From: Opitutales bacterium
GTDB lineage: Bacteria; Verrucomicrobiota; Verrucomicrobiia; Opitutales; PNEW01
Direction: 5' to 3'
Length of the DNA stretch: 64,000 nt
Assembly (NCBI GenBank): GCA_965197745.1
Contig: CBDANS010000007.1
Location: 242,985 to 306,984 of the forward strand
The translations under genes and the position numbers were made by a program. The notes beneath the pieces were generated by a model. That model did no database searches, had not been told where the DNA came from, and saw nothing but the letters and a program-made list of their open reading frames with translations. Each line of letters begins with the position of its first letter. Position 1 is the first letter of the stretch. Positions 1 through 64,000 of the stretch are shown one piece after another.

Positions 1-589
1 CTCCTGCCTCAGCCATGTCGGTATCGTAAAAATCGACATATATTTTCTCTTCCTGGTCACCCAGGGAGATTACTTGAGATACATTACCGAGACGAAGTAA
101 TTTATCGTGGACCTCTTCGGTGAGTTTTTTTAATTTTGCATAGGTGATATCTTTTCCTGAAACGGTAACAATTGTGCCGTAAACCTCACCATACTCGTCG
201 TTCAAAACAGGTTCCTGTACCCCTTCAGGCAAATCACTTTTTACCCGATCAATTTTGCGTTGTAACCGTGACCAGATAGGACGCATTTTCTGGTGGCGAT
301 CCGCTATTTTGACTAAAATTATCGAAGCATTTTTTCTTGAGATACTGTGCGCAAACTCCACTTCCGGCACTTCCCTTACCGCTTCTTCGATTTTCCGTGA
401 AACCAAGCTCTCGACTCTTTGAGCTGATGCACCGGGATATATAGTGACAATTAAGGTGTATCGAAAGACGATTGGTGGGTCTTCAGTACGCGGCAACTGC
501 ATAAAAGCAATAATTCCCCCTATAAATAAAAAAAATGAGGTCAAAAGAGTGAATCTTGCCTCTTTCAGCGCAATAACCGTAAGTTTCAT
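1..589 (-). CDS. RND (AcrB/ACR_tran family) efflux transporter permease, N-terminal fragment; gene runs off the left edge
   Basis: Absent from the ORF track because no stop lies in the window. The reverse-strand ATG at 589-587 translates to MKLTVIALKEARFTLLTSFFLFIGGIIAFMQLPRTEDPPIVFRYTLIVTIYPGASAQRVESLVSRKIEEAVREVPEVEF... This is the TM1 plus first periplasmic porter subdomain pattern typical of RND pumps. Confidence 0.7.
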   Translation of the reverse strand, partial: MKLTVIALKEARFTLLTSFFLFIGGIIAFMQLPRTEDPPIVFRYTLIVTIYPGASAQRVESLVSRKIEEAVREVPEVEFAHSISRKNASIILVKIADRHQKMRPIWSRLQRKIDRVKSDLPEGVQEPVLNDEYGEVYGTIVTVSGKDITYAKLKKLTEEVHDKLLRLGNVSQVISLGDQEEKIYVDFYDTDMAEAG

Positions 590-1350
590 ATAATTGAATC
601 CTGATGGAGAATAACCATAATTGATTTTATTTCTTTTGGTAGATTTCCGATCCTCGGTCAATCCAACTTATACACCTTATTATTGCTTTGTTTGTCAGAA
701 AGGCATCATTCTAACGGATTTTCTATCTTCTCCCTTTGCTTATTGACTGATAGCCTTATTTTTTCCAAAAATGGGCTTTAATTGTGTTTGGCAGTTATCT
801 TAAATGATAAATGGTCATAATATTCTTTAAAAATTAATAATGATTCTTATTGAATAATTATAAATTAGCTACATTAACGATGATCATCAGTAGAAATGTT
901 TACCGGATATGTATATCGATTTTGTTAACGGACAGAACCGATGGCGATTGTTGGTATCTAATTAACCTGCCAGAAATGGCATGAAATACCAGAGTGATTC
1001 TGCAGGTTCTTTTCGAGAGCTATAATAGTTTTCAGTATCCAATAAACGTCGAACTAAATTTTGAAAGATAAGTGAACAAACCCGGCCCGATGATCGTAAT
1101 TGATCACCTGCACAATCTTATTCCAAGAGACCTTCACTTGGATAGCTTTTTTATGATTAATAAAGCTGACACGAGAAGCATTTTGAGAACATCAATTCAC
1201 AGTTTCTAATCTGAATTTTTTATCATTTACCTAGACAAGAGAAGGGTCCAAAGCATTAAGATTAATTGAGAATTATAGTATGAAAATTGTGTATCGAATG
1301 CATGCTCTAGAGAAGAGCAGGCCTAGCTCTTTATTGTGGGAGGCAACCGA

Positions 1351-4300
1351 ATGATTAATCAAGGGAAGCGCCCCATAGCGATCATAGGAATAGGTTGCCG
1401 GTTTCCTGGTGGTGCAAAGAACTCAGCCTCTTTCTGGACCTCATTGCGCAATGGCCAGAATGCTATAGTCGAAGTTCCTGAGGATCGCTGGAATCTACAG
1501 CGATTTTATGATCCCAATCCTCAATTGCCGGGTAAAATGACAACCCGTTGGGGGGGGTTCCTCGATACCATTGATCAGTTTGATGCTCAATTCTTTGGAA
1601 TTTCGCCCCGCGAAGCATTGAGGATGGATCCTCAGCAGAGATGGCTGCTGGAAGTGGCATGGGAGGCACTCGAAGATGGAGGATTAGCTCCCGATCAAGT
1701 AGCAGGGTCACGCACCGGTGTTTTTGTCGGCATTTCAAGCAATGATTATGCGAATATCCAAATGAAAGGGCCCCAGGATGTTGATATGTATACCAACAGT
1801 GGGAGCACCCTGAGCATAGCTTCTGGCAGAATTTCTTATTTGTTTGATTTAAAGGGTCCAAGCCTGTCGGTTGATACCGCATGTTCATCGGCTCTTGTTG
1901 CCGTAAATCTTGCCTGCAATAGTATCTGGGATGGGCAGTGTGACACAGCTCTGGCAGGTGGAGTAAATGCACTGCTAACCCCTGATTCTTCTATAGGATT
2001 CAGCAAAGCGTCCATGCTGTCACCTGACGGCCGGTGTTACACCTTCGATGAACGGGCAAATGGTTATGTGCGTGGTGAAGGAGCGGGGTTAATCGTGCTC
2101 AAGCCGTTGGACGATGCACTGGAAGATGAAGATCCCATTTATGCCGTAATTCGCTCTAGCATTGTGAATCAAGATGGTCGCACGAGTTCAATGACGGTGC
2201 CGGGGCAATTTTCTCAGGAAGCTATGTTGAACGAAGCTTATGAACAAGCGGGAATCTCGCCGTCGAGAGTTTGTTACATAGAAGCGCATGGCACGGGAAC
2301 ACCGGTAGGGGACCCGATTGAAGTTCTTGCCTTAGGGAATATTTTGTCCAAGGGAAGAAAAGCTGAAGATAAATGTGTAATTGGGTCGGTTAAAACGAAT
2401 ATTGGTCATTTAGAATCTGCATCAGGTATAGCGGGTCTTATAAAAGCGGCACTGGTTCTAAAATATAAAGAGATTCCTCCTAATTTACATTTTGAAACCC
2501 CCAATCCCCATATTCCCTTTGAAAAACTTAAACTACGGGTTCCAACAAAGTTAGAGTCAATCCCGAAAGGATCAGACCCGGCGGTGGTCGCCGTTAACTC
2601 TTTTGGTTTTGGAGGCACTAATGCCCATGTGGTATTAGAAGAAGCGCCGGTCATCGCTAAAAGACGGAAAAAAATAAATAAAGATGATGCCCCCAGGCCC
2701 TACCTTGTCCCTCTATCGGGAAAAGGACAGCAGTCATTAAAAAAGAGTGCTGAGAATCTGGTTGATTTACTATCCGGACAATCGAATGGCACTGAAATAT
2801 TCCTGCCTGATCTTGCCCACACGGCAAGCTTGCGCAAGGGGCACCATGACCATCGATTAGCACTCGTTGCGTGTTCGGAAAATGAAGTTATAGTAAAGCT
2901 TAATGGGTATCTTTCCGAGAATAAGGTGAAAGGCCTTGTTGAAGGAAGAGCAAAAACTGAAAATCAAAAAGAAATTGTTTTTATATTCACCGGTCAGGGT
3001 CCGCAATGGTGGGCGATGGGGCGTGAACTTTTGGAAAAAGATCCGTTATTTCGTAAAAAGATAGAAAAGTGTGACAAACTGTTGAGCGAATACACCTCCT
3101 GGTCACTCGTTGAAGAATTATCCCGAGATGAAGCCAGTTCCAGGATAGACGATACATCCGTTGCACAACCGGCGATTTTCGCTTTACAAATAGCCTTAGC
3201 TGATTGGTGGAAGGCGAGGGGCGTGTCCCCCACCTGTGTTATCGGGCATAGTGTAGGCGAGGTTGCTGCCGCTTACTGTTCCGGAATCTATACCCTCAAC
3301 GATGCCATCAAGATAATATATCACCGCAGTCACTTACAAGCAACAACGCGCGGCTCGGGACGTATGGTAGTGGTGGCCATTTCACCGGATAAAGCTAAGG
3401 CCTTAATTCAGGGGTTTGAAGATCAAGTGACGATTTCCGCGATCAACAGTCCGGGCCTTGTGACTTTAGCCGGAGATACAAAAGTTTTGGAATCAATAAT
3501 CGAACCGCTTGAAAAAGATCAGGTATTTATCCGCTGGCTGGATGTCGATTATGCCTTCCATACAAATAAGATGGACCCTATTAAGGACGATTTACTTCAA
3601 GTCCTTTCAGAGATCAGACCACGCGCTTCAAAAATTCCCTATTACTCAACCGTCAGCGGAGAGGTTATGGACGGAAAGAAGTTAGACGCCAGCTATTGGT
3701 GGCGTAATATACGTGAAACCGTACTTTTTGGTCCGGCGATAGACGTTATTATTAGTAAGGATCACGACCTTTACCTGGAATTGGGCCCGCATCCTTCGCA
3801 TTCCAGTTCTGTCTTAGAATGTCTGGCCCACAAAGGGAAGAATGGATCGGTTTTGCCCTCGTTGCGACGAAAAGAGTCGGATCAGCAGACTTTGCTTGAA
3901 ACTCTAGCCACTTTATATACCCGGGGATATCCCATCCAATGGGATGCGCTCTATGGAAAGGAAGGACAATTTGTTCAATTGCCATCCTACCCCTGGAAGT
4001 CTGAACGACTATGGTTAGAATCACCCGTCTCTGAAGAGTACCGTTTTGGATCCATTGTGCATCCCCTCCTCGGGGAAAAAGTAAATGCTCCGAGCCCAAC
4101 ATGGGAATGCGAGCTTGATCCCCGCGCCTTACCCTACCTCGCCGATCACAGACTTCACGATTCCATGGTATTTCCAGGCGCCGCCTATGTTGAGATCGCG
4201 CTCGCGGCCCTTAATGAGCTATATCCCAATGAACCTTTTGTCATTGAAGATATCAAAATTCTTAAAGGGTTGTTCATGTCAGAAGACGGTGTCATTACCA

Positions 4301-7300
4301 TTCAAATGGTCTGTGATAAAACTGATGATTCCTTTAATATATTCAGTTCTACGGATACGACTGCTGGGGAATGGGAAATTCACGCCCAGGGACGCTATCA
4401 GAAATTAGCACCGCGTGATCCTGGCAATTTGGCTGTCGATCAAATTAAAGACGCGATGGAGGAGGAGATCGATCACGCCAAAATTTATTCAGATTTTGAT
4501 GATGTTGGATATCAGTTCGGTCCCTGCTTCAGAGAAGTACAAAAAATCTGGAGAAAAGATGGGGAATCGTTGGCTGAGATTCAGGTAACAGACGCGGTTT
4601 TAGAAGATATGGAGTCAAACTTCTTTCAACCTGCAGTTTTGGATGCCTGCTTTCAAAGTGGCAAGGAATCCAGAGTTAAGGATGAAAACAGAAAGGCACG
4701 CGACAATTTTTATATGCCTATCGCTCTGAAAAGAGTGAGGTTCTTTAAAAGTCCGACTCCCCGTCTTTGGTGTTATACGCAATTAGTGAGCGACGAAGGA
4801 GACCGCGTTGAATATGATCTTAAAGTCGCCAATGACGATGAATCTATCATCGCCGAGATCAAAGGCTTTTGCGTTCAGCGGGTAGATCAGTCTGAGACAA
4901 AAGCAGAAGAGGATCTCGAAAATTGCTATTATCAATTTCACTGGCATCCCTCATCGCTTCCCGGAGCGCGGCGTGACCCAATTGAACTCATAAGTCCCGA
5001 ACGGCTTATAGAAGTATTGGATCCTGAAATTATCCCTACCTACGATAAATATAATCTTGATGGTTACGTTAGTGATTTTATGCCTCAAATGGAAACTTTG
5101 AGCTTTAATTTCATTCTCACGGCTCTCCGAAAAATGGGATGGAAGCCGGCAATAGGTGATCGGGTATCGATTGACAGTTTAATCGAAGAATTGGGCATCA
5201 TGGAGCAACATCACCGCTTATTGCAGCATTCCATATTTGAGACATTGAAAAAAGAAGCGGTGATTCAAGCGACCGAGGATGGAGAATGGGAAGTAGCCCG
5301 TACCCCTGATTCATTAAATTTAGAAGATCTATGCAGTGCCCTAAGAAATAACTTTCCTCACTTATGGGCGGAAATGGATTTGCTCATAGATTGTGGGTAT
5401 GTTCTGGCAGAAGTGCTTACGGGTGAAAAAGATCCGCTCGATGTCATTTTTCCTGCCGGTGATCAGAAAAAAATTGAAAGTTTTTATAAGGATTCTTCTG
5501 ACTTTCAGGCCTACAACAGCTTGCTCCAAAAGGCCATCGACAAGCTTGCCAGTGAGCTGCCAGAAAAGGGCAAGCTGCGTATTCTGGAAATTGGAAGTGG
5601 CACCGGTTCTTTGACGGAAAGCTTGCTTGAAGTCTTATCCCCCGATCGTACCGAATATTACTTTACCGACATATCTCCCTTATTCATCGCATCGGCGAAA
5701 GAAAATTTTAAAAATTATGATTTTATAGAATATAGTATTCTCGATATTGAGAAACCACCGGGAGAGCAGAAATTTGATCTCCAATCATACGATTTGGTTT
5801 TAGCTACGAATGTCCTGCACGCCACTAAAGATTTAAAGCAAACACTCCGTCATATTAATCAGCTGATGACGGAAGAAGGCCTTTTGCTATTTCTCGAAGT
5901 TACGACTAAAAGGTTATTTTTGGATCTGGTTTTTGGTCTGCTTCCCGGCTGGTGGAGATATTCAGACGATGAATTGCGGACGACACATGCTTTGATTACT
6001 CGCCAGGAGTGGGAGGGGCTTCTTAATGAAAGTGGTTTTCGAAACGTAAATTCCTTTGTCAATACAATGGAGGAAAGCCACGCCAATCAATCCGTGTTCT
6101 TAGCCAACGCCTCCGAGCTTTTAACGGAGATGGATCGCAAAGAAGCCATCGATGAATCCTCAGATAAGAATAAAACCTGGTTGATTTTCGCTGATCAAAG
6201 CGGTTTTGCCGAGTCTCTAGTGAATCAAATGGAAGAGAGGGATAGCACATGTATCATGGTTACCCCGGGTGAATCCTTTGTCGAGGTGGGAGAACGCTGC
6301 TACCAGATTCATCCCGAACAATTGCAAGACATGGAGGATCTATTCACTCATCTCGAGCTTGATCCGAATGCCCTGCAAGGAATTATTCACATGTGGAGCC
6401 TTGACCATCCCACCGCTGATATAACAACACCTGAATCTCTCGAACTTGCTCAACAAACAGGATGCCTCAATGTTTTAAATCTCATTCAAACGCTTGTGAA
6501 ATCAGAGCCCGATCCCGCACCACGGGTTTGGATGATCACGCACGGCATGCAGTTGGTTTCCGATACGGATAGAAACGAACGCATTGCTTCAGCTCCTTTA
6601 ATCGGGCTCGCCCGGGTCGCCAATAATGAGCATTGGGATTATCACTGGACAGCTATTGATCTGGAATCTTCGAGCACTCCATTGGAATTAGAATTTTTAG
6701 TTAATGAGATCTGTTCTGCGGACGATGAATTGGAAATTGCTTACCGTGGAGGGGAGCGGTTTGTTAATCGAATAGAGAAAACGGTTAAGGATGAAATACC
6801 AGCAAGAACAAAAGATGCGGTAAGACGTGATGGGGTAATTCCTTACCGACTCGAGATACCGACTCCCGGAATTCTTAATAATTTACGATTAAATGAGACA
6901 GAGCGCAGCGCGCCAGGACCTCAGGAAATAGAAATAAAAGTTGCTGCGGTCGGCCTGAACTTCCGTGACGTGATGAAAGTTTTAGGCATGTACCCGGGTA
7001 ACAGCAGAGATTTGAAGTGGCTTGGGGACGAATGTTCGGGAACCGTTGTTTCTGTTGGTGAAGAAGTGAAAAATTTCCAGGTGGGTGATGAAGTTATAGG
7101 CATGATGGTTCCCTATTGTTGTCGATCTTACGCCATCGTGAATGAGGCACTTGTTTTTCACAAACCTTCCAAGCAGTCATTCGAAGAGGCCGCGACCCTG
7201 CCGATTGTTTTCCTCACCGCGCATTATACTTTGAACCATTTAGCCCACCTTCGTAAAGGTGAGAAAATATTAATACACGCGGGTGCAGGCGGTGTCGGCC

Positions 7301-10300
7301 AGGCTGCTATTCAAATGGCTAAGCACATCGGGGCCGAGATTTTTGCAACCGCAGGTTCACCTGAAAAACGTGAGTTTCTTAAAAGCCAGGGAATAGCCCA
7401 TGTCATGGACGACAGGACATTGGATTTTGCTGATGAAGTCATGGAAATTACTGAAGGGAAAGGTGTCGATGTCGTATTGAACCAATTGGCTGGTGACTTT
7501 ATCACGAAGAGTTTATCGGTGCTCGCTCCCTTTGGAAGGTTTCTGGAAATCGGGAAAGTAGATATCTATCAAAACACAAAAATTGGGCTCGAACCATTTA
7601 AGAAGAACCTGACCTATTTTGCCGTTGATCTTTCGAAACATATAGAAGAACGACCCGAGATAATTACCATGATGCTTCAAGAGTTATCGGTAATGTTTGA
7701 AAGAGAAGAGCTGAAGCCATTACCGTTTAAAGCATTTCCTATCACACAAGCAGTCGAGGCTTTCCGTTATTTTGCTCAATCGAAACACATCGGTAAAAAT
7801 GTACTCTCACTGCAAGAGGATTCTATCCTTGTTGGCTTGCCTTCCGAGCAAAAAACACTGTTCCGTGCTGATGGAACATACCTTATCACCGGTGGATTAG
7901 GGGGATTCGGTCTGGAAGTTGCCAAGTGGATGGTAAAATCAGGGGCGAAAAATTTAGTCCTCATGGGACGTTCGGGTGCATCGACCGATGATGCCATGGA
8001 AGCTTTACAGACGATGCGAAATAACGGCGCCCAGGTGGTAGTGGCCAAAGCCGATGTAGTCATCCATGACGATGTAGAACGCGTCTTAAACAAGATCGAT
8101 GAGGAAATGCCTCCTTTAAAGGGGGTCATTCATGCTGCTATGGTTTTGGATGATGGATTCCTTGTTCAGATAGACACTGAGAAATTCAAAAAGGTACTGC
8201 GTCCAAAAATGATAGGCGCCTGGCATTTACATCAGCTGACTCAGCAGATGCATATAGATTTCTTCGTGCTCTTTTCTTCTGCTTCGTCAATGCTTGGACC
8301 GAACGGACAGGGAAACTATGCTTCGGCCAATTTCTTCCTGGATGCGCTCGCCCATTATCGCAATGCCATGGGTCTTCATGCCCTCACGGTCAACTGGGGT
8401 GCATTATCCGAAGCCGGATACGTGGCCCGGAATGAAAACGTTGCCAAGTATCTGGATATTCTGGGCCTGGAAAGTTTCACTCCGCAGGAAGCACTCAGCA
8501 TTTTTGCTCAAATCCTGCCGAAAAATCCAGTTCAACTGGGAGCTTCCCATGTGAACTGGAAAACGATTTCAAAGATAAATCCACAGATGGGTAGTTCGAA
8601 GTTGTTCTCCCTGGTTATAAGCCAGGATGCACTTTCAGAAAAGACCGGAGCCCACGCCCATTCATTCAGGCCTCAACTTCTTGGCGCTGCGCCTGAAGAC
8701 CGGCATAAAATGGTAGAGAATTATATAAGTGAACAGGTAGCTCAAGTCTTTGGCACCTCAGCCGATAAAATTGATCGCGATACACCCCTGACCACGATTG
8801 GCCTCGATTCATTGATGGCCATAGAGTTGATGAACCGCCTGGAATCTAATTTAGGAATTAATTTGCCCATGGGTAAATTCCTGCAAGGGCCGAATATTTC
8901 TCAACTTGCCATTCCCGTTCTCGAATTACTGGTTAAGTCTGATTCCGGTTCGGATACAGCGAGTTCGCCTCGAAATGTAACGGCGGGAGAAGAATTGATG
9001 GAGTTTCCCTTATCCCAGGGACAACGAGCGCTCTGGTTTTTACACCGCCTCGCGCCAAGCAGCGCTGCCTACAACCTGGTCTTCAGTTCGCGCATTACTC
9101 CTTATGTCGACATTGACATTATGAAAAAGGCTTTTGCCCGTATCTTTCATTCCCATCCGATGCTCGACATTGTTATCTCCACGGTCGATGGAGAACCCAT
9201 GCAGACATTGCAAAAAGGACGCAGTGTCGATTTTCGAGAACACGATGCAACCCAACTTAGCGATGATGAACTTAAGGCATTGCTCGTAGAGCACGCGCAT
9301 AAACCCTTCAATCTTCAAACCGGCCCGGTTATCCGTTTGGAGCTGTTCCGTACTGCGACGGGGTCCCATGTGACGCAACTGGCTATGCACCACATTGTTT
9401 CCGATGCATGGTCTATCGTGATTGTTCTCAACGAGCTCATGGAAACTTACTTGGCCATCAAGGCCGGTCGTGAGCCTGACGTTCAACCCCCTGAATTCAG
9501 GTATTCAGACTATGTAAACTGGCAGAAAAACCTCTTGCAAAGTCCTGAAGCTGATCGTTTGGGCAGTTATTGGTATGAATATCTCGCAGACTCATCGATG
9601 GTCCTTGATTTACCCACGGACCACCCGCGTCCACCAGTCCAGTCTTTTAACGGCGCGACCTTTGGTTTCAAACTTGAAGAGGACCTTACGCAGAAGGTTT
9701 TGAAACTGGCTGAGGAGAAAAGAGTCACCCTTTATACTACCCTTCTGTCCGTATTTAATATTTTAATGCATCGTTATTGTAATCAAGAGGACATTATCAT
9801 CGGGAGTCCTTTATCCGGACGTATAAATAAAGAATTTCATCATATTACCGGTTATTTTATCAATCCCGTTGCGTTGCGTAGCAGAATGGGTGATGACCCC
9901 GCTTATTTTGATTACCTGGATCGTGTCTATCAATCGGTAATTGGCGCTTTAGAAAATCAGGATTATCCATTTCCACTTCTTGTCGATCGACTTAAAGTAA
10001 AGCGTGATCCCAGTCGATCGCCTATATTCCAGGCCAGCTTTTCTATGGAGAGAACACCTGGAGTTGATGATCAGGGCATAGCTGTATTTCTTATTGGTCA
10101 GGGCGGGCATAAATTTAATGCCGAAGACATGGTGATCGAGTCGATAGATCTTACTTTGCGCATGGCACAATTTGAGATTACACTCGTGGTGGAAGAAGCA
10201 GGGGGCAATATTTACGGCTGCTGGCAATATAACAGCGATCTGTTCGAGCCTGAAACGATTAGTCGTCTTAGCGGTTTTTATAAACAGTTGCTTAACGAAA

Positions 10301-13300
10301 TCGTATCTCATCCTGAGAAAAAGATTTCCGAGTTTAATTTGCTTTCAGCGGATGAAGAAAAACAGGAAATAGTAGACTGGAACGCAACTGCCTCTAAATA
10401 TCCTGAGCATTTATGCCTCCACCATATTATCTCTGACCAGTCAGCTAAAACACCCCATTCAACGGCGATCAGTTTCGATGGGGAATCCATGACTTATGAG
10501 GAATTGGAGAGAAAATCAAACGGCCTGGCCCTAGCATTACATCAGAAAGGTATCGGTCCGGACACCCCCGTTGGGCTCTATCATGAACGGTCCATGAACA
10601 TGGTTGTCGGGTTACTAGGTATACTTAAAGCTGGTGGTTGTTATGTGCCTCTGGATCCAGAATTCCCACCCCTCAGGCTGGAACAGATGCTCGACAATGC
10701 AAACCCATCTGTGGTGGTTACACAAAGCGAACTGGCGAGTGCCTTACCTCAAGGTCAATGGGAATCTATCTTTGTCGAAGAAGTGAGTGAGGCGGAGACA
10801 ACACCTCAAGTCGATGGCCTGAATCCCGATTCGCTTGCTTATATTATTTATACATCCGGGTCTACAGGCGTGCCAAAGGGTGTGGAAATTTCCCATCAGT
10901 CTCTGGTTAACTTTTTATATTCAATGCAGAGGGAGCCAGGTTTAAGTGATGAGGATAAACTTTTAGCAGTAACGACACTTTCTTTTGATATTTCAGGATT
11001 GGAACTCTACCTGCCACTGATTTCCGGTGCTCAGGTTATTCTGGCCTCTCGTAAAGTCGCAGCTGATGGCAGACAGCTGGCAGCTCTCATAAAAAGCACC
11101 AATCCCACCATTATACAGGCTACCCCGGCTACCTGGCAGATGTTACTGGATTCGGGCTGGTACGGAAAACAAAACCTTCGGATACTTTGTGGAGGTGAAC
11201 CCCTACCACCGGATTTGGCGGAGCATTTATGTGAAATGGGTGCGGAAGTTTGGAATCTTTATGGTCCGACCGAAACAACCATCTGGTCTACGGCGTCACA
11301 AATTGAAAAAGGTGATGATGTCGTCTCTATCGGCCGCCCCATCGCCAATACAAAAATATACATTTTAGATGAGGAAGAAAAACCCCTTCCCACGGGCTTT
11401 GCCGGCAATCTTTACATTGGCGGTGACGGTCTGGCCCGAGGCTATCACAAACAACCTGAGCTCACTAAGGAATCATTTGTTGAGTTGTCGTTAAATCAGC
11501 AGGAAACTGAGCGCGTATACAAAACCGGTGACTTAGCGCGCTATTTATCCGATGGCTCAATTGAATGCATTGGTCGCCGCGACTCTCAAATTAAACTGCG
11601 TGGTCACCGTATCGAGCTAAGTGAAATCGAAACGGTGCTTCGTGATCATCCCGCTGTAAAAAGTGCTTTGGTCCTGATGCGCAAAGATATGCCGGGAGGT
11701 CCGGGTATTGCCGCTTATATTATACCCATGGAAAATAACGACAGATTAGTTCCGGATCTGCGATCACACCTCACTGAGCGCTTGCCTCAATATATGCAGC
11801 CTTCTGCTTATATGGTCCTCGATGAATTCCCGCTCACCCCCAATAATAAAATTGACCGCAATCATCTCCCGCTTCCCTCTTTAAAGCGTTCCGATTTGCG
11901 AACAGATTATTTGGCACCCCAAACGCCGACTGAGAAGATTCTCTGTGATATATTAAATCAGGCTTTCAAGAGTGATAAGATTGGCATTCACGACAATTTC
12001 TTCGAGTTGGGTGGCGATTCACTAATGGCGGTGGAAATATTGTCGAGTATCACTTCCGCTTTTAACCGTGAATTACCGATTGAGGTCTTTTTGCGCAATC
12101 CTACGGTGGAAAGTCTGGGCTATTATTTTGAACTCACTCCCGAAAATATTGAGGTGAATTCCTCCCCCCATAAGAATGGAGATTCAAAGGTTAATAACAT
12201 TGATGACTTGTTTAAAAGCAGTTATCTGGATATCGAGCATGTAAATGGTAAAAATGGGGATCGCACTAAGTTCCCTGAGGTGGATGCCGTTGCTCTTGCT
12301 TACATCCCCGATGCTTTCCTCCCCCTCACGGGTCTTTCCAAAGATGAAATTTCACGTCAGTGGTTTCAACATCAGCCTTTTGTCAGCAATTACTACGAGA
12401 CTCCATTTGGAAAAATCGCTATCGTCATGTTACCGCGGTTAGGAGCTGAACTTTACAAAGATCAAGTGCCTCTCGGTGATAATATCTTAAGCTCCTTAAA
12501 ATTGGCTGCCGATATGGGGGCCAGTACCGTATCCCTGACCGGCCTCATCCCCTCGGCTACTGACTATGGAAGAAGTATCTCACACTGGATAAACGGCCAC
12601 GACAATTTACCCGCCATAACTACGGGGCACGCCACAACCACAGCAACGATCGTGAAAACGATTACCGGTATGCTTGAGCAGACAATGCGTGACTTCAGTG
12701 AGGAAAAAATTGCCATCGTCGGTTTGGGATCCATCGGCTATGCCACACTGCGACTTATGCTTGAAGTGATGCCGCATCCGGTTGAGCTTATCCTCTGTGA
12801 TCTTTACCGAAAAGCGGACATTCTTGAGAATATTAGAAGTGAACTGATTGAAAAGGTTGGCTTTAAAGGAGCTATCCGTGTGGTGACAACGCGAGGCCAA
12901 TTGCCCGACGCCATATACGATGCATCTTTTGTCCTTGGGGCCAGCAATGTTCCTGGTATCCTGGATATCAATCGCCTGCGTCCCGGCACCTTATTGGTAG
13001 ACGATTCATTTCCACCTTGTTTCCGTCTCACCGATGCGATCAGACGAATTGAAGAAGAGCAGGACATTCTCTTTACAACCGGTGGGTTGTTGCGCTGTTC
13101 GGAAGAAATTAAAGAGACTATATATCTGCCGGATGGAGCCGGTGAGTTATTCTCTAAATTAGGGGTTGATAAAGTGCAGAGACTGGCTGGACGCGACCCA
13201 CGCGAAATCACGGGATGTATCCTTTCCAGTCTCTTAACCGGACACGAACCGAATATTTCTACTACGATTGGACCAGTGGAAATCAAGGACTCACTCGCTC

Positions 13301-13434
13301 ACTATAAACTTCTCGAAAAGTTGGGACTGGAGTCAGCAAGACCGCAATGTGAAGGCTTCTTTATCGATGACGTAATTATCGAACGATTCAAGAAACGCAA
13401 CGGATCACATACCGTTCAGACTGAATCCGTTTGA
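1351..13434 (+). CDS. Hybrid type I polyketide synthase / nonribosomal peptide synthetase: KS-AT-DH-cMT-(psiKR)-ER-KR-ACP-C-A(Gly)-PCP-AAR-like reductase domain
   Basis: The 4032-aa track ORF starts at GTG 1336. I prefer ATG 1351, which is preceded by GGGAGG (1338-1343) with a 7-nt spacer. Motifs, in track numbering: KS DTACSS (C183), EAHGTGT (H318), NIGHLE (H358). AT GHSVGE (S639) and YAFH (739-742). DH HPLLG / [17 protein letters not shown] (H938) and DACFQ (D1103). cMT [8 protein letters not shown] (1417-1424). ER [11 protein letters not shown] (1981-). KR [8 protein letters not shown] (2185-), LDD (2271-2273), Y2328. ACP GLDSL (S2492). C MHHIVSD (2684-2690). A [12 protein letters not shown] (3172-) and NNKIDR (K3505). 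PCP GGDSL (S3562). Terminal Rossmann motif VGLGSIG (3795-3801). Confidence 0.95.
   Translation: [4027 protein letters not shown]
1366..2646 (+). other. Ketosynthase (KS) domain of the megasynthase
   Basis: The Cys-His-His triad is intact: DTACSS (C183, nt 1882-1884), [15 protein letters not shown]. It ends with [13 protein letters not shown]. Confidence 0.9.
2971..3921 (+). other. Acyltransferase (AT) domain, probably malonyl-specific
   Basis: [14 protein letters not shown] (S639), and YAFH at the specificity motif. The xAFH form leans malonyl (HAFH) rather than methylmalonyl (YASH). Confidence 0.85.
4048..4890 (+). other. Dehydratase (DH) domain
   Basis: HPLLG start, catalytic His in [17 protein letters not shown] (HxxxDxxxxP variant of HxxxGxxxxP), and a DxxxQ motif (LDACFQ). 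Confidence 0.8.
5353..6105 (+). other. C-methyltransferase (cMT) domain, SAM-dependent
   Basis: SAM motif I [14 protein letters not shown] (nt 5581-), followed by [12 protein letters not shown] and EEGLLLFLE motifs. It sits between DH and ER as in FAS and HR-PKS enzymes. Confidence 0.8.
6838..7815 (+). other. Enoylreductase (ER) domain, MDR family
   Basis: [15 protein letters not shown] start, NADPH motif [18 protein letters not shown], and C-terminal HIGKNVL. Confidence 0.85.
7861..8430 (+). other. Ketoreductase (KR) catalytic subdomain, B-type
   Basis: [19 protein letters not shown] Rossmann motif, LDD motif (HAAMVLDDG), catalytic Tyr in GQGNYASAN. Confidence 0.85.
8698..8925 (+). other. 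Acyl carrier protein (ACP) domain
   Basis: The phosphopantetheine attachment site [13 protein letters not shown] is verified at nt 8809-8811 (tca = S2492). Confidence 0.85.
8998..10320 (+). other. NRPS condensation (C) domain
   Basis: [12 protein letters not shown] start and active site [10 protein letters not shown] (HHxxxD). Confidence 0.85.
10393..11865 (+). other. NRPS adenylation (A) domain, predicted glycine-activating
   Basis: Core motifs [61 protein letters not shown]. Hand extraction of the 10-residue code against GrsA numbering gives D-I-L-Q-L-G-L-I-W-K. Confidence 0.8.
11923..12135 (+). other. Peptidyl carrier protein (PCP/T) domain
   Basis: [14 protein letters not shown], with Ser3562 verified at nt 12019-12021. 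Confidence 0.85.
12268..13431 (+). other. C-terminal Rossmann domain resembling long-chain acyl-ACP reductase (AAR); putative non-canonical reductive release domain
   Basis: [29 protein letters not shown] (GxGxxG, nt 12721-), [31 protein letters not shown], and [17 protein letters not shown] (Cys3961, nt 13216-13218). These follow, in order, the recalled AAR blocks [11 protein letters not shown] / [14 protein letters not shown] / [10 protein letters not shown]...VLIDGGYP / MFACFAEAMLLEFEG. There is no TE GxSxG motif and no SDR R-domain GxTGFLG motif. Confidence 0.55.
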
Positions 13435-13458
13435 TTCATCCCATCAAGGAATTTTAGC

Positions 13459-14580
13459 GTGGAGTCGACATTGCTGCATCCGTTGTGCGGAAGCAATCTG
13501 ATTACATTTCTACGTGCTTTTGCCCGCCCGCGTCCTCTTTGTTGGCAAAAGCTGCCTGTGGGGTTTATCGCGGCAGCATCAGTTTTGGGACGATTTCCCT
13601 TTTATCAGTTCGAACGCTTATCACAAGCACGTGCTATTATACAAACCCCATTACCAGCGGAACCCATTTTTATCATTGGACACTGGCGTAGCGGCACGAC
13701 ACACCTGCACAATCTCATCAGTCAGGATTCACAATTTGGATCGATCAGTTTCCTTCAAACTGCATTGCCCTGGGACTTTATCGGCCAGGTCAATTTATCT
13801 CAGAAAATTCTCCGTAAGAAACTCCCCGACGATCGGGGGATGGACAAGGTAAAACTGACAATCGATTCCCCACAAGAAGAAGAGATGGCTCTGGGAAATA
13901 TGGGTCCACTATGTTATTATTACTGTTATTATTTTCCCCGGGAAATTGAAGAACACTTTAATCGGGCGGTCCTATTCAACGGAGTCTCATCAAGCGAAAT
14001 AAAAAACTTTGAAAATAATTACTGCTATCTTTTAAAAAAACTGACCCTGTTTCATGGAGATAAGAAAAAGCTGCTTTTAAAAAATCCCGCAAACACCGGT
14101 CGCATACGTTGGCTGCGGAGTATTTTTCCAGGCGCTAAGTTCATTCATATTCATCGCAATCCTTACACGGTCTATGCCTCAACCCTAAAGCATTTTAATA
14201 GAACCATGACGACTTTCGCCTGGCAGCCCTATGAGGGAATTGACTTTAATAAAATTACCCTGCGTCACTATCGCCTTCTCATGCAGCGTTACTTGGATGA
14301 GCGATCAACTATCCCCCCGGAAAACTTAATTGAGGTATCTATGGATGAAGTAGAGAAAGATGCGCCCGGGGTGATCGATAACATATACCGAAAATTTTCT
14401 TTGTCCAATCGGGATAGGGCGCTTGAAGCAATTAATTCATACTGCGAAGGACAGCGAAATTACCGTAAGAACAGTTATGTATTAAGCGGGGATCAAGTTG
14501 CTAATATAAATAAACACTGGGACTTTACGTTGAAAGAATATGATTACGGAATGCCGGGTGAAATAAAGGTGGAAAACTGA
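13459..14580 (+). CDS. Sulfotransferase family protein (PAPS-dependent, Sulfotransfer_3-like)
   Basis: 373 aa. 5'-PSB loop IFIIGHWRSGTTHLHNL and 3'-PB region FIHIHRNPYTVYAS. GTG start with AAGGA 8 nt upstream, only 24 nt after the megasynthase stop. Confidence 0.8.
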   Translation: MESTLLHPLCGSNLITFLRAFARPRPLCWQKLPVGFIAAASVLGRFPFYQFERLSQARAIIQTPLPAEPIFIIGHWRSGTTHLHNLISQDSQFGSISFLQTALPWDFIGQVNLSQKILRKKLPDDRGMDKVKLTIDSPQEEEMALGNMGPLCYYYCYYFPREIEEHFNRAVLFNGVSSSEIKNFENNYCYLLKKLTLFHGDKKKLLLKNPANTGRIRWLRSIFPGAKFIHIHRNPYTVYASTLKHFNRTMTTFAWQPYEGIDFNKITLRHYRLLMQRYLDERSTIPPENLIEVSMDEVEKDAPGVIDNIYRKFSLSNRDRALEAINSYCEGQRNYRKNSYVLSGDQVANINKHWDFTLKEYDYGMPGEIKVEN

Positions 14581-14582
14581 AT

Positions 14583-16565
14583 TTAGAGGCGATTCTTAAC
14601 CAGCATTTCGACTACTTTCGGGTCCGCAAGAGTCGTCGTATCTCCTATCTCATCCGGTGCATTCTCCGCAATTTTTCTTAGAATGCGACGCATGATCTTT
14701 CCCGAGCGGGTTTTCGGCAGACCGGGTGAGAACTGCAGTTTATCAGGGGTGGCAATGGGTCCAATCTCGGAACGCACATGTTTTACCAGTTCCTGTTTTA
14801 AGTCATCGCTCCCTTCCACCCCTCCGATGAGCGTGACAAAAGCATAGAGAGATTGACCTTTTATGTCGTGGGGCATTGGGGCGACCGCTGCTTCTGCTAC
14901 CATGGGATGACTGACTAAGGCGCTTTCAACTTCGGCTGTTCCAATCCGATGACCGGAGACATTGACAACATCATCGACGCGGCCCATCAGCCAGTAATCC
15001 CCATCACTATCAATACGGCAACCATCGCCGGTAAAGTAGAGATCATTAAAGGTGTTAAAATATGTATCGATAAAGCGATCATGATCACCCCAGGTGGTAC
15101 GCATTATCCCGGGCCAAGGTTTTTTGATACAGAGTTTACCGCCTTCATTGGGATTACATTCACTACCATCATCCCGCAATATTACAGGTTCGACTCCAAA
15201 GAAAGGGTGTGAAGCACTTCCCGGTTTTAAAACGTGAGCGCCCGGATAGGGGGTAATCAAGTGACCCCCTGTTTCCGTTTGCCACCAGGTATCGACAATG
15301 GGACAAGAGCCATGACCAATTTCCCGAAAATACCACATCCAGGCCTCTGGGTTGATCGGTTCTCCCACCGTCCCCAACAGCCGAAGTGAACTTAAATCAT
15401 ACTTAGCCGGCCATTCATTGCCCTGGGCGATCAATGCGCGAATCACTGTAGGGGCGGTGTAGAACACCGTTGCCTTGTATTTTTCACATACCTGCCAAAA
15501 ACGGCCTGGATCAGGATAAGTAGGGACCCCTTCGAACATGAGACTCGTCGAACCGTTGGCCAGCGGCCCGTAGACAATGTAACTATGTCCTGTCACCCAT
15601 CCAATGTCAGCTGAACACCAATATATGTCATCCTCGTGAATATCAAAAATATATTTATGCGTGAGACTGGTGTGTAGGAGGTAACCTGCCGTGGAATGAA
15701 CCACCCCTTTCGGTTTACCCGTTGAACCCGAGGTGTAGAGAATAAAGAGAATCGTTTCGGCACTTAAAGCCTCAGGCGGGCAGTCTTCGTTTACCTTGCT
15801 CATTTCATCGTGATACCACAGATCGCGACCTTCAATGAAATCACACGGTTCATCATTACGCTTAACCAAAATGACCTTTTCGATAGAGGGTGTATTTTCG
15901 AGAGCCTTATCAGAGATATTTTTCAGGAGGATAAATTTTCCTGAACGCAAAGCTACATTGGAGGTGATTAGTATTTTACAATCAGAATCATTAATACGAT
16001 CTGCCAGTGAATCCGCGCTGAAACCCCCGAAAACCACAGAGTGGATAGCGCCGATACGGGCACAACCAAGCATTACGATAGGCAACTCGACTATCATTGG
16101 CAGATATATCGCAACCCGGTCACCTTTTTTTATGCCATGTGCTTTTAGCACGTTGGCAAATTTACAAACTTCTTTATGTAATTCCTCGTAGGTAAGTGTC
16201 CGCGTGTCTTCTTCAGGTTCTCCCTGCCAGATCAGTGCCGGTTTTGTCCGTCGATCGGTTTTCAAGTGTCGATCAAGACAGTTTATGGTAATATTTATTT
16301 CACCATCTTCAAACCATGTATGCTCTATTTTACGTGCCTTGGAATCCCAGGTATATTTGCATGCGGTGCCAGGCGCTTTAATCCAGTCCAATGTCTCAGC
16401 CTGCTCTAACCAGAAAGCATCGGGATCATTTACCGAACGTTCATACATTTCGCAGTATTTTTGATTATCAATATGCGCTTTCTCCACGAATTGCTCGGAG
16501 GGGGGAAAGGTGCGCTCCTCGGTCATTAATGAATCGGTCGATATAGTCTGTTTTTCTTCTGCCAT
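14583..16565 (-). CDS. acs: Acetyl-CoA synthetase (acetate--CoA ligase)
   Basis: 660 aa with the typical Acs layout: ...YCEMYERSVNDPDAFW..., YTSGSTGKPKGV, WWQTETGG, and C-terminal LPKTRSGKIMRRILRKIA. Confidence 0.95.
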   Translation of the reverse strand: MAEEKQTISTDSLMTEERTFPPSEQFVEKAHIDNQKYCEMYERSVNDPDAFWLEQAETLDWIKAPGTACKYTWDSKARKIEHTWFEDGEINITINCLDRHLKTDRRTKPALIWQGEPEEDTRTLTYEELHKEVCKFANVLKAHGIKKGDRVAIYLPMIVELPIVMLGCARIGAIHSVVFGGFSADSLADRINDSDCKILITSNVALRSGKFILLKNISDKALENTPSIEKVILVKRNDEPCDFIEGRDLWYHDEMSKVNEDCPPEALSAETILFILYTSGSTGKPKGVVHSTAGYLLHTSLTHKYIFDIHEDDIYWCSADIGWVTGHSYIVYGPLANGSTSLMFEGVPTYPDPGRFWQVCEKYKATVFYTAPTVIRALIAQGNEWPAKYDLSSLRLLGTVGEPINPEAWMWYFREIGHGSCPIVDTWWQTETGGHLITPYPGAHVLKPGSASHPFFGVEPVILRDDGSECNPNEGGKLCIKKPWPGIMRTTWGDHDRFIDTYFNTFNDLYFTGDGCRIDSDGDYWLMGRVDDVVNVSGHRIGTAEVESALVSHPMVAEAAVAPMPHDIKGQSLYAFVTLIGGVEGSDDLKQELVKHVRSEIGPIATPDKLQFSPGLPKTRSGKIMRRILRKIAENAPDEIGDTTTLADPKVVEMLVKNRL

Positions 16566-16655
16566 AATAAAATTTCCGAATTTATAGAGTTAGAGAAAAA
16601 ATACCGTCACAAATGCTATTTTCTGTCAACCGTTCGTAGCTATTTCAACGGCTTT

Positions 16656-18134
16656 CTAGCTTCTACCCTTGAAAAACCGTTTCGGTGAAAAATATTTTTC
16701 CGGGTAATAATCCGGACAATCGATGTCCAGGATCTTGAAAACAATAAACTGAGTGGCGAGAAAGGATACCCCTGAACCCGAACCTGCCATACCGCCTACG
16801 ATATAAAGGCGCTTATTGTCCTGGAGACCAATGAGCGGAAATTCATCAGGCGTCATCCCCACCGTGCCGCTCCACTCATTGGTAACGCGTATCCGGGTTA
16901 TTCCAAAAAGGGTTTTTAAAAAAGCAGACACGTAATTGGTAATAAATCGTGAGGGCTGATTCAGCCCCGCTTCATGATCGGGGACTTTAGACATATCCGA
17001 ACCAAATAGGATACCGTCCTTTGTCCTGCTGAAAAACATTTCCGGACTGCTGATTGCTACTCCCTGTTGCATCGTTCCGTTATCACTGAGTCCATAGGCT
17101 GCTTGTGTCTGACCCACATTTAAAATGTTATGAAATTCCTTAAAGAGGGTAGCAGTATGAGACTCCGTTGCGTTGAGGACATATTTTGCCTGAATTGTCC
17201 CGCGATCGGTATGAATTTCATAAAAGTCACCGATGTCTTTCACCGCATTGACTTTAGTCTGCGAGTAAAATTCTACGTTGGGTGATTGAATGGCTATTTG
17301 CAATAGGCCCCAAATCCACTTGGCGGGATTCCAATTTGCGGTGCCTTGTGAATGCCCGGCATCGTAAGCTGTTTTTATACCTGCTTTTTCCATCGCCTCC
17401 TCAGGGGAGATTCTTATCCAGTCAGAAAATCCCGTCTCTTCACCCATTCGCTGGGCGGCAAGGGGTTTCCCCTGATTTTTTTCATCGGTGGCCCAGACCC
17501 AACCTTTTTTGATATAGTCACACTCAATTCCCTCTGTTTTCACCGTGTCTTCAATCATCTGATTGCTTTTGATTCCGGCAGTTACATAGGGTTTGGCAAA
17601 TTCATGAGCGATACTTATTCGCTCCGCTTCATTTAATTCCGGCCGTGTTCTCTCTAGGTTTTTCAACACCGTGCTGTGGACATAATAGTAATAGCGACCC
17701 ATCGTTACAACGCCGGCATTGCGACCCCCCGAGCCGCTCGCCGCCTCGTTCATTTCAAGTATGACCATCCTGGAATCTCCGTGTTTCGACCAGTGATAGG
17801 CAGCGCCCGCGCCAGCAAAGCCGGCACCGATAACCACAACCTGAGCTTTATCCGGTAATTTAACATTTGGATTCCCTTCCCAAGGATGATTTTCCAACGG
17901 ATTTTTGTCACGTAACCAGACAGGTGTTCTCGATACCGGATTGTTAAACTGAACCCAGGTCAGAGCATCAGGAATGGTCCGCCACATGGATTTTATCGAC
18001 CAGCATAAAAAGAGCAGCAGCTTTTGAATCAGTAATCTACCCGGGTACATAGTGTTAATCCAGGTTCTGGCTGCACGGAATTCGTGTCGGCGCATACCAA
18101 AAATTAATTTAAAAAAAATAAATATTCTATTCAT
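16656..18134 (-). CDS. FAD-dependent oxidoreductase (DAO family) with a hydrophobic N-terminus
   Basis: Dinucleotide motif [17 protein letters not shown]. The track ORF extends to 18221, but ATG 18134 overlaps the upstream gene's stop by 8 nt (TATGAATAG) and is the more plausible start. The start remains uncertain. Confidence 0.7.
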
Positions 18135-19086
18135 ATGTGTTCGCCAAGTCCTTCCATAAACTTTTTTGACGTTCATTGGCGGTGGATGGCAATTGTATTC
18201 TAATGACCGCATAGAGGTCACCGCGTTTCCCTTTGGCCTTCAGTAAACCAAGACTTTTAAGTCGAAATTTACGACCGTTTTCACAACCGGGAGGGACTTT
18301 AATAGCAACGCGTTGCTTGAGAGCAGGTATTTTAACAGTCGTCCCGAGAACCGCATCCCAGGGTGGAATTTCCAGATCATAATACAAGTCTGCTTCTTTA
18401 ACCGTAAAGTCGGGATGTTTGGCAAAGAGAACACGGAGTAGAATATCACCTGCCTGCCCATCCGCAGATCCTGTCCGACCTTTGCCGGCCAGACGAATAA
18501 GTTTACCTTCATGGACACCTTCAGGAATCTTGACGCGATAAGTTTCAGCTTTTTTTCCAGGCTCCCGACGCATGCTAACTTCTCTCACCGATCCGCTATT
18601 TACCTCCTCGAGGGTTACCATGATATCCGCTTTGATAACACTACCCCGTGTCGCTTTTTTATTACGGGTGAAACCGCTCGGGTCCGTGAATCCACTTTTT
18701 CGATTTCTCCCGCCCATTTCGCCGGAAGAGGATCCACCCCCAAAGAAAGCCTCGAAGAAATCACTGAATCCAGTGCCCCCAAATCGATATTCAAAACCGC
18801 CCTTTGGCCCACCTGATCCACGATTCCAACCCGGGGGAGGGCGAAATTCAGCTCCATGCTCCCAATTTGGACCTAGAGCATCATACTTTTTACGTTTTTG
18901 AGGGTCGCTTAATACCTCATATGCTTCATTGATTTGCTTAAATTTTTCTTCGGACTTTGATTTATTCTTCGCATGGTCAGGGTGATACTGGCGGGCCAGT
19001 TTTCGAAAAGCCTTTTTTATGGCCTCCTGGCTGGCCTCCTTAGCTATTCCCAAGGTATCGTAGTAGTCTTTAAATTTAATGGCCAT
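18127..19086 (-). CDS. cbpA: DnaJ-domain co-chaperone, CbpA-like (J domain, G/F-rich region and C-terminal domains; no zinc finger)
   Basis: [35 protein letters not shown] (HPD motif), a G/F-rich linker, and no CxxCxGxG repeats. Confidence 0.85.
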
Positions 19087-19307
19087 ATTTTCTGATACTG
19101 CCTATTACGCGGTTTCTTTACCTGAAATTTGAACTATATCAGCTTATATTACTTAATATACGATCTTTTTTCAAATATCATTCCTGAGGTGATCGGTGAT
19201 AATATTTCGAGCGACCGATCTCATAAAGAGAAAACTGTTGAAAGGTATGCTCTATCCATGTAGACGGCAGTTAAATATAAATATATTTCACTCTATATAC
19301 CGAAGTC

Positions 19308-20315
19308 ATGAATGCTAATGAAAAACCTGTCATCCTGACCTGCATGCGCGCATCAGGTCAGCTGCACCTGGGTAATTACCTGGGGGCTTTAAAAAACTGG
19401 ATCGCATTGATGGATGGCTATGAGAATTATTTCGGTATAGTAGATATGCATGCAATTACTGATAGGTATCTTCCCGCAGAATTGCGCCAGGATACTACTA
19501 GTCTATTGGCGCAGTATATTGCCTGTGGGTTAGATCCAGAGAATTGTCATTTCTTTTTACAATCTCATGTTATCGGACACACCGAACTGGCCTGGGTGCT
19601 CGGTTGTCTAACACCCGTAGGACAACTGGAAAGAATGACTCAATATAAAGAATTAGCAAAAAAACAGCGGACCAACGTTAACGCCGGGCTCCTTTATTAC
19701 CCCGTCCTAATGGCCGCTGATATTTTACTTTATAATGCCGATCTCGTTCCTGTTGGGGAAGATCAGAAGCAACATGTTGAACTCTGCCGCGACATCGCGC
19801 AGAAATTCAACAGTACATACTCTGAGACATTTAAGGTCCCCGATGTCAATCTTCCAAAGATAGGAGCTAGAATCATGTCACTTCAATATCCAACTAATAA
19901 AATGTCTAAATCAGATGAAAATACCAATGGGACACTTTTTCTTCTTGATCCACCCAAAGTACTACGAAAAAAAATTATGAGTGCGGTGACCGATTCAGGT
20001 AGCGATGTTGTGGCCCATAAGGATAAACCTGGAATTACAAACCTTCTCATTATTCTCAGTGCCGTCACTAATACACCCCAGGCTGATCTTGAGAATCAAT
20101 TTTCAGGTAAAGGGTATGCTGAGTTAAAAGCCGCGGTAGCAGATGCGGTAGTCGAGCTTGTGGAACCGATTCAAGAAAAATATAAATTAATAATAAATGA
20201 TAAGGAGTTTCTCAGTGCCACATTGAGGGAGGGAGCTGAAAAAGCGCAGAGGCGCGCTAACAAAGTGCTGAGCAAAGTGTATCGCAAAGTCGGATTTGTT
20301 GAAAAAGTTCGCTGA
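19308..20315 (+). CDS. trpS: Tryptophan--tRNA ligase
   Basis: 335 aa. HIGH-like SGQLHLGNYLGA, KMSKS motif (NKMSKSDEN), and the length fit bacterial TrpRS. Confidence 0.93.
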   Translation: MNANEKPVILTCMRASGQLHLGNYLGALKNWIALMDGYENYFGIVDMHAITDRYLPAELRQDTTSLLAQYIACGLDPENCHFFLQSHVIGHTELAWVLGCLTPVGQLERMTQYKELAKKQRTNVNAGLLYYPVLMAADILLYNADLVPVGEDQKQHVELCRDIAQKFNSTYSETFKVPDVNLPKIGARIMSLQYPTNKMSKSDENTNGTLFLLDPPKVLRKKIMSAVTDSGSDVVAHKDKPGITNLLIILSAVTNTPQADLENQFSGKGYAELKAAVADAVVELVEPIQEKYKLIINDKEFLSATLREGAEKAQRRANKVLSKVYRKVGFVEKVR

Positions 20316-20436
20316 ATATAATCAACCTGTAATCGCCACTAAAAAGATTGGTGTATTTTATTATTGAGATTAATTTGAATAGTATTTTATAATTGAAGCT
20401 GGATGCATTTCTAAAGGAGGAATATTCAATACATCG

Positions 20437-21495
20437 GTGAACGAAAATACGCACCTCCGTTTAACGAAGTGGCCTTTTTATACAGGCGATGCGCTCTTAG
20501 TTTTTCTCGCGATTCTAATCGTAATTTTTTCCGATAAACCTCTGGGTTCAACGGCCATATCATGGTGCGTCATCAGTATTACTTTCGGAGCGCTGCTTTT
20601 TATCGCGCCTTTTGTTTTGGAATACTTAAACGCACTTCGCGTGGCCAAAAACCAGCTCCAGGAGACTGTAGAGGCGCAACACCAAAGCCTGACTGCGGTG
20701 CTGCATGAGCTGAATAATTACAGCAAAACACTATCTGATCTTGCTCAGAAATCGGCGAATTCATCTGAAAAGATTGATAATCTCGGGCCTGAATTGCAAA
20801 GTCTGCTGAACGAGACCGGTCTAAAGCTGAAGGAACTTATCGACGACGCCCAGTCAGCATCTTCCCGGATCAAGTCTCAGGGAGATGACTTTAATCAACG
20901 TATGGAATCACTCGAGAATTCGGTTAAAGAAGTATCGACATATTTAACAGCTCAGATCGTGAATGATGATGAGAATGAGAAGGCTGCTCGTGGACAGAAA
21001 AAGGGGCCAAAGACGAAGAACCCGACCAGCAAGCAGGATCCATCAATCACCAATCCGGAAGAAGAGACAGAGGTGATTACGGTGGACACGGCAGCCGCTG
21101 ATGAAGCAGACTCTATCTTTAGTGAGTCTGTTGAGCCCGAAAGTAATGGCGAAAGGCTGAATCAATCAAGTGATGCGGAAGATGAGAGCGCAAAAATAAA
21201 AGGAGTAACAATTTCGTCTGCGGAGGACGCTGAATCAATTGCACTTATAGCCCACCTTAATATCAGCATAGACAGCACCCCCTATGTTCGTGGTGAGGGA
21301 GCCGGGTTGAAATGGGATGAGGGGATACCGATGGATTTCATAGAAATCGGTAAATGGGAGTGGGTAGTGAATAATGCAAACGAAACAGCGTCCTGTCGGA
21401 TTTTTAAAGATGACACTATAGCCGCCCGGGGCGACGATATCATTATCAACATCGGTGAGCGGGCAGAAGTATATCCAGAATTTCCAGAGGAGTAG
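20437..21495 (+). CDS. Hypothetical membrane-anchored coiled-coil protein with an acidic linker and a C-terminal beta-rich domain
   Basis: 352 aa. Two N-terminal hydrophobic helices, a Q/E/L-rich coiled-coil region, and an acidic Ser/Glu/Asp stretch. GTG start. An AGGAGG at 20416-20421 lies 15 nt upstream, so the start is uncertain. Confidence 0.45.
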   Translation: [352 protein letters not shown]

Positions 21496-21558
21496 AATCT
21501 GAATGCCGTTTGCTTCTACACACCGATCGTGCTTGTGGTTATAGGACTTAATATAGCT

Positions 21559-22307
21559 CTATAATCCTGAACCCGATGTGTTATCGGGATCGTATATAAA
21601 GCCTACCCCGTGTATGGTACGGAATCCTTCCAGCGTATGGTCATTACGGGAATAACATTCGCGGATTTTGACAATATACTGATCAAGTGATCGACTGCGC
21701 ACATCGGCGTGAATACCCCAGACAGCGTGTATTAAACTTCGACGTGTTAGGACGGTACCTATATTTGAAGCTAAATAGGTAAGTATTCCTAATTCCTTGC
21801 GCCCTATCTTTTCGATCTTGCCATTGGGAAAAGCGATTTCAAGACGAACAGGATTAACATCGACATCACAAAACTGGAAAGTTTCCTGTGAGAGTGCCGC
21901 GTTTTTTGTAATATGGAAATCATGGGCTGTCTCAGCGCGACGCAGGACAGCATGGATGCGCGCGATAAGCTCGGGAAAACTGAATGGCTTGGTAATATAA
22001 TCATCGCCCCCCATGTCCAGCCCCTTTACCCGGTGGACCTCAGAATCATTGCCTGTTAAAAAATAACAGGGACTTGAATATTATTCTTCTTGAGCTCATC
22101 GAGGAGGGTAAATCCACTGGTGTCGGGTAAATTTACGTCCAGCAGGAGCAGATTCGCGAAATTCTGTTTGAGGAACCGCATGACATTTGAAGAGCGATGA
22201 TACACCTGAGTCATCATCCCAGCAGCTTCCAGCTGTTCGGAGATTAAAGCAGCCAGTTCCTTTTCGTCTTCGACAATTAGAATAAGTGGTTTTGGATTGG
22301 TGGCCAT
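21559..22307 (-). pseudogene. OmpR/PhoB-family response regulator split by a -1 frameshift in a homopolymer
   Basis: The receiver half (22056-22307) ends ...NIQVPVIF*. The remainder (21559-22014) contains [10 protein letters not shown] and a winged-helix domain. Reading through with one extra T in the T6 run (plus-strand A6 at 22058-22063) gives the continuous sequence [31 protein letters not shown]. Confidence 0.85.
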
Positions 22308-22473
22308 AACAGCAGCGTTATGTTTTTATGCTCTCTTGGATTTAAAATACCCTTACAATATCCCAAATTTATTATGATATCTTTCTAGATATATATAAAA
22401 ATACTCCTATATTTACAATTTTTTTATTTAATTTTCTGAATAATCCAACAATCAATGGAATAAGAATAAGCTT

Positions 22474-23394
22474 GTGTGCGACGAGACCAAGCGTCATCTA
22501 GACTGTATTGTGTCAGAAAATAAATCATTGCTAATGCTGGGGCTCCCGAAAGGTAGCTTAGAGGAAGCTACAATCAAGCTATTTGCCAAAGCAGGTTGGA
22601 AGATTCAACAGCACGCTCGATCCTATATACCTATTATCGACGATACCGAAGTCGAAGGCCGATTTATTCGTGCTCAGGAGGTCAGTCGCTACGTTGAACA
22701 TGGATTTTTTGATGCCGGGCTGACGGGACATGACTGGATATTGGAAAATGAGTCTGATGTGATTGAGGTCTGTAGCTTGGTCTACAGCCGGTCATCTAAT
22801 GTCAAGTCACGCTATGTCCTCGCTGTTCAGGAGTCATCGTCAATAAAGACAGTTAAGGATTTGCAGGGTAAACGGATCGCGGCAGAAGTGGTTAATCTTA
22901 CCCGGCAATATTTAGAGGATCAGGGAGTTGAAGCGGAGGTGGAGTTTTCCTGGGGGGCTACCGAAGTGAAAGTTCCCGATCTCGTGGACGCTATTGTTGA
23001 TATTACCGAAACGGGAAGCTCTCTTCGTGCCAATGATTTAAGGATTATCGATACGATTTTCTGGACGGATATAAAGTTTATTGCCAACAAGGAAAGTTGG
23101 AAAGACGCGGATAAACGTCAAAAGATAGAAAACATGGCCATGCTTTTGCAAAGTGCTCTCGATGCGGAAAACAAGGTAGGGCTGAAGCTTAACGCGCCTA
23201 AAGATAAGTCTGAAATAATAATAAAAGAACTCCCCTCCCTGCGAAATCCAACGATTTCTCAACTGAGCAAAACCGATTGGATTGCCATTGAAACGGTTCT
23301 TGATGAATCGATCGTGCGTGAAATTATACCCCTGCTTAAAGCGCACGGCGCTGAAGGTATAATCGAGTATCCACTTAATAAGGTCGTCTATTAA
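22474..23394 (+). CDS. hisG: ATP phosphoribosyltransferase (long form)
   Basis: [22 protein letters not shown] and [20 protein letters not shown] (HisG signature). The start is uncertain: GTG 22474 or ATG 22534. Confidence 0.85.
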
Positions 23395-23523
23395 TACGCT
23401 GGAATGAATAATTACAGCACTATACCGACAACTCCGGGACGGGCAATTCGGGATCACAATCCCTTCGCAGGTTAGCACTTTTTTGACTTGCGCAAGTGAA
23501 TAGATCTATGTCAACATGTTCGT

Positions 23524-23659
23524 TTCCCTCCAGTGTGGAGGGAAGCTTTACTATCCTTACAGACCATTAAGATTCTACTTTGAACTTTGACCTCAACGTT
23601 TAATTAAACCTCAACCTTTCAACTTTTACAGAAATCCAAATGGAGTCCTATTTGGATTT
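23524..23659 (+). promoter_or_regulatory. Structured rpsA leader: two perfect hairpins upstream of an SD-less start
   Basis: Hairpin 1 is ttccctcca-gtg-tggagggaa (23524-23544, 9-bp stem). Hairpin 2 is aaatccaaat-ggagtcct-atttggattt (23632-23659, 10-bp stem) followed by T-rich sequence. No clear SD precedes ATG 23677. Confidence 0.35.
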
Positions 23660-23676
23660 TCTGAGATCATTCGATT

Positions 23677-25341
23677 ATGAGTTCCTCCATCATGGAAGAT
23701 CTGCTGGCTGAGAGCCAGTTTGAGTTGCTTAAAGAAGGCGCCATTATTCCCGGGACGATTACAGAAATCCGTGAAAATGAGGTGGTCATTGATATTGGGG
23801 CTAAAGCCGAGGGGACGATATCCGCATCGGAGTTTGTCGATGTTGGAGAGCTCCAGATCGGTTCTCAGATTGAAGTTTATGTCGAAAAACTGGAAGATCG
23901 TGATGGCAATCCCATCCTTTCCTACGACAAAGCTGAACAAAAGAAAAACTGGGAGAATATCCTTTCTAAATGTGAAGAGGGGACGGTTGTATCCGGGCGC
24001 GTGAAGAGTAAGGTCAAAGGGGGTCTCATCGTTAATATCGGTGTCGATTCTTTTCTCCCCGCCTCTCAAATTGATATTCAACCGCCCAAAAATCTCGATC
24101 AATATGTAGGTCAGACCTATGACTTTAAAGTTCTTAAGATCAATCAGGAACGTCGCAATATCGTAGTTTCTCGCCGCGAGCTTATTGAAGAACAGCGCCT
24201 GATGAAACGTCGTCAGCTTCTCGACAATGTAAAGCCGGGTGATGTTCGCCAGGGAATTGTAAAAAATATCACCGATTACGGTGCCTTCATTGACCTTGAT
24301 GGTCTTGATGGTCTCCTGCACATCACCGATATGAGCTGGGGCCGTATATCGCACCCCAGCGAAATGCTTAAGATGGGCGAAGAGGTCAATGTGATGATTA
24401 TTGAGGTAGACCGCAATCGAGAGCGTGTTTCACTTGGATTAAAGCAAACCACTTCAAACCCATGGGAGGGCATTGATACCCGCTTTCCAATTGGCTCCAA
24501 AGTACACGGGAAAATTGTTAATCTCGTGCCTTATGGTGCCTTTATTGAACTGCAAAGGGGTGTCGAAGGCCTGGTTCATATAACCGAGCTGTCTTGGACG
24601 AAACGTATCAATAAGCCCAGTGAAGTTCTAAAAGTGGGGGATGAAATTGATTCTGTGGTTCTCGCTATTCAAAAAGATGAACAGAAAATATCTTTAAGTG
24701 TACGTCAGCTCGATCCTAATCCCTGGGATATGGTCAAGCATAACTATCCTGCCGGCGCGCGTGTGCGTGGTAATGTGCGCAATCTAACAAACTATGGCGC
24801 ATTTATTGAACTCGAGGAAGGAATTGACGGGATGATTCATGTCTCCGATATGTCCTGGACCCGTAAAGTGAATCATCCCAGTGAATTCGTAAAAAAAGGG
24901 GATGAAGTTGATGCTATTGTCCTGGATGTGGATTCTGATAACCAGCGTATTTCACTTGGGATGAAACAACTCTCGGCAGATCCCTGGAGTGAAATCGATC
25001 AACTCTTTAAAATTGGTGATGTCGTAAATGGTAATGTTACTAAGGTCACGACCTATGGCGCTTTTGTGGATCTGGGAAATGGCATTGATGGTCTGGTCCA
25101 TATAAGTCAAGTCAGCGAGGATCATATTGAGAAAATAAAAGATGTCCTTAAAAACGGCCAGGAGGTCACCTCACGTGTTATCAAGATCGATCTCGAAGAG
25201 CGACGCATCGGCTTAAGTATCAAAGCCGCAAATTACGATGCGGAACAACTCGCTGCCGAAACTGCTGCCTACGAAAATATCAAAAACGACGATTTGACAA
25301 GTCTGGGTGACATCCTTGATGAGGCCACCAAAATAGACTGA
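23677..25341 (+). CDS. rpsA: 30S ribosomal protein S1
   Basis: 554 aa with six S1 (OB-fold) repeats, showing recurrent G..V.G.V......GAF(I/V)(D/E)L..G(I/V)(D/E)GL(V/L)HI(S/T) patterns. Confidence 0.95.
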   Translation: MSSSIMEDLLAESQFELLKEGAIIPGTITEIRENEVVIDIGAKAEGTISASEFVDVGELQIGSQIEVYVEKLEDRDGNPILSYDKAEQKKNWENILSKCEEGTVVSGRVKSKVKGGLIVNIGVDSFLPASQIDIQPPKNLDQYVGQTYDFKVLKINQERRNIVVSRRELIEEQRLMKRRQLLDNVKPGDVRQGIVKNITDYGAFIDLDGLDGLLHITDMSWGRISHPSEMLKMGEEVNVMIIEVDRNRERVSLGLKQTTSNPWEGIDTRFPIGSKVHGKIVNLVPYGAFIELQRGVEGLVHITELSWTKRINKPSEVLKVGDEIDSVVLAIQKDEQKISLSVRQLDPNPWDMVKHNYPAGARVRGNVRNLTNYGAFIELEEGIDGMIHVSDMSWTRKVNHPSEFVKKGDEVDAIVLDVDSDNQRISLGMKQLSADPWSEIDQLFKIGDVVNGNVTKVTTYGAFVDLGNGIDGLVHISQVSEDHIEKIKDVLKNGQEVTSRVIKIDLEERRIGLSIKAANYDAEQLAAETAAYENIKNDDLTSLGDILDEATKID

Positions 25342-25435
25342 TTTATTCATTGATAAATCATTTGAGGCAGAAGTTATACGCATATCAGCGTGTAATGATA
25401 GGCACTTAAAATGATCGGCTATTTAATAGTAAATA

Positions 25436-26941
25436 ATGCATAAGAGTCGTTTGTTTATTGCCTGCATTATTTCTCTTGTAACGACATCGTTTGGATTTAT
25501 CGTTCGCGCATTTTTACTGACTGATTGGGGCGTTAAATTTAATCTCTCCGAATCACAATTGGGTTCTATCCAAGGAGCAGGACTGTATCCCTTTGCGCTG
25601 AGCATCATTTTATTCAGTTTGATTATCGATAATTTGGGCTATGGGAGAACCATGGCGATCGCTTGGATTTTCCATGTGGTATCAGCGGTCATCACGATCA
25701 CAGCGAACAGTTATGTCGCACTTTACCTGGGGACTTTTATGTTCGCGCTCGCCAATGGGGCAATTGAAGCGGTGATTAACCCTGTTACGGCTACTCTTTA
25801 TCCCCGAAATAAAACGCATTACCTGAATATTCTCCACGCAGGATGGCCAGGTGGATTAGTCCTGGGTGGCATCATCGCCATTGCCATGAGCGGTATTAAA
25901 GTAGAATGGGCCTGGCGTTTGCAAATTGGGCTCTTCCTTATCCCCACATTTATATATGGTATTCTTTTTTTCAGGCAAAAATTTCCTATTCAGGAGCGAG
26001 TTACGGCTGGGGTCAGTTATAAAGCCATGCTTTCCGAATTTGGATGGATAGGATGCTTCATCAGTTGCCTTTTAATGGTCTATGCCTTTGACGAAGTATT
26101 GCGGGTTTTTCACCTGAATATAAATCTTTTGTGGAAGGCACTGTTAACGATTATTCCCACGGCCATTTTCATCATTAAAATTAAAAGCCCGGGTCGGCCG
26201 GTATTTGTTTTTCTTATGTTTATCATGATTCTTGGTGCTACCACCGAAGTGGGAACTGATAGTTGGATAGCGTCCCTTCTGACCCCAATACTCTCCGACC
26301 TGAGCCAGAATGCGGGGAATTGGGTCCTTGTTTATACTTCTCTTATAATGTTCATCCTCAGATTTTTTGCCGGGCCCATTGTCCATCGAATATCCCCTCT
26401 GGGGCTTCTTGCCGTGTGTGCCGCTATTGCCTGTATCGGACTCTTTTGGTTGTCCGCGGCCACATCTGCCTTTATCATTTTTCTGGCTGCGTCATTTTAT
26501 GGTGTCGGAAAGACCTTTTTCTGGCCAACCATGTTAGGGGTTGTCTCAGAGCAATTTCCAAAGGGTGGGGCGCTTACCCTCAACGCCATCGCTGGAGTGG
26601 GCATGTTAGCCGTTGGGGTTATCGGTAACCCGATTCTTGGCACCATTCAGGACAAATATCTGGATGCGCATCTCTCTGAGCAAAATTCAGCGCTCCATTC
26701 TAAAATTACTAAAGACGAACAAACGAAATATGGAGTCACTTATCGGCCGCTGGATAAAGTTAAGATCGGCCAATTAACGGATGAAGATAAAATCGAAGTA
26801 GAGAGAATACGGAAAGATAATAATCTAAGCACTTTAGCTAAAGTTGCTTTCTTACCGCTTGTTATGTTTTTCTGCTATCTCAGTTTAGTTCTCTATTACC
26901 GGAAAGCAGGTGGATATCAGGTCGTAGCCTTGGGGAATTAA
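25436..26941 (+). CDS. MFS-type membrane transporter, substrate unknown
   Basis: 501 aa, about 12 hydrophobic helices, plus a C-terminal hydrophilic insert and a final TM helix. Confidence 0.65.
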   Translation: MHKSRLFIACIISLVTTSFGFIVRAFLLTDWGVKFNLSESQLGSIQGAGLYPFALSIILFSLIIDNLGYGRTMAIAWIFHVVSAVITITANSYVALYLGTFMFALANGAIEAVINPVTATLYPRNKTHYLNILHAGWPGGLVLGGIIAIAMSGIKVEWAWRLQIGLFLIPTFIYGILFFRQKFPIQERVTAGVSYKAMLSEFGWIGCFISCLLMVYAFDEVLRVFHLNINLLWKALLTIIPTAIFIIKIKSPGRPVFVFLMFIMILGATTEVGTDSWIASLLTPILSDLSQNAGNWVLVYTSLIMFILRFFAGPIVHRISPLGLLAVCAAIACIGLFWLSAATSAFIIFLAASFYGVGKTFFWPTMLGVVSEQFPKGGALTLNAIAGVGMLAVGVIGNPILGTIQDKYLDAHLSEQNSALHSKITKDEQTKYGVTYRPLDKVKIGQLTDEDKIEVERIRKDNNLSTLAKVAFLPLVMFFCYLSLVLYYRKAGGYQVVALGN

Positions 26942-26995
26942 CTTTTGGCATATTAGCGACGGTGAGAAAATATAGTAACAGATAGCTATTTATTT

Positions 26996-28021
26996 CTACT
27001 CATCCCCGTTTTTTTCTTCGATCTTTGACTGGAAAAACTCTTGAAGCACTTCCATGCGTTGTTGTTTTAACTGTTCTTCGCGAATTTCTTCAGCATTGCG
27101 TTGTCGCTCATTTTTGGTTAACGATTTTCTCATCTTAGACAGCGCCATATTTTGAAGCTGACGGACTCGCTCACGTGTAATATTGAATACCAGGCCCACT
27201 TCTTCCAAGGTCATTGGTTTTTCATTATCCAACCCGAAACGCATGCGTATAATATTTGCTTCACGTTCGTTCAGTTGAAGTAACATCTTGTTGATGTCAT
27301 TGATAAGCGACTTGTTGCGGAGGTTTTCGAAGGGATTAATGGCATTCTCATCGCCAACTAAATCCCCAAATTCAGTACTTTTATCATCACCTACCGGTGC
27401 ATCCAGTGATGTGGGTCTTACACTTACTGATTTTAAATGGGCAATCTTGTTGGCAGGCATTCCCATTTCCATTGCCAGTTCATCATCGGTTGGCTCCCGA
27501 CCAAACTCTTCAACAAGTTCAAGTGTTAGTTTCCTCATTTTCGCGATCTTGTCTACGAGGTGGACGGGTAAACGTATGGTCTTACTCTGATTAGCCAATG
27601 CACGTTTAATCGACTGTTTTATCCACCATGCAGCATAGGTGCTGAGTTTGCCCCCCTTGTCAGGGTCAAAACGTTCAACGGATTTGATCAAACCGATGTT
27701 GCCTTCGCTTATCAGATCCAAAAGGGGAAGACCAAAATTCGAATAATCGTGAGCGATCTTAACTACTAATCTCAGGTTTGCCTGGATCATCTTTTTACGT
27801 GCTTCAGCATCGCCTTTTTGAATACGACGCGCGAGGGCAACTTCTTCCTTGGGCTTTAAAAGGGGGACTTTGCCGATTTCCTGTAAATAAAGTTTAATCG
27901 CGCTATGGTCAGAAGCCTGAAGATCATTCTTCTCCTTCGGCTTATCTGAGCTCGCGTCCGGTTGCCTCAAGACTTCAATAGCTCTGTCTTCAGATTGTAA
28001 CTTATCGGCTTTTAAACCCAT
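26996..28021 (-). CDS. RNA polymerase sigma-70 family factor (RpoD/SigA-like, groups 1-2)
   Basis: Region 2: DLISEGNIGLIKSVERFDPDKGGKLSTYAAWWIKQSIKRA. Region 3: TIRLPVH. Region 4: LNEREANIIRMRFGL...TLEEVGLVFNITRERVRQL. Confidence 0.9.
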   Translation of the reverse strand: MGLKADKLQSEDRAIEVLRQPDASSDKPKEKNDLQASDHSAIKLYLQEIGKVPLLKPKEEVALARRIQKGDAEARKKMIQANLRLVVKIAHDYSNFGLPLLDLISEGNIGLIKSVERFDPDKGGKLSTYAAWWIKQSIKRALANQSKTIRLPVHLVDKIAKMRKLTLELVEEFGREPTDDELAMEMGMPANKIAHLKSVSVRPTSLDAPVGDDKSTEFGDLVGDENAINPFENLRNKSLINDINKMLLQLNEREANIIRMRFGLDNEKPMTLEEVGLVFNITRERVRQLQNMALSKMRKSLTKNERQRNAEEIREEQLKQQRMEVLQEFFQSKIEEKNGDE

Positions 28022-28245
28022 AATACAGTTAGGACACCTGCAATTATCTTTGGTTCTTCTTAAATTCCACCCAACTCATTATAAAGCGAATCCTCTTATT
28101 ATGGCAATGGGCATATCGCTAATCGCTCAAACGCTCTAAATATTGCCTAAAATATTGAATGGTATAAACTTAAATTGATAAATACTTCCCTCCTTAAAGG
28201 GTCAGAAGGAAAATTATCACTCTATGTCAGATATCTTTTCGCTAT

Positions 28246-29742
28246 TTATCCTCGAGTCATACGCTCTGCTTTAGCTACGGCACGAAGCATCCCCTTAGCT
28301 TTATTAAGGGTCTCTTCAAACTCACTTTTTGGATGTGAATCGGCAACCAATCCAGCTCCTGATTGGATGTAAAGAGTATCCTCCTTAAGGAGCGCAGTGC
28401 GTATGGCGATACAGGAATCAAGATTTCCATCATAGCTAAAATACCCGAGAGCACCAGCGTATGGCCCACGCTGTTCTCCTTCAAGTTCTTCGATGATCTG
28501 CATGGCACGGATCTTGGGCGCTCCGCTTACGGTACCTGCAGGAAAGGTCGCTCGCATGAGTTCAAAGGCATTATGCTCAGAAGAAAGAAGGCCTTCTACT
28601 TGCGAGACAATATGCATGACATCCGAATAGCGTTCAACGATCATGAACTCAGGGACCTTGACGCTACCGAATTGACAGACTCGCCCGATATCGTTTCGCG
28701 CAAGGTCAACGAGCATAAGATGCTCAGCCCTTTCTTTTTCGTCCGAGAGCATTTCGCGTTCGAAGGCAATATCTTCTTTGTCATTTTTTCCCCGGGGACG
28801 TGTTCCAGCAATGGGACGAACTTCGACCAGACTCCCTGTTAATTTGACATGCACTTCCGGAGAAGCTCCCACAAGGGCGAACTCACTCGTTTCGTAAAGA
28901 AACATATAGGGAGAGGGATTAATAGTGCGCAGGGCGCGATAGAGCACGAGCGGTGATTGAGAAAATTGTCGTTCGAATCGCTGTGAGCCAACGACTTGAA
29001 TGACATCACCTGCGCGAATATACTTTTTACTCCTGGTGACTAAAGCTTCAAATCCCTCTTGCGTGAAGTTTCCCGGCGGAACATCCATAGTACCATTTTC
29101 AATCATAGGTATCGGAGCCAACGTCCGACTCTCCTGTAGGGTATGATAAAGCTCCTCTAGTCCTTTAACCGCTTCTTCATAAGCATTTTCTGGATCATCC
29201 TCGATATGGGCGTTGACAAGTAATCGCAGGGTTTGGCGAGCGCGGTCAAAAATAACTACCTTATCACTTATCATAAAATGAATGACGGGCATTTTAAGTG
29301 GATCTCCGCCAGCGATGGAAACGGTAGGTTCGATACTATGAATATATTCGTAGCCTATGATGCCGACAGCGCCCCCGATAAATGGAGGCATGCCCTCTAA
29401 TTTTACGGGATGATAACGTGACATTTCTTTCTCGACGATAGCCAGCGGGTCCTTGCTCGGAGGGAGAGTCACTGTTTCACCGCCACGTTCGCTCACGACA
29501 ATTTTATGATGATAGGCTTTGATCGTTTTTCGCGGTTGGCATCCGATAAATGAGTAGCGAGCAAGTCGCTCACCACCCTCTATCGACTCTAATAGAAATG
29601 CTGGTCCCGATTGATTCAACTTGAAGTAAGCGGATACTGGTGTTTCAAAATCTACCATTAAATCAGCGTAAACCGGCACCAAATTACCTTCTTTGGCCAG
29701 CTTTTGAAATTCATCCAGGTTGGGAACTATATTTATATTCAT
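28246..29742 (-). CDS. trpE: Anthranilate synthase component I
   Basis: TrpE/chorismate-binding family: ...LVPVYADLMVDFETPVSAYFKL..., GAPKIRAMQIIEELEGEQRGPYAGALGY, IQSGAGLVADS. I prefer ATG 29742 (MNINIVPNLDEFQKLAKEGN) over the track start at 29787. Confidence 0.92.
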   Translation of the reverse strand: MNINIVPNLDEFQKLAKEGNLVPVYADLMVDFETPVSAYFKLNQSGPAFLLESIEGGERLARYSFIGCQPRKTIKAYHHKIVVSERGGETVTLPPSKDPLAIVEKEMSRYHPVKLEGMPPFIGGAVGIIGYEYIHSIEPTVSIAGGDPLKMPVIHFMISDKVVIFDRARQTLRLLVNAHIEDDPENAYEEAVKGLEELYHTLQESRTLAPIPMIENGTMDVPPGNFTQEGFEALVTRSKKYIRAGDVIQVVGSQRFERQFSQSPLVLYRALRTINPSPYMFLYETSEFALVGASPEVHVKLTGSLVEVRPIAGTRPRGKNDKEDIAFEREMLSDEKERAEHLMLVDLARNDIGRVCQFGSVKVPEFMIVERYSDVMHIVSQVEGLLSSEHNAFELMRATFPAGTVSGAPKIRAMQIIEELEGEQRGPYAGALGYFSYDGNLDSCIAIRTALLKEDTLYIQSGAGLVADSHPKSEFEETLNKAKGMLRAVAKAERMTRG

Positions 29743-30015
29743 CCGATTAAACTTATGAGAAGCTGTTGATTTTGCGTCAGGGAACAAGCATATTTCTGAC
29801 CTATAGCTTTACCCTTGACTTTTCAATAGCCTTTAAAATCAATCAGGTTAGCGTCTGCTTTTTTAACCTTTAAACATATCAATACCTTGTAGCAATATTA
29901 GGATTAAGCCTCACCTTTCAGTTTACCATTAAACAAAGGTGGATACGCCAGCTTTTGAATAACAGTGCTAATCAAATATATTTAACCCACTATCTAATCG
30001 AAAATAGAAATCAAC

Positions 30016-31332
30016 ATGAAAAGTTCTCTCCTCCCCATATCCACACGGTTTATGTTCAAGTTTTTTATAATTGTTGCCCTTTTTCCTGCAACACTGCTGG
30101 CCGGTGAACATGACGTTTTGAACAATGGTGACACTGCATGGATGCTCACAGCCACGGTACTCGTTCTCTTCATGACTATACCGGGACTCTCTCTCTTTTA
30201 CGGTGGTTTGGTACGCAATAAAAACGTCCTCTCCGTGCTGATGCAATGCTTTGCCACCGTTGGTTTAATAACGGTCCTCTGGATTCTATACGGGTACAGC
30301 CTGGCATTTACCGATGGTGGTGGCTTGCACAAGTTCGTCGGTGGATTTTCCAAGGCCTTTTTAAGCGGCCTTACCGTTGATACGGTTAGTGGCACCATCC
30401 CGGAAACTGTATTTCTTACATTCCAACTGACTTTTGCCATTATTACACCTGCCCTTATCGTTGGAGCATTCGCCGAGCGCATGAAATTCAGTGCGATGCT
30501 ATGGTTTAGCGCTATCTGGTTTACGCTGTCCTATTTACCGGTTTGCCATATGGCCTGGGGCGGGGGCATATTAGGTGATTGGGGGGTGCTGGATTTTGCC
30601 GGTGGTACCGTTGTTCATATAAACGCCGGAATTGCTGGATTGGTGGCCTGTGTCATGGTTGGCAAGCGTCAAGGGTTTCCCCAACAGCCCATGAAGCCCC
30701 ATAGTCTGCCCTTAACCGTGATTGGGGCCTCTATGCTTTGGGTTGGCTGGTTCGGGTTCAATGCCGGAAGCCAATTGGCGGCCGATGGCGTCGCGGGGAT
30801 GGCGATGCTTGTCACCCAGGTGGCTACTGCTACTGCAGCCCTGACCTGGATGTTCATCGAGTGGATTCGGCATGGTAAACCAAGCGTCCTCGGTATTGCT
30901 ACCGGTGCGGTTGGTGGTCTAGTAGCTATCACGCCGGCATCGGGATCTGCTGGTCCCATGGGAGCGCTGCTTATCGGGTTTGCCGCAGGATTATTTTGCT
31001 ATATCTTCTCAACTTCTGTGAAGAAAAAATTCGGCTACGACGATAGTCTGGATGTATTCGGCGTCCACGGAATAGGAGGGATTGTCGGTGCTCTCTTGAC
31101 GGGATTGTGCGCGGCGGAGTTTATGGGAGGATCAGGAATGGCACACGAGACGCTTGGCCTTCAGCTCTGGAATCAATTACGGGGAGTCATCTTAACCATA
31201 GTCTGGTGTGGGGTGGTCTCCATAGTATCCCTATTAGTGATCGATAAAATTATCGGATTGCGTGTCACGGATGAGGAGGAAGTCATTGGGTTGGATATCA
31301 GTCAACACGATGAACAAGGCTACGAGATTTAA
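30016..31332 (+). CDS. amt: Ammonium transporter (Amt family)
   Basis: 438 aa. Signal-like N-terminus, DFAGGTVVHINAGIAGLV, and the twin-His region LDVFGVHGIGGIVGAL. Confidence 0.95.
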   Translation: MKSSLLPISTRFMFKFFIIVALFPATLLAGEHDVLNNGDTAWMLTATVLVLFMTIPGLSLFYGGLVRNKNVLSVLMQCFATVGLITVLWILYGYSLAFTDGGGLHKFVGGFSKAFLSGLTVDTVSGTIPETVFLTFQLTFAIITPALIVGAFAERMKFSAMLWFSAIWFTLSYLPVCHMAWGGGILGDWGVLDFAGGTVVHINAGIAGLVACVMVGKRQGFPQQPMKPHSLPLTVIGASMLWVGWFGFNAGSQLAADGVAGMAMLVTQVATATAALTWMFIEWIRHGKPSVLGIATGAVGGLVAITPASGSAGPMGALLIGFAAGLFCYIFSTSVKKKFGYDDSLDVFGVHGIGGIVGALLTGLCAAEFMGGSGMAHETLGLQLWNQLRGVILTIVWCGVVSIVSLLVIDKIIGLRVTDEEEVIGLDISQHDEQGYEI

Positions 31333-31380
31333 TCAGTAGCAATTAATCGAACCAACGGCGCAGATTTACAATTCTGAGTA

Positions 31381-31416
31381 CGACACGCTCTATTACAGGT
31401 GTCGGGTGTTTATTAT
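31381..31416 (+). terminator. Candidate intrinsic terminator after amt
   Basis: cgacac (31381-31386) pairs with gtcgtg-type arm gtgtcg (31399-31404) across a 12-nt loop, followed by ggtgtttattatt. The stem is weak and the loop long. Confidence 0.3.
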
Positions 31417-31578
31417 TGAGATGGCGTAGTTCTATTTTAAATTCACAGAACATACCCGGTAGCTCCGCTTTAATCCGCACTGTTTCTCATCTCTATTGTG
31501 CTTAGGGAGTTAATCCCGCAAAAAAGGATAATTGGGTTGGAATTTAAGTCTTATTGAAGCATATTACTGAAGAGGGCG

Positions 31579-32862
31579 ATGAAATCGAAGGTTATATCCG
31601 TCATAATGGGTGGAGGTAGAGGCAAGCGACTACACCCGTTGACCAAAATGCGATGTAAACCCGCAGTCCCTCTGGGTGGGAAATACCGACTGGTAGATAT
31701 TCCTATCAGCAACTGCCTGAATTCCGGACTCAATCAGATTTATGTTCTCACTCAGTTTAATACCGCTTCACTTCACCGGCATATTCAGGAATCCTATAAC
31801 TTTGATCCCTTTGGCGGAGGATTTGTTGACATTCTATCAGCAGAGCAGACTGAAGCAGGAGAAAGCTGGTATCAGGGAACTGCCGATGCGGTACGTCAGA
31901 ATATGCACCATTTTAATGCGAAAAATAATGATCTTTTCCTGATTCTCTCGGGTGACCAACTCTATCGCATGGATTTCAACGCGATCATTGATCAACACCG
32001 AAAAACCCAAGCCGATGTCACCATTGCGGCAAAAGCAATCCCCCTATCTCATATCGAGGGGTTGGGGCTCATGCACGTGGAAGATGATCTGGAGATCAAG
32101 GAATTTGTAGAAAAACCTAACGATGCCAAAACGATTGAGGGACTTCAACTCAGTGATAAACTAATGAAAGGGATTAACCATGATGAAGGTGGAAAATACT
32201 GCCTGGCATCCATGGGCATTTATGTTTTTAACGATGAAACCCTTCGTGATTCGCTTAACCATATAACTTCTGCTGATTTTGGCCGTGAAATTATACCGCA
32301 ATTATTAGGTAAAGTCCGGCTTTATAGTTATATCTTTGATGACTACTGGGAAGATATTGGAAGTGTTCGCGCTTTCTTTGAAGCCAATCTTCGCCTCACT
32401 GACCCGCTACCGCCTTTCAACTTTTTCGATCAGGACCGCGTTATTTACACCCATCCCCGTTACCTGCCCGCAAGCAAAATCAATAATGCGTCAATTGAAA
32501 ATTCTATCATTGCCGATGGGTGTATTATTTCCGGAGCCACCCTAAAACGCAGTGTAATCGGTGTGCGTTCGGCCATCGAGAATGGCACCCGTTTGGAAAA
32601 TGTGGTGATGATGGGGCAAGATCATTTTGAAAATCTCGACGAACTTGATCACGATCTGGATTTTAATATTCCACAAATTGGAATTGGCAAAAATTGTTGC
32701 ATCAAAGATGCGATCATCGATAAAAATGCGCGCATTGGTGATAACGTGAAAATATCACCGGAAGATAAACCTGATAATTATGAGAATGGTGACATTGTGG
32801 TACGCGATGGTGTTCTTATTGTTACTAAAAATGCAATTGTCCCTGAAAACACCGAAATTTAA
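31579..32862 (+). CDS. glgC: Glucose-1-phosphate adenylyltransferase
   Basis: VIMGGGRGKRLHPLTKMRCKPAVPLGGKYRLVDIPISNCLNSG, plus a C-terminal left-handed beta-helix region. Confidence 0.93.
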   Translation: MKSKVISVIMGGGRGKRLHPLTKMRCKPAVPLGGKYRLVDIPISNCLNSGLNQIYVLTQFNTASLHRHIQESYNFDPFGGGFVDILSAEQTEAGESWYQGTADAVRQNMHHFNAKNNDLFLILSGDQLYRMDFNAIIDQHRKTQADVTIAAKAIPLSHIEGLGLMHVEDDLEIKEFVEKPNDAKTIEGLQLSDKLMKGINHDEGGKYCLASMGIYVFNDETLRDSLNHITSADFGREIIPQLLGKVRLYSYIFDDYWEDIGSVRAFFEANLRLTDPLPPFNFFDQDRVIYTHPRYLPASKINNASIENSIIADGCIISGATLKRSVIGVRSAIENGTRLENVVMMGQDHFENLDELDHDLDFNIPQIGIGKNCCIKDAIIDKNARIGDNVKISPEDKPDNYENGDIVVRDGVLIVTKNAIVPENTEI

Positions 32863-32912
32863 CCGTTACACCGGTCTGAAAAAGTGATCAAAACTCTCTA
32901 TGAGCAGACAGC

Positions 32913-33776
32913 ATGACTACAGAAAAAGCCATAAATAAACTCCTTGTATGCACCGACGGTTCTGACTATTCGCAAGTATGTTGCCAATACGCCGCATGGT
33001 TATCGGGCCGCACCGGGGCATCTATTGACTTGCTCTACCTCACAGATTTGCGGCAATTTGAAGTGCCTCTTGTTGCCGACCTTAGTGGAAGCCTCGGTAT
33101 CCAACCCTACCAGGATATGCTTACGCATCTTCAGGAATTAGAGAAACACAAGGCCGAAGTGATCGATAAAAATGCCCGTGATGTTTTCGCCAAGCATGAG
33201 TTAAAAAATTCAATTAAATTCAATCACCATACGGGTCTGCTCGTCGATTGCCTGGAAGATTACGAGAAGGACGTTGACCTCGTCCTGCTTGGAAAGCGTG
33301 GAGAAAATGCTGATTTTGCCACCGGGCACCTGGGTTCAAACATGGAACGTGTCATTCGCGCCAGTAAAAAACCTACGCTCACCACATCACGAAAATTCAG
33401 ACCTATTAATAAAATACTTCTCGCTTACGATGGGGGACCCAGCTGTCATGACGCACTTCAGTTTCTCTATGATAATGCAGCCTTTAATGACCTGGAACTA
33501 CATATTGTCACGGTATCTGAAAGCGAGGATGATAAAATAGCTTTTGAAAACCTTGAGCAGGCCAAGTCAGTTAATTATGAAGGTAAGGGTAAAACGGTTT
33601 TTCAATTACTTAATGGTAATGTGGAAGATCAAATTATCCGCTATGTTGATAATGAAGAGATCGACCTCCTGGTGATGGGAGTTTACGGGCACAGTCGCAT
33701 CCGCTACTTATTGATTGGCAGCACAACCACCACGATGATTCGCGCCTGTCGTATCCCCGTGCTTTGCTTCCGGTAA
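32913..33776 (+). CDS. Universal stress protein, tandem UspA domains
   Basis: 287 aa with two Usp halves. The second ends in the ATP-binding-type motif DLLVMGVYGHSRIRYLLIGSTTTTMIRACRIPVL. Confidence 0.8.
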   Translation: MTTEKAINKLLVCTDGSDYSQVCCQYAAWLSGRTGASIDLLYLTDLRQFEVPLVADLSGSLGIQPYQDMLTHLQELEKHKAEVIDKNARDVFAKHELKNSIKFNHHTGLLVDCLEDYEKDVDLVLLGKRGENADFATGHLGSNMERVIRASKKPTLTTSRKFRPINKILLAYDGGPSCHDALQFLYDNAAFNDLELHIVTVSESEDDKIAFENLEQAKSVNYEGKGKTVFQLLNGNVEDQIIRYVDNEEIDLLVMGVYGHSRIRYLLIGSTTTTMIRACRIPVLCFR

Positions 33777-33933
33777 ATTGGCTATCTATAAACACATGTT
33801 GCGCGCATACCGTTAATGTTTAGAACGCTATACATTGCATTGAGATAATCAGTAGGATAGCTTACCGGTTATCCGTTTATTCGGATTTAATTCATCAGTG
33901 TAAAATTGTGTTTTACTAGTGGTTTAAAAACCC

Positions 33934-34992
33934 ATGCGGAAGATCATCCATATCGACATGGATTGCTTTTATGCGGCAATTGAGATCCGCGATCAGCCCG
34001 ATCTTGCCAGGAAAGCAGTAGCAGTAGGCGGTACCTCGGGACGGGGCGTCCTTACTACCTGCAACTATGAAGCGAGGAAATTCGGGTGCCACTCTGCCAT
34101 GCCCACTTTTAAAGCTCTACAACTTTGTCCGGACCTGATAATTCTCCCTCCAAATTTCTCGCTTTATCAGAGTGAGTCTCGTCGTATTCGCAAAATTCTT
34201 TTAAGTTATACACCGAAGGTTGAACCGCTCTCGCTCGATGAGGCCTTTCTTGATGTATCAGCTCTGCGGCGTTCAGGAGGGGAAATTGCCTCGGATTTGA
34301 GGAGAGAGATATATGAAACGACAAATCTTACCGCATCTTCAGGAATTGCACCCAATAAGCTATTGGCTAAAATCGCCAGTGATTGGCATAAGCCAAACGG
34401 TCAATTCGAAATAAAGTCAGAAGCGATTCCTGATTTTATGAAGACCCTTTCTGTTAACAAAATCTGGGGAGTAGGTCCGAAAAGCGTCGAAAAATTGAAT
34501 GAGATTGGCGTAAAGAATTGCGGTCAATTGCAGGGCTTAACGGTACTTGAGCTGGAGCGATTATTCGGTAAATTCGGCGATGAGCTCTATCACCTCTGTC
34601 GCGGGAAAGATGATCGGATAGTAGAACCTCATCGTGTGCGGAAATCAATGAGCAACGAGCGTACTTTCAGGGTCGACCTGGACTCCCTCGCTGAATGCGA
34701 ACATGAACTCGCAAAATTGCACCTGGAATTACGGAAGGAATTAGAGATGAACGCTTCTCATCGAGAGATAAATAAACTGTTTGTTAAATTAAAATTTTCA
34801 GATTTCAAGCGAACTACGGTGGAATGTCCGGGGACCCATCCGGATTTAGAGGTCTTCAAAACATTACTTGAGGAAGCCTATGGGCGAAGCCTTTTAAACG
34901 TACGTCTGATTGGAGCGGGAGTAAGGTTTCGTGATATTGAGAAGAGCCGTTGGTCGCAACTGGATCTCGCCCTCATTGAGGGCGTGGACTAA
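33934..34992 (+). CDS. dinB: DNA polymerase IV (Y-family)
   Basis: KIIHIDMDCFYAAIEIRDQPDL, SLDEAFLDV, and an HhH region KIWGVGPKSVEKL. Confidence 0.95.
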   Translation: MRKIIHIDMDCFYAAIEIRDQPDLARKAVAVGGTSGRGVLTTCNYEARKFGCHSAMPTFKALQLCPDLIILPPNFSLYQSESRRIRKILLSYTPKVEPLSLDEAFLDVSALRRSGGEIASDLRREIYETTNLTASSGIAPNKLLAKIASDWHKPNGQFEIKSEAIPDFMKTLSVNKIWGVGPKSVEKLNEIGVKNCGQLQGLTVLELERLFGKFGDELYHLCRGKDDRIVEPHRVRKSMSNERTFRVDLDSLAECEHELAKLHLELRKELEMNASHREINKLFVKLKFSDFKRTTVECPGTHPDLEVFKTLLEEAYGRSLLNVRLIGAGVRFRDIEKSRWSQLDLALIEGVD

Positions 34993-35077
34993 TCCCTGTA
35001 AACCAGGCAATTTCTCAAAGTAACGAAAAGAATGATGCTTGACCCATTCAGGGAAAAAACCAACTTTTAGCGCTCTT

Positions 35078-36589
35078 ATGTCAGAGCAGGTTGTCTCTTC
35101 AGTAAACATGGATACCCTCGTCGGCCTGTGCAAGCGTCGCGGATTTATTTATCAATCTTCCGAAATCTTTGGGGGTATTAATGGGTTTTTTGACTATGCC
35201 CCGCTGGGGGTTGAAATGCGTCGAAATATCAAAGAAGCGTGGTGGCGTGATATGGTCCACCGTCGCGAGGATATCGTAGGTATTGACGCATCCATAATCA
35301 TGCACCCTGACGTCTGGAAAGCATCGGGCCATCTCGAAAATTTCACGGACCCGATGGTCGACTGTAAAGAGTCAAAAATGCGCTACCGTGCCGATCATTT
35401 ATATTATGCATCCGTTATCGTCGATGGTGAATTGATCGGTTATATCTCGGTTCTGGAATCACCGGATATAGAGGATAAGGCAAAAGAGCAAGCTGAGGCT
35501 TTGAAGCGAAAATTGGCGAAACAAGGTAAGCTACAGGCGATTGAGCTGAAAGAATACATGGAGGCGGGAGAGGATGAGTGTAGTCTCATTCCATCACCCG
35601 CTACGGGTCAACCGGGTTCATTAACTCCGCCACGCAATTTTAATCTCATGTTTCAGACCTATGTAGGAGCCTTGCGCGATGAGTCATCTCTTGCCTACCT
35701 GCGACCAGAGACTGCTCAAGGTATTTTCACAAATTTTAAAAATGTTGTTGATACGGGGCGGGTAAAAATACCCTTTGGGATCGCGCAGATCGGTAAGGCT
35801 TTCCGCAATGAAATCACGCCGCGTAATTTTATTTTTCGCTCCCGCGAATTTGAAGCTATGGAGATTGAATATTTCATTCCCCCTGATGATGATATCTGGC
35901 CGAAGTATCATCGTGATTGGATCGATACCCGGTTAGATTGGTTCGAGAGTATCGGAATAAGTCGTGATTTGCTTGGAGAAGATATTCACCCGAAAGAAAA
36001 ACTGTCTCATTACTCTAGAGCTACGACGGACATTACTTTTCATTATCCTTTTGGCGTGCAAGAGCTCGAGGGAATTTCTGCTCGCGGTGACTATGATCTG
36101 CGCCAGCATCAGGAACACTCCGGGAAATCGATGGAATACTTCGATGAGGCGCGTAAGGAACGCTACCTACCCCATGTTATAGAACCGGCCCTTGGTGTGG
36201 ATCGCACCTTTCTTGCCGTCTTATGCGCGGCTTATAAAGAAGACGAAATCGACGGTGACAAACGCGTTGTCCTGCGGTTTCATCCGCGGATAGCCCCGAT
36301 TAAGGCAGCGGTGTTTCCACTTGTTAAAAACAAACCCGATCTTGTTAAGAAGGCGCGTGAAATATTCAAGCGTCTCCAACTTCGCTGGAATGTATTTTAT
36401 GACGAATCAGGCGCAATTGGCCGCCGTTACCGTCGTATGGATGAGATCGGCACACCCTTTGGGATAACTATCGATTTTGATACCCTTGAAGACGGCACTA
36501 TTACCCTTCGCGATCGCGATACCACAAAACAGGCGCGTTTAAATGAGAATGAACTCATGGCCCACCTGAGTGAAAAAATAGAGGGTTGA
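35078..36589 (+). CDS. glyQS: Glycine--tRNA ligase (homodimeric GlyQS type)
   Basis: [23 protein letters not shown]...[10 protein letters not shown] and [25 protein letters not shown] (class II motif 2). I prefer ATG 35078 over the track's TTG at 35039. Confidence 0.93.
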
Positions 36590-36734
36590 AGTTTAGCTTG
36601 TTGTAAGCTTTGTCGAGTGCTTCAAATTAGTCTGAGATGGATTACTTTAATGGGGTATATTTTTTTCACGCCATCCAGAATTAGAGGTTCCTTGACTAAT
36701 ATACCGAGTCGGTTTTTAATTATGCGCTATACTG

Positions 36735-37532
36735 ATGCAGAAACTCACTACCAGGCGACATACGGATTATTTTGAATATCATACACTGTCTGATGAGCAA
36801 TTGCATTTCTATAATGAGAATGGTTATCTCCTGCTAGGGCGCACCCTTACCGATAAGGGCGTTGAACTGATGCTTGAACAGAGCATGCAGGCATGGGCCG
36901 CCGAAAAAGGTGAATATGATCCTGAAAAAAACTGGCTCCAGAATGCATTGCTTACGAATATCCATCACAAGTCACCACTCGTCAGGAACTATTATTTTGA
37001 AGGTCCTCTCGTAGATGTTGCTGAACAGATTATCGGCCCTAATATTAAAGGAGTTACTACTCAACTTACATTTAAAATGCGCGGTAATACGAAACCATTT
37101 AACTGGCATCAGGATAACGGATACGGCGAACTTGAACCTTACAACGCTATCTCCTGTTTAACAGCATTGGAAGACAATGACGAGAATAGCGGGTGCATCA
37201 GGATAATCCCTGGCAGTCATAAGGACGGACAGAGAAAAGTGGTGCATTCCAGCGAGGACAAAGATCAACGGAAAGATATCAAACTCGAAGTCGATGAGTC
37301 AAAAGCAGTTCCTTCCCCCTTGAAAGCAGGGGAGTGTCTTTTTTTCAATTGTTGGATGCTCCATCAGTCAAAGGGTAATTTTTCCAAGGATCGTGATCGT
37401 CGTATTCTCTTCATGCGGTATGCCGATGCCGACGCTATTGAAGTCTATAACGATGGTAAACCACGTCTCGGGCGTTTAGTAAGAGGCCAAACCCGCTTTC
37501 CCGAAGTCGCTTCATTTGAAACGGACCTTTAA
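36735..37532 (+). CDS. Phytanoyl-CoA dioxygenase (PhyH) family Fe(II)/2-oxoglutarate oxygenase
   Basis: 265 aa. N-terminal LSDEQLHFYNENGYLLL, an HxD facial-triad motif (WHQDNGY), and a distal His (MLHQS). Confidence 0.75.
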   Translation: MQKLTTRRHTDYFEYHTLSDEQLHFYNENGYLLLGRTLTDKGVELMLEQSMQAWAAEKGEYDPEKNWLQNALLTNIHHKSPLVRNYYFEGPLVDVAEQIIGPNIKGVTTQLTFKMRGNTKPFNWHQDNGYGELEPYNAISCLTALEDNDENSGCIRIIPGSHKDGQRKVVHSSEDKDQRKDIKLEVDESKAVPSPLKAGECLFFNCWMLHQSKGNFSKDRDRRILFMRYADADAIEVYNDGKPRLGRLVRGQTRFPEVASFETDL

Positions 37533-37596
37533 GTCAGAATTGCATTACCTTATGGTTAGCGGAGCTGCCATTATCGTAACACGGATAGCGCTCAAT

Positions 37597-38550
37597 TTAA
37601 TATTCTATATTACCGTGAATCTCATCATGGTACCAATTAACCATGCGCTCAAGACCCACTCTCGGAGATATCTTCGGGTTATAATCTAAAAGCTTGCGTG
37701 CTTTGCTGATATCAGCGCAGGTGGCAATCTGGTCGCCCGGACGTTGGGGTTGTTTTTTGATTATTACCTTTCTGCCCATTATAGCTTCAATCGTGCTTAT
37801 CCCTTCACCTGTGCTTATCGAGGCATCGTTCCCGAGATTAAATATTTCACCCACTGCTGAATCCCACTTTTCAAGCACCGCAACCATGCCATCAATAATA
37901 TCACTTATGTAGGTATAGCTGCGCTCGTGATCCATGCTTCCTTCAAAGAGTGGAAATTCAGTGTTAGTAGCAATGGCCTTGATAAGTTTCGGATAAAGTT
38001 TATCGGGGCGCTCTCTTTCACCGTATACAGAGTAGAGTCGTAGCGAACAGGCGGGTAATTTTGATATATGCTGGCGAGCGAAAACAAGCTGTTCAGCAGC
38101 CAGCTTGGTTACCCCATATAAGGAAGCAGGTTTGGGAGCAGTCTCTTCATTCTTCCTGGCATACACACCATAAACCGATGATGTCGAAATATTGATAAAA
38201 GCCTTTAACGCCGGTGCGTTGTTCAAGCCTTCAAGGAGCTGTTGTGTCGCGAGGATATTGTTACGGAAGTATGACTCAAATGAAGTACTCGCATTGTTAC
38301 CCGGTTGTGCTGCGAGATGAAAGACCCCTTCGATATCTTTCAGCTGTGAAGTTATATCATCTGAATAGAGATCCGTGACACTCATTTCAATTCCCCCATC
38401 AGAAAGTTTTTTAAAATTATTTTTTTTCAACTTCGGTGAATAATAATTGTCCAGTGAATCAATACCCGAGACATCATGCCCCTCATGTTTTAATCTTTCT
38501 GCGAGGTGTGAGCCGATAAATCCAGCTGCTCCGGTAACTAATAGCTTCAT
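37597..38550 (-). CDS. NAD-dependent epimerase/dehydratase (UDP-glucuronate 4-epimerase-like SDR)
   Basis: MKLLVTGAAGFIGSHLAERL, IDSLDNYYSPKLK, and YGVTKLAAE (YxxxK). Confidence 0.8.
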   Translation of the reverse strand: MKLLVTGAAGFIGSHLAERLKHEGHDVSGIDSLDNYYSPKLKKNNFKKLSDGGIEMSVTDLYSDDITSQLKDIEGVFHLAAQPGNNASTSFESYFRNNILATQQLLEGLNNAPALKAFINISTSSVYGVYARKNEETAPKPASLYGVTKLAAEQLVFARQHISKLPACSLRLYSVYGERERPDKLYPKLIKAIATNTEFPLFEGSMDHERSYTYISDIIDGMVAVLEKWDSAVGEIFNLGNDASISTGEGISTIEAIMGRKVIIKKQPQRPGDQIATCADISKARKLLDYNPKISPRVGLERMVNWYHDEIHGNIEY

Positions 38551-38577
38551 AATCAGGTTGGAAAAATGTATTTCTCT

Positions 38578-40296
38578 TTAGCTGTCTTCAGTAAATCTCC
38601 AATCAACCAGTTTGAGCTGAGGCGATTTTCGACCATTCCAGAAATTCCATGCCAGTTTGGCGGCTAAATCTATGGGTTTGTTTCGAGGAGGAATTTTATC
38701 ACCCTGGTTCCAGGCTACTCCAAATAGGCGCATGCCGCTATTGGGTTCAAGCTGGAAACGGAAGTGATTTTGACCAAACGGTTCTGGTTGTGACTTTAAT
38801 ATAATATTGTGCAAACCAAATATAGGCTCTGCGTTGCCTTGGCCAAATGGATGGAGGAGATTTAAATCATCGAGAAACTGCTCATTGATGGACTCGGGGG
38901 TTATCCATATGGCAATTTCTAATTCTGGCTCTTGCCGCAAACCTTTCAAATAATCATCTACGGCCTCATGAAATGCTTTTTGAAATTCCATTAAACGACT
39001 GGGGTCAAGAGAGACACCAACGGCCATGGGATGCCCTCCCCACTGCCCAAGCAATTCTTGACACTTTTTGAGGATCTCAACCAGGTTGACTCCCTTGATA
39101 CTTCGTCCCGAACCTTTAGCCAAATTTCCTTCAGCCCCTAAAACAATACAGGGCCGATAATATTTTTGGGTCATGCGACTGGCAACGATACCCACTACGC
39201 CGGGGTGCCACGCATCGTTATAAAGGACAATTCCCGCAACCTCAGGACAGGTATTTTCAAATAGCTCTATTGCTTCTGAAAAAATATTGCGTTCAATAGC
39301 CCGGCGTTCCTCATTAAAGTTATTGAGCGTGTGTGCTGCTTCCTGGCACAGCTTTTGATCATCGCTCAAGAGCATTTTAATGGGAAGAGTAGCGTCAGCT
39401 AATCGCCCGCTGGCATTTATACGGGGACTTAAACGATAGGATATATCCACCGTTGACACCTCTTCTCCGAGTGTCATGCCACTTATTTCGCAGAGGGCGT
39501 TTAGGCCCAGACGATTAGAATTTTTGAGGGAGTTTAATCCCGCCTTAGTTAGAATGCGGTTTTCCCCGCAAAGGGGAACGAGATCAGCGATAGTCCCCAT
39601 TGCCACGAGGTCTAGATAGTCTTTCAACTCGATATCACTGGCCAGGGGATGGCCGCGATTACGCAATTCTTTAAGAAAGCCGTGCACTAATTTAAAGACA
39701 AGCCCAACGCTGCATAAGTGTCGCCATGGCTCTGCTTCGTTGTCATAAACATGAGGATTAATAATAATACAATCATTGGGTATTGCTTCTTTCGAAGGGT
39801 GGTGATCAATAATAATGACATCAACCCCCTGTTCACGGAGGAAAGAAACTTCATCATTTGAATTGGTTCCACAATCGATGGCGATGAAAAGATTTACATG
39901 GCCTCCTTGTAGGGCCCGTTCTATAGCGGCATGGGAAAGGCCATATCCTTCCTCCATGCGTCTTGGTACGAGATAGCGTGGATAAAGACTAAAACGATTG
40001 AGGATACTGACGAGTAATACAGTACTCGTTATGCCGTCGACATCATAGTCGCCAAGGATCAGGATTTCTTCATTCGATGCCATCGCCTGGCACAACCGCT
40101 CCACCGCGCGCTTGAGATTGGTGACACGAAAGGGATCATCAAGCACCCCAAGCCGGGGGTTAATGAAGTCATTGACAGCTTGTGTTTCGGTTAATCCCCT
40201 GTGGACAAGAAGGCTTGCTATGATTTTACTGATACCGAGCTGATTGTTTATATTATAAACATGATCCTCGGCTATCGGCGTATTTATCCAGCGCAT
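38578..40296 (-). CDS. recJ: Single-stranded-DNA-specific exonuclease RecJ
   Basis: DHH family motifs: ILGDYDVDGITS, IAIDCG, VIIIDHH, GGHPMAVG. Confidence 0.93.
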   Translation of the reverse strand: MRWINTPIAEDHVYNINNQLGISKIIASLLVHRGLTETQAVNDFINPRLGVLDDPFRVTNLKRAVERLCQAMASNEEILILGDYDVDGITSTVLLVSILNRFSLYPRYLVPRRMEEGYGLSHAAIERALQGGHVNLFIAIDCGTNSNDEVSFLREQGVDVIIIDHHPSKEAIPNDCIIINPHVYDNEAEPWRHLCSVGLVFKLVHGFLKELRNRGHPLASDIELKDYLDLVAMGTIADLVPLCGENRILTKAGLNSLKNSNRLGLNALCEISGMTLGEEVSTVDISYRLSPRINASGRLADATLPIKMLLSDDQKLCQEAAHTLNNFNEERRAIERNIFSEAIELFENTCPEVAGIVLYNDAWHPGVVGIVASRMTQKYYRPCIVLGAEGNLAKGSGRSIKGVNLVEILKKCQELLGQWGGHPMAVGVSLDPSRLMEFQKAFHEAVDDYLKGLRQEPELEIAIWITPESINEQFLDDLNLLHPFGQGNAEPIFGLHNIILKSQPEPFGQNHFRFQLEPNSGMRLFGVAWNQGDKIPPRNKPIDLAAKLAWNFWNGRKSPQLKLVDWRFTEDS

Positions 40297-40304
40297 GATT
40301 TACT

Positions 40305-42875
40305 TTAAGTGGTCTTTCCCGTGCTCTCCCAGTCACGTTTGGGAACCACATCGTGCTGATCTTCGACGTGTCTGCGATCACCTTTATGCCACCAGTAAAA
40401 TACAGGACTGGCAATAAAGATAGAGGAAAAAGTACCCGTAAGTATACCGATTAGAAAGACAAGAGCGAAATCGATAATCACTCCAGCCGCAAAAATATAA
40501 AGGGCGAGCGTGGCTAGCATGGTTGTCAAACTGGTTAATATAGTGCGTGCCAACGTGCGGTTAATTGCGTTGTTAACTATTTTTTTAAGGTTCATGCCAG
40601 GATTAAGTTCTAACTCTTCACGTATGCGGTCAAAAACGACAATGCTATCGTTAATAGAGTAGCCTATGACCATAAGGATGGCAGCGACCATCGGCGCGGT
40701 GAATTGTCCACTTCCAATCCCCAGCATCCCTAGAAGAACAAATAGTCCGAGGGTCATTAATACATCATGGATGGTCGCAACGACAGCACCCACTCCATAC
40801 CCGAACTCGAATCGAAAAGCGACGTAAAGCAGTATTCCAATTAAGGCCACGGAGAATGAGAGAAGGGCACTGTACTGAACTTCCTTTCCCACCGATGCGC
40901 CAACATGAGTCTCACCCACCATCTTCAATCCGGCGTTTGGGTAGGCATTTTCTAAAGCGGTGAAAAAGCTTTGTCCCATTTCACTCTCGGTCTGAATTTT
41001 TAATATTTCTCCCCCCTCACCGATGATACTCTGGTAGATGGGATTAACTTCTCCGAAGTCTCCATTCTCGGCGATACGCTGAATTTCCTCGTAACTGAGT
41101 TCGCGTTCGTAAGTGAGGGTAATCTCATCACCTCCGAGGAAATCAATACCGAGGATTTTATTAAAACTGGAGAAAACAGAAATTAAACCAATGAGGACAA
41201 TGATCCATGATGTGATAAAAGCGGGTCTGCGGTAATCGAGAAAATTGATTATATTAGCCTGGTGAATACTTAAACGCATCATTCTTTTAATGAGGCCTGT
41301 ATTGATGAGGAATTCGAGAATAAATCGGCTGACGATAAGCGCGCAGAACATGGAAGCCAATATACCAATGGCGAGAGTGACGCCGAATCCCTTTACCGGG
41401 CCGGACCCCAGCCAGATGAGAATACCCGCGGTAATGAGTGTTGTGACATTGGCATCAATGATTGTCGAAAGCACTTTGTCATATCCGGAGATAAGTGAAG
41501 TGAGAAGTTTTTTCCCGGATTTTAACTCTTCGCGTATGCGTTCAAAGATGAGAATATTGGCATCTACGGCCATGCCTATGGTGAGAATAAGAGCAGCCAC
41601 ACCGGGAAGACTCACAGTGGCCCCGATGCTGGCCAGCGTTCCCACGACAATGACGATATTTATCGTTACAGAAATTACGGCAACCAGGCCAGCTGATTGG
41701 TAGTATATAATCATGAAAAAGATAACCAGTACCGCGCCGAAGAAAGCGGCTTCGATACTGGCCAGGCGGGCATCCTTGGCCAGGGTTGGACCCACTTCAT
41801 ACATTTCTACGACTTCAAGGCCAACTTCCAGCGGATTGTTTAAGACATTAGCTAATTCAACTGCTTCTCTTTGTGAAAAGCGTCCAGAGATTTCCGCCCC
41901 ACCCCGAATTTCATCTTTTACCGTTGGAGCCGAATAAAGTTTCCCGTCGAGTATAATCGCGAGCTGTCCTAAGATGTTCTGCCTGCTGCTTTTATTTTCT
42001 TCGCCTATGCGTCGGGTGATATCGGCAAATTTATTCTCCCCTTCATCAGTAAAGCTCAAGAGGACACGATACCCGCCAAACTCATTAGGCGAAGCATAGG
42101 CATTGCTGATGATTTCACCCGTTGTCTCAGGTACTTTTTTGATAAAGTAAGAGCGTTCAACGATTTCGCCACTACGGGGATCCTCGTCTTCTTCGACCAT
42201 GAGGACGTAACCGGGCGGTGTCAGTTCAGGTGGTGTCGTGCGGGGGTCTGCGGTGCGGTGGACAAGACTGAACTCAAGGAGAGCGGGCGCCTGGAGAGAA
42301 TCGATGGCATCGGGATTATCGCGGGTGGATAGCCCTGGCATCTGCACTTCGATAGCATTGTTACCCCGAATACGAATCACGGGCTCCGCGACACCCAGAC
42401 CATCAACGCGGCGGGCAATAATGCTTTTTGCTTGTGATAATTGTTCATTGCGTTCCCAGTCCTCCTCTGAGAGGTCTTCCTCTTTGACTTTAAAAGTGAA
42501 AGCTACACCACCCTTAAGATCTAACCCCAGCTTTACCTTGCCATGAGATTCATCTAAGAGGTAACGCAAAATAGTATCATTGCGTTTTTTGATATTCTTT
42601 ATGTCATGCGCGTTGATCTCGGGAAAATGTTCTTGAAGATCGATATTCTCCTCATCGACAATCCGCTTCAGCGCAATAAATAGAGTAGGATCCTCTCCGG
42701 CTTCAACTTGATCCTTGGCGCGTTGGAGGATACTATTGAACGTTTCCTCTTTGAATGTAACATTTGCCTTAACAAAGTCTTCAAAGGGGGTGTCCTCCCA
42801 TGGGACTATATTAAGGATAGCCCAGGCGAGAATTAAAGCGGAAACCACACTTTTCCAAAGAATGCTACCAGTCAT
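40305..42875 (-). CDS. secDF: Protein translocase subunit SecDF (fused)
   Basis: 856 aa. SecD periplasmic domain with 6 TM helices, followed by a SecF half (LDYRRPAFITSW..., GVGAVVATIHDVLMTLG). Confidence 0.93.
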   Translation of the reverse strand: MTGSILWKSVVSALILAWAILNIVPWEDTPFEDFVKANVTFKEETFNSILQRAKDQVEAGEDPTLFIALKRIVDEENIDLQEHFPEINAHDIKNIKKRNDTILRYLLDESHGKVKLGLDLKGGVAFTFKVKEEDLSEEDWERNEQLSQAKSIIARRVDGLGVAEPVIRIRGNNAIEVQMPGLSTRDNPDAIDSLQAPALLEFSLVHRTADPRTTPPELTPPGYVLMVEEDEDPRSGEIVERSYFIKKVPETTGEIISNAYASPNEFGGYRVLLSFTDEGENKFADITRRIGEENKSSRQNILGQLAIILDGKLYSAPTVKDEIRGGAEISGRFSQREAVELANVLNNPLEVGLEVVEMYEVGPTLAKDARLASIEAAFFGAVLVIFFMIIYYQSAGLVAVISVTINIVIVVGTLASIGATVSLPGVAALILTIGMAVDANILIFERIREELKSGKKLLTSLISGYDKVLSTIIDANVTTLITAGILIWLGSGPVKGFGVTLAIGILASMFCALIVSRFILEFLINTGLIKRMMRLSIHQANIINFLDYRRPAFITSWIIVLIGLISVFSSFNKILGIDFLGGDEITLTYERELSYEEIQRIAENGDFGEVNPIYQSIIGEGGEILKIQTESEMGQSFFTALENAYPNAGLKMVGETHVGASVGKEVQYSALLSFSVALIGILLYVAFRFEFGYGVGAVVATIHDVLMTLGLFVLLGMLGIGSGQFTAPMVAAILMVIGYSINDSIVVFDRIREELELNPGMNLKKIVNNAINRTLARTILTSLTTMLATLALYIFAAGVIIDFALVFLIGILTGTFSSIFIASPVFYWWHKGDRRHVEDQHDVVPKRDWESTGKTT

Positions 42876-42908
42876 AAAAGGATAAGCTAGGTCTTAGACA
42901 ACTGACAC

Positions 42909-43205
42909 TCAGGAATCTGATTTGTCCTTTTTCTCAAGTTTGCTCTGAACATAACTTTTGTTCAGTTCTATTTTCGTGTTATCGGACACTCTTACCACGA
43001 AACGATCACCTTTTACATTGGTGATGATGCCGTATATTCCTCCGTTTGTTACAATTTCATCTCCCGTCCCTAATGATCGAATCATCTTATCATGGTCTTT
43101 TTGTTTTTTGCGTTGAGGGGCAATAATAAGAAACCACATGCCCGCGAAAAGCAGACCAAATATCAGAATTTGAAAAGATGGGTTAGATCCTCCCTGTTGT
43201 GCCAT
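42909..43205 (-). CDS. yajC: Preprotein translocase subunit YajC
   Basis: One TM helix then PQRKKQKDHDKMIRSLGTGDEIVTNGGIYGIITNV. I prefer ATG 43205 (98 aa) over the track start at 43283. Confidence 0.85.
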   Translation of the reverse strand: MAQQGGSNPSFQILIFGLLFAGMWFLIIAPQRKKQKDHDKMIRSLGTGDEIVTNGGIYGIITNVKGDRFVVRVSDNTKIELNKSYVQSKLEKKDKSDS

Positions 43206-43363
43206 TACGATCGGATAATGTAAAAGAGAATCAATCATGATAATATATATTGCGGGATTGGAATAATGGAAAGGGTCAATCAAATTTACTGATATTTAAA
43301 AGGCAAGTCATTTCAAATTTGCTTTTTTAACAGTCAGACTTCACACAGCTGGAATTAAGAATT

Positions 43364-44614
43364 TTATTCGGGAGAAAACGCAGCGACTTTTATAAAGGCA
43401 TCATCAGCCATACAAATAGCCGCATCGATATCTGATTCCTGGTGAGCGGCGTTAACGAACCAATTGTGGTGGGGGTGAAAAAAAACACCGTTTTCCATAC
43501 AATATCCACTAAATTTTTGCATGCGCATTAAATAGGATTCTCCATAAAAACGCATGTATGGTAAAGCGGGCGGTCCAGAACATTTTACTTCAATTCCATG
43601 TTTTGCCGCAGCATTCTCCAGACCCTGCGTGAGACGTCTGCCCATATTCTCGAGGTGTTCAACAACCTTATCTCGCTTGAGAATATGAAGGCAGGTTAGA
43701 GCAGCCGCCATGGGCACTGCACTGAACCAATAGCTGCCTGTCATAAAAACCTTGCTTGCGGCCTGTTTAATATCTTCACGTCCGAGCGCGGCAGAAAGGG
43801 GGTAGCCGTTGGCAATCGCCTTACAGTAACAGGCAATGTCAGGAGTAAAATCAAATACCCGGTGTGAACCCCCGTGATGGAGGCGAAATCCAGCCCTTAT
43901 GTCGTCGAGAATTAATACGATGCTTTCACTTCTACAGGTATTCTCGATCTCCTTTAAATACCCCTCCGCCGGCAATAGGGAATCAGCAGCGCCAGGGTGA
44001 TGGTATGGAGTCGTAAATACAGCCGCAATTTGATCTTTGTGTTGTGTAATCAAATCGTGGAAGCTTTTTAAATCATTCCATTTATAGGTGTGGGTGTGAA
44101 CATGATCTTCCTCAATGGAACCGCTCGTTACCCGCTGGGAACACCAGGAGGCGGTGCCATGGTAAGCGCCCTCGACGGTCAGGACTTTTTTACGACCAGT
44201 ATATTCACGTGCGATTTTAGTAGCCCAGTGTATCATGTCAGATCCGTTTTTCCCAAAGACAGCCCAATCGGCAAAATCTATCGTATCTACAAGATATTCA
44301 GCTAATTCAACGAACCGTTCGCTGGGATGATTGAAACAATCCCCAGCTTTACTTTGTTCATCGGCTGCAGCGCATACTTCAGCGTTATTATGACCTAAAA
44401 TGATGGGGCCATAACTGCAGAGGAAATCAATGTATTCGCGTCCATCGATGTCCCAGTAACGACAGCCGTCAGCGCGAGCCGCAAAATAGGGCGCAATTCC
44501 TGGTACGGTGTTTGCGGGACTGTTATGACCGTAGATCCCGCCGGGAATGACTTGAACCGCGCGTTCAAATAGTTTTTGAGTGTTTTTTGCAAGCTTCGGC
44601 GCTTTAGTTTCCAT
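43364..44614 (-). CDS. Class III PLP-dependent aminotransferase (glutamate-1-semialdehyde aminomutase-like)
   Basis: 416 aa. N-terminal GGIYGHNS...YFAARADGCRYWDIDGREYIDFLCSYGPIILGH. Length and motif order fit the aminotransferase class III family. The substrate cannot be inferred. Confidence 0.75.
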   Translation of the reverse strand: METKAPKLAKNTQKLFERAVQVIPGGIYGHNSPANTVPGIAPYFAARADGCRYWDIDGREYIDFLCSYGPIILGHNNAEVCAAADEQSKAGDCFNHPSERFVELAEYLVDTIDFADWAVFGKNGSDMIHWATKIAREYTGRKKVLTVEGAYHGTASWCSQRVTSGSIEEDHVHTHTYKWNDLKSFHDLITQHKDQIAAVFTTPYHHPGAADSLLPAEGYLKEIENTCRSESIVLILDDIRAGFRLHHGGSHRVFDFTPDIACYCKAIANGYPLSAALGREDIKQAASKVFMTGSYWFSAVPMAAALTCLHILKRDKVVEHLENMGRRLTQGLENAAAKHGIEVKCSGPPALPYMRFYGESYLMRMQKFSGYCMENGVFFHPHHNWFVNAAHQESDIDAAICMADDAFIKVAAFSPE

Positions 44615-45389
44615 GATTGAGATATAATGAAATACGATCGCTGATCAGCCCCAGGCGTTCGGCTAAGGTGATATCTCCTTCAATGCGTAAAGATCCCAAT
44701 CCAATTTCCGCCATGTTGATTATTTTGTTACGAAATGCCGCTAATGCAATATTGGAATCTTCAAATATAATTTTTACGTCCGGGGAGTGGGGAGGTGCGC
44801 CCTTACCGTGATTGATTTTACCTCCCTTCCATTGAATCCAACCGGTAATATCACAGTCATTGATTGTTAAATATGCCAGTCCCTCCGGTGTCGCTTTTAT
44901 GAGTTGACGGGATGTCTCTTCGTTTTCACCTAACTCTTTTGTCGCCGCTAAAATGATCCCGAAGAGGATTTTTAAATGCTTAGCACGAAATGCCGAATCC
45001 TCCAGAGTGTTGGCGTCCGGTTGCACGTATTTTGTAAAAAGAGTGCTTAGGTGTTTAAATATAATCAGTTGCTTTATCCGCCAGCACCCCCGCGTTATTA
45101 AAGGAAAAGCAAAACCGCTTTGATTAAACATGTGGTTAAGTTGTCGCTCGGAGAGGAAAACCATTTTTATCGCTTTTGCATTATCGTTCGCTCCCATAAA
45201 CTCGCAGCAACCGTTCTCAAATTTAATCACAGCATTTAATTGAGAGCGTGTGCTGATAGAGATGGAAAAATTCGTTTTTCCGAGGATTTGCTTAGCCTCA
45301 GGAACCACCGTCATAAAATCCTCGAAAGCGTAAAGGACAGCGTTAAGATGCAATCGACAAAGAATATGATCTTCAGCAGCGGAATTCAT
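44604..45389 (-). CDS. Hypothetical protein, no family recognised
   Basis: 261-aa ORF. Its stop overlaps the downstream aminotransferase start by 11 nt, and it begins 8 nt after the upstream GT stop. Coding status is supported by this operon context only. Confidence 0.5.
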   Translation of the reverse strand: MNSAAEDHILCRLHLNAVLYAFEDFMTVVPEAKQILGKTNFSISISTRSQLNAVIKFENGCCEFMGANDNAKAIKMVFLSERQLNHMFNQSGFAFPLITRGCWRIKQLIIFKHLSTLFTKYVQPDANTLEDSAFRAKHLKILFGIILAATKELGENEETSRQLIKATPEGLAYLTINDCDITGWIQWKGGKINHGKGAPPHSPDVKIIFEDSNIALAAFRNKIINMAEIGLGSLRIEGDITLAERLGLISDRISLYLNHGN

Positions 45390-45397
45390 CGATCTAT

Positions 45398-46510
45398 TTA
45401 AGGGATTAAATGGTGGATCTTTTCCAGAATGTCGATGGGGTGTTGCCGGGGCCGGACCGCCTCCATCTTTGCTTTTTCATCCTCGCGGGTTCGAGGGTTG
45501 TTCATCCAATCTTTCAGCATGTCCGGAAGCTGGCGTGCTCTATTTATGGTCCTTGCGAATCCATGCTTTTGGCAGTATTTCAACGTGATGTATTCCTGGG
45601 GCATGACTCCCCCCATAGTATTATGTATTATTGGGCAACCGGTAACTATGGCTTCACTCGTGGTTCCAGTCCCGGGGCGAGCTAATATCGCTGAAGCGCC
45701 TTGTAGCAGTTGGTTCATATTCTCGTGATACCCCAGGGGTGTGATTTGCCAATCGGAAAATTGATTTGCCCAGGATATTATTTTGCGGTGAGATTTTTTA
45801 TTATAACCACAGAGAGCCGTTACTTCAGGTTTTAACGCTGCTCTTTTTAAAGCTTTTAAAAAAGATAAATGGTTGTGTGCGCTGTTCGCGCCTGTTGATA
45901 GAATGAGCTTAAAATTTTTATTATATTCTTCCTTTGTGGGGTGATTGTAAAATTCGGGTTTAAGGAGAAAACCCCCACACCAGTTTTTGTCTTTCGGCAT
46001 TCCCCATTGCGTTGCGGCTTCACAGGTTTCTGGTACCGCGCCGATAAAGAGATCGCATTCCGAATTTACCCAGTGTTTGCTGAAACCATATCCCCCGTAG
46101 AGTTCGCCACAGTAGGTAACACATGCCAGTGGTGATTTTATTCCTTCTTGAGCCATTTTAAAAAACCCATGATTGAGATGTCCGTGGGTGCTTATAATTA
46201 TCTGTGGCTGATAAGATTTAATAAGTTTTCGATATTTGTTTTTACCCAGCAATCTCCCCTTCGATCGATGCATGGAGGCAAGCTCAAGATAATTGAAATA
46301 AAGATGGTGCAGGCGGGGAGATCTTTTCTGAATAAAATTATAAAGACTTACACCGAAAGCGTAGAGAGGGTGGGTTAACTCTAAGGCTGAGTGTATGGAG
46401 ACTTCAAAATTAAACTTACGCGCATCATCCGTTTGTGCCCATGCTTTGAATGCCTGCGCGCGCATGTTATGGCCGCCGCCAGTGCTCGATGTCAAAATGA
46501 GAATTCGCAT
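45398..46510 (-). CDS. GT28 / MGDG-synthase-like glycosyltransferase (diacylglycerol or lipid glycosyltransferase family)
   Basis: The N-terminus MRILILTSSTGGGHNMRAQAF matches the MGDG_synth / UgtP-type signature (ILIL(T/S)xxxGxGH). The C-terminal half has a GT-B motif (ARPGTGTTSEAI). Confidence 0.7.
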   Translation of the reverse strand: MRILILTSSTGGGHNMRAQAFKAWAQTDDARKFNFEVSIHSALELTHPLYAFGVSLYNFIQKRSPRLHHLYFNYLELASMHRSKGRLLGKNKYRKLIKSYQPQIIISTHGHLNHGFFKMAQEGIKSPLACVTYCGELYGGYGFSKHWVNSECDLFIGAVPETCEAATQWGMPKDKNWCGGFLLKPEFYNHPTKEEYNKNFKLILSTGANSAHNHLSFLKALKRAALKPEVTALCGYNKKSHRKIISWANQFSDWQITPLGYHENMNQLLQGASAILARPGTGTTSEAIVTGCPIIHNTMGGVMPQEYITLKYCQKHGFARTINRARQLPDMLKDWMNNPRTREDEKAKMEAVRPRQHPIDILEKIHHLIP

Positions 46511-46676
46511 TATGGTGTAAAAGGTGGATCTGAAACCTGCCTATTCTAATTCCACTTGATTTTATGTTGGGTGCAAATCATTTAGTCCATGGGTATTCGA
46601 GTTATGGCGTAATTATTTGTTATCTATGGTCATGCCTGTTGACTTAGAGACTTAAACGAACGATAATTAAAACGCC

Positions 46677-47606
46677 ATGTTGATCGCATCGCGTAAGCAG
46701 GTCTACTCTTTAGCGTCTCCCAGCGCTGGTTACATTCCGGAGGCGATAGGGGATGAAAAAACTATCCTGTGTCTGCACGAGGGAAAAGATCTGTCCGTTA
46801 TTGTATATGAAGGAGGTGAACTCGCATTACGTTCAAATGGTCATACCCATAATGTTCATTCCGATGTAGTGGAATCGATTGAATGCGTCACCATCATAGG
46901 CGAAGTCCCCCCGCTGGTATTAATGGGAACGGAAGCGCCTCATCTCTATCAAATTTCAGATAATGGTAAACCAGCAAAACGTATGATTGCATTTGATCAA
47001 CTTAATGCTCGCGATCAGTGGTATACACCGTGGGGAGGTCCTGCCTCCGTGCGCAGCATCGCCCACACAGGCGATTGGGTCTATGCCGATATCCACGTTG
47101 GCAGCATCATGCGTTCCCCCGATCGTGGCACTACCTGGGAACCGGTGAAACCAACCTTACACGAAGATGTCCACCAGGTAATTACCTCTCATCTTGCCGA
47201 AACGCGTGTTTATGCCAATACGGCAGACGCTGTTTATGTCAGCGAGGACCATGGGAACTCATGGGAACATCGTGCCAGTGGTCTGAGCGCTCGCTATGGT
47301 CGTGCCATCGCAGTGCATCCCCATGAACCGGACTGCCTCCTCGCAACCGTGAGTCAAGGTCCCGGATCTGATGTTAATGGTCAGCTCTATCGCTCAGATA
47401 ATGTGGGGCGCACCTGGTCCCATGTTACTTCCGGGTTTCCTCCTTCAACCTATAATAATATCGACACATTCCAGGTCACTTTTTCATCAGATGGCACGGC
47501 ATGGGCGGTAGTAGAAAAGGTCCTTTATAAAAGTGATGACCGGGGTAATACCTGGGAGATCTCCTGGGAAGCTTCGGATGAAATAATAATGCTTTCATGC
47601 GCATGA
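46677..47606 (+). CDS. BNR/Asp-box repeat beta-propeller protein (sialidase / Ycf48-like fold)
   Basis: Four Asp-boxes (SxDxGxTW): SPDRGTTWE, SEDHGNSWE, SDNVGRTWS, SDDRGNTWE. Confidence 0.75.
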   Translation: MLIASRKQVYSLASPSAGYIPEAIGDEKTILCLHEGKDLSVIVYEGGELALRSNGHTHNVHSDVVESIECVTIIGEVPPLVLMGTEAPHLYQISDNGKPAKRMIAFDQLNARDQWYTPWGGPASVRSIAHTGDWVYADIHVGSIMRSPDRGTTWEPVKPTLHEDVHQVITSHLAETRVYANTADAVYVSEDHGNSWEHRASGLSARYGRAIAVHPHEPDCLLATVSQGPGSDVNGQLYRSDNVGRTWSHVTSGFPPSTYNNIDTFQVTFSSDGTAWAVVEKVLYKSDDRGNTWEISWEASDEIIMLSCA

Positions 47607-47637
47607 TCATCACTTGTCCACTCAGAGAATTTTAAAT

Positions 47638-48426
47638 TTAATTTTTTCTCAACCAGCAAAACGAGTCTAGGAGAAAGAGAGAAATGCGTTGCTGGAATTT
47701 GAGTTTCATATAGGCAGTACCATCTTTAGGGGTGTAGCCAAGAAGCTTACAAGTTTGCCTGATATCGTATTGGCATTGGTAGTGACGTGAGAATCCATGA
47801 GCTATCGCAAAATCTATCCCGTCAACTTCAATGCACTGTTCAATTAAATGAGCAGAATCTCCTAGCGTAATCCAATTTGCTCGCTTTATCGGATCATTTT
47901 CAGGCGCTTTTTCTACAATACCACCGAAGCGAATACAGAGAGAGGAAAGACGATGCATATGAAAGAAACTTTGTGCTAGAGCCTCGCCAAAAACCTTGCA
48001 TGAGCCATATACATACAACGGGTTTGGGGCAGATTTCGGGGTAACTCTCATTCCATCGGGATACCCATTTATCGCGTTCACGCTGCTCGCATAAATAACG
48101 CGGCGACATCCCTGATCCGCAGCTGCCCGGTATATGTTATATACCCCTATGACATTACATGCTAATAAGGTATCGTAAAAATCAGCTTTTTGCGATGGAT
48201 CCGCGGCCAAATGGACCACCGTGTCCATTCCCTTACATGCCATCTGCATATCCTCAAGTTTGCTGATATCCAGCTTTTGGAAATCCGTATTCTTCTTTAA
48301 TGGATAATCTAAATTGCGAATATCCGTTAATCGAAGATCGTAACGATCCTGCCATTGGCACCCCAAATAACCGCCTAGATTTCCCGCGGCGCCTGTTATT
48401 AAAACTTTTCTCTTGGATTCAGACAT
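47638..48426 (-). CDS. NAD-dependent epimerase/dehydratase family SDR
   Basis: KVLITGAAGNLGGYL and YGSCKVFGE (YxxxK). I prefer ATG 48426 (MSESKRK...) over 48453. Confidence 0.75.
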   Translation of the reverse strand: MSESKRKVLITGAAGNLGGYLGCQWQDRYDLRLTDIRNLDYPLKKNTDFQKLDISKLEDMQMACKGMDTVVHLAADPSQKADFYDTLLACNVIGVYNIYRAAADQGCRRVIYASSVNAINGYPDGMRVTPKSAPNPLYVYGSCKVFGEALAQSFFHMHRLSSLCIRFGGIVEKAPENDPIKRANWITLGDSAHLIEQCIEVDGIDFAIAHGFSRHYQCQYDIRQTCKLLGYTPKDGTAYMKLKFQQRISLFLLDSFCWLRKN

Positions 48427-48493
48427 TAAAGATCTCAAAAAGGGGATTATCACAGGTTGTGATGTAAAACCCCGCGATATTTACAATCTTAAT

Positions 48494-49675
48494 TTAATGT
48501 TCAGCACTTTGGCTACCAGTGTGCTGTGCATGACTGGTCGTAAAACGCATCTTTATTCGCTCCCATAATTTAGCAACCACAAAGAGCGGTATTTGCCATG
48601 GGTTTTTTAAACCCCAGATATCCTGAAGGTAACCGGGAAATCCAAAAATCTTTTGTCGTAAACTGCTATTTTTTACCAGTCTTAAATAATTAAAACAGTG
48701 CCCGGGAAATACACCTAAGATACCAATTGGTTTATCTTTAAGGCGATATTCCATGCGTTCGATTAAGGGATGGGGAACATCATCGAGGGTTTCCAGAACC
48801 CACGGGGGCACCGAGACGTTAAAGTTCATTTTTATATAATTTAAGGTGTCCCTTAGGGGTAGGGTAAGCCAACGATTAGTGGCTTGCCTCACGAGGCGAT
48901 CCCAGTCTACTTCAGCAGATGATGTTCTGAAAATAATCATGGCATCAGCTATCCAGCGAATGGGCGGAGTCAGATTCCACCTGGCCCCATGAACACAAAC
49001 ATGAAAAAGCAGATCGGTGGCATTTTCACATCGAGTGGGTACACCCACAAAATCTGTTTCGACGGATCCAGACCAGACAGGATCGTCAGCGTGAGGTTGT
49101 CGGCCCTGGGGAAAAAGATACCAGTGCACGTCGATTGCCTGTCCGCGTTCATTGACAAATGATCCCGCATTGCTGCGACTGAGTATCTTGTCGATGGTCA
49201 TCCATTCATCTTTTAAGTGCCACCTATTATCTAATAACAGATTGATAGCCTCTTTGGCTTTCGAGACTGGGATTAATATATCGATATCGTCCATGGGACG
49301 TAAGCCGTGATCACGATAGTGCATCAGGACCAACGCTCCTCCTTTTAAAATCATGGTCTCAATCCCTTTTTGCTGCAGGGCTTCTAGAAGCGGAGCGGTT
49401 TGATGAAAGAGTAACTGATTTTGGGCCCAATGATAGCGGTAGACTCCTTTCATCTTTTTCATCATAGGATCATCAATTCCTGCTTGGGTCAGGTTGTGAT
49501 GAAGAAGGGGCAACAACCGATGGGAACCGGGATCTAATTTTTCAATGTCAATTTTTGATCTCCACGAGTACCAGGCGCTTTCCACTTCATCCTTGCTCAG
49601 TAGGCAGGCCCGAAGCATTAACTCCTGTTCCTGGTTCGGCCAGAAACCCTTCGCCTTAATCTTTTTCCCCCTCAC
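48494..49675 (-). CDS. Nucleotidyltransferase family protein (NTP_transf_5 / PF14907-like)
   Basis: 393 aa. ILKGGALVLMHYRDHGLRPMDDIDILIP (Pol-beta-type NTase G..(D/E)xD core). The start overlaps the upstream GT2 stop by 4 nt. Confidence 0.7.
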   Translation of the reverse strand: MRGKKIKAKGFWPNQEQELMLRACLLSKDEVESAWYSWRSKIDIEKLDPGSHRLLPLLHHNLTQAGIDDPMMKKMKGVYRYHWAQNQLLFHQTAPLLEALQQKGIETMILKGGALVLMHYRDHGLRPMDDIDILIPVSKAKEAINLLLDNRWHLKDEWMTIDKILSRSNAGSFVNERGQAIDVHWYLFPQGRQPHADDPVWSGSVETDFVGVPTRCENATDLLFHVCVHGARWNLTPPIRWIADAMIIFRTSSAEVDWDRLVRQATNRWLTLPLRDTLNYIKMNFNVSVPPWVLETLDDVPHPLIERMEYRLKDKPIGILGVFPGHCFNYLRLVKNSSLRQKIFGFPGYLQDIWGLKNPWQIPLFVVAKLWERIKMRFTTSHAQHTGSQSAEH

Positions 49676-50373
49676 TCTGAAGCTCTACCTTGCTCTTTTC
49701 GCCTGCGATCGAGAGATGCTTTTATAATATTAGTAAACTCGGTAATTGAATCGCGTTTGTGCAGCATCGTATTAGACGTATGCAATCTTCGGCGCATGAC
49801 CAAATCGGGTATTACATTTATCTTGAGATCAAGTTCTTTGGCACGTAGGTACCAGCTCATAAATTCTCCAACCCCTAATTGCGTTTCAAATAATCCTACG
49901 CGAAAAAAAGCATCTCGTTTTACTAACATCGTGCCACAATGAATGCCCGCGATCACCTCATCAGGACAGTATAATTTTTTTTTCGCCTCACCATCTAAAT
50001 CCGGGCTTATAAACTGTTCCAGATGTCCAAATGCAATATCCAAAGTGAGATCAGCGTTGAAGGCCTCAATTTGCAAAGATAGCTTATCTTTTGTCCATAA
50101 ATCATCACCATCAAGAAATGCTAATAAATTTCCGTTTGCCTTTTCCACCCCAAGATTGCGAGCCGCGGCGATTCCTGCGTTAGGTTGAAAATAATAGTTT
50201 AGAGCATCCCCATAAGATTGGGCAATTTTTGCGCTATCGTCAGACGAACCGTCATCAATGACAATAGTTTCATACGGTTGAGAGGTTTGATTGAGTACGC
50301 TTTCTATTGATTCCGCGAAGTAATTTTCGCCGTTGTAGATGGGAATGATAACGCTAACCCGAGGCTTATCCAT
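49672..50373 (-). CDS. Family 2 glycosyltransferase
   Basis: VSVIIPIYNGENYFAESIESVLNQT and a DxD motif (FLDGDD). The preferred ATG 50373 overlaps the upstream stop (ATGGATAA, 8 nt). Confidence 0.85.
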   Translation of the reverse strand: MDKPRVSVIIPIYNGENYFAESIESVLNQTSQPYETIVIDDGSSDDSAKIAQSYGDALNYYFQPNAGIAAARNLGVEKANGNLLAFLDGDDLWTKDKLSLQIEAFNADLTLDIAFGHLEQFISPDLDGEAKKKLYCPDEVIAGIHCGTMLVKRDAFFRVGLFETQLGVGEFMSWYLRAKELDLKINVIPDLVMRRRLHTSNTMLHKRDSITEFTNIIKASLDRRRKEQGRASE

Positions 50374-51154
50374 TATGATGAGGGCCTTTTCCTGCCTCTT
50401 TTTGACGATCTTTGCTCGTGGCGACAAGAAAGTTGGATAGACTGGGTAGGGATGTCGCTTTACCCTTACTTTGTTTGCGGCGACGGTCTAATGATTTTTT
50501 TATCACTTCCATCAAATTTAATTCCTGCCAGTGGTTTATTTTTTGAGTGGTATTATTCTCGTGTCTTCGATAGAGCAGTGAAACCTGGGGCACGGTGATG
50601 ATCTTTACGCCACTTTCTCTGAAGCGAAAAAACCAATCTACATCTTCGCTCAAACGAAGGTCTGAATTAAATAAACCAATATTTTCAAAAACTGATTTTT
50701 TAACGATATAACTGCCCATGAGGGGAGCGAGAATGGGTTCACCCAGATTCTCAAACTCTATTTTTTCATCGTCGATCTGAACTTCGCGCACAAGCTGAGT
50801 TTGTCCCATTACTAAATCGACTTCGGAGTCGTCAAAATAGGGGAGTTGCCGTGATAAATTATTGGATGCCCACATGTCGTCCGCATCCAGAAATCCAATA
50901 ATTTTACTTCGTGAAATACTAAACCCGTGATTGCGTGCAGCCGCGGCCCCCTGGTTCTCCTGGTAAATATATTTAATGCCTTCACTAAATGACCTGGCAA
51001 TCTCTCCGGTTTTATCGGTCGAACCATCATCGACAATAATAATTTCCAGGGAAGAGTGTTTTTGTTGAAAGATACTATTCAGGGCGGTAGGGAGTACCCT
51101 TTCTCCATTATAAACGGGTATTATAACACTGATCGATGGCGGCTCAACGGACAT
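50366..51154 (-). CDS. Family 2 glycosyltransferase
   Basis: ISVIIPVYNGERVLPTALNSIFQQ and a DxD motif (FLDADD). The start overlaps the upstream kinase-like gene by 11 nt. Confidence 0.85.
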   Translation of the reverse strand: MSVEPPSISVIIPVYNGERVLPTALNSIFQQKHSSLEIIIVDDGSTDKTGEIARSFSEGIKYIYQENQGAAAARNHGFSISRSKIIGFLDADDMWASNNLSRQLPYFDDSEVDLVMGQTQLVREVQIDDEKIEFENLGEPILAPLMGSYIVKKSVFENIGLFNSDLRLSEDVDWFFRFRESGVKIITVPQVSLLYRRHENNTTQKINHWQELNLMEVIKKSLDRRRKQSKGKATSLPSLSNFLVATSKDRQKEAGKGPHHNG

Positions 51155-52253
51155 TAATATTTTCAGTAAGGAGTTGTGTAATCACTTCTGGTATGGTGGA
51201 TAGGTTTGTGCCCAGTTCCAGTTGATAAGATTGAACTTTTGTAACCAGATTTGCCATCGTGCGAAAAGCCTGTTCACCGGCGCCGGGTAATTGAAAAATC
51301 GTGCTCGGCGCCAGTTCTCTTAATGCCATGGCTGGAGTCGTCTTAGAAAATTTGGATGCGGATAACCCCGTGATTCGTGGTAAAAGTATCGCTTTTATCG
51401 GCAGATTGGAAGTGAATTGTCGTTCGTAGTTATCATATAAATACAATAGCGCTTTCTCATCCAATGCTCCATCGTCATTAATAATGTTCTGCTTAAGATG
51501 AGTGAATCTTTGTAAATTGTCTGGTTTTAGTTTTGCCACACAATAAAGACTAAATACCTCGGGAGTTTTTTCAGTGCTGATAAGAGAATAGTCATCACCA
51601 AGATATAATAATCCAGCATCGAGGCATGCCAAGGAAGAGGACGATTTACCCGAACCACCTTTACCTACCAACAAAACTGCACCTTCTCGTGTTCCTACCG
51701 CCGCAGCATGCATGATCTGTCGTTGATGGTTACTTAGCCATAAGTGAAGTATGGTACGAAGGGGATAAGCCATTTCATAATAGGCAATACGCGATGCATC
51801 CGCGGCCCAGAAAATTGCAACATTTTCCTTCATATCAATAATACTAAGGATGTTACTATCAATTTGAAATACCGTATGAATCCTGGCGTTGTTGTTATAT
51901 TTAATTTCTTCTCGAGGTGAGTAATCGTCGCTATGCCAGGGAGGGGTGGGCATGGAAATGCCTGATGATTTACTGTCCCACAAGTAAATAGTAAGCGATT
52001 TTTTCGGGGTGGGAGCTGTCCTCAAGTGGGAGAGCGCCAGGGTGGTTGGGGTAACCAAGGTTCGACCCGCAAACTGTAGTAAAATATTGTATCCTCCCAC
52101 CTCATAATATTGGTCAATAACCTCTCCTTCATTTTCTTTCGCACGATTAAAATTTGCGCGTGCGATTTTGAAATATTCTAACGGTCTAAAGTTGCTTTTG
52201 TCCTCAGCCCCGTTTTCAGTTTTCAATGGGGACATCTTCTCGGAATTCGGCAT
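51144..52253 (-). CDS. HprK-related P-loop kinase-like protein (HPr kinase C-terminal-domain homologue)
   Basis: 369 aa. AVLLVGKGGSGKSSSSLACLDAGLLYLGDDYSLI parallels the HprK motif GxSGxGKSE..L.L...GH.LVADD. Confidence 0.7.
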   Translation of the reverse strand: MPNSEKMSPLKTENGAEDKSNFRPLEYFKIARANFNRAKENEGEVIDQYYEVGGYNILLQFAGRTLVTPTTLALSHLRTAPTPKKSLTIYLWDSKSSGISMPTPPWHSDDYSPREEIKYNNNARIHTVFQIDSNILSIIDMKENVAIFWAADASRIAYYEMAYPLRTILHLWLSNHQRQIMHAAAVGTREGAVLLVGKGGSGKSSSSLACLDAGLLYLGDDYSLISTEKTPEVFSLYCVAKLKPDNLQRFTHLKQNIINDDGALDEKALLYLYDNYERQFTSNLPIKAILLPRITGLSASKFSKTTPAMALRELAPSTIFQLPGAGEQAFRTMANLVTKVQSYQLELGTNLSTIPEVITQLLTENINVR

Positions 52254-52283
52254 TTGCTTGGAATATAACCCGAATTTGTGGGG

Positions 52284-52739
52284 TCACTTTATTTCCTTAG
52301 GATTAGTTCGAGGCCATCCCATTTCGTCAACTTCGTGGATGGGGTCGATGAGCAGGAGCTCCTGCATGTCCGTAAATTTTTGTAATGTTGGTCTTTCAAA
52401 TGGAAGTTTATCAATATTTTTATCATCTGTTGAATTTTCATCGGGTGAAGATTGATCGTCATTATTAATCTCTGAAGATGTAACTAACGAATCATTTTTA
52501 AGTTCATCAACGAATCGGGTAACTTCATCATTAATATTAATCCCATTGCTTAAATATTCTTTATTCAAAGTATTGACGATGTAATCTACGGTGGTCGTAT
52601 TTTCCAGGAGGTTCCATATGCGAACGCCGACATTGAGCAAACTGTAATAATCTCCAGTATTAAGATTGATAATGACAACTTCACCTTCGATATTCTGGTG
52701 AACAATGTTGGGCTGATTAATTTGAAATTGTGGGGGCAT
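52284..52739 (-). CDS. PqqD-family peptide-binding (RRE) protein with a long acidic C-terminal extension
   Basis: The N-terminal ~90 aa, IEGEVVIINLNTGDYYSLLNVGVRIWNLLENTTTVDYIVNTLNKEY, is the PqqD / RiPP-recognition-element pattern. The C-terminal ~60 aa is Asp/Ser/Asn-rich and ends LLLIDPIHEVDEMGWPRTNPKEIK. Confidence 0.75.
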   Translation of the reverse strand: MPPQFQINQPNIVHQNIEGEVVIINLNTGDYYSLLNVGVRIWNLLENTTTVDYIVNTLNKEYLSNGININDEVTRFVDELKNDSLVTSSEINNDDQSSPDENSTDDKNIDKLPFERPTLQKFTDMQELLLIDPIHEVDEMGWPRTNPKEIK

Positions 52740-52923
52740 TGTTGAATTAATTTCTAGAACAGAAAATAAATAAATAATATATTGAATTATGAATTAGTTT
52801 GGTTGCCCATAATATATGATCTCCTTACTTAATCAATTTATAAATCTTATCCATTATATAAAAATGATAACCTGCTTTCCCTGTAGTCATGTCATCATAT
52901 AAAATACCTCTATCTTGATCAAG

Positions 52924-54123
52924 ATGGCAGAGATGAAGGTCATACGTAAAATCATGCGTGATCCGCTGATTTTACCTGTTTACCTTCCTTCATTAATGGG
53001 TGCATTCAGCAGCGGTCTGCTCGTTCCGATTATCCCGCTTTATATTGTAAGCTTTGATGTTTCATACGGCCTGGTCGGATTGGCTCTTGCCAGTCAAAGT
53101 ATTGGGACGATGTTGTGCGATGTTCCGAGCGGGTTGCTCTTGAGAAAATTTGGGGTAAAACGTTCAATGCTTGTGGGGATTGCCTTTATCACGCTTTCAA
53201 CCTTCGCTCTTTATTGGTCCACCAACATTATCGAGGTTATAGCCCTACGCCTTTCTTCCGGATTGGGAATGGCGCTATATGGTATCGCCAGACATAACTA
53301 TATAGCCGAAACTATTGTTATTAACTACCGCGGTCGGGCCAGTGCCCTCTTTGGTGGCGTTAATCGGGTGGGAAAGTTTACGGGGCCTGCGATAGGTGGA
53401 TTTGTGGCTGCTGCTTTCGGTTTGCAAACCGTCTTTATTCTTTTCAGTGCTGTTTTTATATTTATATTTATCATTGTCACAGTCGTCGTAGACGAAAAAT
53501 ACTCAGCTTCCATTAAATCCACCACGCTGCATGGCAATAGCATATACAAAACGCTGAAATCAGAGTACCGCATTCTCCTAACAGCCGGGCTTGGGCAGCT
53601 TTTTGCACAGATGATTCGGGCGGGAGTGATTGTGGTTATTCCTCTTTATGCTGCTGAAGTAATCGGTCTTAAAGTAGAGGTTATCGGGCTCATCGTCAGT
53701 ATTGCCGCAGCGGTAGACATGTCTTTATTTTATCCTGCCGGATTGCTTATGGACCGCCTCGGGAGAAAATATGCGATCATTCCTTGTTTTTTTATCCAGG
53801 CCGTTGGATTGGGACTATTGCCGTTCACCGATAGCTATAACACGCTTTTAATAGTCGCTGTCTTAATCAGTATTGGAAACGGTCTTGGCTCGGGAACAAT
53901 GCTCACATTGGGAACAGATTTCGCTCCAGAAAATTCACGCGCTGAGTTTCTCAGCCTCTGGCGATTTATTCATTCTGTGGGACAAACCGGTGCTCCTGTG
54001 CTTATCGGTACCGTCGCGGCCATTATTACGATGCAGGCCGCAGTGTGGTCAATATCCGCCACCGGTCTTCTCGCGGTATTTATATTTGCTTTTCATGTCC
54101 CGGAGACCCTTAAAAGAAAATAA
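52924..54123 (+). CDS. MFS transporter
   Basis: About 12 TM helices, with a loop 2-3 motif LLLRKFGVKRSM (MFS D/G-R-x-G-R-K/R-like). I prefer ATG 52924 over TTG 52915. Confidence 0.75.
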   Translation: MAEMKVIRKIMRDPLILPVYLPSLMGAFSSGLLVPIIPLYIVSFDVSYGLVGLALASQSIGTMLCDVPSGLLLRKFGVKRSMLVGIAFITLSTFALYWSTNIIEVIALRLSSGLGMALYGIARHNYIAETIVINYRGRASALFGGVNRVGKFTGPAIGGFVAAAFGLQTVFILFSAVFIFIFIIVTVVVDEKYSASIKSTTLHGNSIYKTLKSEYRILLTAGLGQLFAQMIRAGVIVVIPLYAAEVIGLKVEVIGLIVSIAAAVDMSLFYPAGLLMDRLGRKYAIIPCFFIQAVGLGLLPFTDSYNTLLIVAVLISIGNGLGSGTMLTLGTDFAPENSRAEFLSLWRFIHSVGQTGAPVLIGTVAAIITMQAAVWSISATGLLAVFIFAFHVPETLKRK

Positions 54124-54179
54124 GGAGCAGGGTCTTCTGCAATTTGCTAAATAATAATTCTGAATTCCCGATTAATATA

Positions 54180-54563
54180 TCATTCTTCTAAGAATTTTTC
54201 GTAATCGGGTGCAGAAAGAAGGGACTCGTTTTCGTCTTCATCAGAAATTTTAATTTTAATCAACCATCCCCCTTCATAAGGTTCATCATTTGCCAGCTCG
54301 GGTGCGCTTTCCAGTTCGCCGTTAACCTCTTGAATATCACCGCTGACCGGCATATAAAGGTCAGAAGCGGCTTTAACCGATTCAATTACGCCAAAAGTGT
54401 CCCCTTCTTTAAAAGAGCTTCCAGGTGAGGGTAATTCGATAAAAGTTATATCACCGAGACTTTCCTGAGCAAAATCGGTGATGCCAATAATACCTATACC
54501 ATTCACAATTTTTATCCATTCGTGTTCCTGGGTATACTTAAGTTCTGTGGGTATCTTACTCAT
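54180..54563 (-). CDS. gcvH: Glycine cleavage system protein H
   Basis: MSKIPTELKYTQEHEWIKI... and the lipoyl-lysine motif GVIESVKAASDLY. 127 aa from ATG 54563. The track ORF start at 54635 would overlap gcvT. Confidence 0.92.
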   Translation of the reverse strand: MSKIPTELKYTQEHEWIKIVNGIGIIGITDFAQESLGDITFIELPSPGSSFKEGDTFGVIESVKAASDLYMPVSGDIQEVNGELESAPELANDEPYEGGWLIKIKISDEDENESLLSAPDYEKFLEE

Positions 54564-54591
54564 AAATTTTAAAAAAAACTGGTGTGAAATA

Positions 54592-55692
54592 TCAGGTCTT
54601 ATCTCCTTTATGCAATGGAGGTATTGCGCGTTCAAGTTTTATCTGATTGCCGCGCAAGTCGACGTAGAGTTTATCCGCATTGATGTCACCGGTGTTGATC
54701 AGAGCGGAACCTATGGGTTGATTTATTATCGGTGACATTGTGCCAGAGACGACCTCACCAACTTGCTCACCCTCAAAGTAGACGGGCGATCCACGGCGCG
54801 CGATGCGCCGATCATTTAACTTAAAATAGATTAATTGTCTTCGAGAACCGTTAGCTTTTTCTTTTTCAAGAGCACTGCGGCCGATAAAATTATCGGCTTT
54901 TGAAAATTTAACGGTCCAACCGAGACCGGCCTCCAGGGGTGAAATAGTATCACTTATTTCATGACCATAAAGCGACAATCCCGCTTCCAGGCGCAGGCTG
55001 TCACGCGCGCCGAGTCCGCATAACTGGAGTCCGTAACTATTTCCCCTTTTATCTAAGGCGCGGGCAACCCTATCAGCATCCTCCGTTTGGCAATAAATTT
55101 CGTATCCGTTTTCTCCCGTGTACCCGGTACGGCTTATCATTACTTCGGCCCCATCAACTTTATCTTCGACTAAACGAAAACGCTTTAGTCTGCTAAGGTC
55201 AAAGGTGGTGAATGTATTTAATAATGATTCGGCCTTGGGCCCTTGTAAAGCGAGGAGCGCGTATTGAGATGAGACATCATTTACTTCGCATTGATAATTT
55301 TCGGCATGCTTAAGCATCCATCTTACATCTTTTTCCGTGTTGTCCGCATTAACACAGAGAAAAAAAACATCATATTTGAAACGGTAGATGATGACATCAT
55401 CGACGACGCTACCGTTTTCATTGCATAACATGCTGTAAAGGGCTTTACCGTCTATGAGTGATGTAAGATCATTGGTGGCAATATAATTTAAATATTTTTC
55501 GGCGTCGACGCCTGAGACCTTTACTTCACCCATATGGCTTACATCGAAAAGACCAAGGGATTGGCGAACGGCTCGGTGTTCTTCGAGAATACTTGTGTAC
55601 TGCACCGGCATTTCCCAGCCCGCGAAGGGAACAAAACGTGCCCCATTTTCCTCGTGAAATAAGTGCAGTGGCGATTTTTTCAGTTCAGACAT
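54592..55692 (-). CDS. gcvT: Glycine cleavage system aminomethyltransferase T
   Basis: 366 aa. [52 protein letters not shown] is canonical GcvT. Confidence 0.95.
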
Positions 55693-56131
55693 CTCTTACT
55701 CTGTAAGTTCGGTAAATTATTGGAAGGGGTGGCACTTTTAAATGTTTCGGATATTCTGAGGTCAAGGATTAAGACAGTATTGCTGTATGATAAATGACAT
55801 TAGCCGATGTACTGAAAGTAATTCTTGAAATGTACAGTTATTAATACATATTAAAAGGATTGAAGATAGCCGAATTGATGAAAGTTAACGGATACCGACA
55901 TCGTTCTTATGACAGGATCGGGTTACGGCAAAATAACTCCGGGAGTCGTGATTGCTCATTAATTTCGCAACTAAGAGGAATTGCTGCTATCGTTTAGTCC
56001 CGTTAATACCCCTGGGGTGATTATAAGCGGCATTTGCCCACTGCTATAATCACTATACCCGATTAATGAATACCGTATGGCCAATTTCACCTTAACATAG
56101 CATTACAGGAGATTCTGAATCGCCGACAACG

Positions 56132-57277
56132 ATGTGGGCGCATTTATGGCGATCACACAGTGCGGCGCAAAAATATATGACCCCATTGATAGTAGCCATA
56201 ACCTTTACTCTCGGAGTTTCCGCGTTCTGTTCTTTAATGGAAGCTTTTATTCTCAGTACTACCACCGCGGAAATTGAAAGCCTCAAGCAAAGTTATCCCA
56301 AGCGAGGGCACCTTCTCGATAAATACAAGAATGACATTGAGGAGACAACATCGGCCATTCTTACCCTCAATACCATTGCCAATACCCTGGGTGCCACCCT
56401 CGTCGGCGTCCTCGCTGGTAAACTATTTGATAAGTTCTGGGTAGGTGTTATTTCCGGGGGACTGGTCCTGGGAATACTCATTTTTTCTGAAGTTATTCCG
56501 AAAAATCTGGGGGTAATTTACCGGAAGCAATTGCAAAAGAATCTTGTTTACCCCTTGCGTATGGTGAGATGGGTAATGATACCGTTCTCTTTCTTATGTA
56601 AGTTTTCGGTGCGTCTTATTATTCGAAAAAAGCCTACCATGAGTACTACGGAGCAAGAGCGTGAAATTTTACTGCTAGCTGAAAAAAGCGCTAAGGAGGG
56701 TTCCCTCTCTCACAATGAGAGTAATATGATCCATAATGCCCTTAGCCTTGATGACATCCTGATCAGCGACATTATGACGCCGCGTACCGTGGTAACCGCA
56801 ATGGATCAGAATCTTACAATCGAGAATGTCTTTCGAAACCATAAAAATATACCCTTTGCGCGCATCCCCGTTTACGATGAGACGATCGATAATATTGTAG
56901 GCGTTGTTCGCCGCCGTGATCTTCTTCAGGCGCGTGCGGATGACCGTGATAACGTGACCGTTGCCGAACTGAAAGGGGAGGGCATCTTTGTCCCTGAAAC
57001 CGCAAACGCGGCTGACGCGCTGCAGCTGTTTCTCAAAAATCACCAGCAGCTGGGGGTGGTCGTCGATGAGTTTGGATCAACCGCGGGTGTTGTTGCGATG
57101 GAAGACATCGTGGAGCATATTCTCGGGCGTGAAATTTATGAAGAATCGGATATCGCGGTTGATATGCGGGCATTGGCACGCAGTAAAGCGCGAAATAATG
57201 AGCAAAATACACCCGAAGACAAAGCACGTCTTCCTCGTAGAACTAATCCGGCGACTATTCGTCGTCCGGCATCTTAA
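56132..57277 (+). CDS. CNNM/CorC-HlyC family transporter (DUF21 membrane domain plus CBS pair)
   Basis: N-terminal 4-TM DUF21 domain (SEVIPKNLG) and a CBS pair (DIMTPRTVVTAM..., VVDEFGSTAGVVAMEDIVEHILG). The start may instead be the internal Met at 56177. Confidence 0.8.
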   Translation: MWAHLWRSHSAAQKYMTPLIVAITFTLGVSAFCSLMEAFILSTTTAEIESLKQSYPKRGHLLDKYKNDIEETTSAILTLNTIANTLGATLVGVLAGKLFDKFWVGVISGGLVLGILIFSEVIPKNLGVIYRKQLQKNLVYPLRMVRWVMIPFSFLCKFSVRLIIRKKPTMSTTEQEREILLLAEKSAKEGSLSHNESNMIHNALSLDDILISDIMTPRTVVTAMDQNLTIENVFRNHKNIPFARIPVYDETIDNIVGVVRRRDLLQARADDRDNVTVAELKGEGIFVPETANAADALQLFLKNHQQLGVVVDEFGSTAGVVAMEDIVEHILGREIYEESDIAVDMRALARSKARNNEQNTPEDKARLPRRTNPATIRRPAS

Positions 57278-57301
57278 AAATCATTTTATTTAAAGTATAG
57301 G

Positions 57302-58144
57302 GTGCCAGCGACAAATCCAGGTGGAGCGCCGGATTACTGGGTGCATGATTTGGACCCTTTCCTATTGCGGTTCAGTGAAAATTTTGGACTGCGCTGGTAT
57401 GGATTCTCCTACATTCTGGGATTTGTCGCCGCCTATTTTCTACTGCGGCTATACTATCGTAACAACCGGTCGCCCTGGAATGCCGACCAGTCTCTCAATG
57501 CGATATACGCTATAGCTATCGGTATCATTATCGGAGGTCGGGTCGGCTACGTCTTACTCTATGATTTTCAGAATTTCGTTCATAATCCTTTATCATTATT
57601 CAAAGTCTGGGAAGGGGGTATGGCCAGTCATGGAGGATTTATCGGCCTGGCGCTTGCTCTTATATGGTTGGCGCGTAATACTGAGATCTCATTTCTCAAA
57701 GCAAGTGATATAATCGTTACCCTGGCCCCTCCAGGTCTGTTCTTCGGAAGGATAGCTAATTTTATTAACGGTGAACTCTGGGGTAAAATAACCGATGTAT
57801 CCTGGGCCGTCAAATTTCCCGCGAGTGCGCCACCTGGAACGCCGATTGAACTCATCTCCCCACGGCATCCTTCCCAATTATACGAAGCCGCACTCGAAGG
57901 TTTGTTCCTTTTAATCTACACGCAAGTTCGTTTCTGGTGGGGCAAGTCCGACAAAACGCATGACGGTCAAATCTGTGGTGAATTTTTACTTCTTTACGCC
58001 ATCGTTCGGATCATCGGTGAACAGTTCCGCGAACCCGATGCCGGCCTCATCCTCGGTCTCAGCCGTGGTGTGTTTTATTCTCTCTTTCTCGCCCTGGCGG
58101 GAATTGGATTTATCCTTGTCGCCCGCAGAAGAACAAGAAGTTAA
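57302..58144 (+). CDS. lgt: Prolipoprotein diacylglyceryl transferase
   Basis: WYGFSYILGF, VWEGGMASHGGFIGLALA, GRIANFINGELWGK. GTG start. Confidence 0.9.
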   Translation: MPATNPGGAPDYWVHDLDPFLLRFSENFGLRWYGFSYILGFVAAYFLLRLYYRNNRSPWNADQSLNAIYAIAIGIIIGGRVGYVLLYDFQNFVHNPLSLFKVWEGGMASHGGFIGLALALIWLARNTEISFLKASDIIVTLAPPGLFFGRIANFINGELWGKITDVSWAVKFPASAPPGTPIELISPRHPSQLYEAALEGLFLLIYTQVRFWWGKSDKTHDGQICGEFLLLYAIVRIIGEQFREPDAGLILGLSRGVFYSLFLALAGIGFILVARRRTRS

Positions 58145-58166
58145 CCGCAGAAGAACAAGAAGTTAA
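58123..58166. repeat. Perfect 22-bp tandem duplication (2 copies plus a partial third) spanning the lgt stop codon
   Basis: cgcagaagaacaagaagttaac occurs at 58123-58144 and again at 58145-58166, followed by cgcagagg... Confidence 0.95.
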
Positions 58167-58479
58167 CCGCAGAGGCACAGAGAGTGAAAAGACAGAATAG
58201 CCACAAAAGGCACAAGAAAGAGATTTTTAAAAAGTAAGAATTACACCCGTTGTCATTGAGAGGATCCCGCAAGTGCGGGGACGCGGCAATCCAGGAAGAC
58301 GGATGACAATTACCGATTCAGCTTAAAGATTATTAACCGCGGAAAACACGGATTAATACGGATGTTTAAATATTTACTATAAAATTCGCACAAAACGAAT
58401 GTGACTCTATACACTATGGACCCCGTTTCCATTTTTGAGAAACTTATCCGCGTGATCTGTGTAATCCGCGGTAATCTCT

Positions 58480-59930
58480 TCAGCATCTGCGGCGGAAACG
58501 CCAGAAGATTAAGAGACAACCCATTCCCATCAGGGCCCAGGTGGAGGGTTCGGGGACAACCGTAAGGGAGAGTGTCCCAAATTCATCGTCATAGAAAGGC
58601 TGGAAAAAATTGCCGGGATTTAATGAGGATCCACCCACATCCACTGTGATGTTGTCGAATGCACCCGACCTCGTTCCGTCCCAGGATATGGCAAGAATAT
58701 TGTCACCAATCAGGGGCACGTAATCTTCGAGAAAAACATTAAGCGTGCCGCTTGAAAATGTCAGGTCACCGGATCCGGTATCATCGAGAATGCGTAAAAA
58801 ATTAGCGCCCGGGCCCTCACCTGAATCGAAAACAGTGATATCTAAAAAACTACCGGCATTGAAGGTAACACTTCCATCCACTCTTAAATTAAAGCTTTGA
58901 TCGACAGTGATTTGTCCTGAGTTCATGATATCGCTTATGATGAGACCTCCTCCTTCTAATTCCCCCAGTGATCCGACCGTGATACTGTCGGCAATTAAAG
59001 TGCTTTGATCATATACTCCCAAAAATCCCTCTCCAAGGTTACCCACATAAATATCATTTATCATTAAAGTTGATCCACCACTGGCTGAGGCATCATCTAC
59101 TACAAGCTCGGAAGCGACACTACTCGCCTGGTTGCCTATAATTACAGACGCATCGATAGTAGGAGTAGCGGTATTATGGACGTGGAAGGTTCCCTGCCCG
59201 GCATCTCCGACAATGATCGAACCCTCTCTGATGGCTGGCTTACCTGGGTCCCCATATGAAGCTGGGAACCTGCTCCATCAATGGCAAACTTGCCGTCTGA
59301 CCCCGAGTTTACGCCCAGGGTTAAAGTACTCGTATTGATCACTTCAACCAAGCCTCCATCGATTATATCGACAAGCCCGAATTCGTTAATACCGATGTTC
59401 AAATCGTTGGCGGTAAAAATGGAACCGGTATTGTAAACATTAACAATACTCGGACCATCTACGCCGATATCAGCAGTATTTGTGATATTTAAAATGCCCG
59501 TTGATGACACACCGTCTCCAATATCGAGTTGGCTGTAAGTCGAATTGAAGTTACTTGAGGTGTCCAGGCTGCTTGCGTTTACCGTTCCATTCTTAATTAG
59601 CAGGGTAGCAGTATCCTCGTCATTGTGAGCGAGGGACAGGGAATTATTTAAGGTCAATGTATTAGTCGATAAATCAAAAGTGACAAAATCATTTTCAACT
59701 TCGAGACTGTGGACCGTGGGACTGGAACTGAAGGAAACGGTATAGGATGAACCAAGATCAAATTCTCCGACAACACTGGTATTGGGAACACCAAAATTCC
59801 AATTGGATCCGTTGCTGAAATCGCCACCTGAGGTGTTAGTCCAATTAGTATTTGAAACGGATGCTTGCGTTGAAAACCAACCCAAGCATAGAAAAACAGG
59901 TAGGAACGCAATTACTTTCAGCTTCAACAT
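58480..59930 (-). pseudogene. PEP-CTERM beta-helix surface protein, paralog 1, frameshifted
   Basis: The N-terminal part (59142-59930) carries signal peptide MLKLKVIAFLPVFLCLGWFSTQASVS. The C-terminal part (58480-59064 and upstream in the same frame) ends VVPEPSTWALMGMGCLLIFWRFRRRC. The frames switch at tcagagagggt (plus-strand ctctct, 59224-59229), which has +2 nt relative to paralog 2. Confidence 0.8.
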
Positions 59931-60194
59931 GAGATCAACAGGTAGGTGTAAATTTCAATTAACACCCTATAAAAGATATGGTTTGAAGACAAGCTTAATC
60001 GGGGCTGTCCATTGCTGATTTTCGATTGTCGATTTAACACAACGGATTTAACAGTGTGTAAACTCAGTTTGGTCAATCTTTTGATCAATGTAATCCGTAA
60101 AATCCGTGGTAAATGGATAGATAGCCACGGAGACCTGAATAGAGCTTATAACAACAATTACCCTGAAAAGTAATCGTTTCCAGTTTTTTAAATC

Positions 60195-61477
60195 TCAGCT
60201 TCTGCGGCGGAAACGCCAGAAGATTAAGAGACAACCCATTCCCATCAGGGCCCAGGTGGAGGGTTCGGGGACAACCGTAAGGGAGAGTGCCCCAAATTCA
60301 TCGTCATAGAAAGGTGAAAAAAAATGTCCGGGTGACAATGAAAGCCCTTCAAAATCTACTGTGATGTCCCCGAAGGTTCCCGTTCTTAATCCTTCCCAGA
60401 AGAGGACATCGAAACTATCGCCAATTTCAGGTACCACATCGGAGATAAATAGATTGAGCGTTCCACTCGAAAAAGTTAAGTCACCGCTGCCATTAGAATC
60501 TATAATATCTAAGTTGTTAGAGCTGAGTCCCTCATCTTGAAAGATAACAATATTCAAAACACTGCCAGCTTTAAAGTCGACGCTTCCATCAATGGTCAGT
60601 CCAAAAAACATACTCATTGGGGTGATTTCGCCAAATATGTCAACGTCGCTTCTGATCGTGCTATCACCTTCAATACTACCTAGAGATCCAACCGTGATAC
60701 TATCAGCGATTAGCAGGCTACTATCAAATACCCCCAGGAGACCCTCACCCAGGTTACCAACCGTAATATCATTTACCGTTAATGTGGATCCACCGCTGAA
60801 TGTTTGATCATCCACAACAAGCTCGGAAGCGACGCTGCTCGCCTGGTTGCCGATGCATCGATGGTAGGGGTTGCGGTATTGTGCACATGAAAAGTTCCCC
60901 GCCCGGCATCTCCGACAATGATTGATCCCTCTGAACCTCCACCAACCTGGGTGCCCATCAGCAGTTGAGAGCCTGTGCCGTCAATAGCCAACTTGCCATC
61001 TGACCCGGTATTCAAGCCGAGAGTTACGGTGAGAGGACTGGAAATTTCCACCGTTGCGCCGTTAAAAATATCAACTAAAGCCGTCCCTGAAACCCCGGAA
61101 TTCAAGTTGCTGGTTTGGAGGGTGCCATTTATAAGCGTAAGATTCGCAATATCCGAAGCGGTTAAGCCGAGATCTGTGTCATTGGTTACGGTCAGGGTGT
61201 TGTCATCGAAAAGATCAAAAATAACAGAGGTGTCAATGATATCTAAATTGTTCACGGTGTGATCCGACATGATTGACACCACCGGGGTAGAGGTCGGTTC
61301 AACATTAAAAACGACATTAACGGAACTGGTAGGAACGACAGCATTAGACCAATTACTGCCCGTATCAAAATCACCTCCAGATGCGCTGATCCAAGTCCCA
61401 TTCGGTAAGGATGCCAAACCGTTATTCAAGGACAAGCTGAGAAGAACAGAGAGTGCTACTAAGAATTTCAGCTTCAT
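60195..61477 (-). pseudogene. PEP-CTERM beta-helix surface protein, paralog 2, frameshifted
   Basis: The N-terminal part (60779-61477) carries signal peptide MKLKFLVALSVLLSLSLNNGLA. The C-terminal part (60195-60815) ends VVPEPSTWALMGMGCLLIFWRFRRRS. The two ORFs overlap by 37 nt in different frames. Relative to paralog 1, 10 nt (tataattaca) are missing at 60851/60852. Confidence 0.8.
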
Positions 61478-61740
61478 GTATGATCAATTAATATGCCGGA
61501 AAATAATTTGCTGTAGCGATAGTAGCTACAGCAATTACTGTAAAACAATAATAATAACTCTATATTATCTATTGTATAATGACAAGATTAAACGCCATTC
61601 AGATACGCTATTAACCGCTGAATTACTGGACTCAGACAGCATTAAGAGGAGGGGTAAGTGACAGGGGCACGCCCTCTCTTATTTGTCTTTCTTGTGCCTC
61701 TTGTAGCTATACTAATCTCTCAGTTTCTCCTTCGAAGTCG

Positions 61741-63249
61741 TCAGAGGACGAGGAGGCAGCCCATCCCCATCAGCGCCCAGGTCGAGGGCTCGGGGACAAC
61801 TACGAGGTCGAGAGAGTTGGCATTGTAAACAGGGGTAAAAAACAGATTACCATCATCAAAACCAAACTCGTCATCGACGGAACCGAATTGACCGGTCAGC
61901 GTCCCGGTCCAGGTGAGCACCGTAAATATATCACCAAATTGGGGCAATGTTCCACCGAGGAGATCTATTTCCAATGAACCGCTCGAGAAAGACAAGTTAC
62001 CGGTGACATTTAATACACTCCAGTCAATGGCATCTAAGATGGAAACCTCGTAAGTACTTCCGGATTCAAACACAAGATTGTTCACGACATCGAGTGGCCA
62101 TGTTGTATCAGGCGCAATGGTGCCGAAATTGTGAAAGGTATCAAAATCGGTGTTTATTTTACCTGCTCCTTTAATTTCACCGTAATTTATTAAATCACCA
62201 ACTACTTGTAATTCCGATTGATTACCACCTGCTGTAAACATTTCTATGACTCCATTCGTCCCGACTGTTACCTCATTGCCATAAAGAGTTCCATCGTAAT
62301 GTATATTAACCTGGTTAATGGGACCAGAGGGACCGACTGTGCCCACGAAAATATTATCAGCTTCCATATAACCTCCGGCAGAACCGCCACCATAGATATC
62401 TACGGTTCCCTCTCCACCCAGACCTACTTGCAGATCGCCGGTAACCCATATACTTGAATTGTCATACAACTCAACGATTCCTGTGCTGCCTGTATCAAAG
62501 CCGATAACCATGTCACCACCGACATCGACATGTGCAGTATCCGGATAGCCGGTTACTACAAGCGACCCATTTCCGTTGCCTCCGATGATGAAACGGCCCT
62601 TAATATCAAGATTCGCATTACCTGATTCATTGGTGGCATCAAGGCGAATTTCACCGGTGCTGCTGGCGTTAACACCGACAATCGCATCGTTTCCACTTAT
62701 ATCATTGTTAACAGTGAATACCGCACCTTCTAATACTTCGAGCAAGCCATCACCTGTAGCGTTACGACCGACATTCAAATCTAAGGTGTCGAAAGTAATC
62801 GCATCGATGACATTAAGATGTGCCATTCCGGAAGTTCCGATTTCTGTAAGAAAATCGACGTCCACTATGCCATTCTTTATGGTCAAATTAGCGTCATCAC
62901 CAATGTCAGGCGCGAGGACAAAACTTGCCGATGGACCGGTACTGTCAACGGTCAGGGTTTTCGTGTTCAGATTCATGATTAAAAAATCACTGGGCGCATC
63001 AGAATCATGAATTTCCAGTCGGTCCACGGTGTGGTTCGCAGAAAAAGTTGCCGTGGGTGATGTTGACGGGTTACCATCGAAAATAGCATTTCCGGTAGCA
63101 TCGGGAACGGTTGAAAAATCCCAATTGGTACCCGTGTTAAAATCACCGCCGGAAGTGTTAGTCCATATACCGATTGGAATAGATGCCGACGCTGATATCC
63201 CGCCCAGGCAGAGAAGAAGAGGGAGTAAATATAAAGTTCTAACATTCAT
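61741..63249 (-). CDS. PEP-CTERM beta-helix surface protein, paralog 3; uninterrupted ORF, but the sorting tail is truncated by TGA
   Basis: Signal peptide MNVRTLYLLPLLLCLGGISASA (preferred ATG 63249), G/N/T-rich beta-strand repeats, and a C-terminus VVPEPSTWALMGMGCLLVL*. The stop aligns with the Trp of paralogs 1 and 2, and RLRRRN* is encoded in frame just after it. Confidence 0.8.
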   Translation of the reverse strand: MNVRTLYLLPLLLCLGGISASASIPIGIWTNTSGGDFNTGTNWDFSTVPDATGNAIFDGNPSTSPTATFSANHTVDRLEIHDSDAPSDFLIMNLNTKTLTVDSTGPSASFVLAPDIGDDANLTIKNGIVDVDFLTEIGTSGMAHLNVIDAITFDTLDLNVGRNATGDGLLEVLEGAVFTVNNDISGNDAIVGVNASSTGEIRLDATNESGNANLDIKGRFIIGGNGNGSLVVTGYPDTAHVDVGGDMVIGFDTGSTGIVELYDNSSIWVTGDLQVGLGGEGTVDIYGGGSAGGYMEADNIFVGTVGPSGPINQVNIHYDGTLYGNEVTVGTNGVIEMFTAGGNQSELQVVGDLINYGEIKGAGKINTDFDTFHNFGTIAPDTTWPLDVVNNLVFESGSTYEVSILDAIDWSVLNVTGNLSFSSGSLEIDLLGGTLPQFGDIFTVLTWTGTLTGQFGSVDDEFGFDDGNLFFTPVYNANSLDLVVVPEPSTWALMGMGCLLVL

Positions 63250-63524
63250 AGTGATAAAACAGGAGTTGGAAATAAAACAGGTGTAGTTCCCCATTTGGGG
63301 AATAAAATAACCATATATTAACTATCGCGCTATGACAAGATTTTACGTGTTCTCGGGTGTATTTTTTTGGCAACTTTTCACCACGTTCTCCCGGTAAAAA
63401 AAATTCTATTACATTGGAATAATTTTTTGACACCTTCCCCATTTTTGTATTACACCTTGCGGAAATCACACCAAAAAATCGCGTCAACAGTTGACAAAGA
63501 GGAATTTAAGTAGATTTATTAGTT

Positions 63525-63860
63525 ATGAATATTGTCGCATATTTAAAACCGCAATGTGGATGGAGCAGGGGAGTCCGCGCTATTTTTGAAAAGTACAGCC
63601 TCGAATACGAGGACAAGGATATTATTAATAATCCGGATATTTACGCCGAGATGGTGGAAAAAACCAGCCAGCCGTTGGCCCCTTGTGTGGAAGTCGACGG
63701 TGTCATGCTTGCTGATGTCAGTGGGGAAGAAGTGGAAAATTATCTTCTCAGCAATCAGTTGGTAAAACCATCGGACCATAAAACTGGGGTGCCAACCAAT
63801 TCAGCCTGCTCAGACGAAGAGCACGCGAGAATGGGCTCCCAGACAATCCGGTTTTTTTAA
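63525..63860 (+). CDS. Glutaredoxin-family protein with a monothiol-like CGWS motif
   Basis: 111 aa. MNIVAYLKPQCGWSRGVRAIFEKY... follows the thioredoxin-fold beta-alpha start. CGWS resembles the CGFS active site of monothiol glutaredoxins. Confidence 0.6.
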   Translation: MNIVAYLKPQCGWSRGVRAIFEKYSLEYEDKDIINNPDIYAEMVEKTSQPLAPCVEVDGVMLADVSGEEVENYLLSNQLVKPSDHKTGVPTNSACSDEEHARMGSQTIRFF

Positions 63861-63871
63861 CAGGCGCTATA

Positions 63872-63894
63872 CGGGGTAACTCCCCACCTTTTTA
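63872..63894 (+). terminator. Candidate intrinsic terminator after the glutaredoxin-like gene
   Basis: gggg (63873-63876) pairs with cccc (63882-63885) across loop taact, followed by accttttt. A second hairpin, gaccggg-aagacaag-cccggtc (63901-63922), is followed by gctgttta. Confidence 0.35.
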
Positions 63895-64000
63895 TAAGCC
63901 GACCGGGAAGACAAGCCCGGTCGCTGTTTATACGGAGATAGTAGTAAAGAGGAGTGATTTAATTGAATAGACAGTGGTAAAATGAAAAAACAAGCTTCCC

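Follow-up and report, generated by a model that had tools for sequence, protein, structure and literature searches.

The window, the whole 64,000-nucleotide stretch of DNA analysed here, comes from an uncultured marine-type bacterium of the order Opitutales (Verrucomicrobiota), and positions 58480-63249 of its minus strand hold three paralogous genes, P1, P2 and P3, which share a layout of signal peptide, beta-helix and PEP-CTERM tail. We recovered all the elements that a preliminary description had assigned to this tandem trio, with W-x-[NS]-x-SGGDF-x-x-G-x-NW downstream of the signal peptide and VVPEPSTWALMGMGCLL in every copy. The five called ORFs (262, 194, 232, 206 and 517 aa) are pieces of these three genes, each with a separate start codon and signal peptide and a spacer of ~260 nt. 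A terminator-like hairpin between P3 and P2 (61508..61534, minus strand; a 10-bp stem and then a T-run, a consensus match only) suggests that these two may be separate transcription units.

All three genes are broken, and the lesions were checked by comparison across assemblies of near-identical strains, with each lesion found in up to four of them. P1 (58480..59930, minus strand) is a frameshifted PEP-CTERM beta-helix gene of type T3 in the four-gene array described below, and its N-terminal ORF (59142-59930, 262 aa) and C-terminal ORF (58480-59064, 194 aa) lie in different frames. Nucleotide alignment places a 2-nt AG insertion, a +2 frameshift, at 59224..59229 (minus strand), where P1 reads AGAGAG and five T3 orthologues as well as P2 read AGAG. 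The shifted frame terminates at 59142-59144, and deleting 2 nt from cAGAGAGgg (59224-59229) reopens an ORF of 482 aa, equal in length to the intact orthologue of lineage L090; identity to intact orthologues is 68-72% over 99-100% of their length. The insertion, found in four assemblies (the window, L001, L002 and the Logan contig L006), may have arisen by AG slippage from (AG)2 to (AG)3.

P2 (60195..61477, minus strand) is a chimera, T2-like in its N-terminal part and T3-like in its C-terminal part, and is split into ORFs at 60779-61477 (232 aa) and 60195-60815 (206 aa). Its lesion is a 10-nt deletion, with the junction at 60850..60855 (minus strand), between two CATCGG direct repeats of which one unit is left; the intact allele reads ATCGATG-CATCGG-TAAT-CATCGG-CAAC, and the shifted frame terminates at 60779-60781. 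The deletion is polymorphic, being present in the window and in a 3.1-Mb contig and absent from the 30.7-kb contig of a sister strain set apart by no more than two SNPs and two indels over 15 kb; the two SNPs that fall in the genes are both nonsynonymous. The intact form, P0007 (430 aa, in L002/L005), scores 22.9 with TIGR02595, and because the sister strain carries it, the deletion is a new mutation. A slipped-strand event between the 6-bp direct repeats would account for it, and it would still be segregating in the population.

P3 (61741..63249, minus strand; 502 aa from the MNVRT start) is a T1-type paralogue that is whole except for the end of its sorting signal, where TGA (61741..61743, minus strand) stands for a conserved Trp codon, TGG, at a position occupied by Trp in all 27 other family tails. 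The encoded C-terminus is VVPEPSTWALMGMGCLLVL, followed by the TGA, which cuts off WRLRRRN; the remnant of the tail, RLRRRN and then a stop (TGA), corresponds to the PEP-CTERM basic cluster and lies in frame and untranslated at 61720..61740 (minus strand). As encoded, P3 stops after ...GCLLVL, short of the complete tripartite signal of PEP motif, TM helix and basic cluster, and scores 14.8 with TIGR02595, below the cut-off of 16, compared with 22.2 when Trp replaces the stop. With 12 of the 39 other genes in the window ending in TGA, this codon is a normal stop there, and the one in P3 is present in three assemblies. The nonsense change would strip the cytoplasmic basic cluster from the sorting signal, leaving a predicted near-full-length product that keeps the PEP motif and the hydrophobic helix and misses the positive-inside stop-transfer tail. 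Analogy with LPXTG signals predicts poor retention or processing of such a protein.

The three independent lesions of the preliminary description, which had placed frameshifts at different sites in the first two paralogues and a premature stop inside the sorting signal of the third, are therefore borne out as an AG insertion, a 10-nt deletion and a TGA at three separate sites. Contradiction of these lesions by the reads, or the same split structure in orthologues together with signs of expression by programmed frameshifting, had been named as grounds for abandoning that reading; the lesions recur in separately assembled contigs, and none of the orthologues compared is split in the same way.

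With their frames repaired, P1 and P2 exceed the cut-offs of PF07589 (26.5 and 27.3; cut-off 20.7) and TIGR02595 (23.5 and 22.9; cut-off 16). As encoded, their signal peptides (262- and 232-aa ORFs) and tails (194- and 206-aa ORFs) are on separate polypeptides. TIGR04393 (cut-off 23) is matched by P3 (26.8-32.1), the T2 orthologue P0009 (45.3) and the T3 orthologue P0002 (24.4), with repaired P1 (22.2) and repaired P2 (17.8) just under the cut-off. An AlphaFold2 model has the all-beta helix of a passenger domain (pLDDT 85.2, pTM 0.82), and the PEP-CTERM tail closes it as one predicted helix at residues 409-429. The full-length family is very narrow, and 1.84 billion proteins yield just 8 representatives of it at E<1e-30.

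Decay in the window is confined to the PEP-CTERM beta-helix family, as all three of its genes are broken versus none of the 39 other long genes (hypergeometric probability ~9e-5), which include an uninterrupted ORF of 4032 aa. The trio is the leftover of a conserved four-gene array, T1-T4, located between grx(-gltBD) and lgt in a small uncultured Opitutales clade, and this array breaks again and again, independently, across the clade. L090 is the sole lineage in which T1-T4 are all intact. At least six other lineages have independent lesions in the array, with every stop codon represented along with indels, copy loss and the insertion of an IS1595 element: T1 has a nonsense mutation in L088, T4 a frameshift in L011, a chimera a TAA stop in L010/L012, a TAG inside PEPSTW is found together with the IS1595 insertion in L009, and three of four genes are broken, identically in two samples, in L007/L008. 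In a JGI marine lineage (L094-L099), every copy but one is gone, and the remaining T1 copy is split at a G7 run in 14 contigs. Two relatives' lesions lie in G-runs of long-read assemblies and are possible assembly errors, one in L101 (G7, with G8 expected) and one at the N-terminus of gene B in L007.

P3 is 67-73% identical to its orthologues, and the P1 and P3 orthologues together (67-73%) fall within the range of the flanking Grx, Lgt, CNNM, GcvT and MFS proteins (62-85%). One repair per gene gives full-length ORFs of orthologue length in P1 and P2. With orthologue divergence about as slow as in the neighbouring housekeeping genes, and with one lesion per gene, the lesions are recent.

We therefore read the trio, with a probability of about 70%, as a real, recent, lineage-specific and recurrent pseudogenisation of a known protein type, brought about by ordinary mutations and with no new mechanism. 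In the sequence of events that we propose, an old tandem array T1-T4, each gene encoding a putative Sec-exported right-handed beta-helix protein that ends in a PEP-CTERM signal and not in a beta-barrel, would have lost T4 in the window lineage, and P1, P2 and P3 would each have been struck by exactly one recent, independent, ordinary mutation. The array would be dispensable and easily lost, with selection on it either relaxed or favouring its loss, and neither programmed recoding nor switching would be involved. Exported N-terminal stubs of 262 aa from P1 and 232 aa from P2 are predicted, and since these would be unanchored and the P3 tail is defective, the window strain is predicted to show little or none of the family on its surface. 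Relaxed selection, as the preliminary description proposed, fits in a broad sense, given the independent decay of the array in other lineages.

Alternatively, loss of these exposed beta-helix proteins could have been selected, the repeated knock-outs being an escape from phage, grazer or host, with paralogue conversion occasionally restoring function; the array would then act as a contingency locus, free of repeats, for proteins sorted by an exosortase. We consider this possible but unlikely; it draws on the three single hits in the window strain, on P2 being ON in one strain and OFF in another, and on stops within the sorting signal in two lineages.

Loss of the cognate exosortase, which would render all PEP-CTERM substrates useless and let them decay in parallel, seems to us rather improbable and is mildly disfavoured by the data. 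Three, probably four, family members were struck within a short time, the fourth being a split gene (325 + 171 aa) on a same-sample contig at the same coverage, and one lesion deletes part of the sorting signal itself. Furthermore, no exosortase (PF09721 / TIGR02602) was found among the scanned annotated genes of the 64-kb window, in agreement with the preliminary description, nor in the neighbourhoods L100 and L101, in a genome of ~5 Mb. However, exosortase genes can lie apart from those of their substrates (PMC3237569), each gene carries a single lesion, and P2 is intact in the sister strain. An intact 511-aa paralogue, P0013 (PEP-CTERM 23.8, cut-off 16), is carried by a same-sample contig whose coverage, 35x, is close to the 36x of the sister contig, suggesting that one intact family member is probably encoded elsewhere in the same genome. 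All three tails still encode VVPEPSTWALMGMGCLL and are conserved as protein despite synonymous differences: the tails of P3 and P1 differ at seven synonymous positions and by only two conservative replacements. Relatives' arrays also mix broken and intact copies side by side, and therefore decay needs no exosortase loss.

The preliminary description had also suggested a variable surface antigen repaired by recombination, that is, a contingency or antigenic-variation locus in which recombination between paralogues switches or diversifies the copies and the broken ones are reversible OFF states or donors. Part of this stands, weakly: a 138-nt tract covering the tails of P1 (58480..58617, minus strand) and P2 (60195..60332, minus strand) is 96-100% identical while the adjacent coding sequence is at ~60%, a clear gene-conversion tract, and T2/T3 chimeras occur in P2 and in gene A of L010, with P0009-type proteins being mosaic. 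The P2 polymorphism among near-identical strains, the recurrence of lesions in many lineages and the G7 tract of the marine lineage, which lies beside a 4-nt indel polymorphism, point the same way. Against it, the pace of orthologue evolution does not exceed that of the flanking housekeeping genes, and the silent cassettes and fast diversification of antigenic variation by gene conversion are both missing at the locus. None of the copies is a promoterless cassette, given that each comes with its start codon, signal peptide and spacer. The simple-sequence tract expected at the switch site of a contingency locus is likewise missing from the P1-P3 lesions, since the locus has no repeat of at least 4 units and no G/C homopolymer of at least 6, and the sole tract in 58480-63294 is an A8/T8 away from the lesions. 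Neither the 10-nt deletion in P2 nor the nonsense mutation in P3 would easily revert, tails are as similar within genomes (0.850) as between them (0.847), indicating no homogenisation, and in the marine lineage both alleles at the G7 site are out of frame, with G7 invariant in six contigs. Altogether, we judge such a locus to be quite improbable here.

Programmed recoding, with ribosomal frameshifting in P1 and P2 and UGA read-through in P3, is barely plausible. The downstream frames do remain fully open, and the UGA of P3 is followed by C, a relatively leaky stop context in other bacteria, where near-cognate read-through would insert the ancestral Trp. However, the sites are not conserved as recoding sites would be, occurring in none of the five T3 orthologues, in none of the 27 family tails and not in the sister allele of P2, whose deletion is new; neither shift site has a slippery heptamer, positions 57000-64000 hold no Rfam element, and the lesions of relatives vary in type and position. 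Equally hard to credit is an artefact of long-read metagenome assembly that leaves the genes really intact, for although the contig names (ctg..._36x_l) resemble those of a long-read metagenome assembler, as far as we infer, tandem paralogues can confuse assembly and some relatives' lesions are homopolymer-length changes, none of the three window lesions (a dinucleotide insertion, a 10-nt deletion and a base substitution) is a homopolymer error, they recur in independent contigs from different samples, one Logan assembly among them, coverage is 36x, the 39 other long genes of the window are unbroken, and the split gene of the marine lineage is also found in short-read assemblies.

As it stands, the locus is a well-documented case of ordinary pseudogenisation. 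PEP-CTERM/exosortase substrates are plentiful in Verrucomicrobiota and hardly studied, and this array offers a natural allele series over about ten lineages, with intact, anchor-less, truncated and lost forms that include a segregating 10-nt deletion and two nonsense mutations within the sorting signal. Such a series could address whether the basic cluster is required for exosortase sorting and whether surface proteins are lost when a lineage changes its lifestyle. It also calls for caution in annotation, as five called ORFs misrepresent three genes.

Haft et al., in 2006, reportedly dealt with the PEP-CTERM/exosortase protein-sorting system. The family resembles that system (TIGR02595, PF07589; PMC3237569) in its tripartite tail of VPEP motif, hydrophobic helix and Arg cluster, its signal peptides and its several paralogous substrates per genome, with repaired P1, repaired P2 and relatives above the HMM cut-offs, but differs in that no array copy of the window strain has signal peptide, passenger and complete tail together. 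With TIGR04393 proteins and autotransporter passengers, the family shares G/N/T/D-rich short-strand repeats and the predicted right-handed beta-helix, and a close relative bears the JGI name 'T5SS/PEP-CTERM-associated repeat protein'. The top PDB matches of the model in Foldseek were a metagenomic beta-helix (7jvi), pertactin (1dab), Ssp (8e7f), EspP (3sze) and Hap (3syj), with probabilities of 0.75-1.0, but the global TM-scores are low (0.23-0.30). Unlike those passengers, the window family has no beta-barrel translocator (no Pfam match to the Autotransporter domain) and is therefore not a type V secretion protein.

Flocculation PEP-CTERM proteins, such as PepA of Zoogloea (NF033554), are, to our knowledge, the sole PEP-CTERM class with a demonstrated phenotype, aggregation. 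They are likewise exosortase-dependent surface or matrix proteins, but the matches are weak, far under the cut-off (18-21 versus 80 bits), and cover the sorting signal only, with no passenger homology. Poly-G contingency loci and the autotransporter pseudogenes of Bordetella and Rickettsia provide a further parallel. Unlike phase-variable adhesin loci, the window genes have no simple-sequence tract and their lesions are not readily reversible, but as in the phase-variable or decaying adhesin families of host-associated bacteria, surface beta-helix paralogues independently gain frameshifts, stops and IS insertions, and one relative is broken at a poly-G.

Five minus-strand ORFs at 58480-63294 make up three paralogous genes, each interrupted once. 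P1 (58480-59930) consists of an N-terminal ORF of 262 aa and a C-terminal ORF of 194 aa, P2 (60195-61477) of ORFs of 232 and 206 aa, and P3 (61741-63249) encodes 502 aa counted from MNVRT, or 517 aa from the upstream ATG at 63294 that one gene caller takes as the start. Each N-terminus comprises a signal peptide and then W-x-[NS]-x-SGGDF-x-x-G-x-NW, and VVPEPSTWALMGMGCLL is found near the C-terminal end of P1, P2 and P3. Lesions were defined by a three-way nucleotide alignment and by alignments to orthologues. At 59224-59229 P1 reads AGAGAG, against AGAG in P2 and in five orthologues, and taking out 2 nt regains a 482-aa ORF. P2 is short of 10 nt at 60850-60855. In the intact allele the sequence is CATCGG-TAAT-CATCGG, and one unit of 10-nt period between 6-bp direct repeats was lost. 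P3 ends in ...CLLVL-TGA, followed in frame by RLRRRN-TGA, and the P1/P2 counterpart is ...CLLIFWRFRRR(C/S). The alignments therefore bear out the preliminary description, which had proposed a different lesion in each paralogue (frameshifts at different sites in the first two and a premature stop inside the sorting signal of the third), and the common layout it gave also holds, from signal peptide and SGGDF motif to a beta-helix, as modelled for the intact P2 allele, and a PEP-CTERM tail. Repaired P1 and repaired P2 pass Pfam PF07589 and NCBIfam TIGR02595, and P3 passes TIGR04393 (T5SS/PEP-CTERM-associated repeat). As encoded, P3 scores 14.8 against TIGR02595, under the cut-off of 16, and 22.2 with Trp replacing the stop.

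The source contig of the window (2,142,214 bp, in NCBI and ENA) was compared with independent assemblies of near-identical strains, which comprised a 3,106,837-bp contig (ERZ25072076, 36x), a 30.7-kb contig (ERZ25072670, 7x) and Logan contigs of ERR13605531. Only four positions differ between the window and the 3.1-Mb contig over 15 kb. The P1 insertion is present in 4/4 assemblies covering the site and the P3 TGA in 3/3, while the P2 deletion is found in two assemblies and the 30.7-kb contig encodes an intact 430-aa allele (P0007) instead. The three lesions are not changes in homopolymer length, and the other long genes of the window, including a 4032-aa ORF, are all uninterrupted, so that 3/3 family genes are broken vs 0/39 others (hypergeometric probability ~9e-5). 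An alternative genetic code with TGA read as Trp or Gly was rejected, as TGA terminates 12 of the 39 other genes. No intact P1 allele was returned by a homologous-protein search, but this silence is weak evidence because the search also missed the window's own fragments, which are present in the collection.

The neighbourhood is common to about 10 related lineages, with grx and gltBD on one side and lgt, CNNM and gcvTH on the other. In L090, the lineage whose array is whole, four intact tandem genes encode 530 (T1), 647 (T2), 482 (T3) and 542 aa (T4). P3 corresponds to T1 and P1 to T3, T4 is absent from the window, and P2, like gene A of L010/L012, is a chimera that joins a T2-like N-terminus to a T3-like C-terminus. 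Independent lesions are frequent in the arrays of other lineages: T1 has an in-frame stop in L088, T4 is frameshifted in L011, the chimera of L010/L012 has a TAA stop, and 3/4 copies are broken in L007/L008, in the same way in two samples. In L009, TAG takes the place of the PEPSTW Trp in the copy neighbouring T3, and an IS1595-family transposase within the array (6944-7720) has removed the start (5′ part) of the T3 copy. The array of a JGI marine lineage (L094-L099, 14 contigs; e.g., L094 8001-9535) is down to a single T1, split at CTGGGGGGGTAAT (G7), where G6 would restore the frame; a polymorphic 4-nt TAGG/GGTA indel directly adjoins G7, with neither allele in frame, and a ~430-codon open frame and the PEP-CTERM tail are kept downstream.

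Strain-level and sequence features were also observed in the flank of the locus. The 3′ end of lgt (57302-58144), including its TAA, is duplicated directly downstream, and a 22-nt unit (CCGCAGAAGAACAAGAAGTTAA) in 2.7 tandem copies at 58123-58188 spans the stop codon. Upstream of the CNNM/CBS gene (56177-57277), the 30.7-kb contig has 21 extra nt at 56153 (ATCTCCACCCGCGTCACGCGA) and in the 3.1-Mb contig a single T is added at 56066. Of the eight between-strain differences over 15 kb, five lie in or adjoining the paralogue locus.

The other lineages have that of the window as their outgroup. Identity to orthologues is 68-72% for P1 and 67-73% for P3, similar to that of flanking proteins (62-85%), so the pace of evolution in the family has been about as slow as in its housekeeping neighbours. 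Each window gene has a single lesion with a fully open downstream frame, and one lesion is polymorphic, indicating that the hits are recent. The tail codons of P3 and P1 differ at seven synonymous sites and by two conservative replacements, plus the stop, which shows that purifying selection acted on the sorting signal until a recent time. The preliminary description had also considered a variable surface-antigen locus whose copies are repaired by recombination, which is weakly supported: P1 and P2 share a 138-nt 3′-end tract that is 96-100% identical in surroundings of ~60%, and P2 is chimeric, but tails are not homogenised, and conversion of tails is confined to this tract. Concerted evolution of tails within genomes was rejected (mean identity 0.850 within vs 0.847 between). 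Gene conversion occurs, yet has not homogenised the family.

Loss of the cognate exosortase, as an explanation for the decay, is mildly disfavoured. No exosortase was found in the 64-kb window, and a screen of multi-TM ORFs in 77 loci returned transporters only. However, an intact paralogue of 511 aa exists, a sister strain has an intact P2 allele, and the arrays of relatives mix intact and broken copies. The 511-aa protein is T1-like, its PEP-CTERM domain passes, and it is one of two further family members on a 2.29-Mb contig (ERZ25072076 ctg245869_35x; L100 9001-10536), which comes from the same sample, has the coverage of the 3.1-Mb sister contig and probably belongs to the same genome. In the other (L101 10001-11619), the gene breaks into ORFs of 325 and 171 aa at a G7 run that would need to be G8 to keep the frame, and this lesion may be an artefact of long-read data. 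L101 further carries GIY-YIG genes and several genes of the prepilin N_methyl type. With the 43-aa tail as query, a search for further PEP-CTERM proteins of the same genome gave no word matches. For programmed recoding and for cassette-type antigenic variation a defining test came out negative in each case, as it did for repeat-based phase variation, which was rejected for the window by a scan of the locus. Promoter-like sites (14) were not above the shuffled expectation (10.8 ± 3.8), the promoter/terminator scan gave one good hairpin, and an Rfam search of 57000-64000 had no match.

Exosortases are often linked to polysaccharide-type loci. Such a cluster at 44600-52740, with two GT2 genes, NTP_transf_5, an epimerase, a PqqD-like gene, an MGDG-synthase-like GT, an aminotransferase and a BNR/sortilin-like protein, contains no exosortase. 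Elsewhere in the window, the single 4032-aa ORF (1336-13434) is a hybrid type I PKS-NRPS, with KS-AT-...-ER/KR modules and then an adenylation domain, directly followed by a sulfotransferase gene (13459-14580); in this Opitutales MAG the two may form a locus for a secondary metabolite or a sulfolipid.

The best-supported reading is that this array of exosortase-sorted beta-helix surface proteins is dispensable and loss-prone, and has suffered genuine, recent and independent loss-of-function mutations. P1 and P2 would yield one stub each, exported and unanchored, and P3 a nearly complete protein that lacks the cytoplasmic Arg cluster. This cluster is among the three parts that define the PEP-CTERM signal (PMC3237569).

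Proteins of this type are already known, and so is the phenomenon; what is new, and of modest interest, is this array, its conservation across the Opitutales clade and its recurrent decay. The accessions are mentioned in no paper, and literature pairing PEP-CTERM with pseudogenes concerns unrelated organisms. At full length the family is a narrow one, with 8 cluster representatives at E<1e-30 in a set of 1.84 billion proteins, and its nearest genomes are MAGs that carry the label Opitutales bacterium. The AlphaFold2 model of the intact P2 allele (pLDDT 85, pTM 0.82) predicts an all-beta helix whose C-terminal end is a single transmembrane helix, and its top PDB matches, of high probability and low TM-score, are a metagenomic beta-helix, pertactin, Ssp, EspP, SepA and Hap. 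The family has no beta-barrel translocator.
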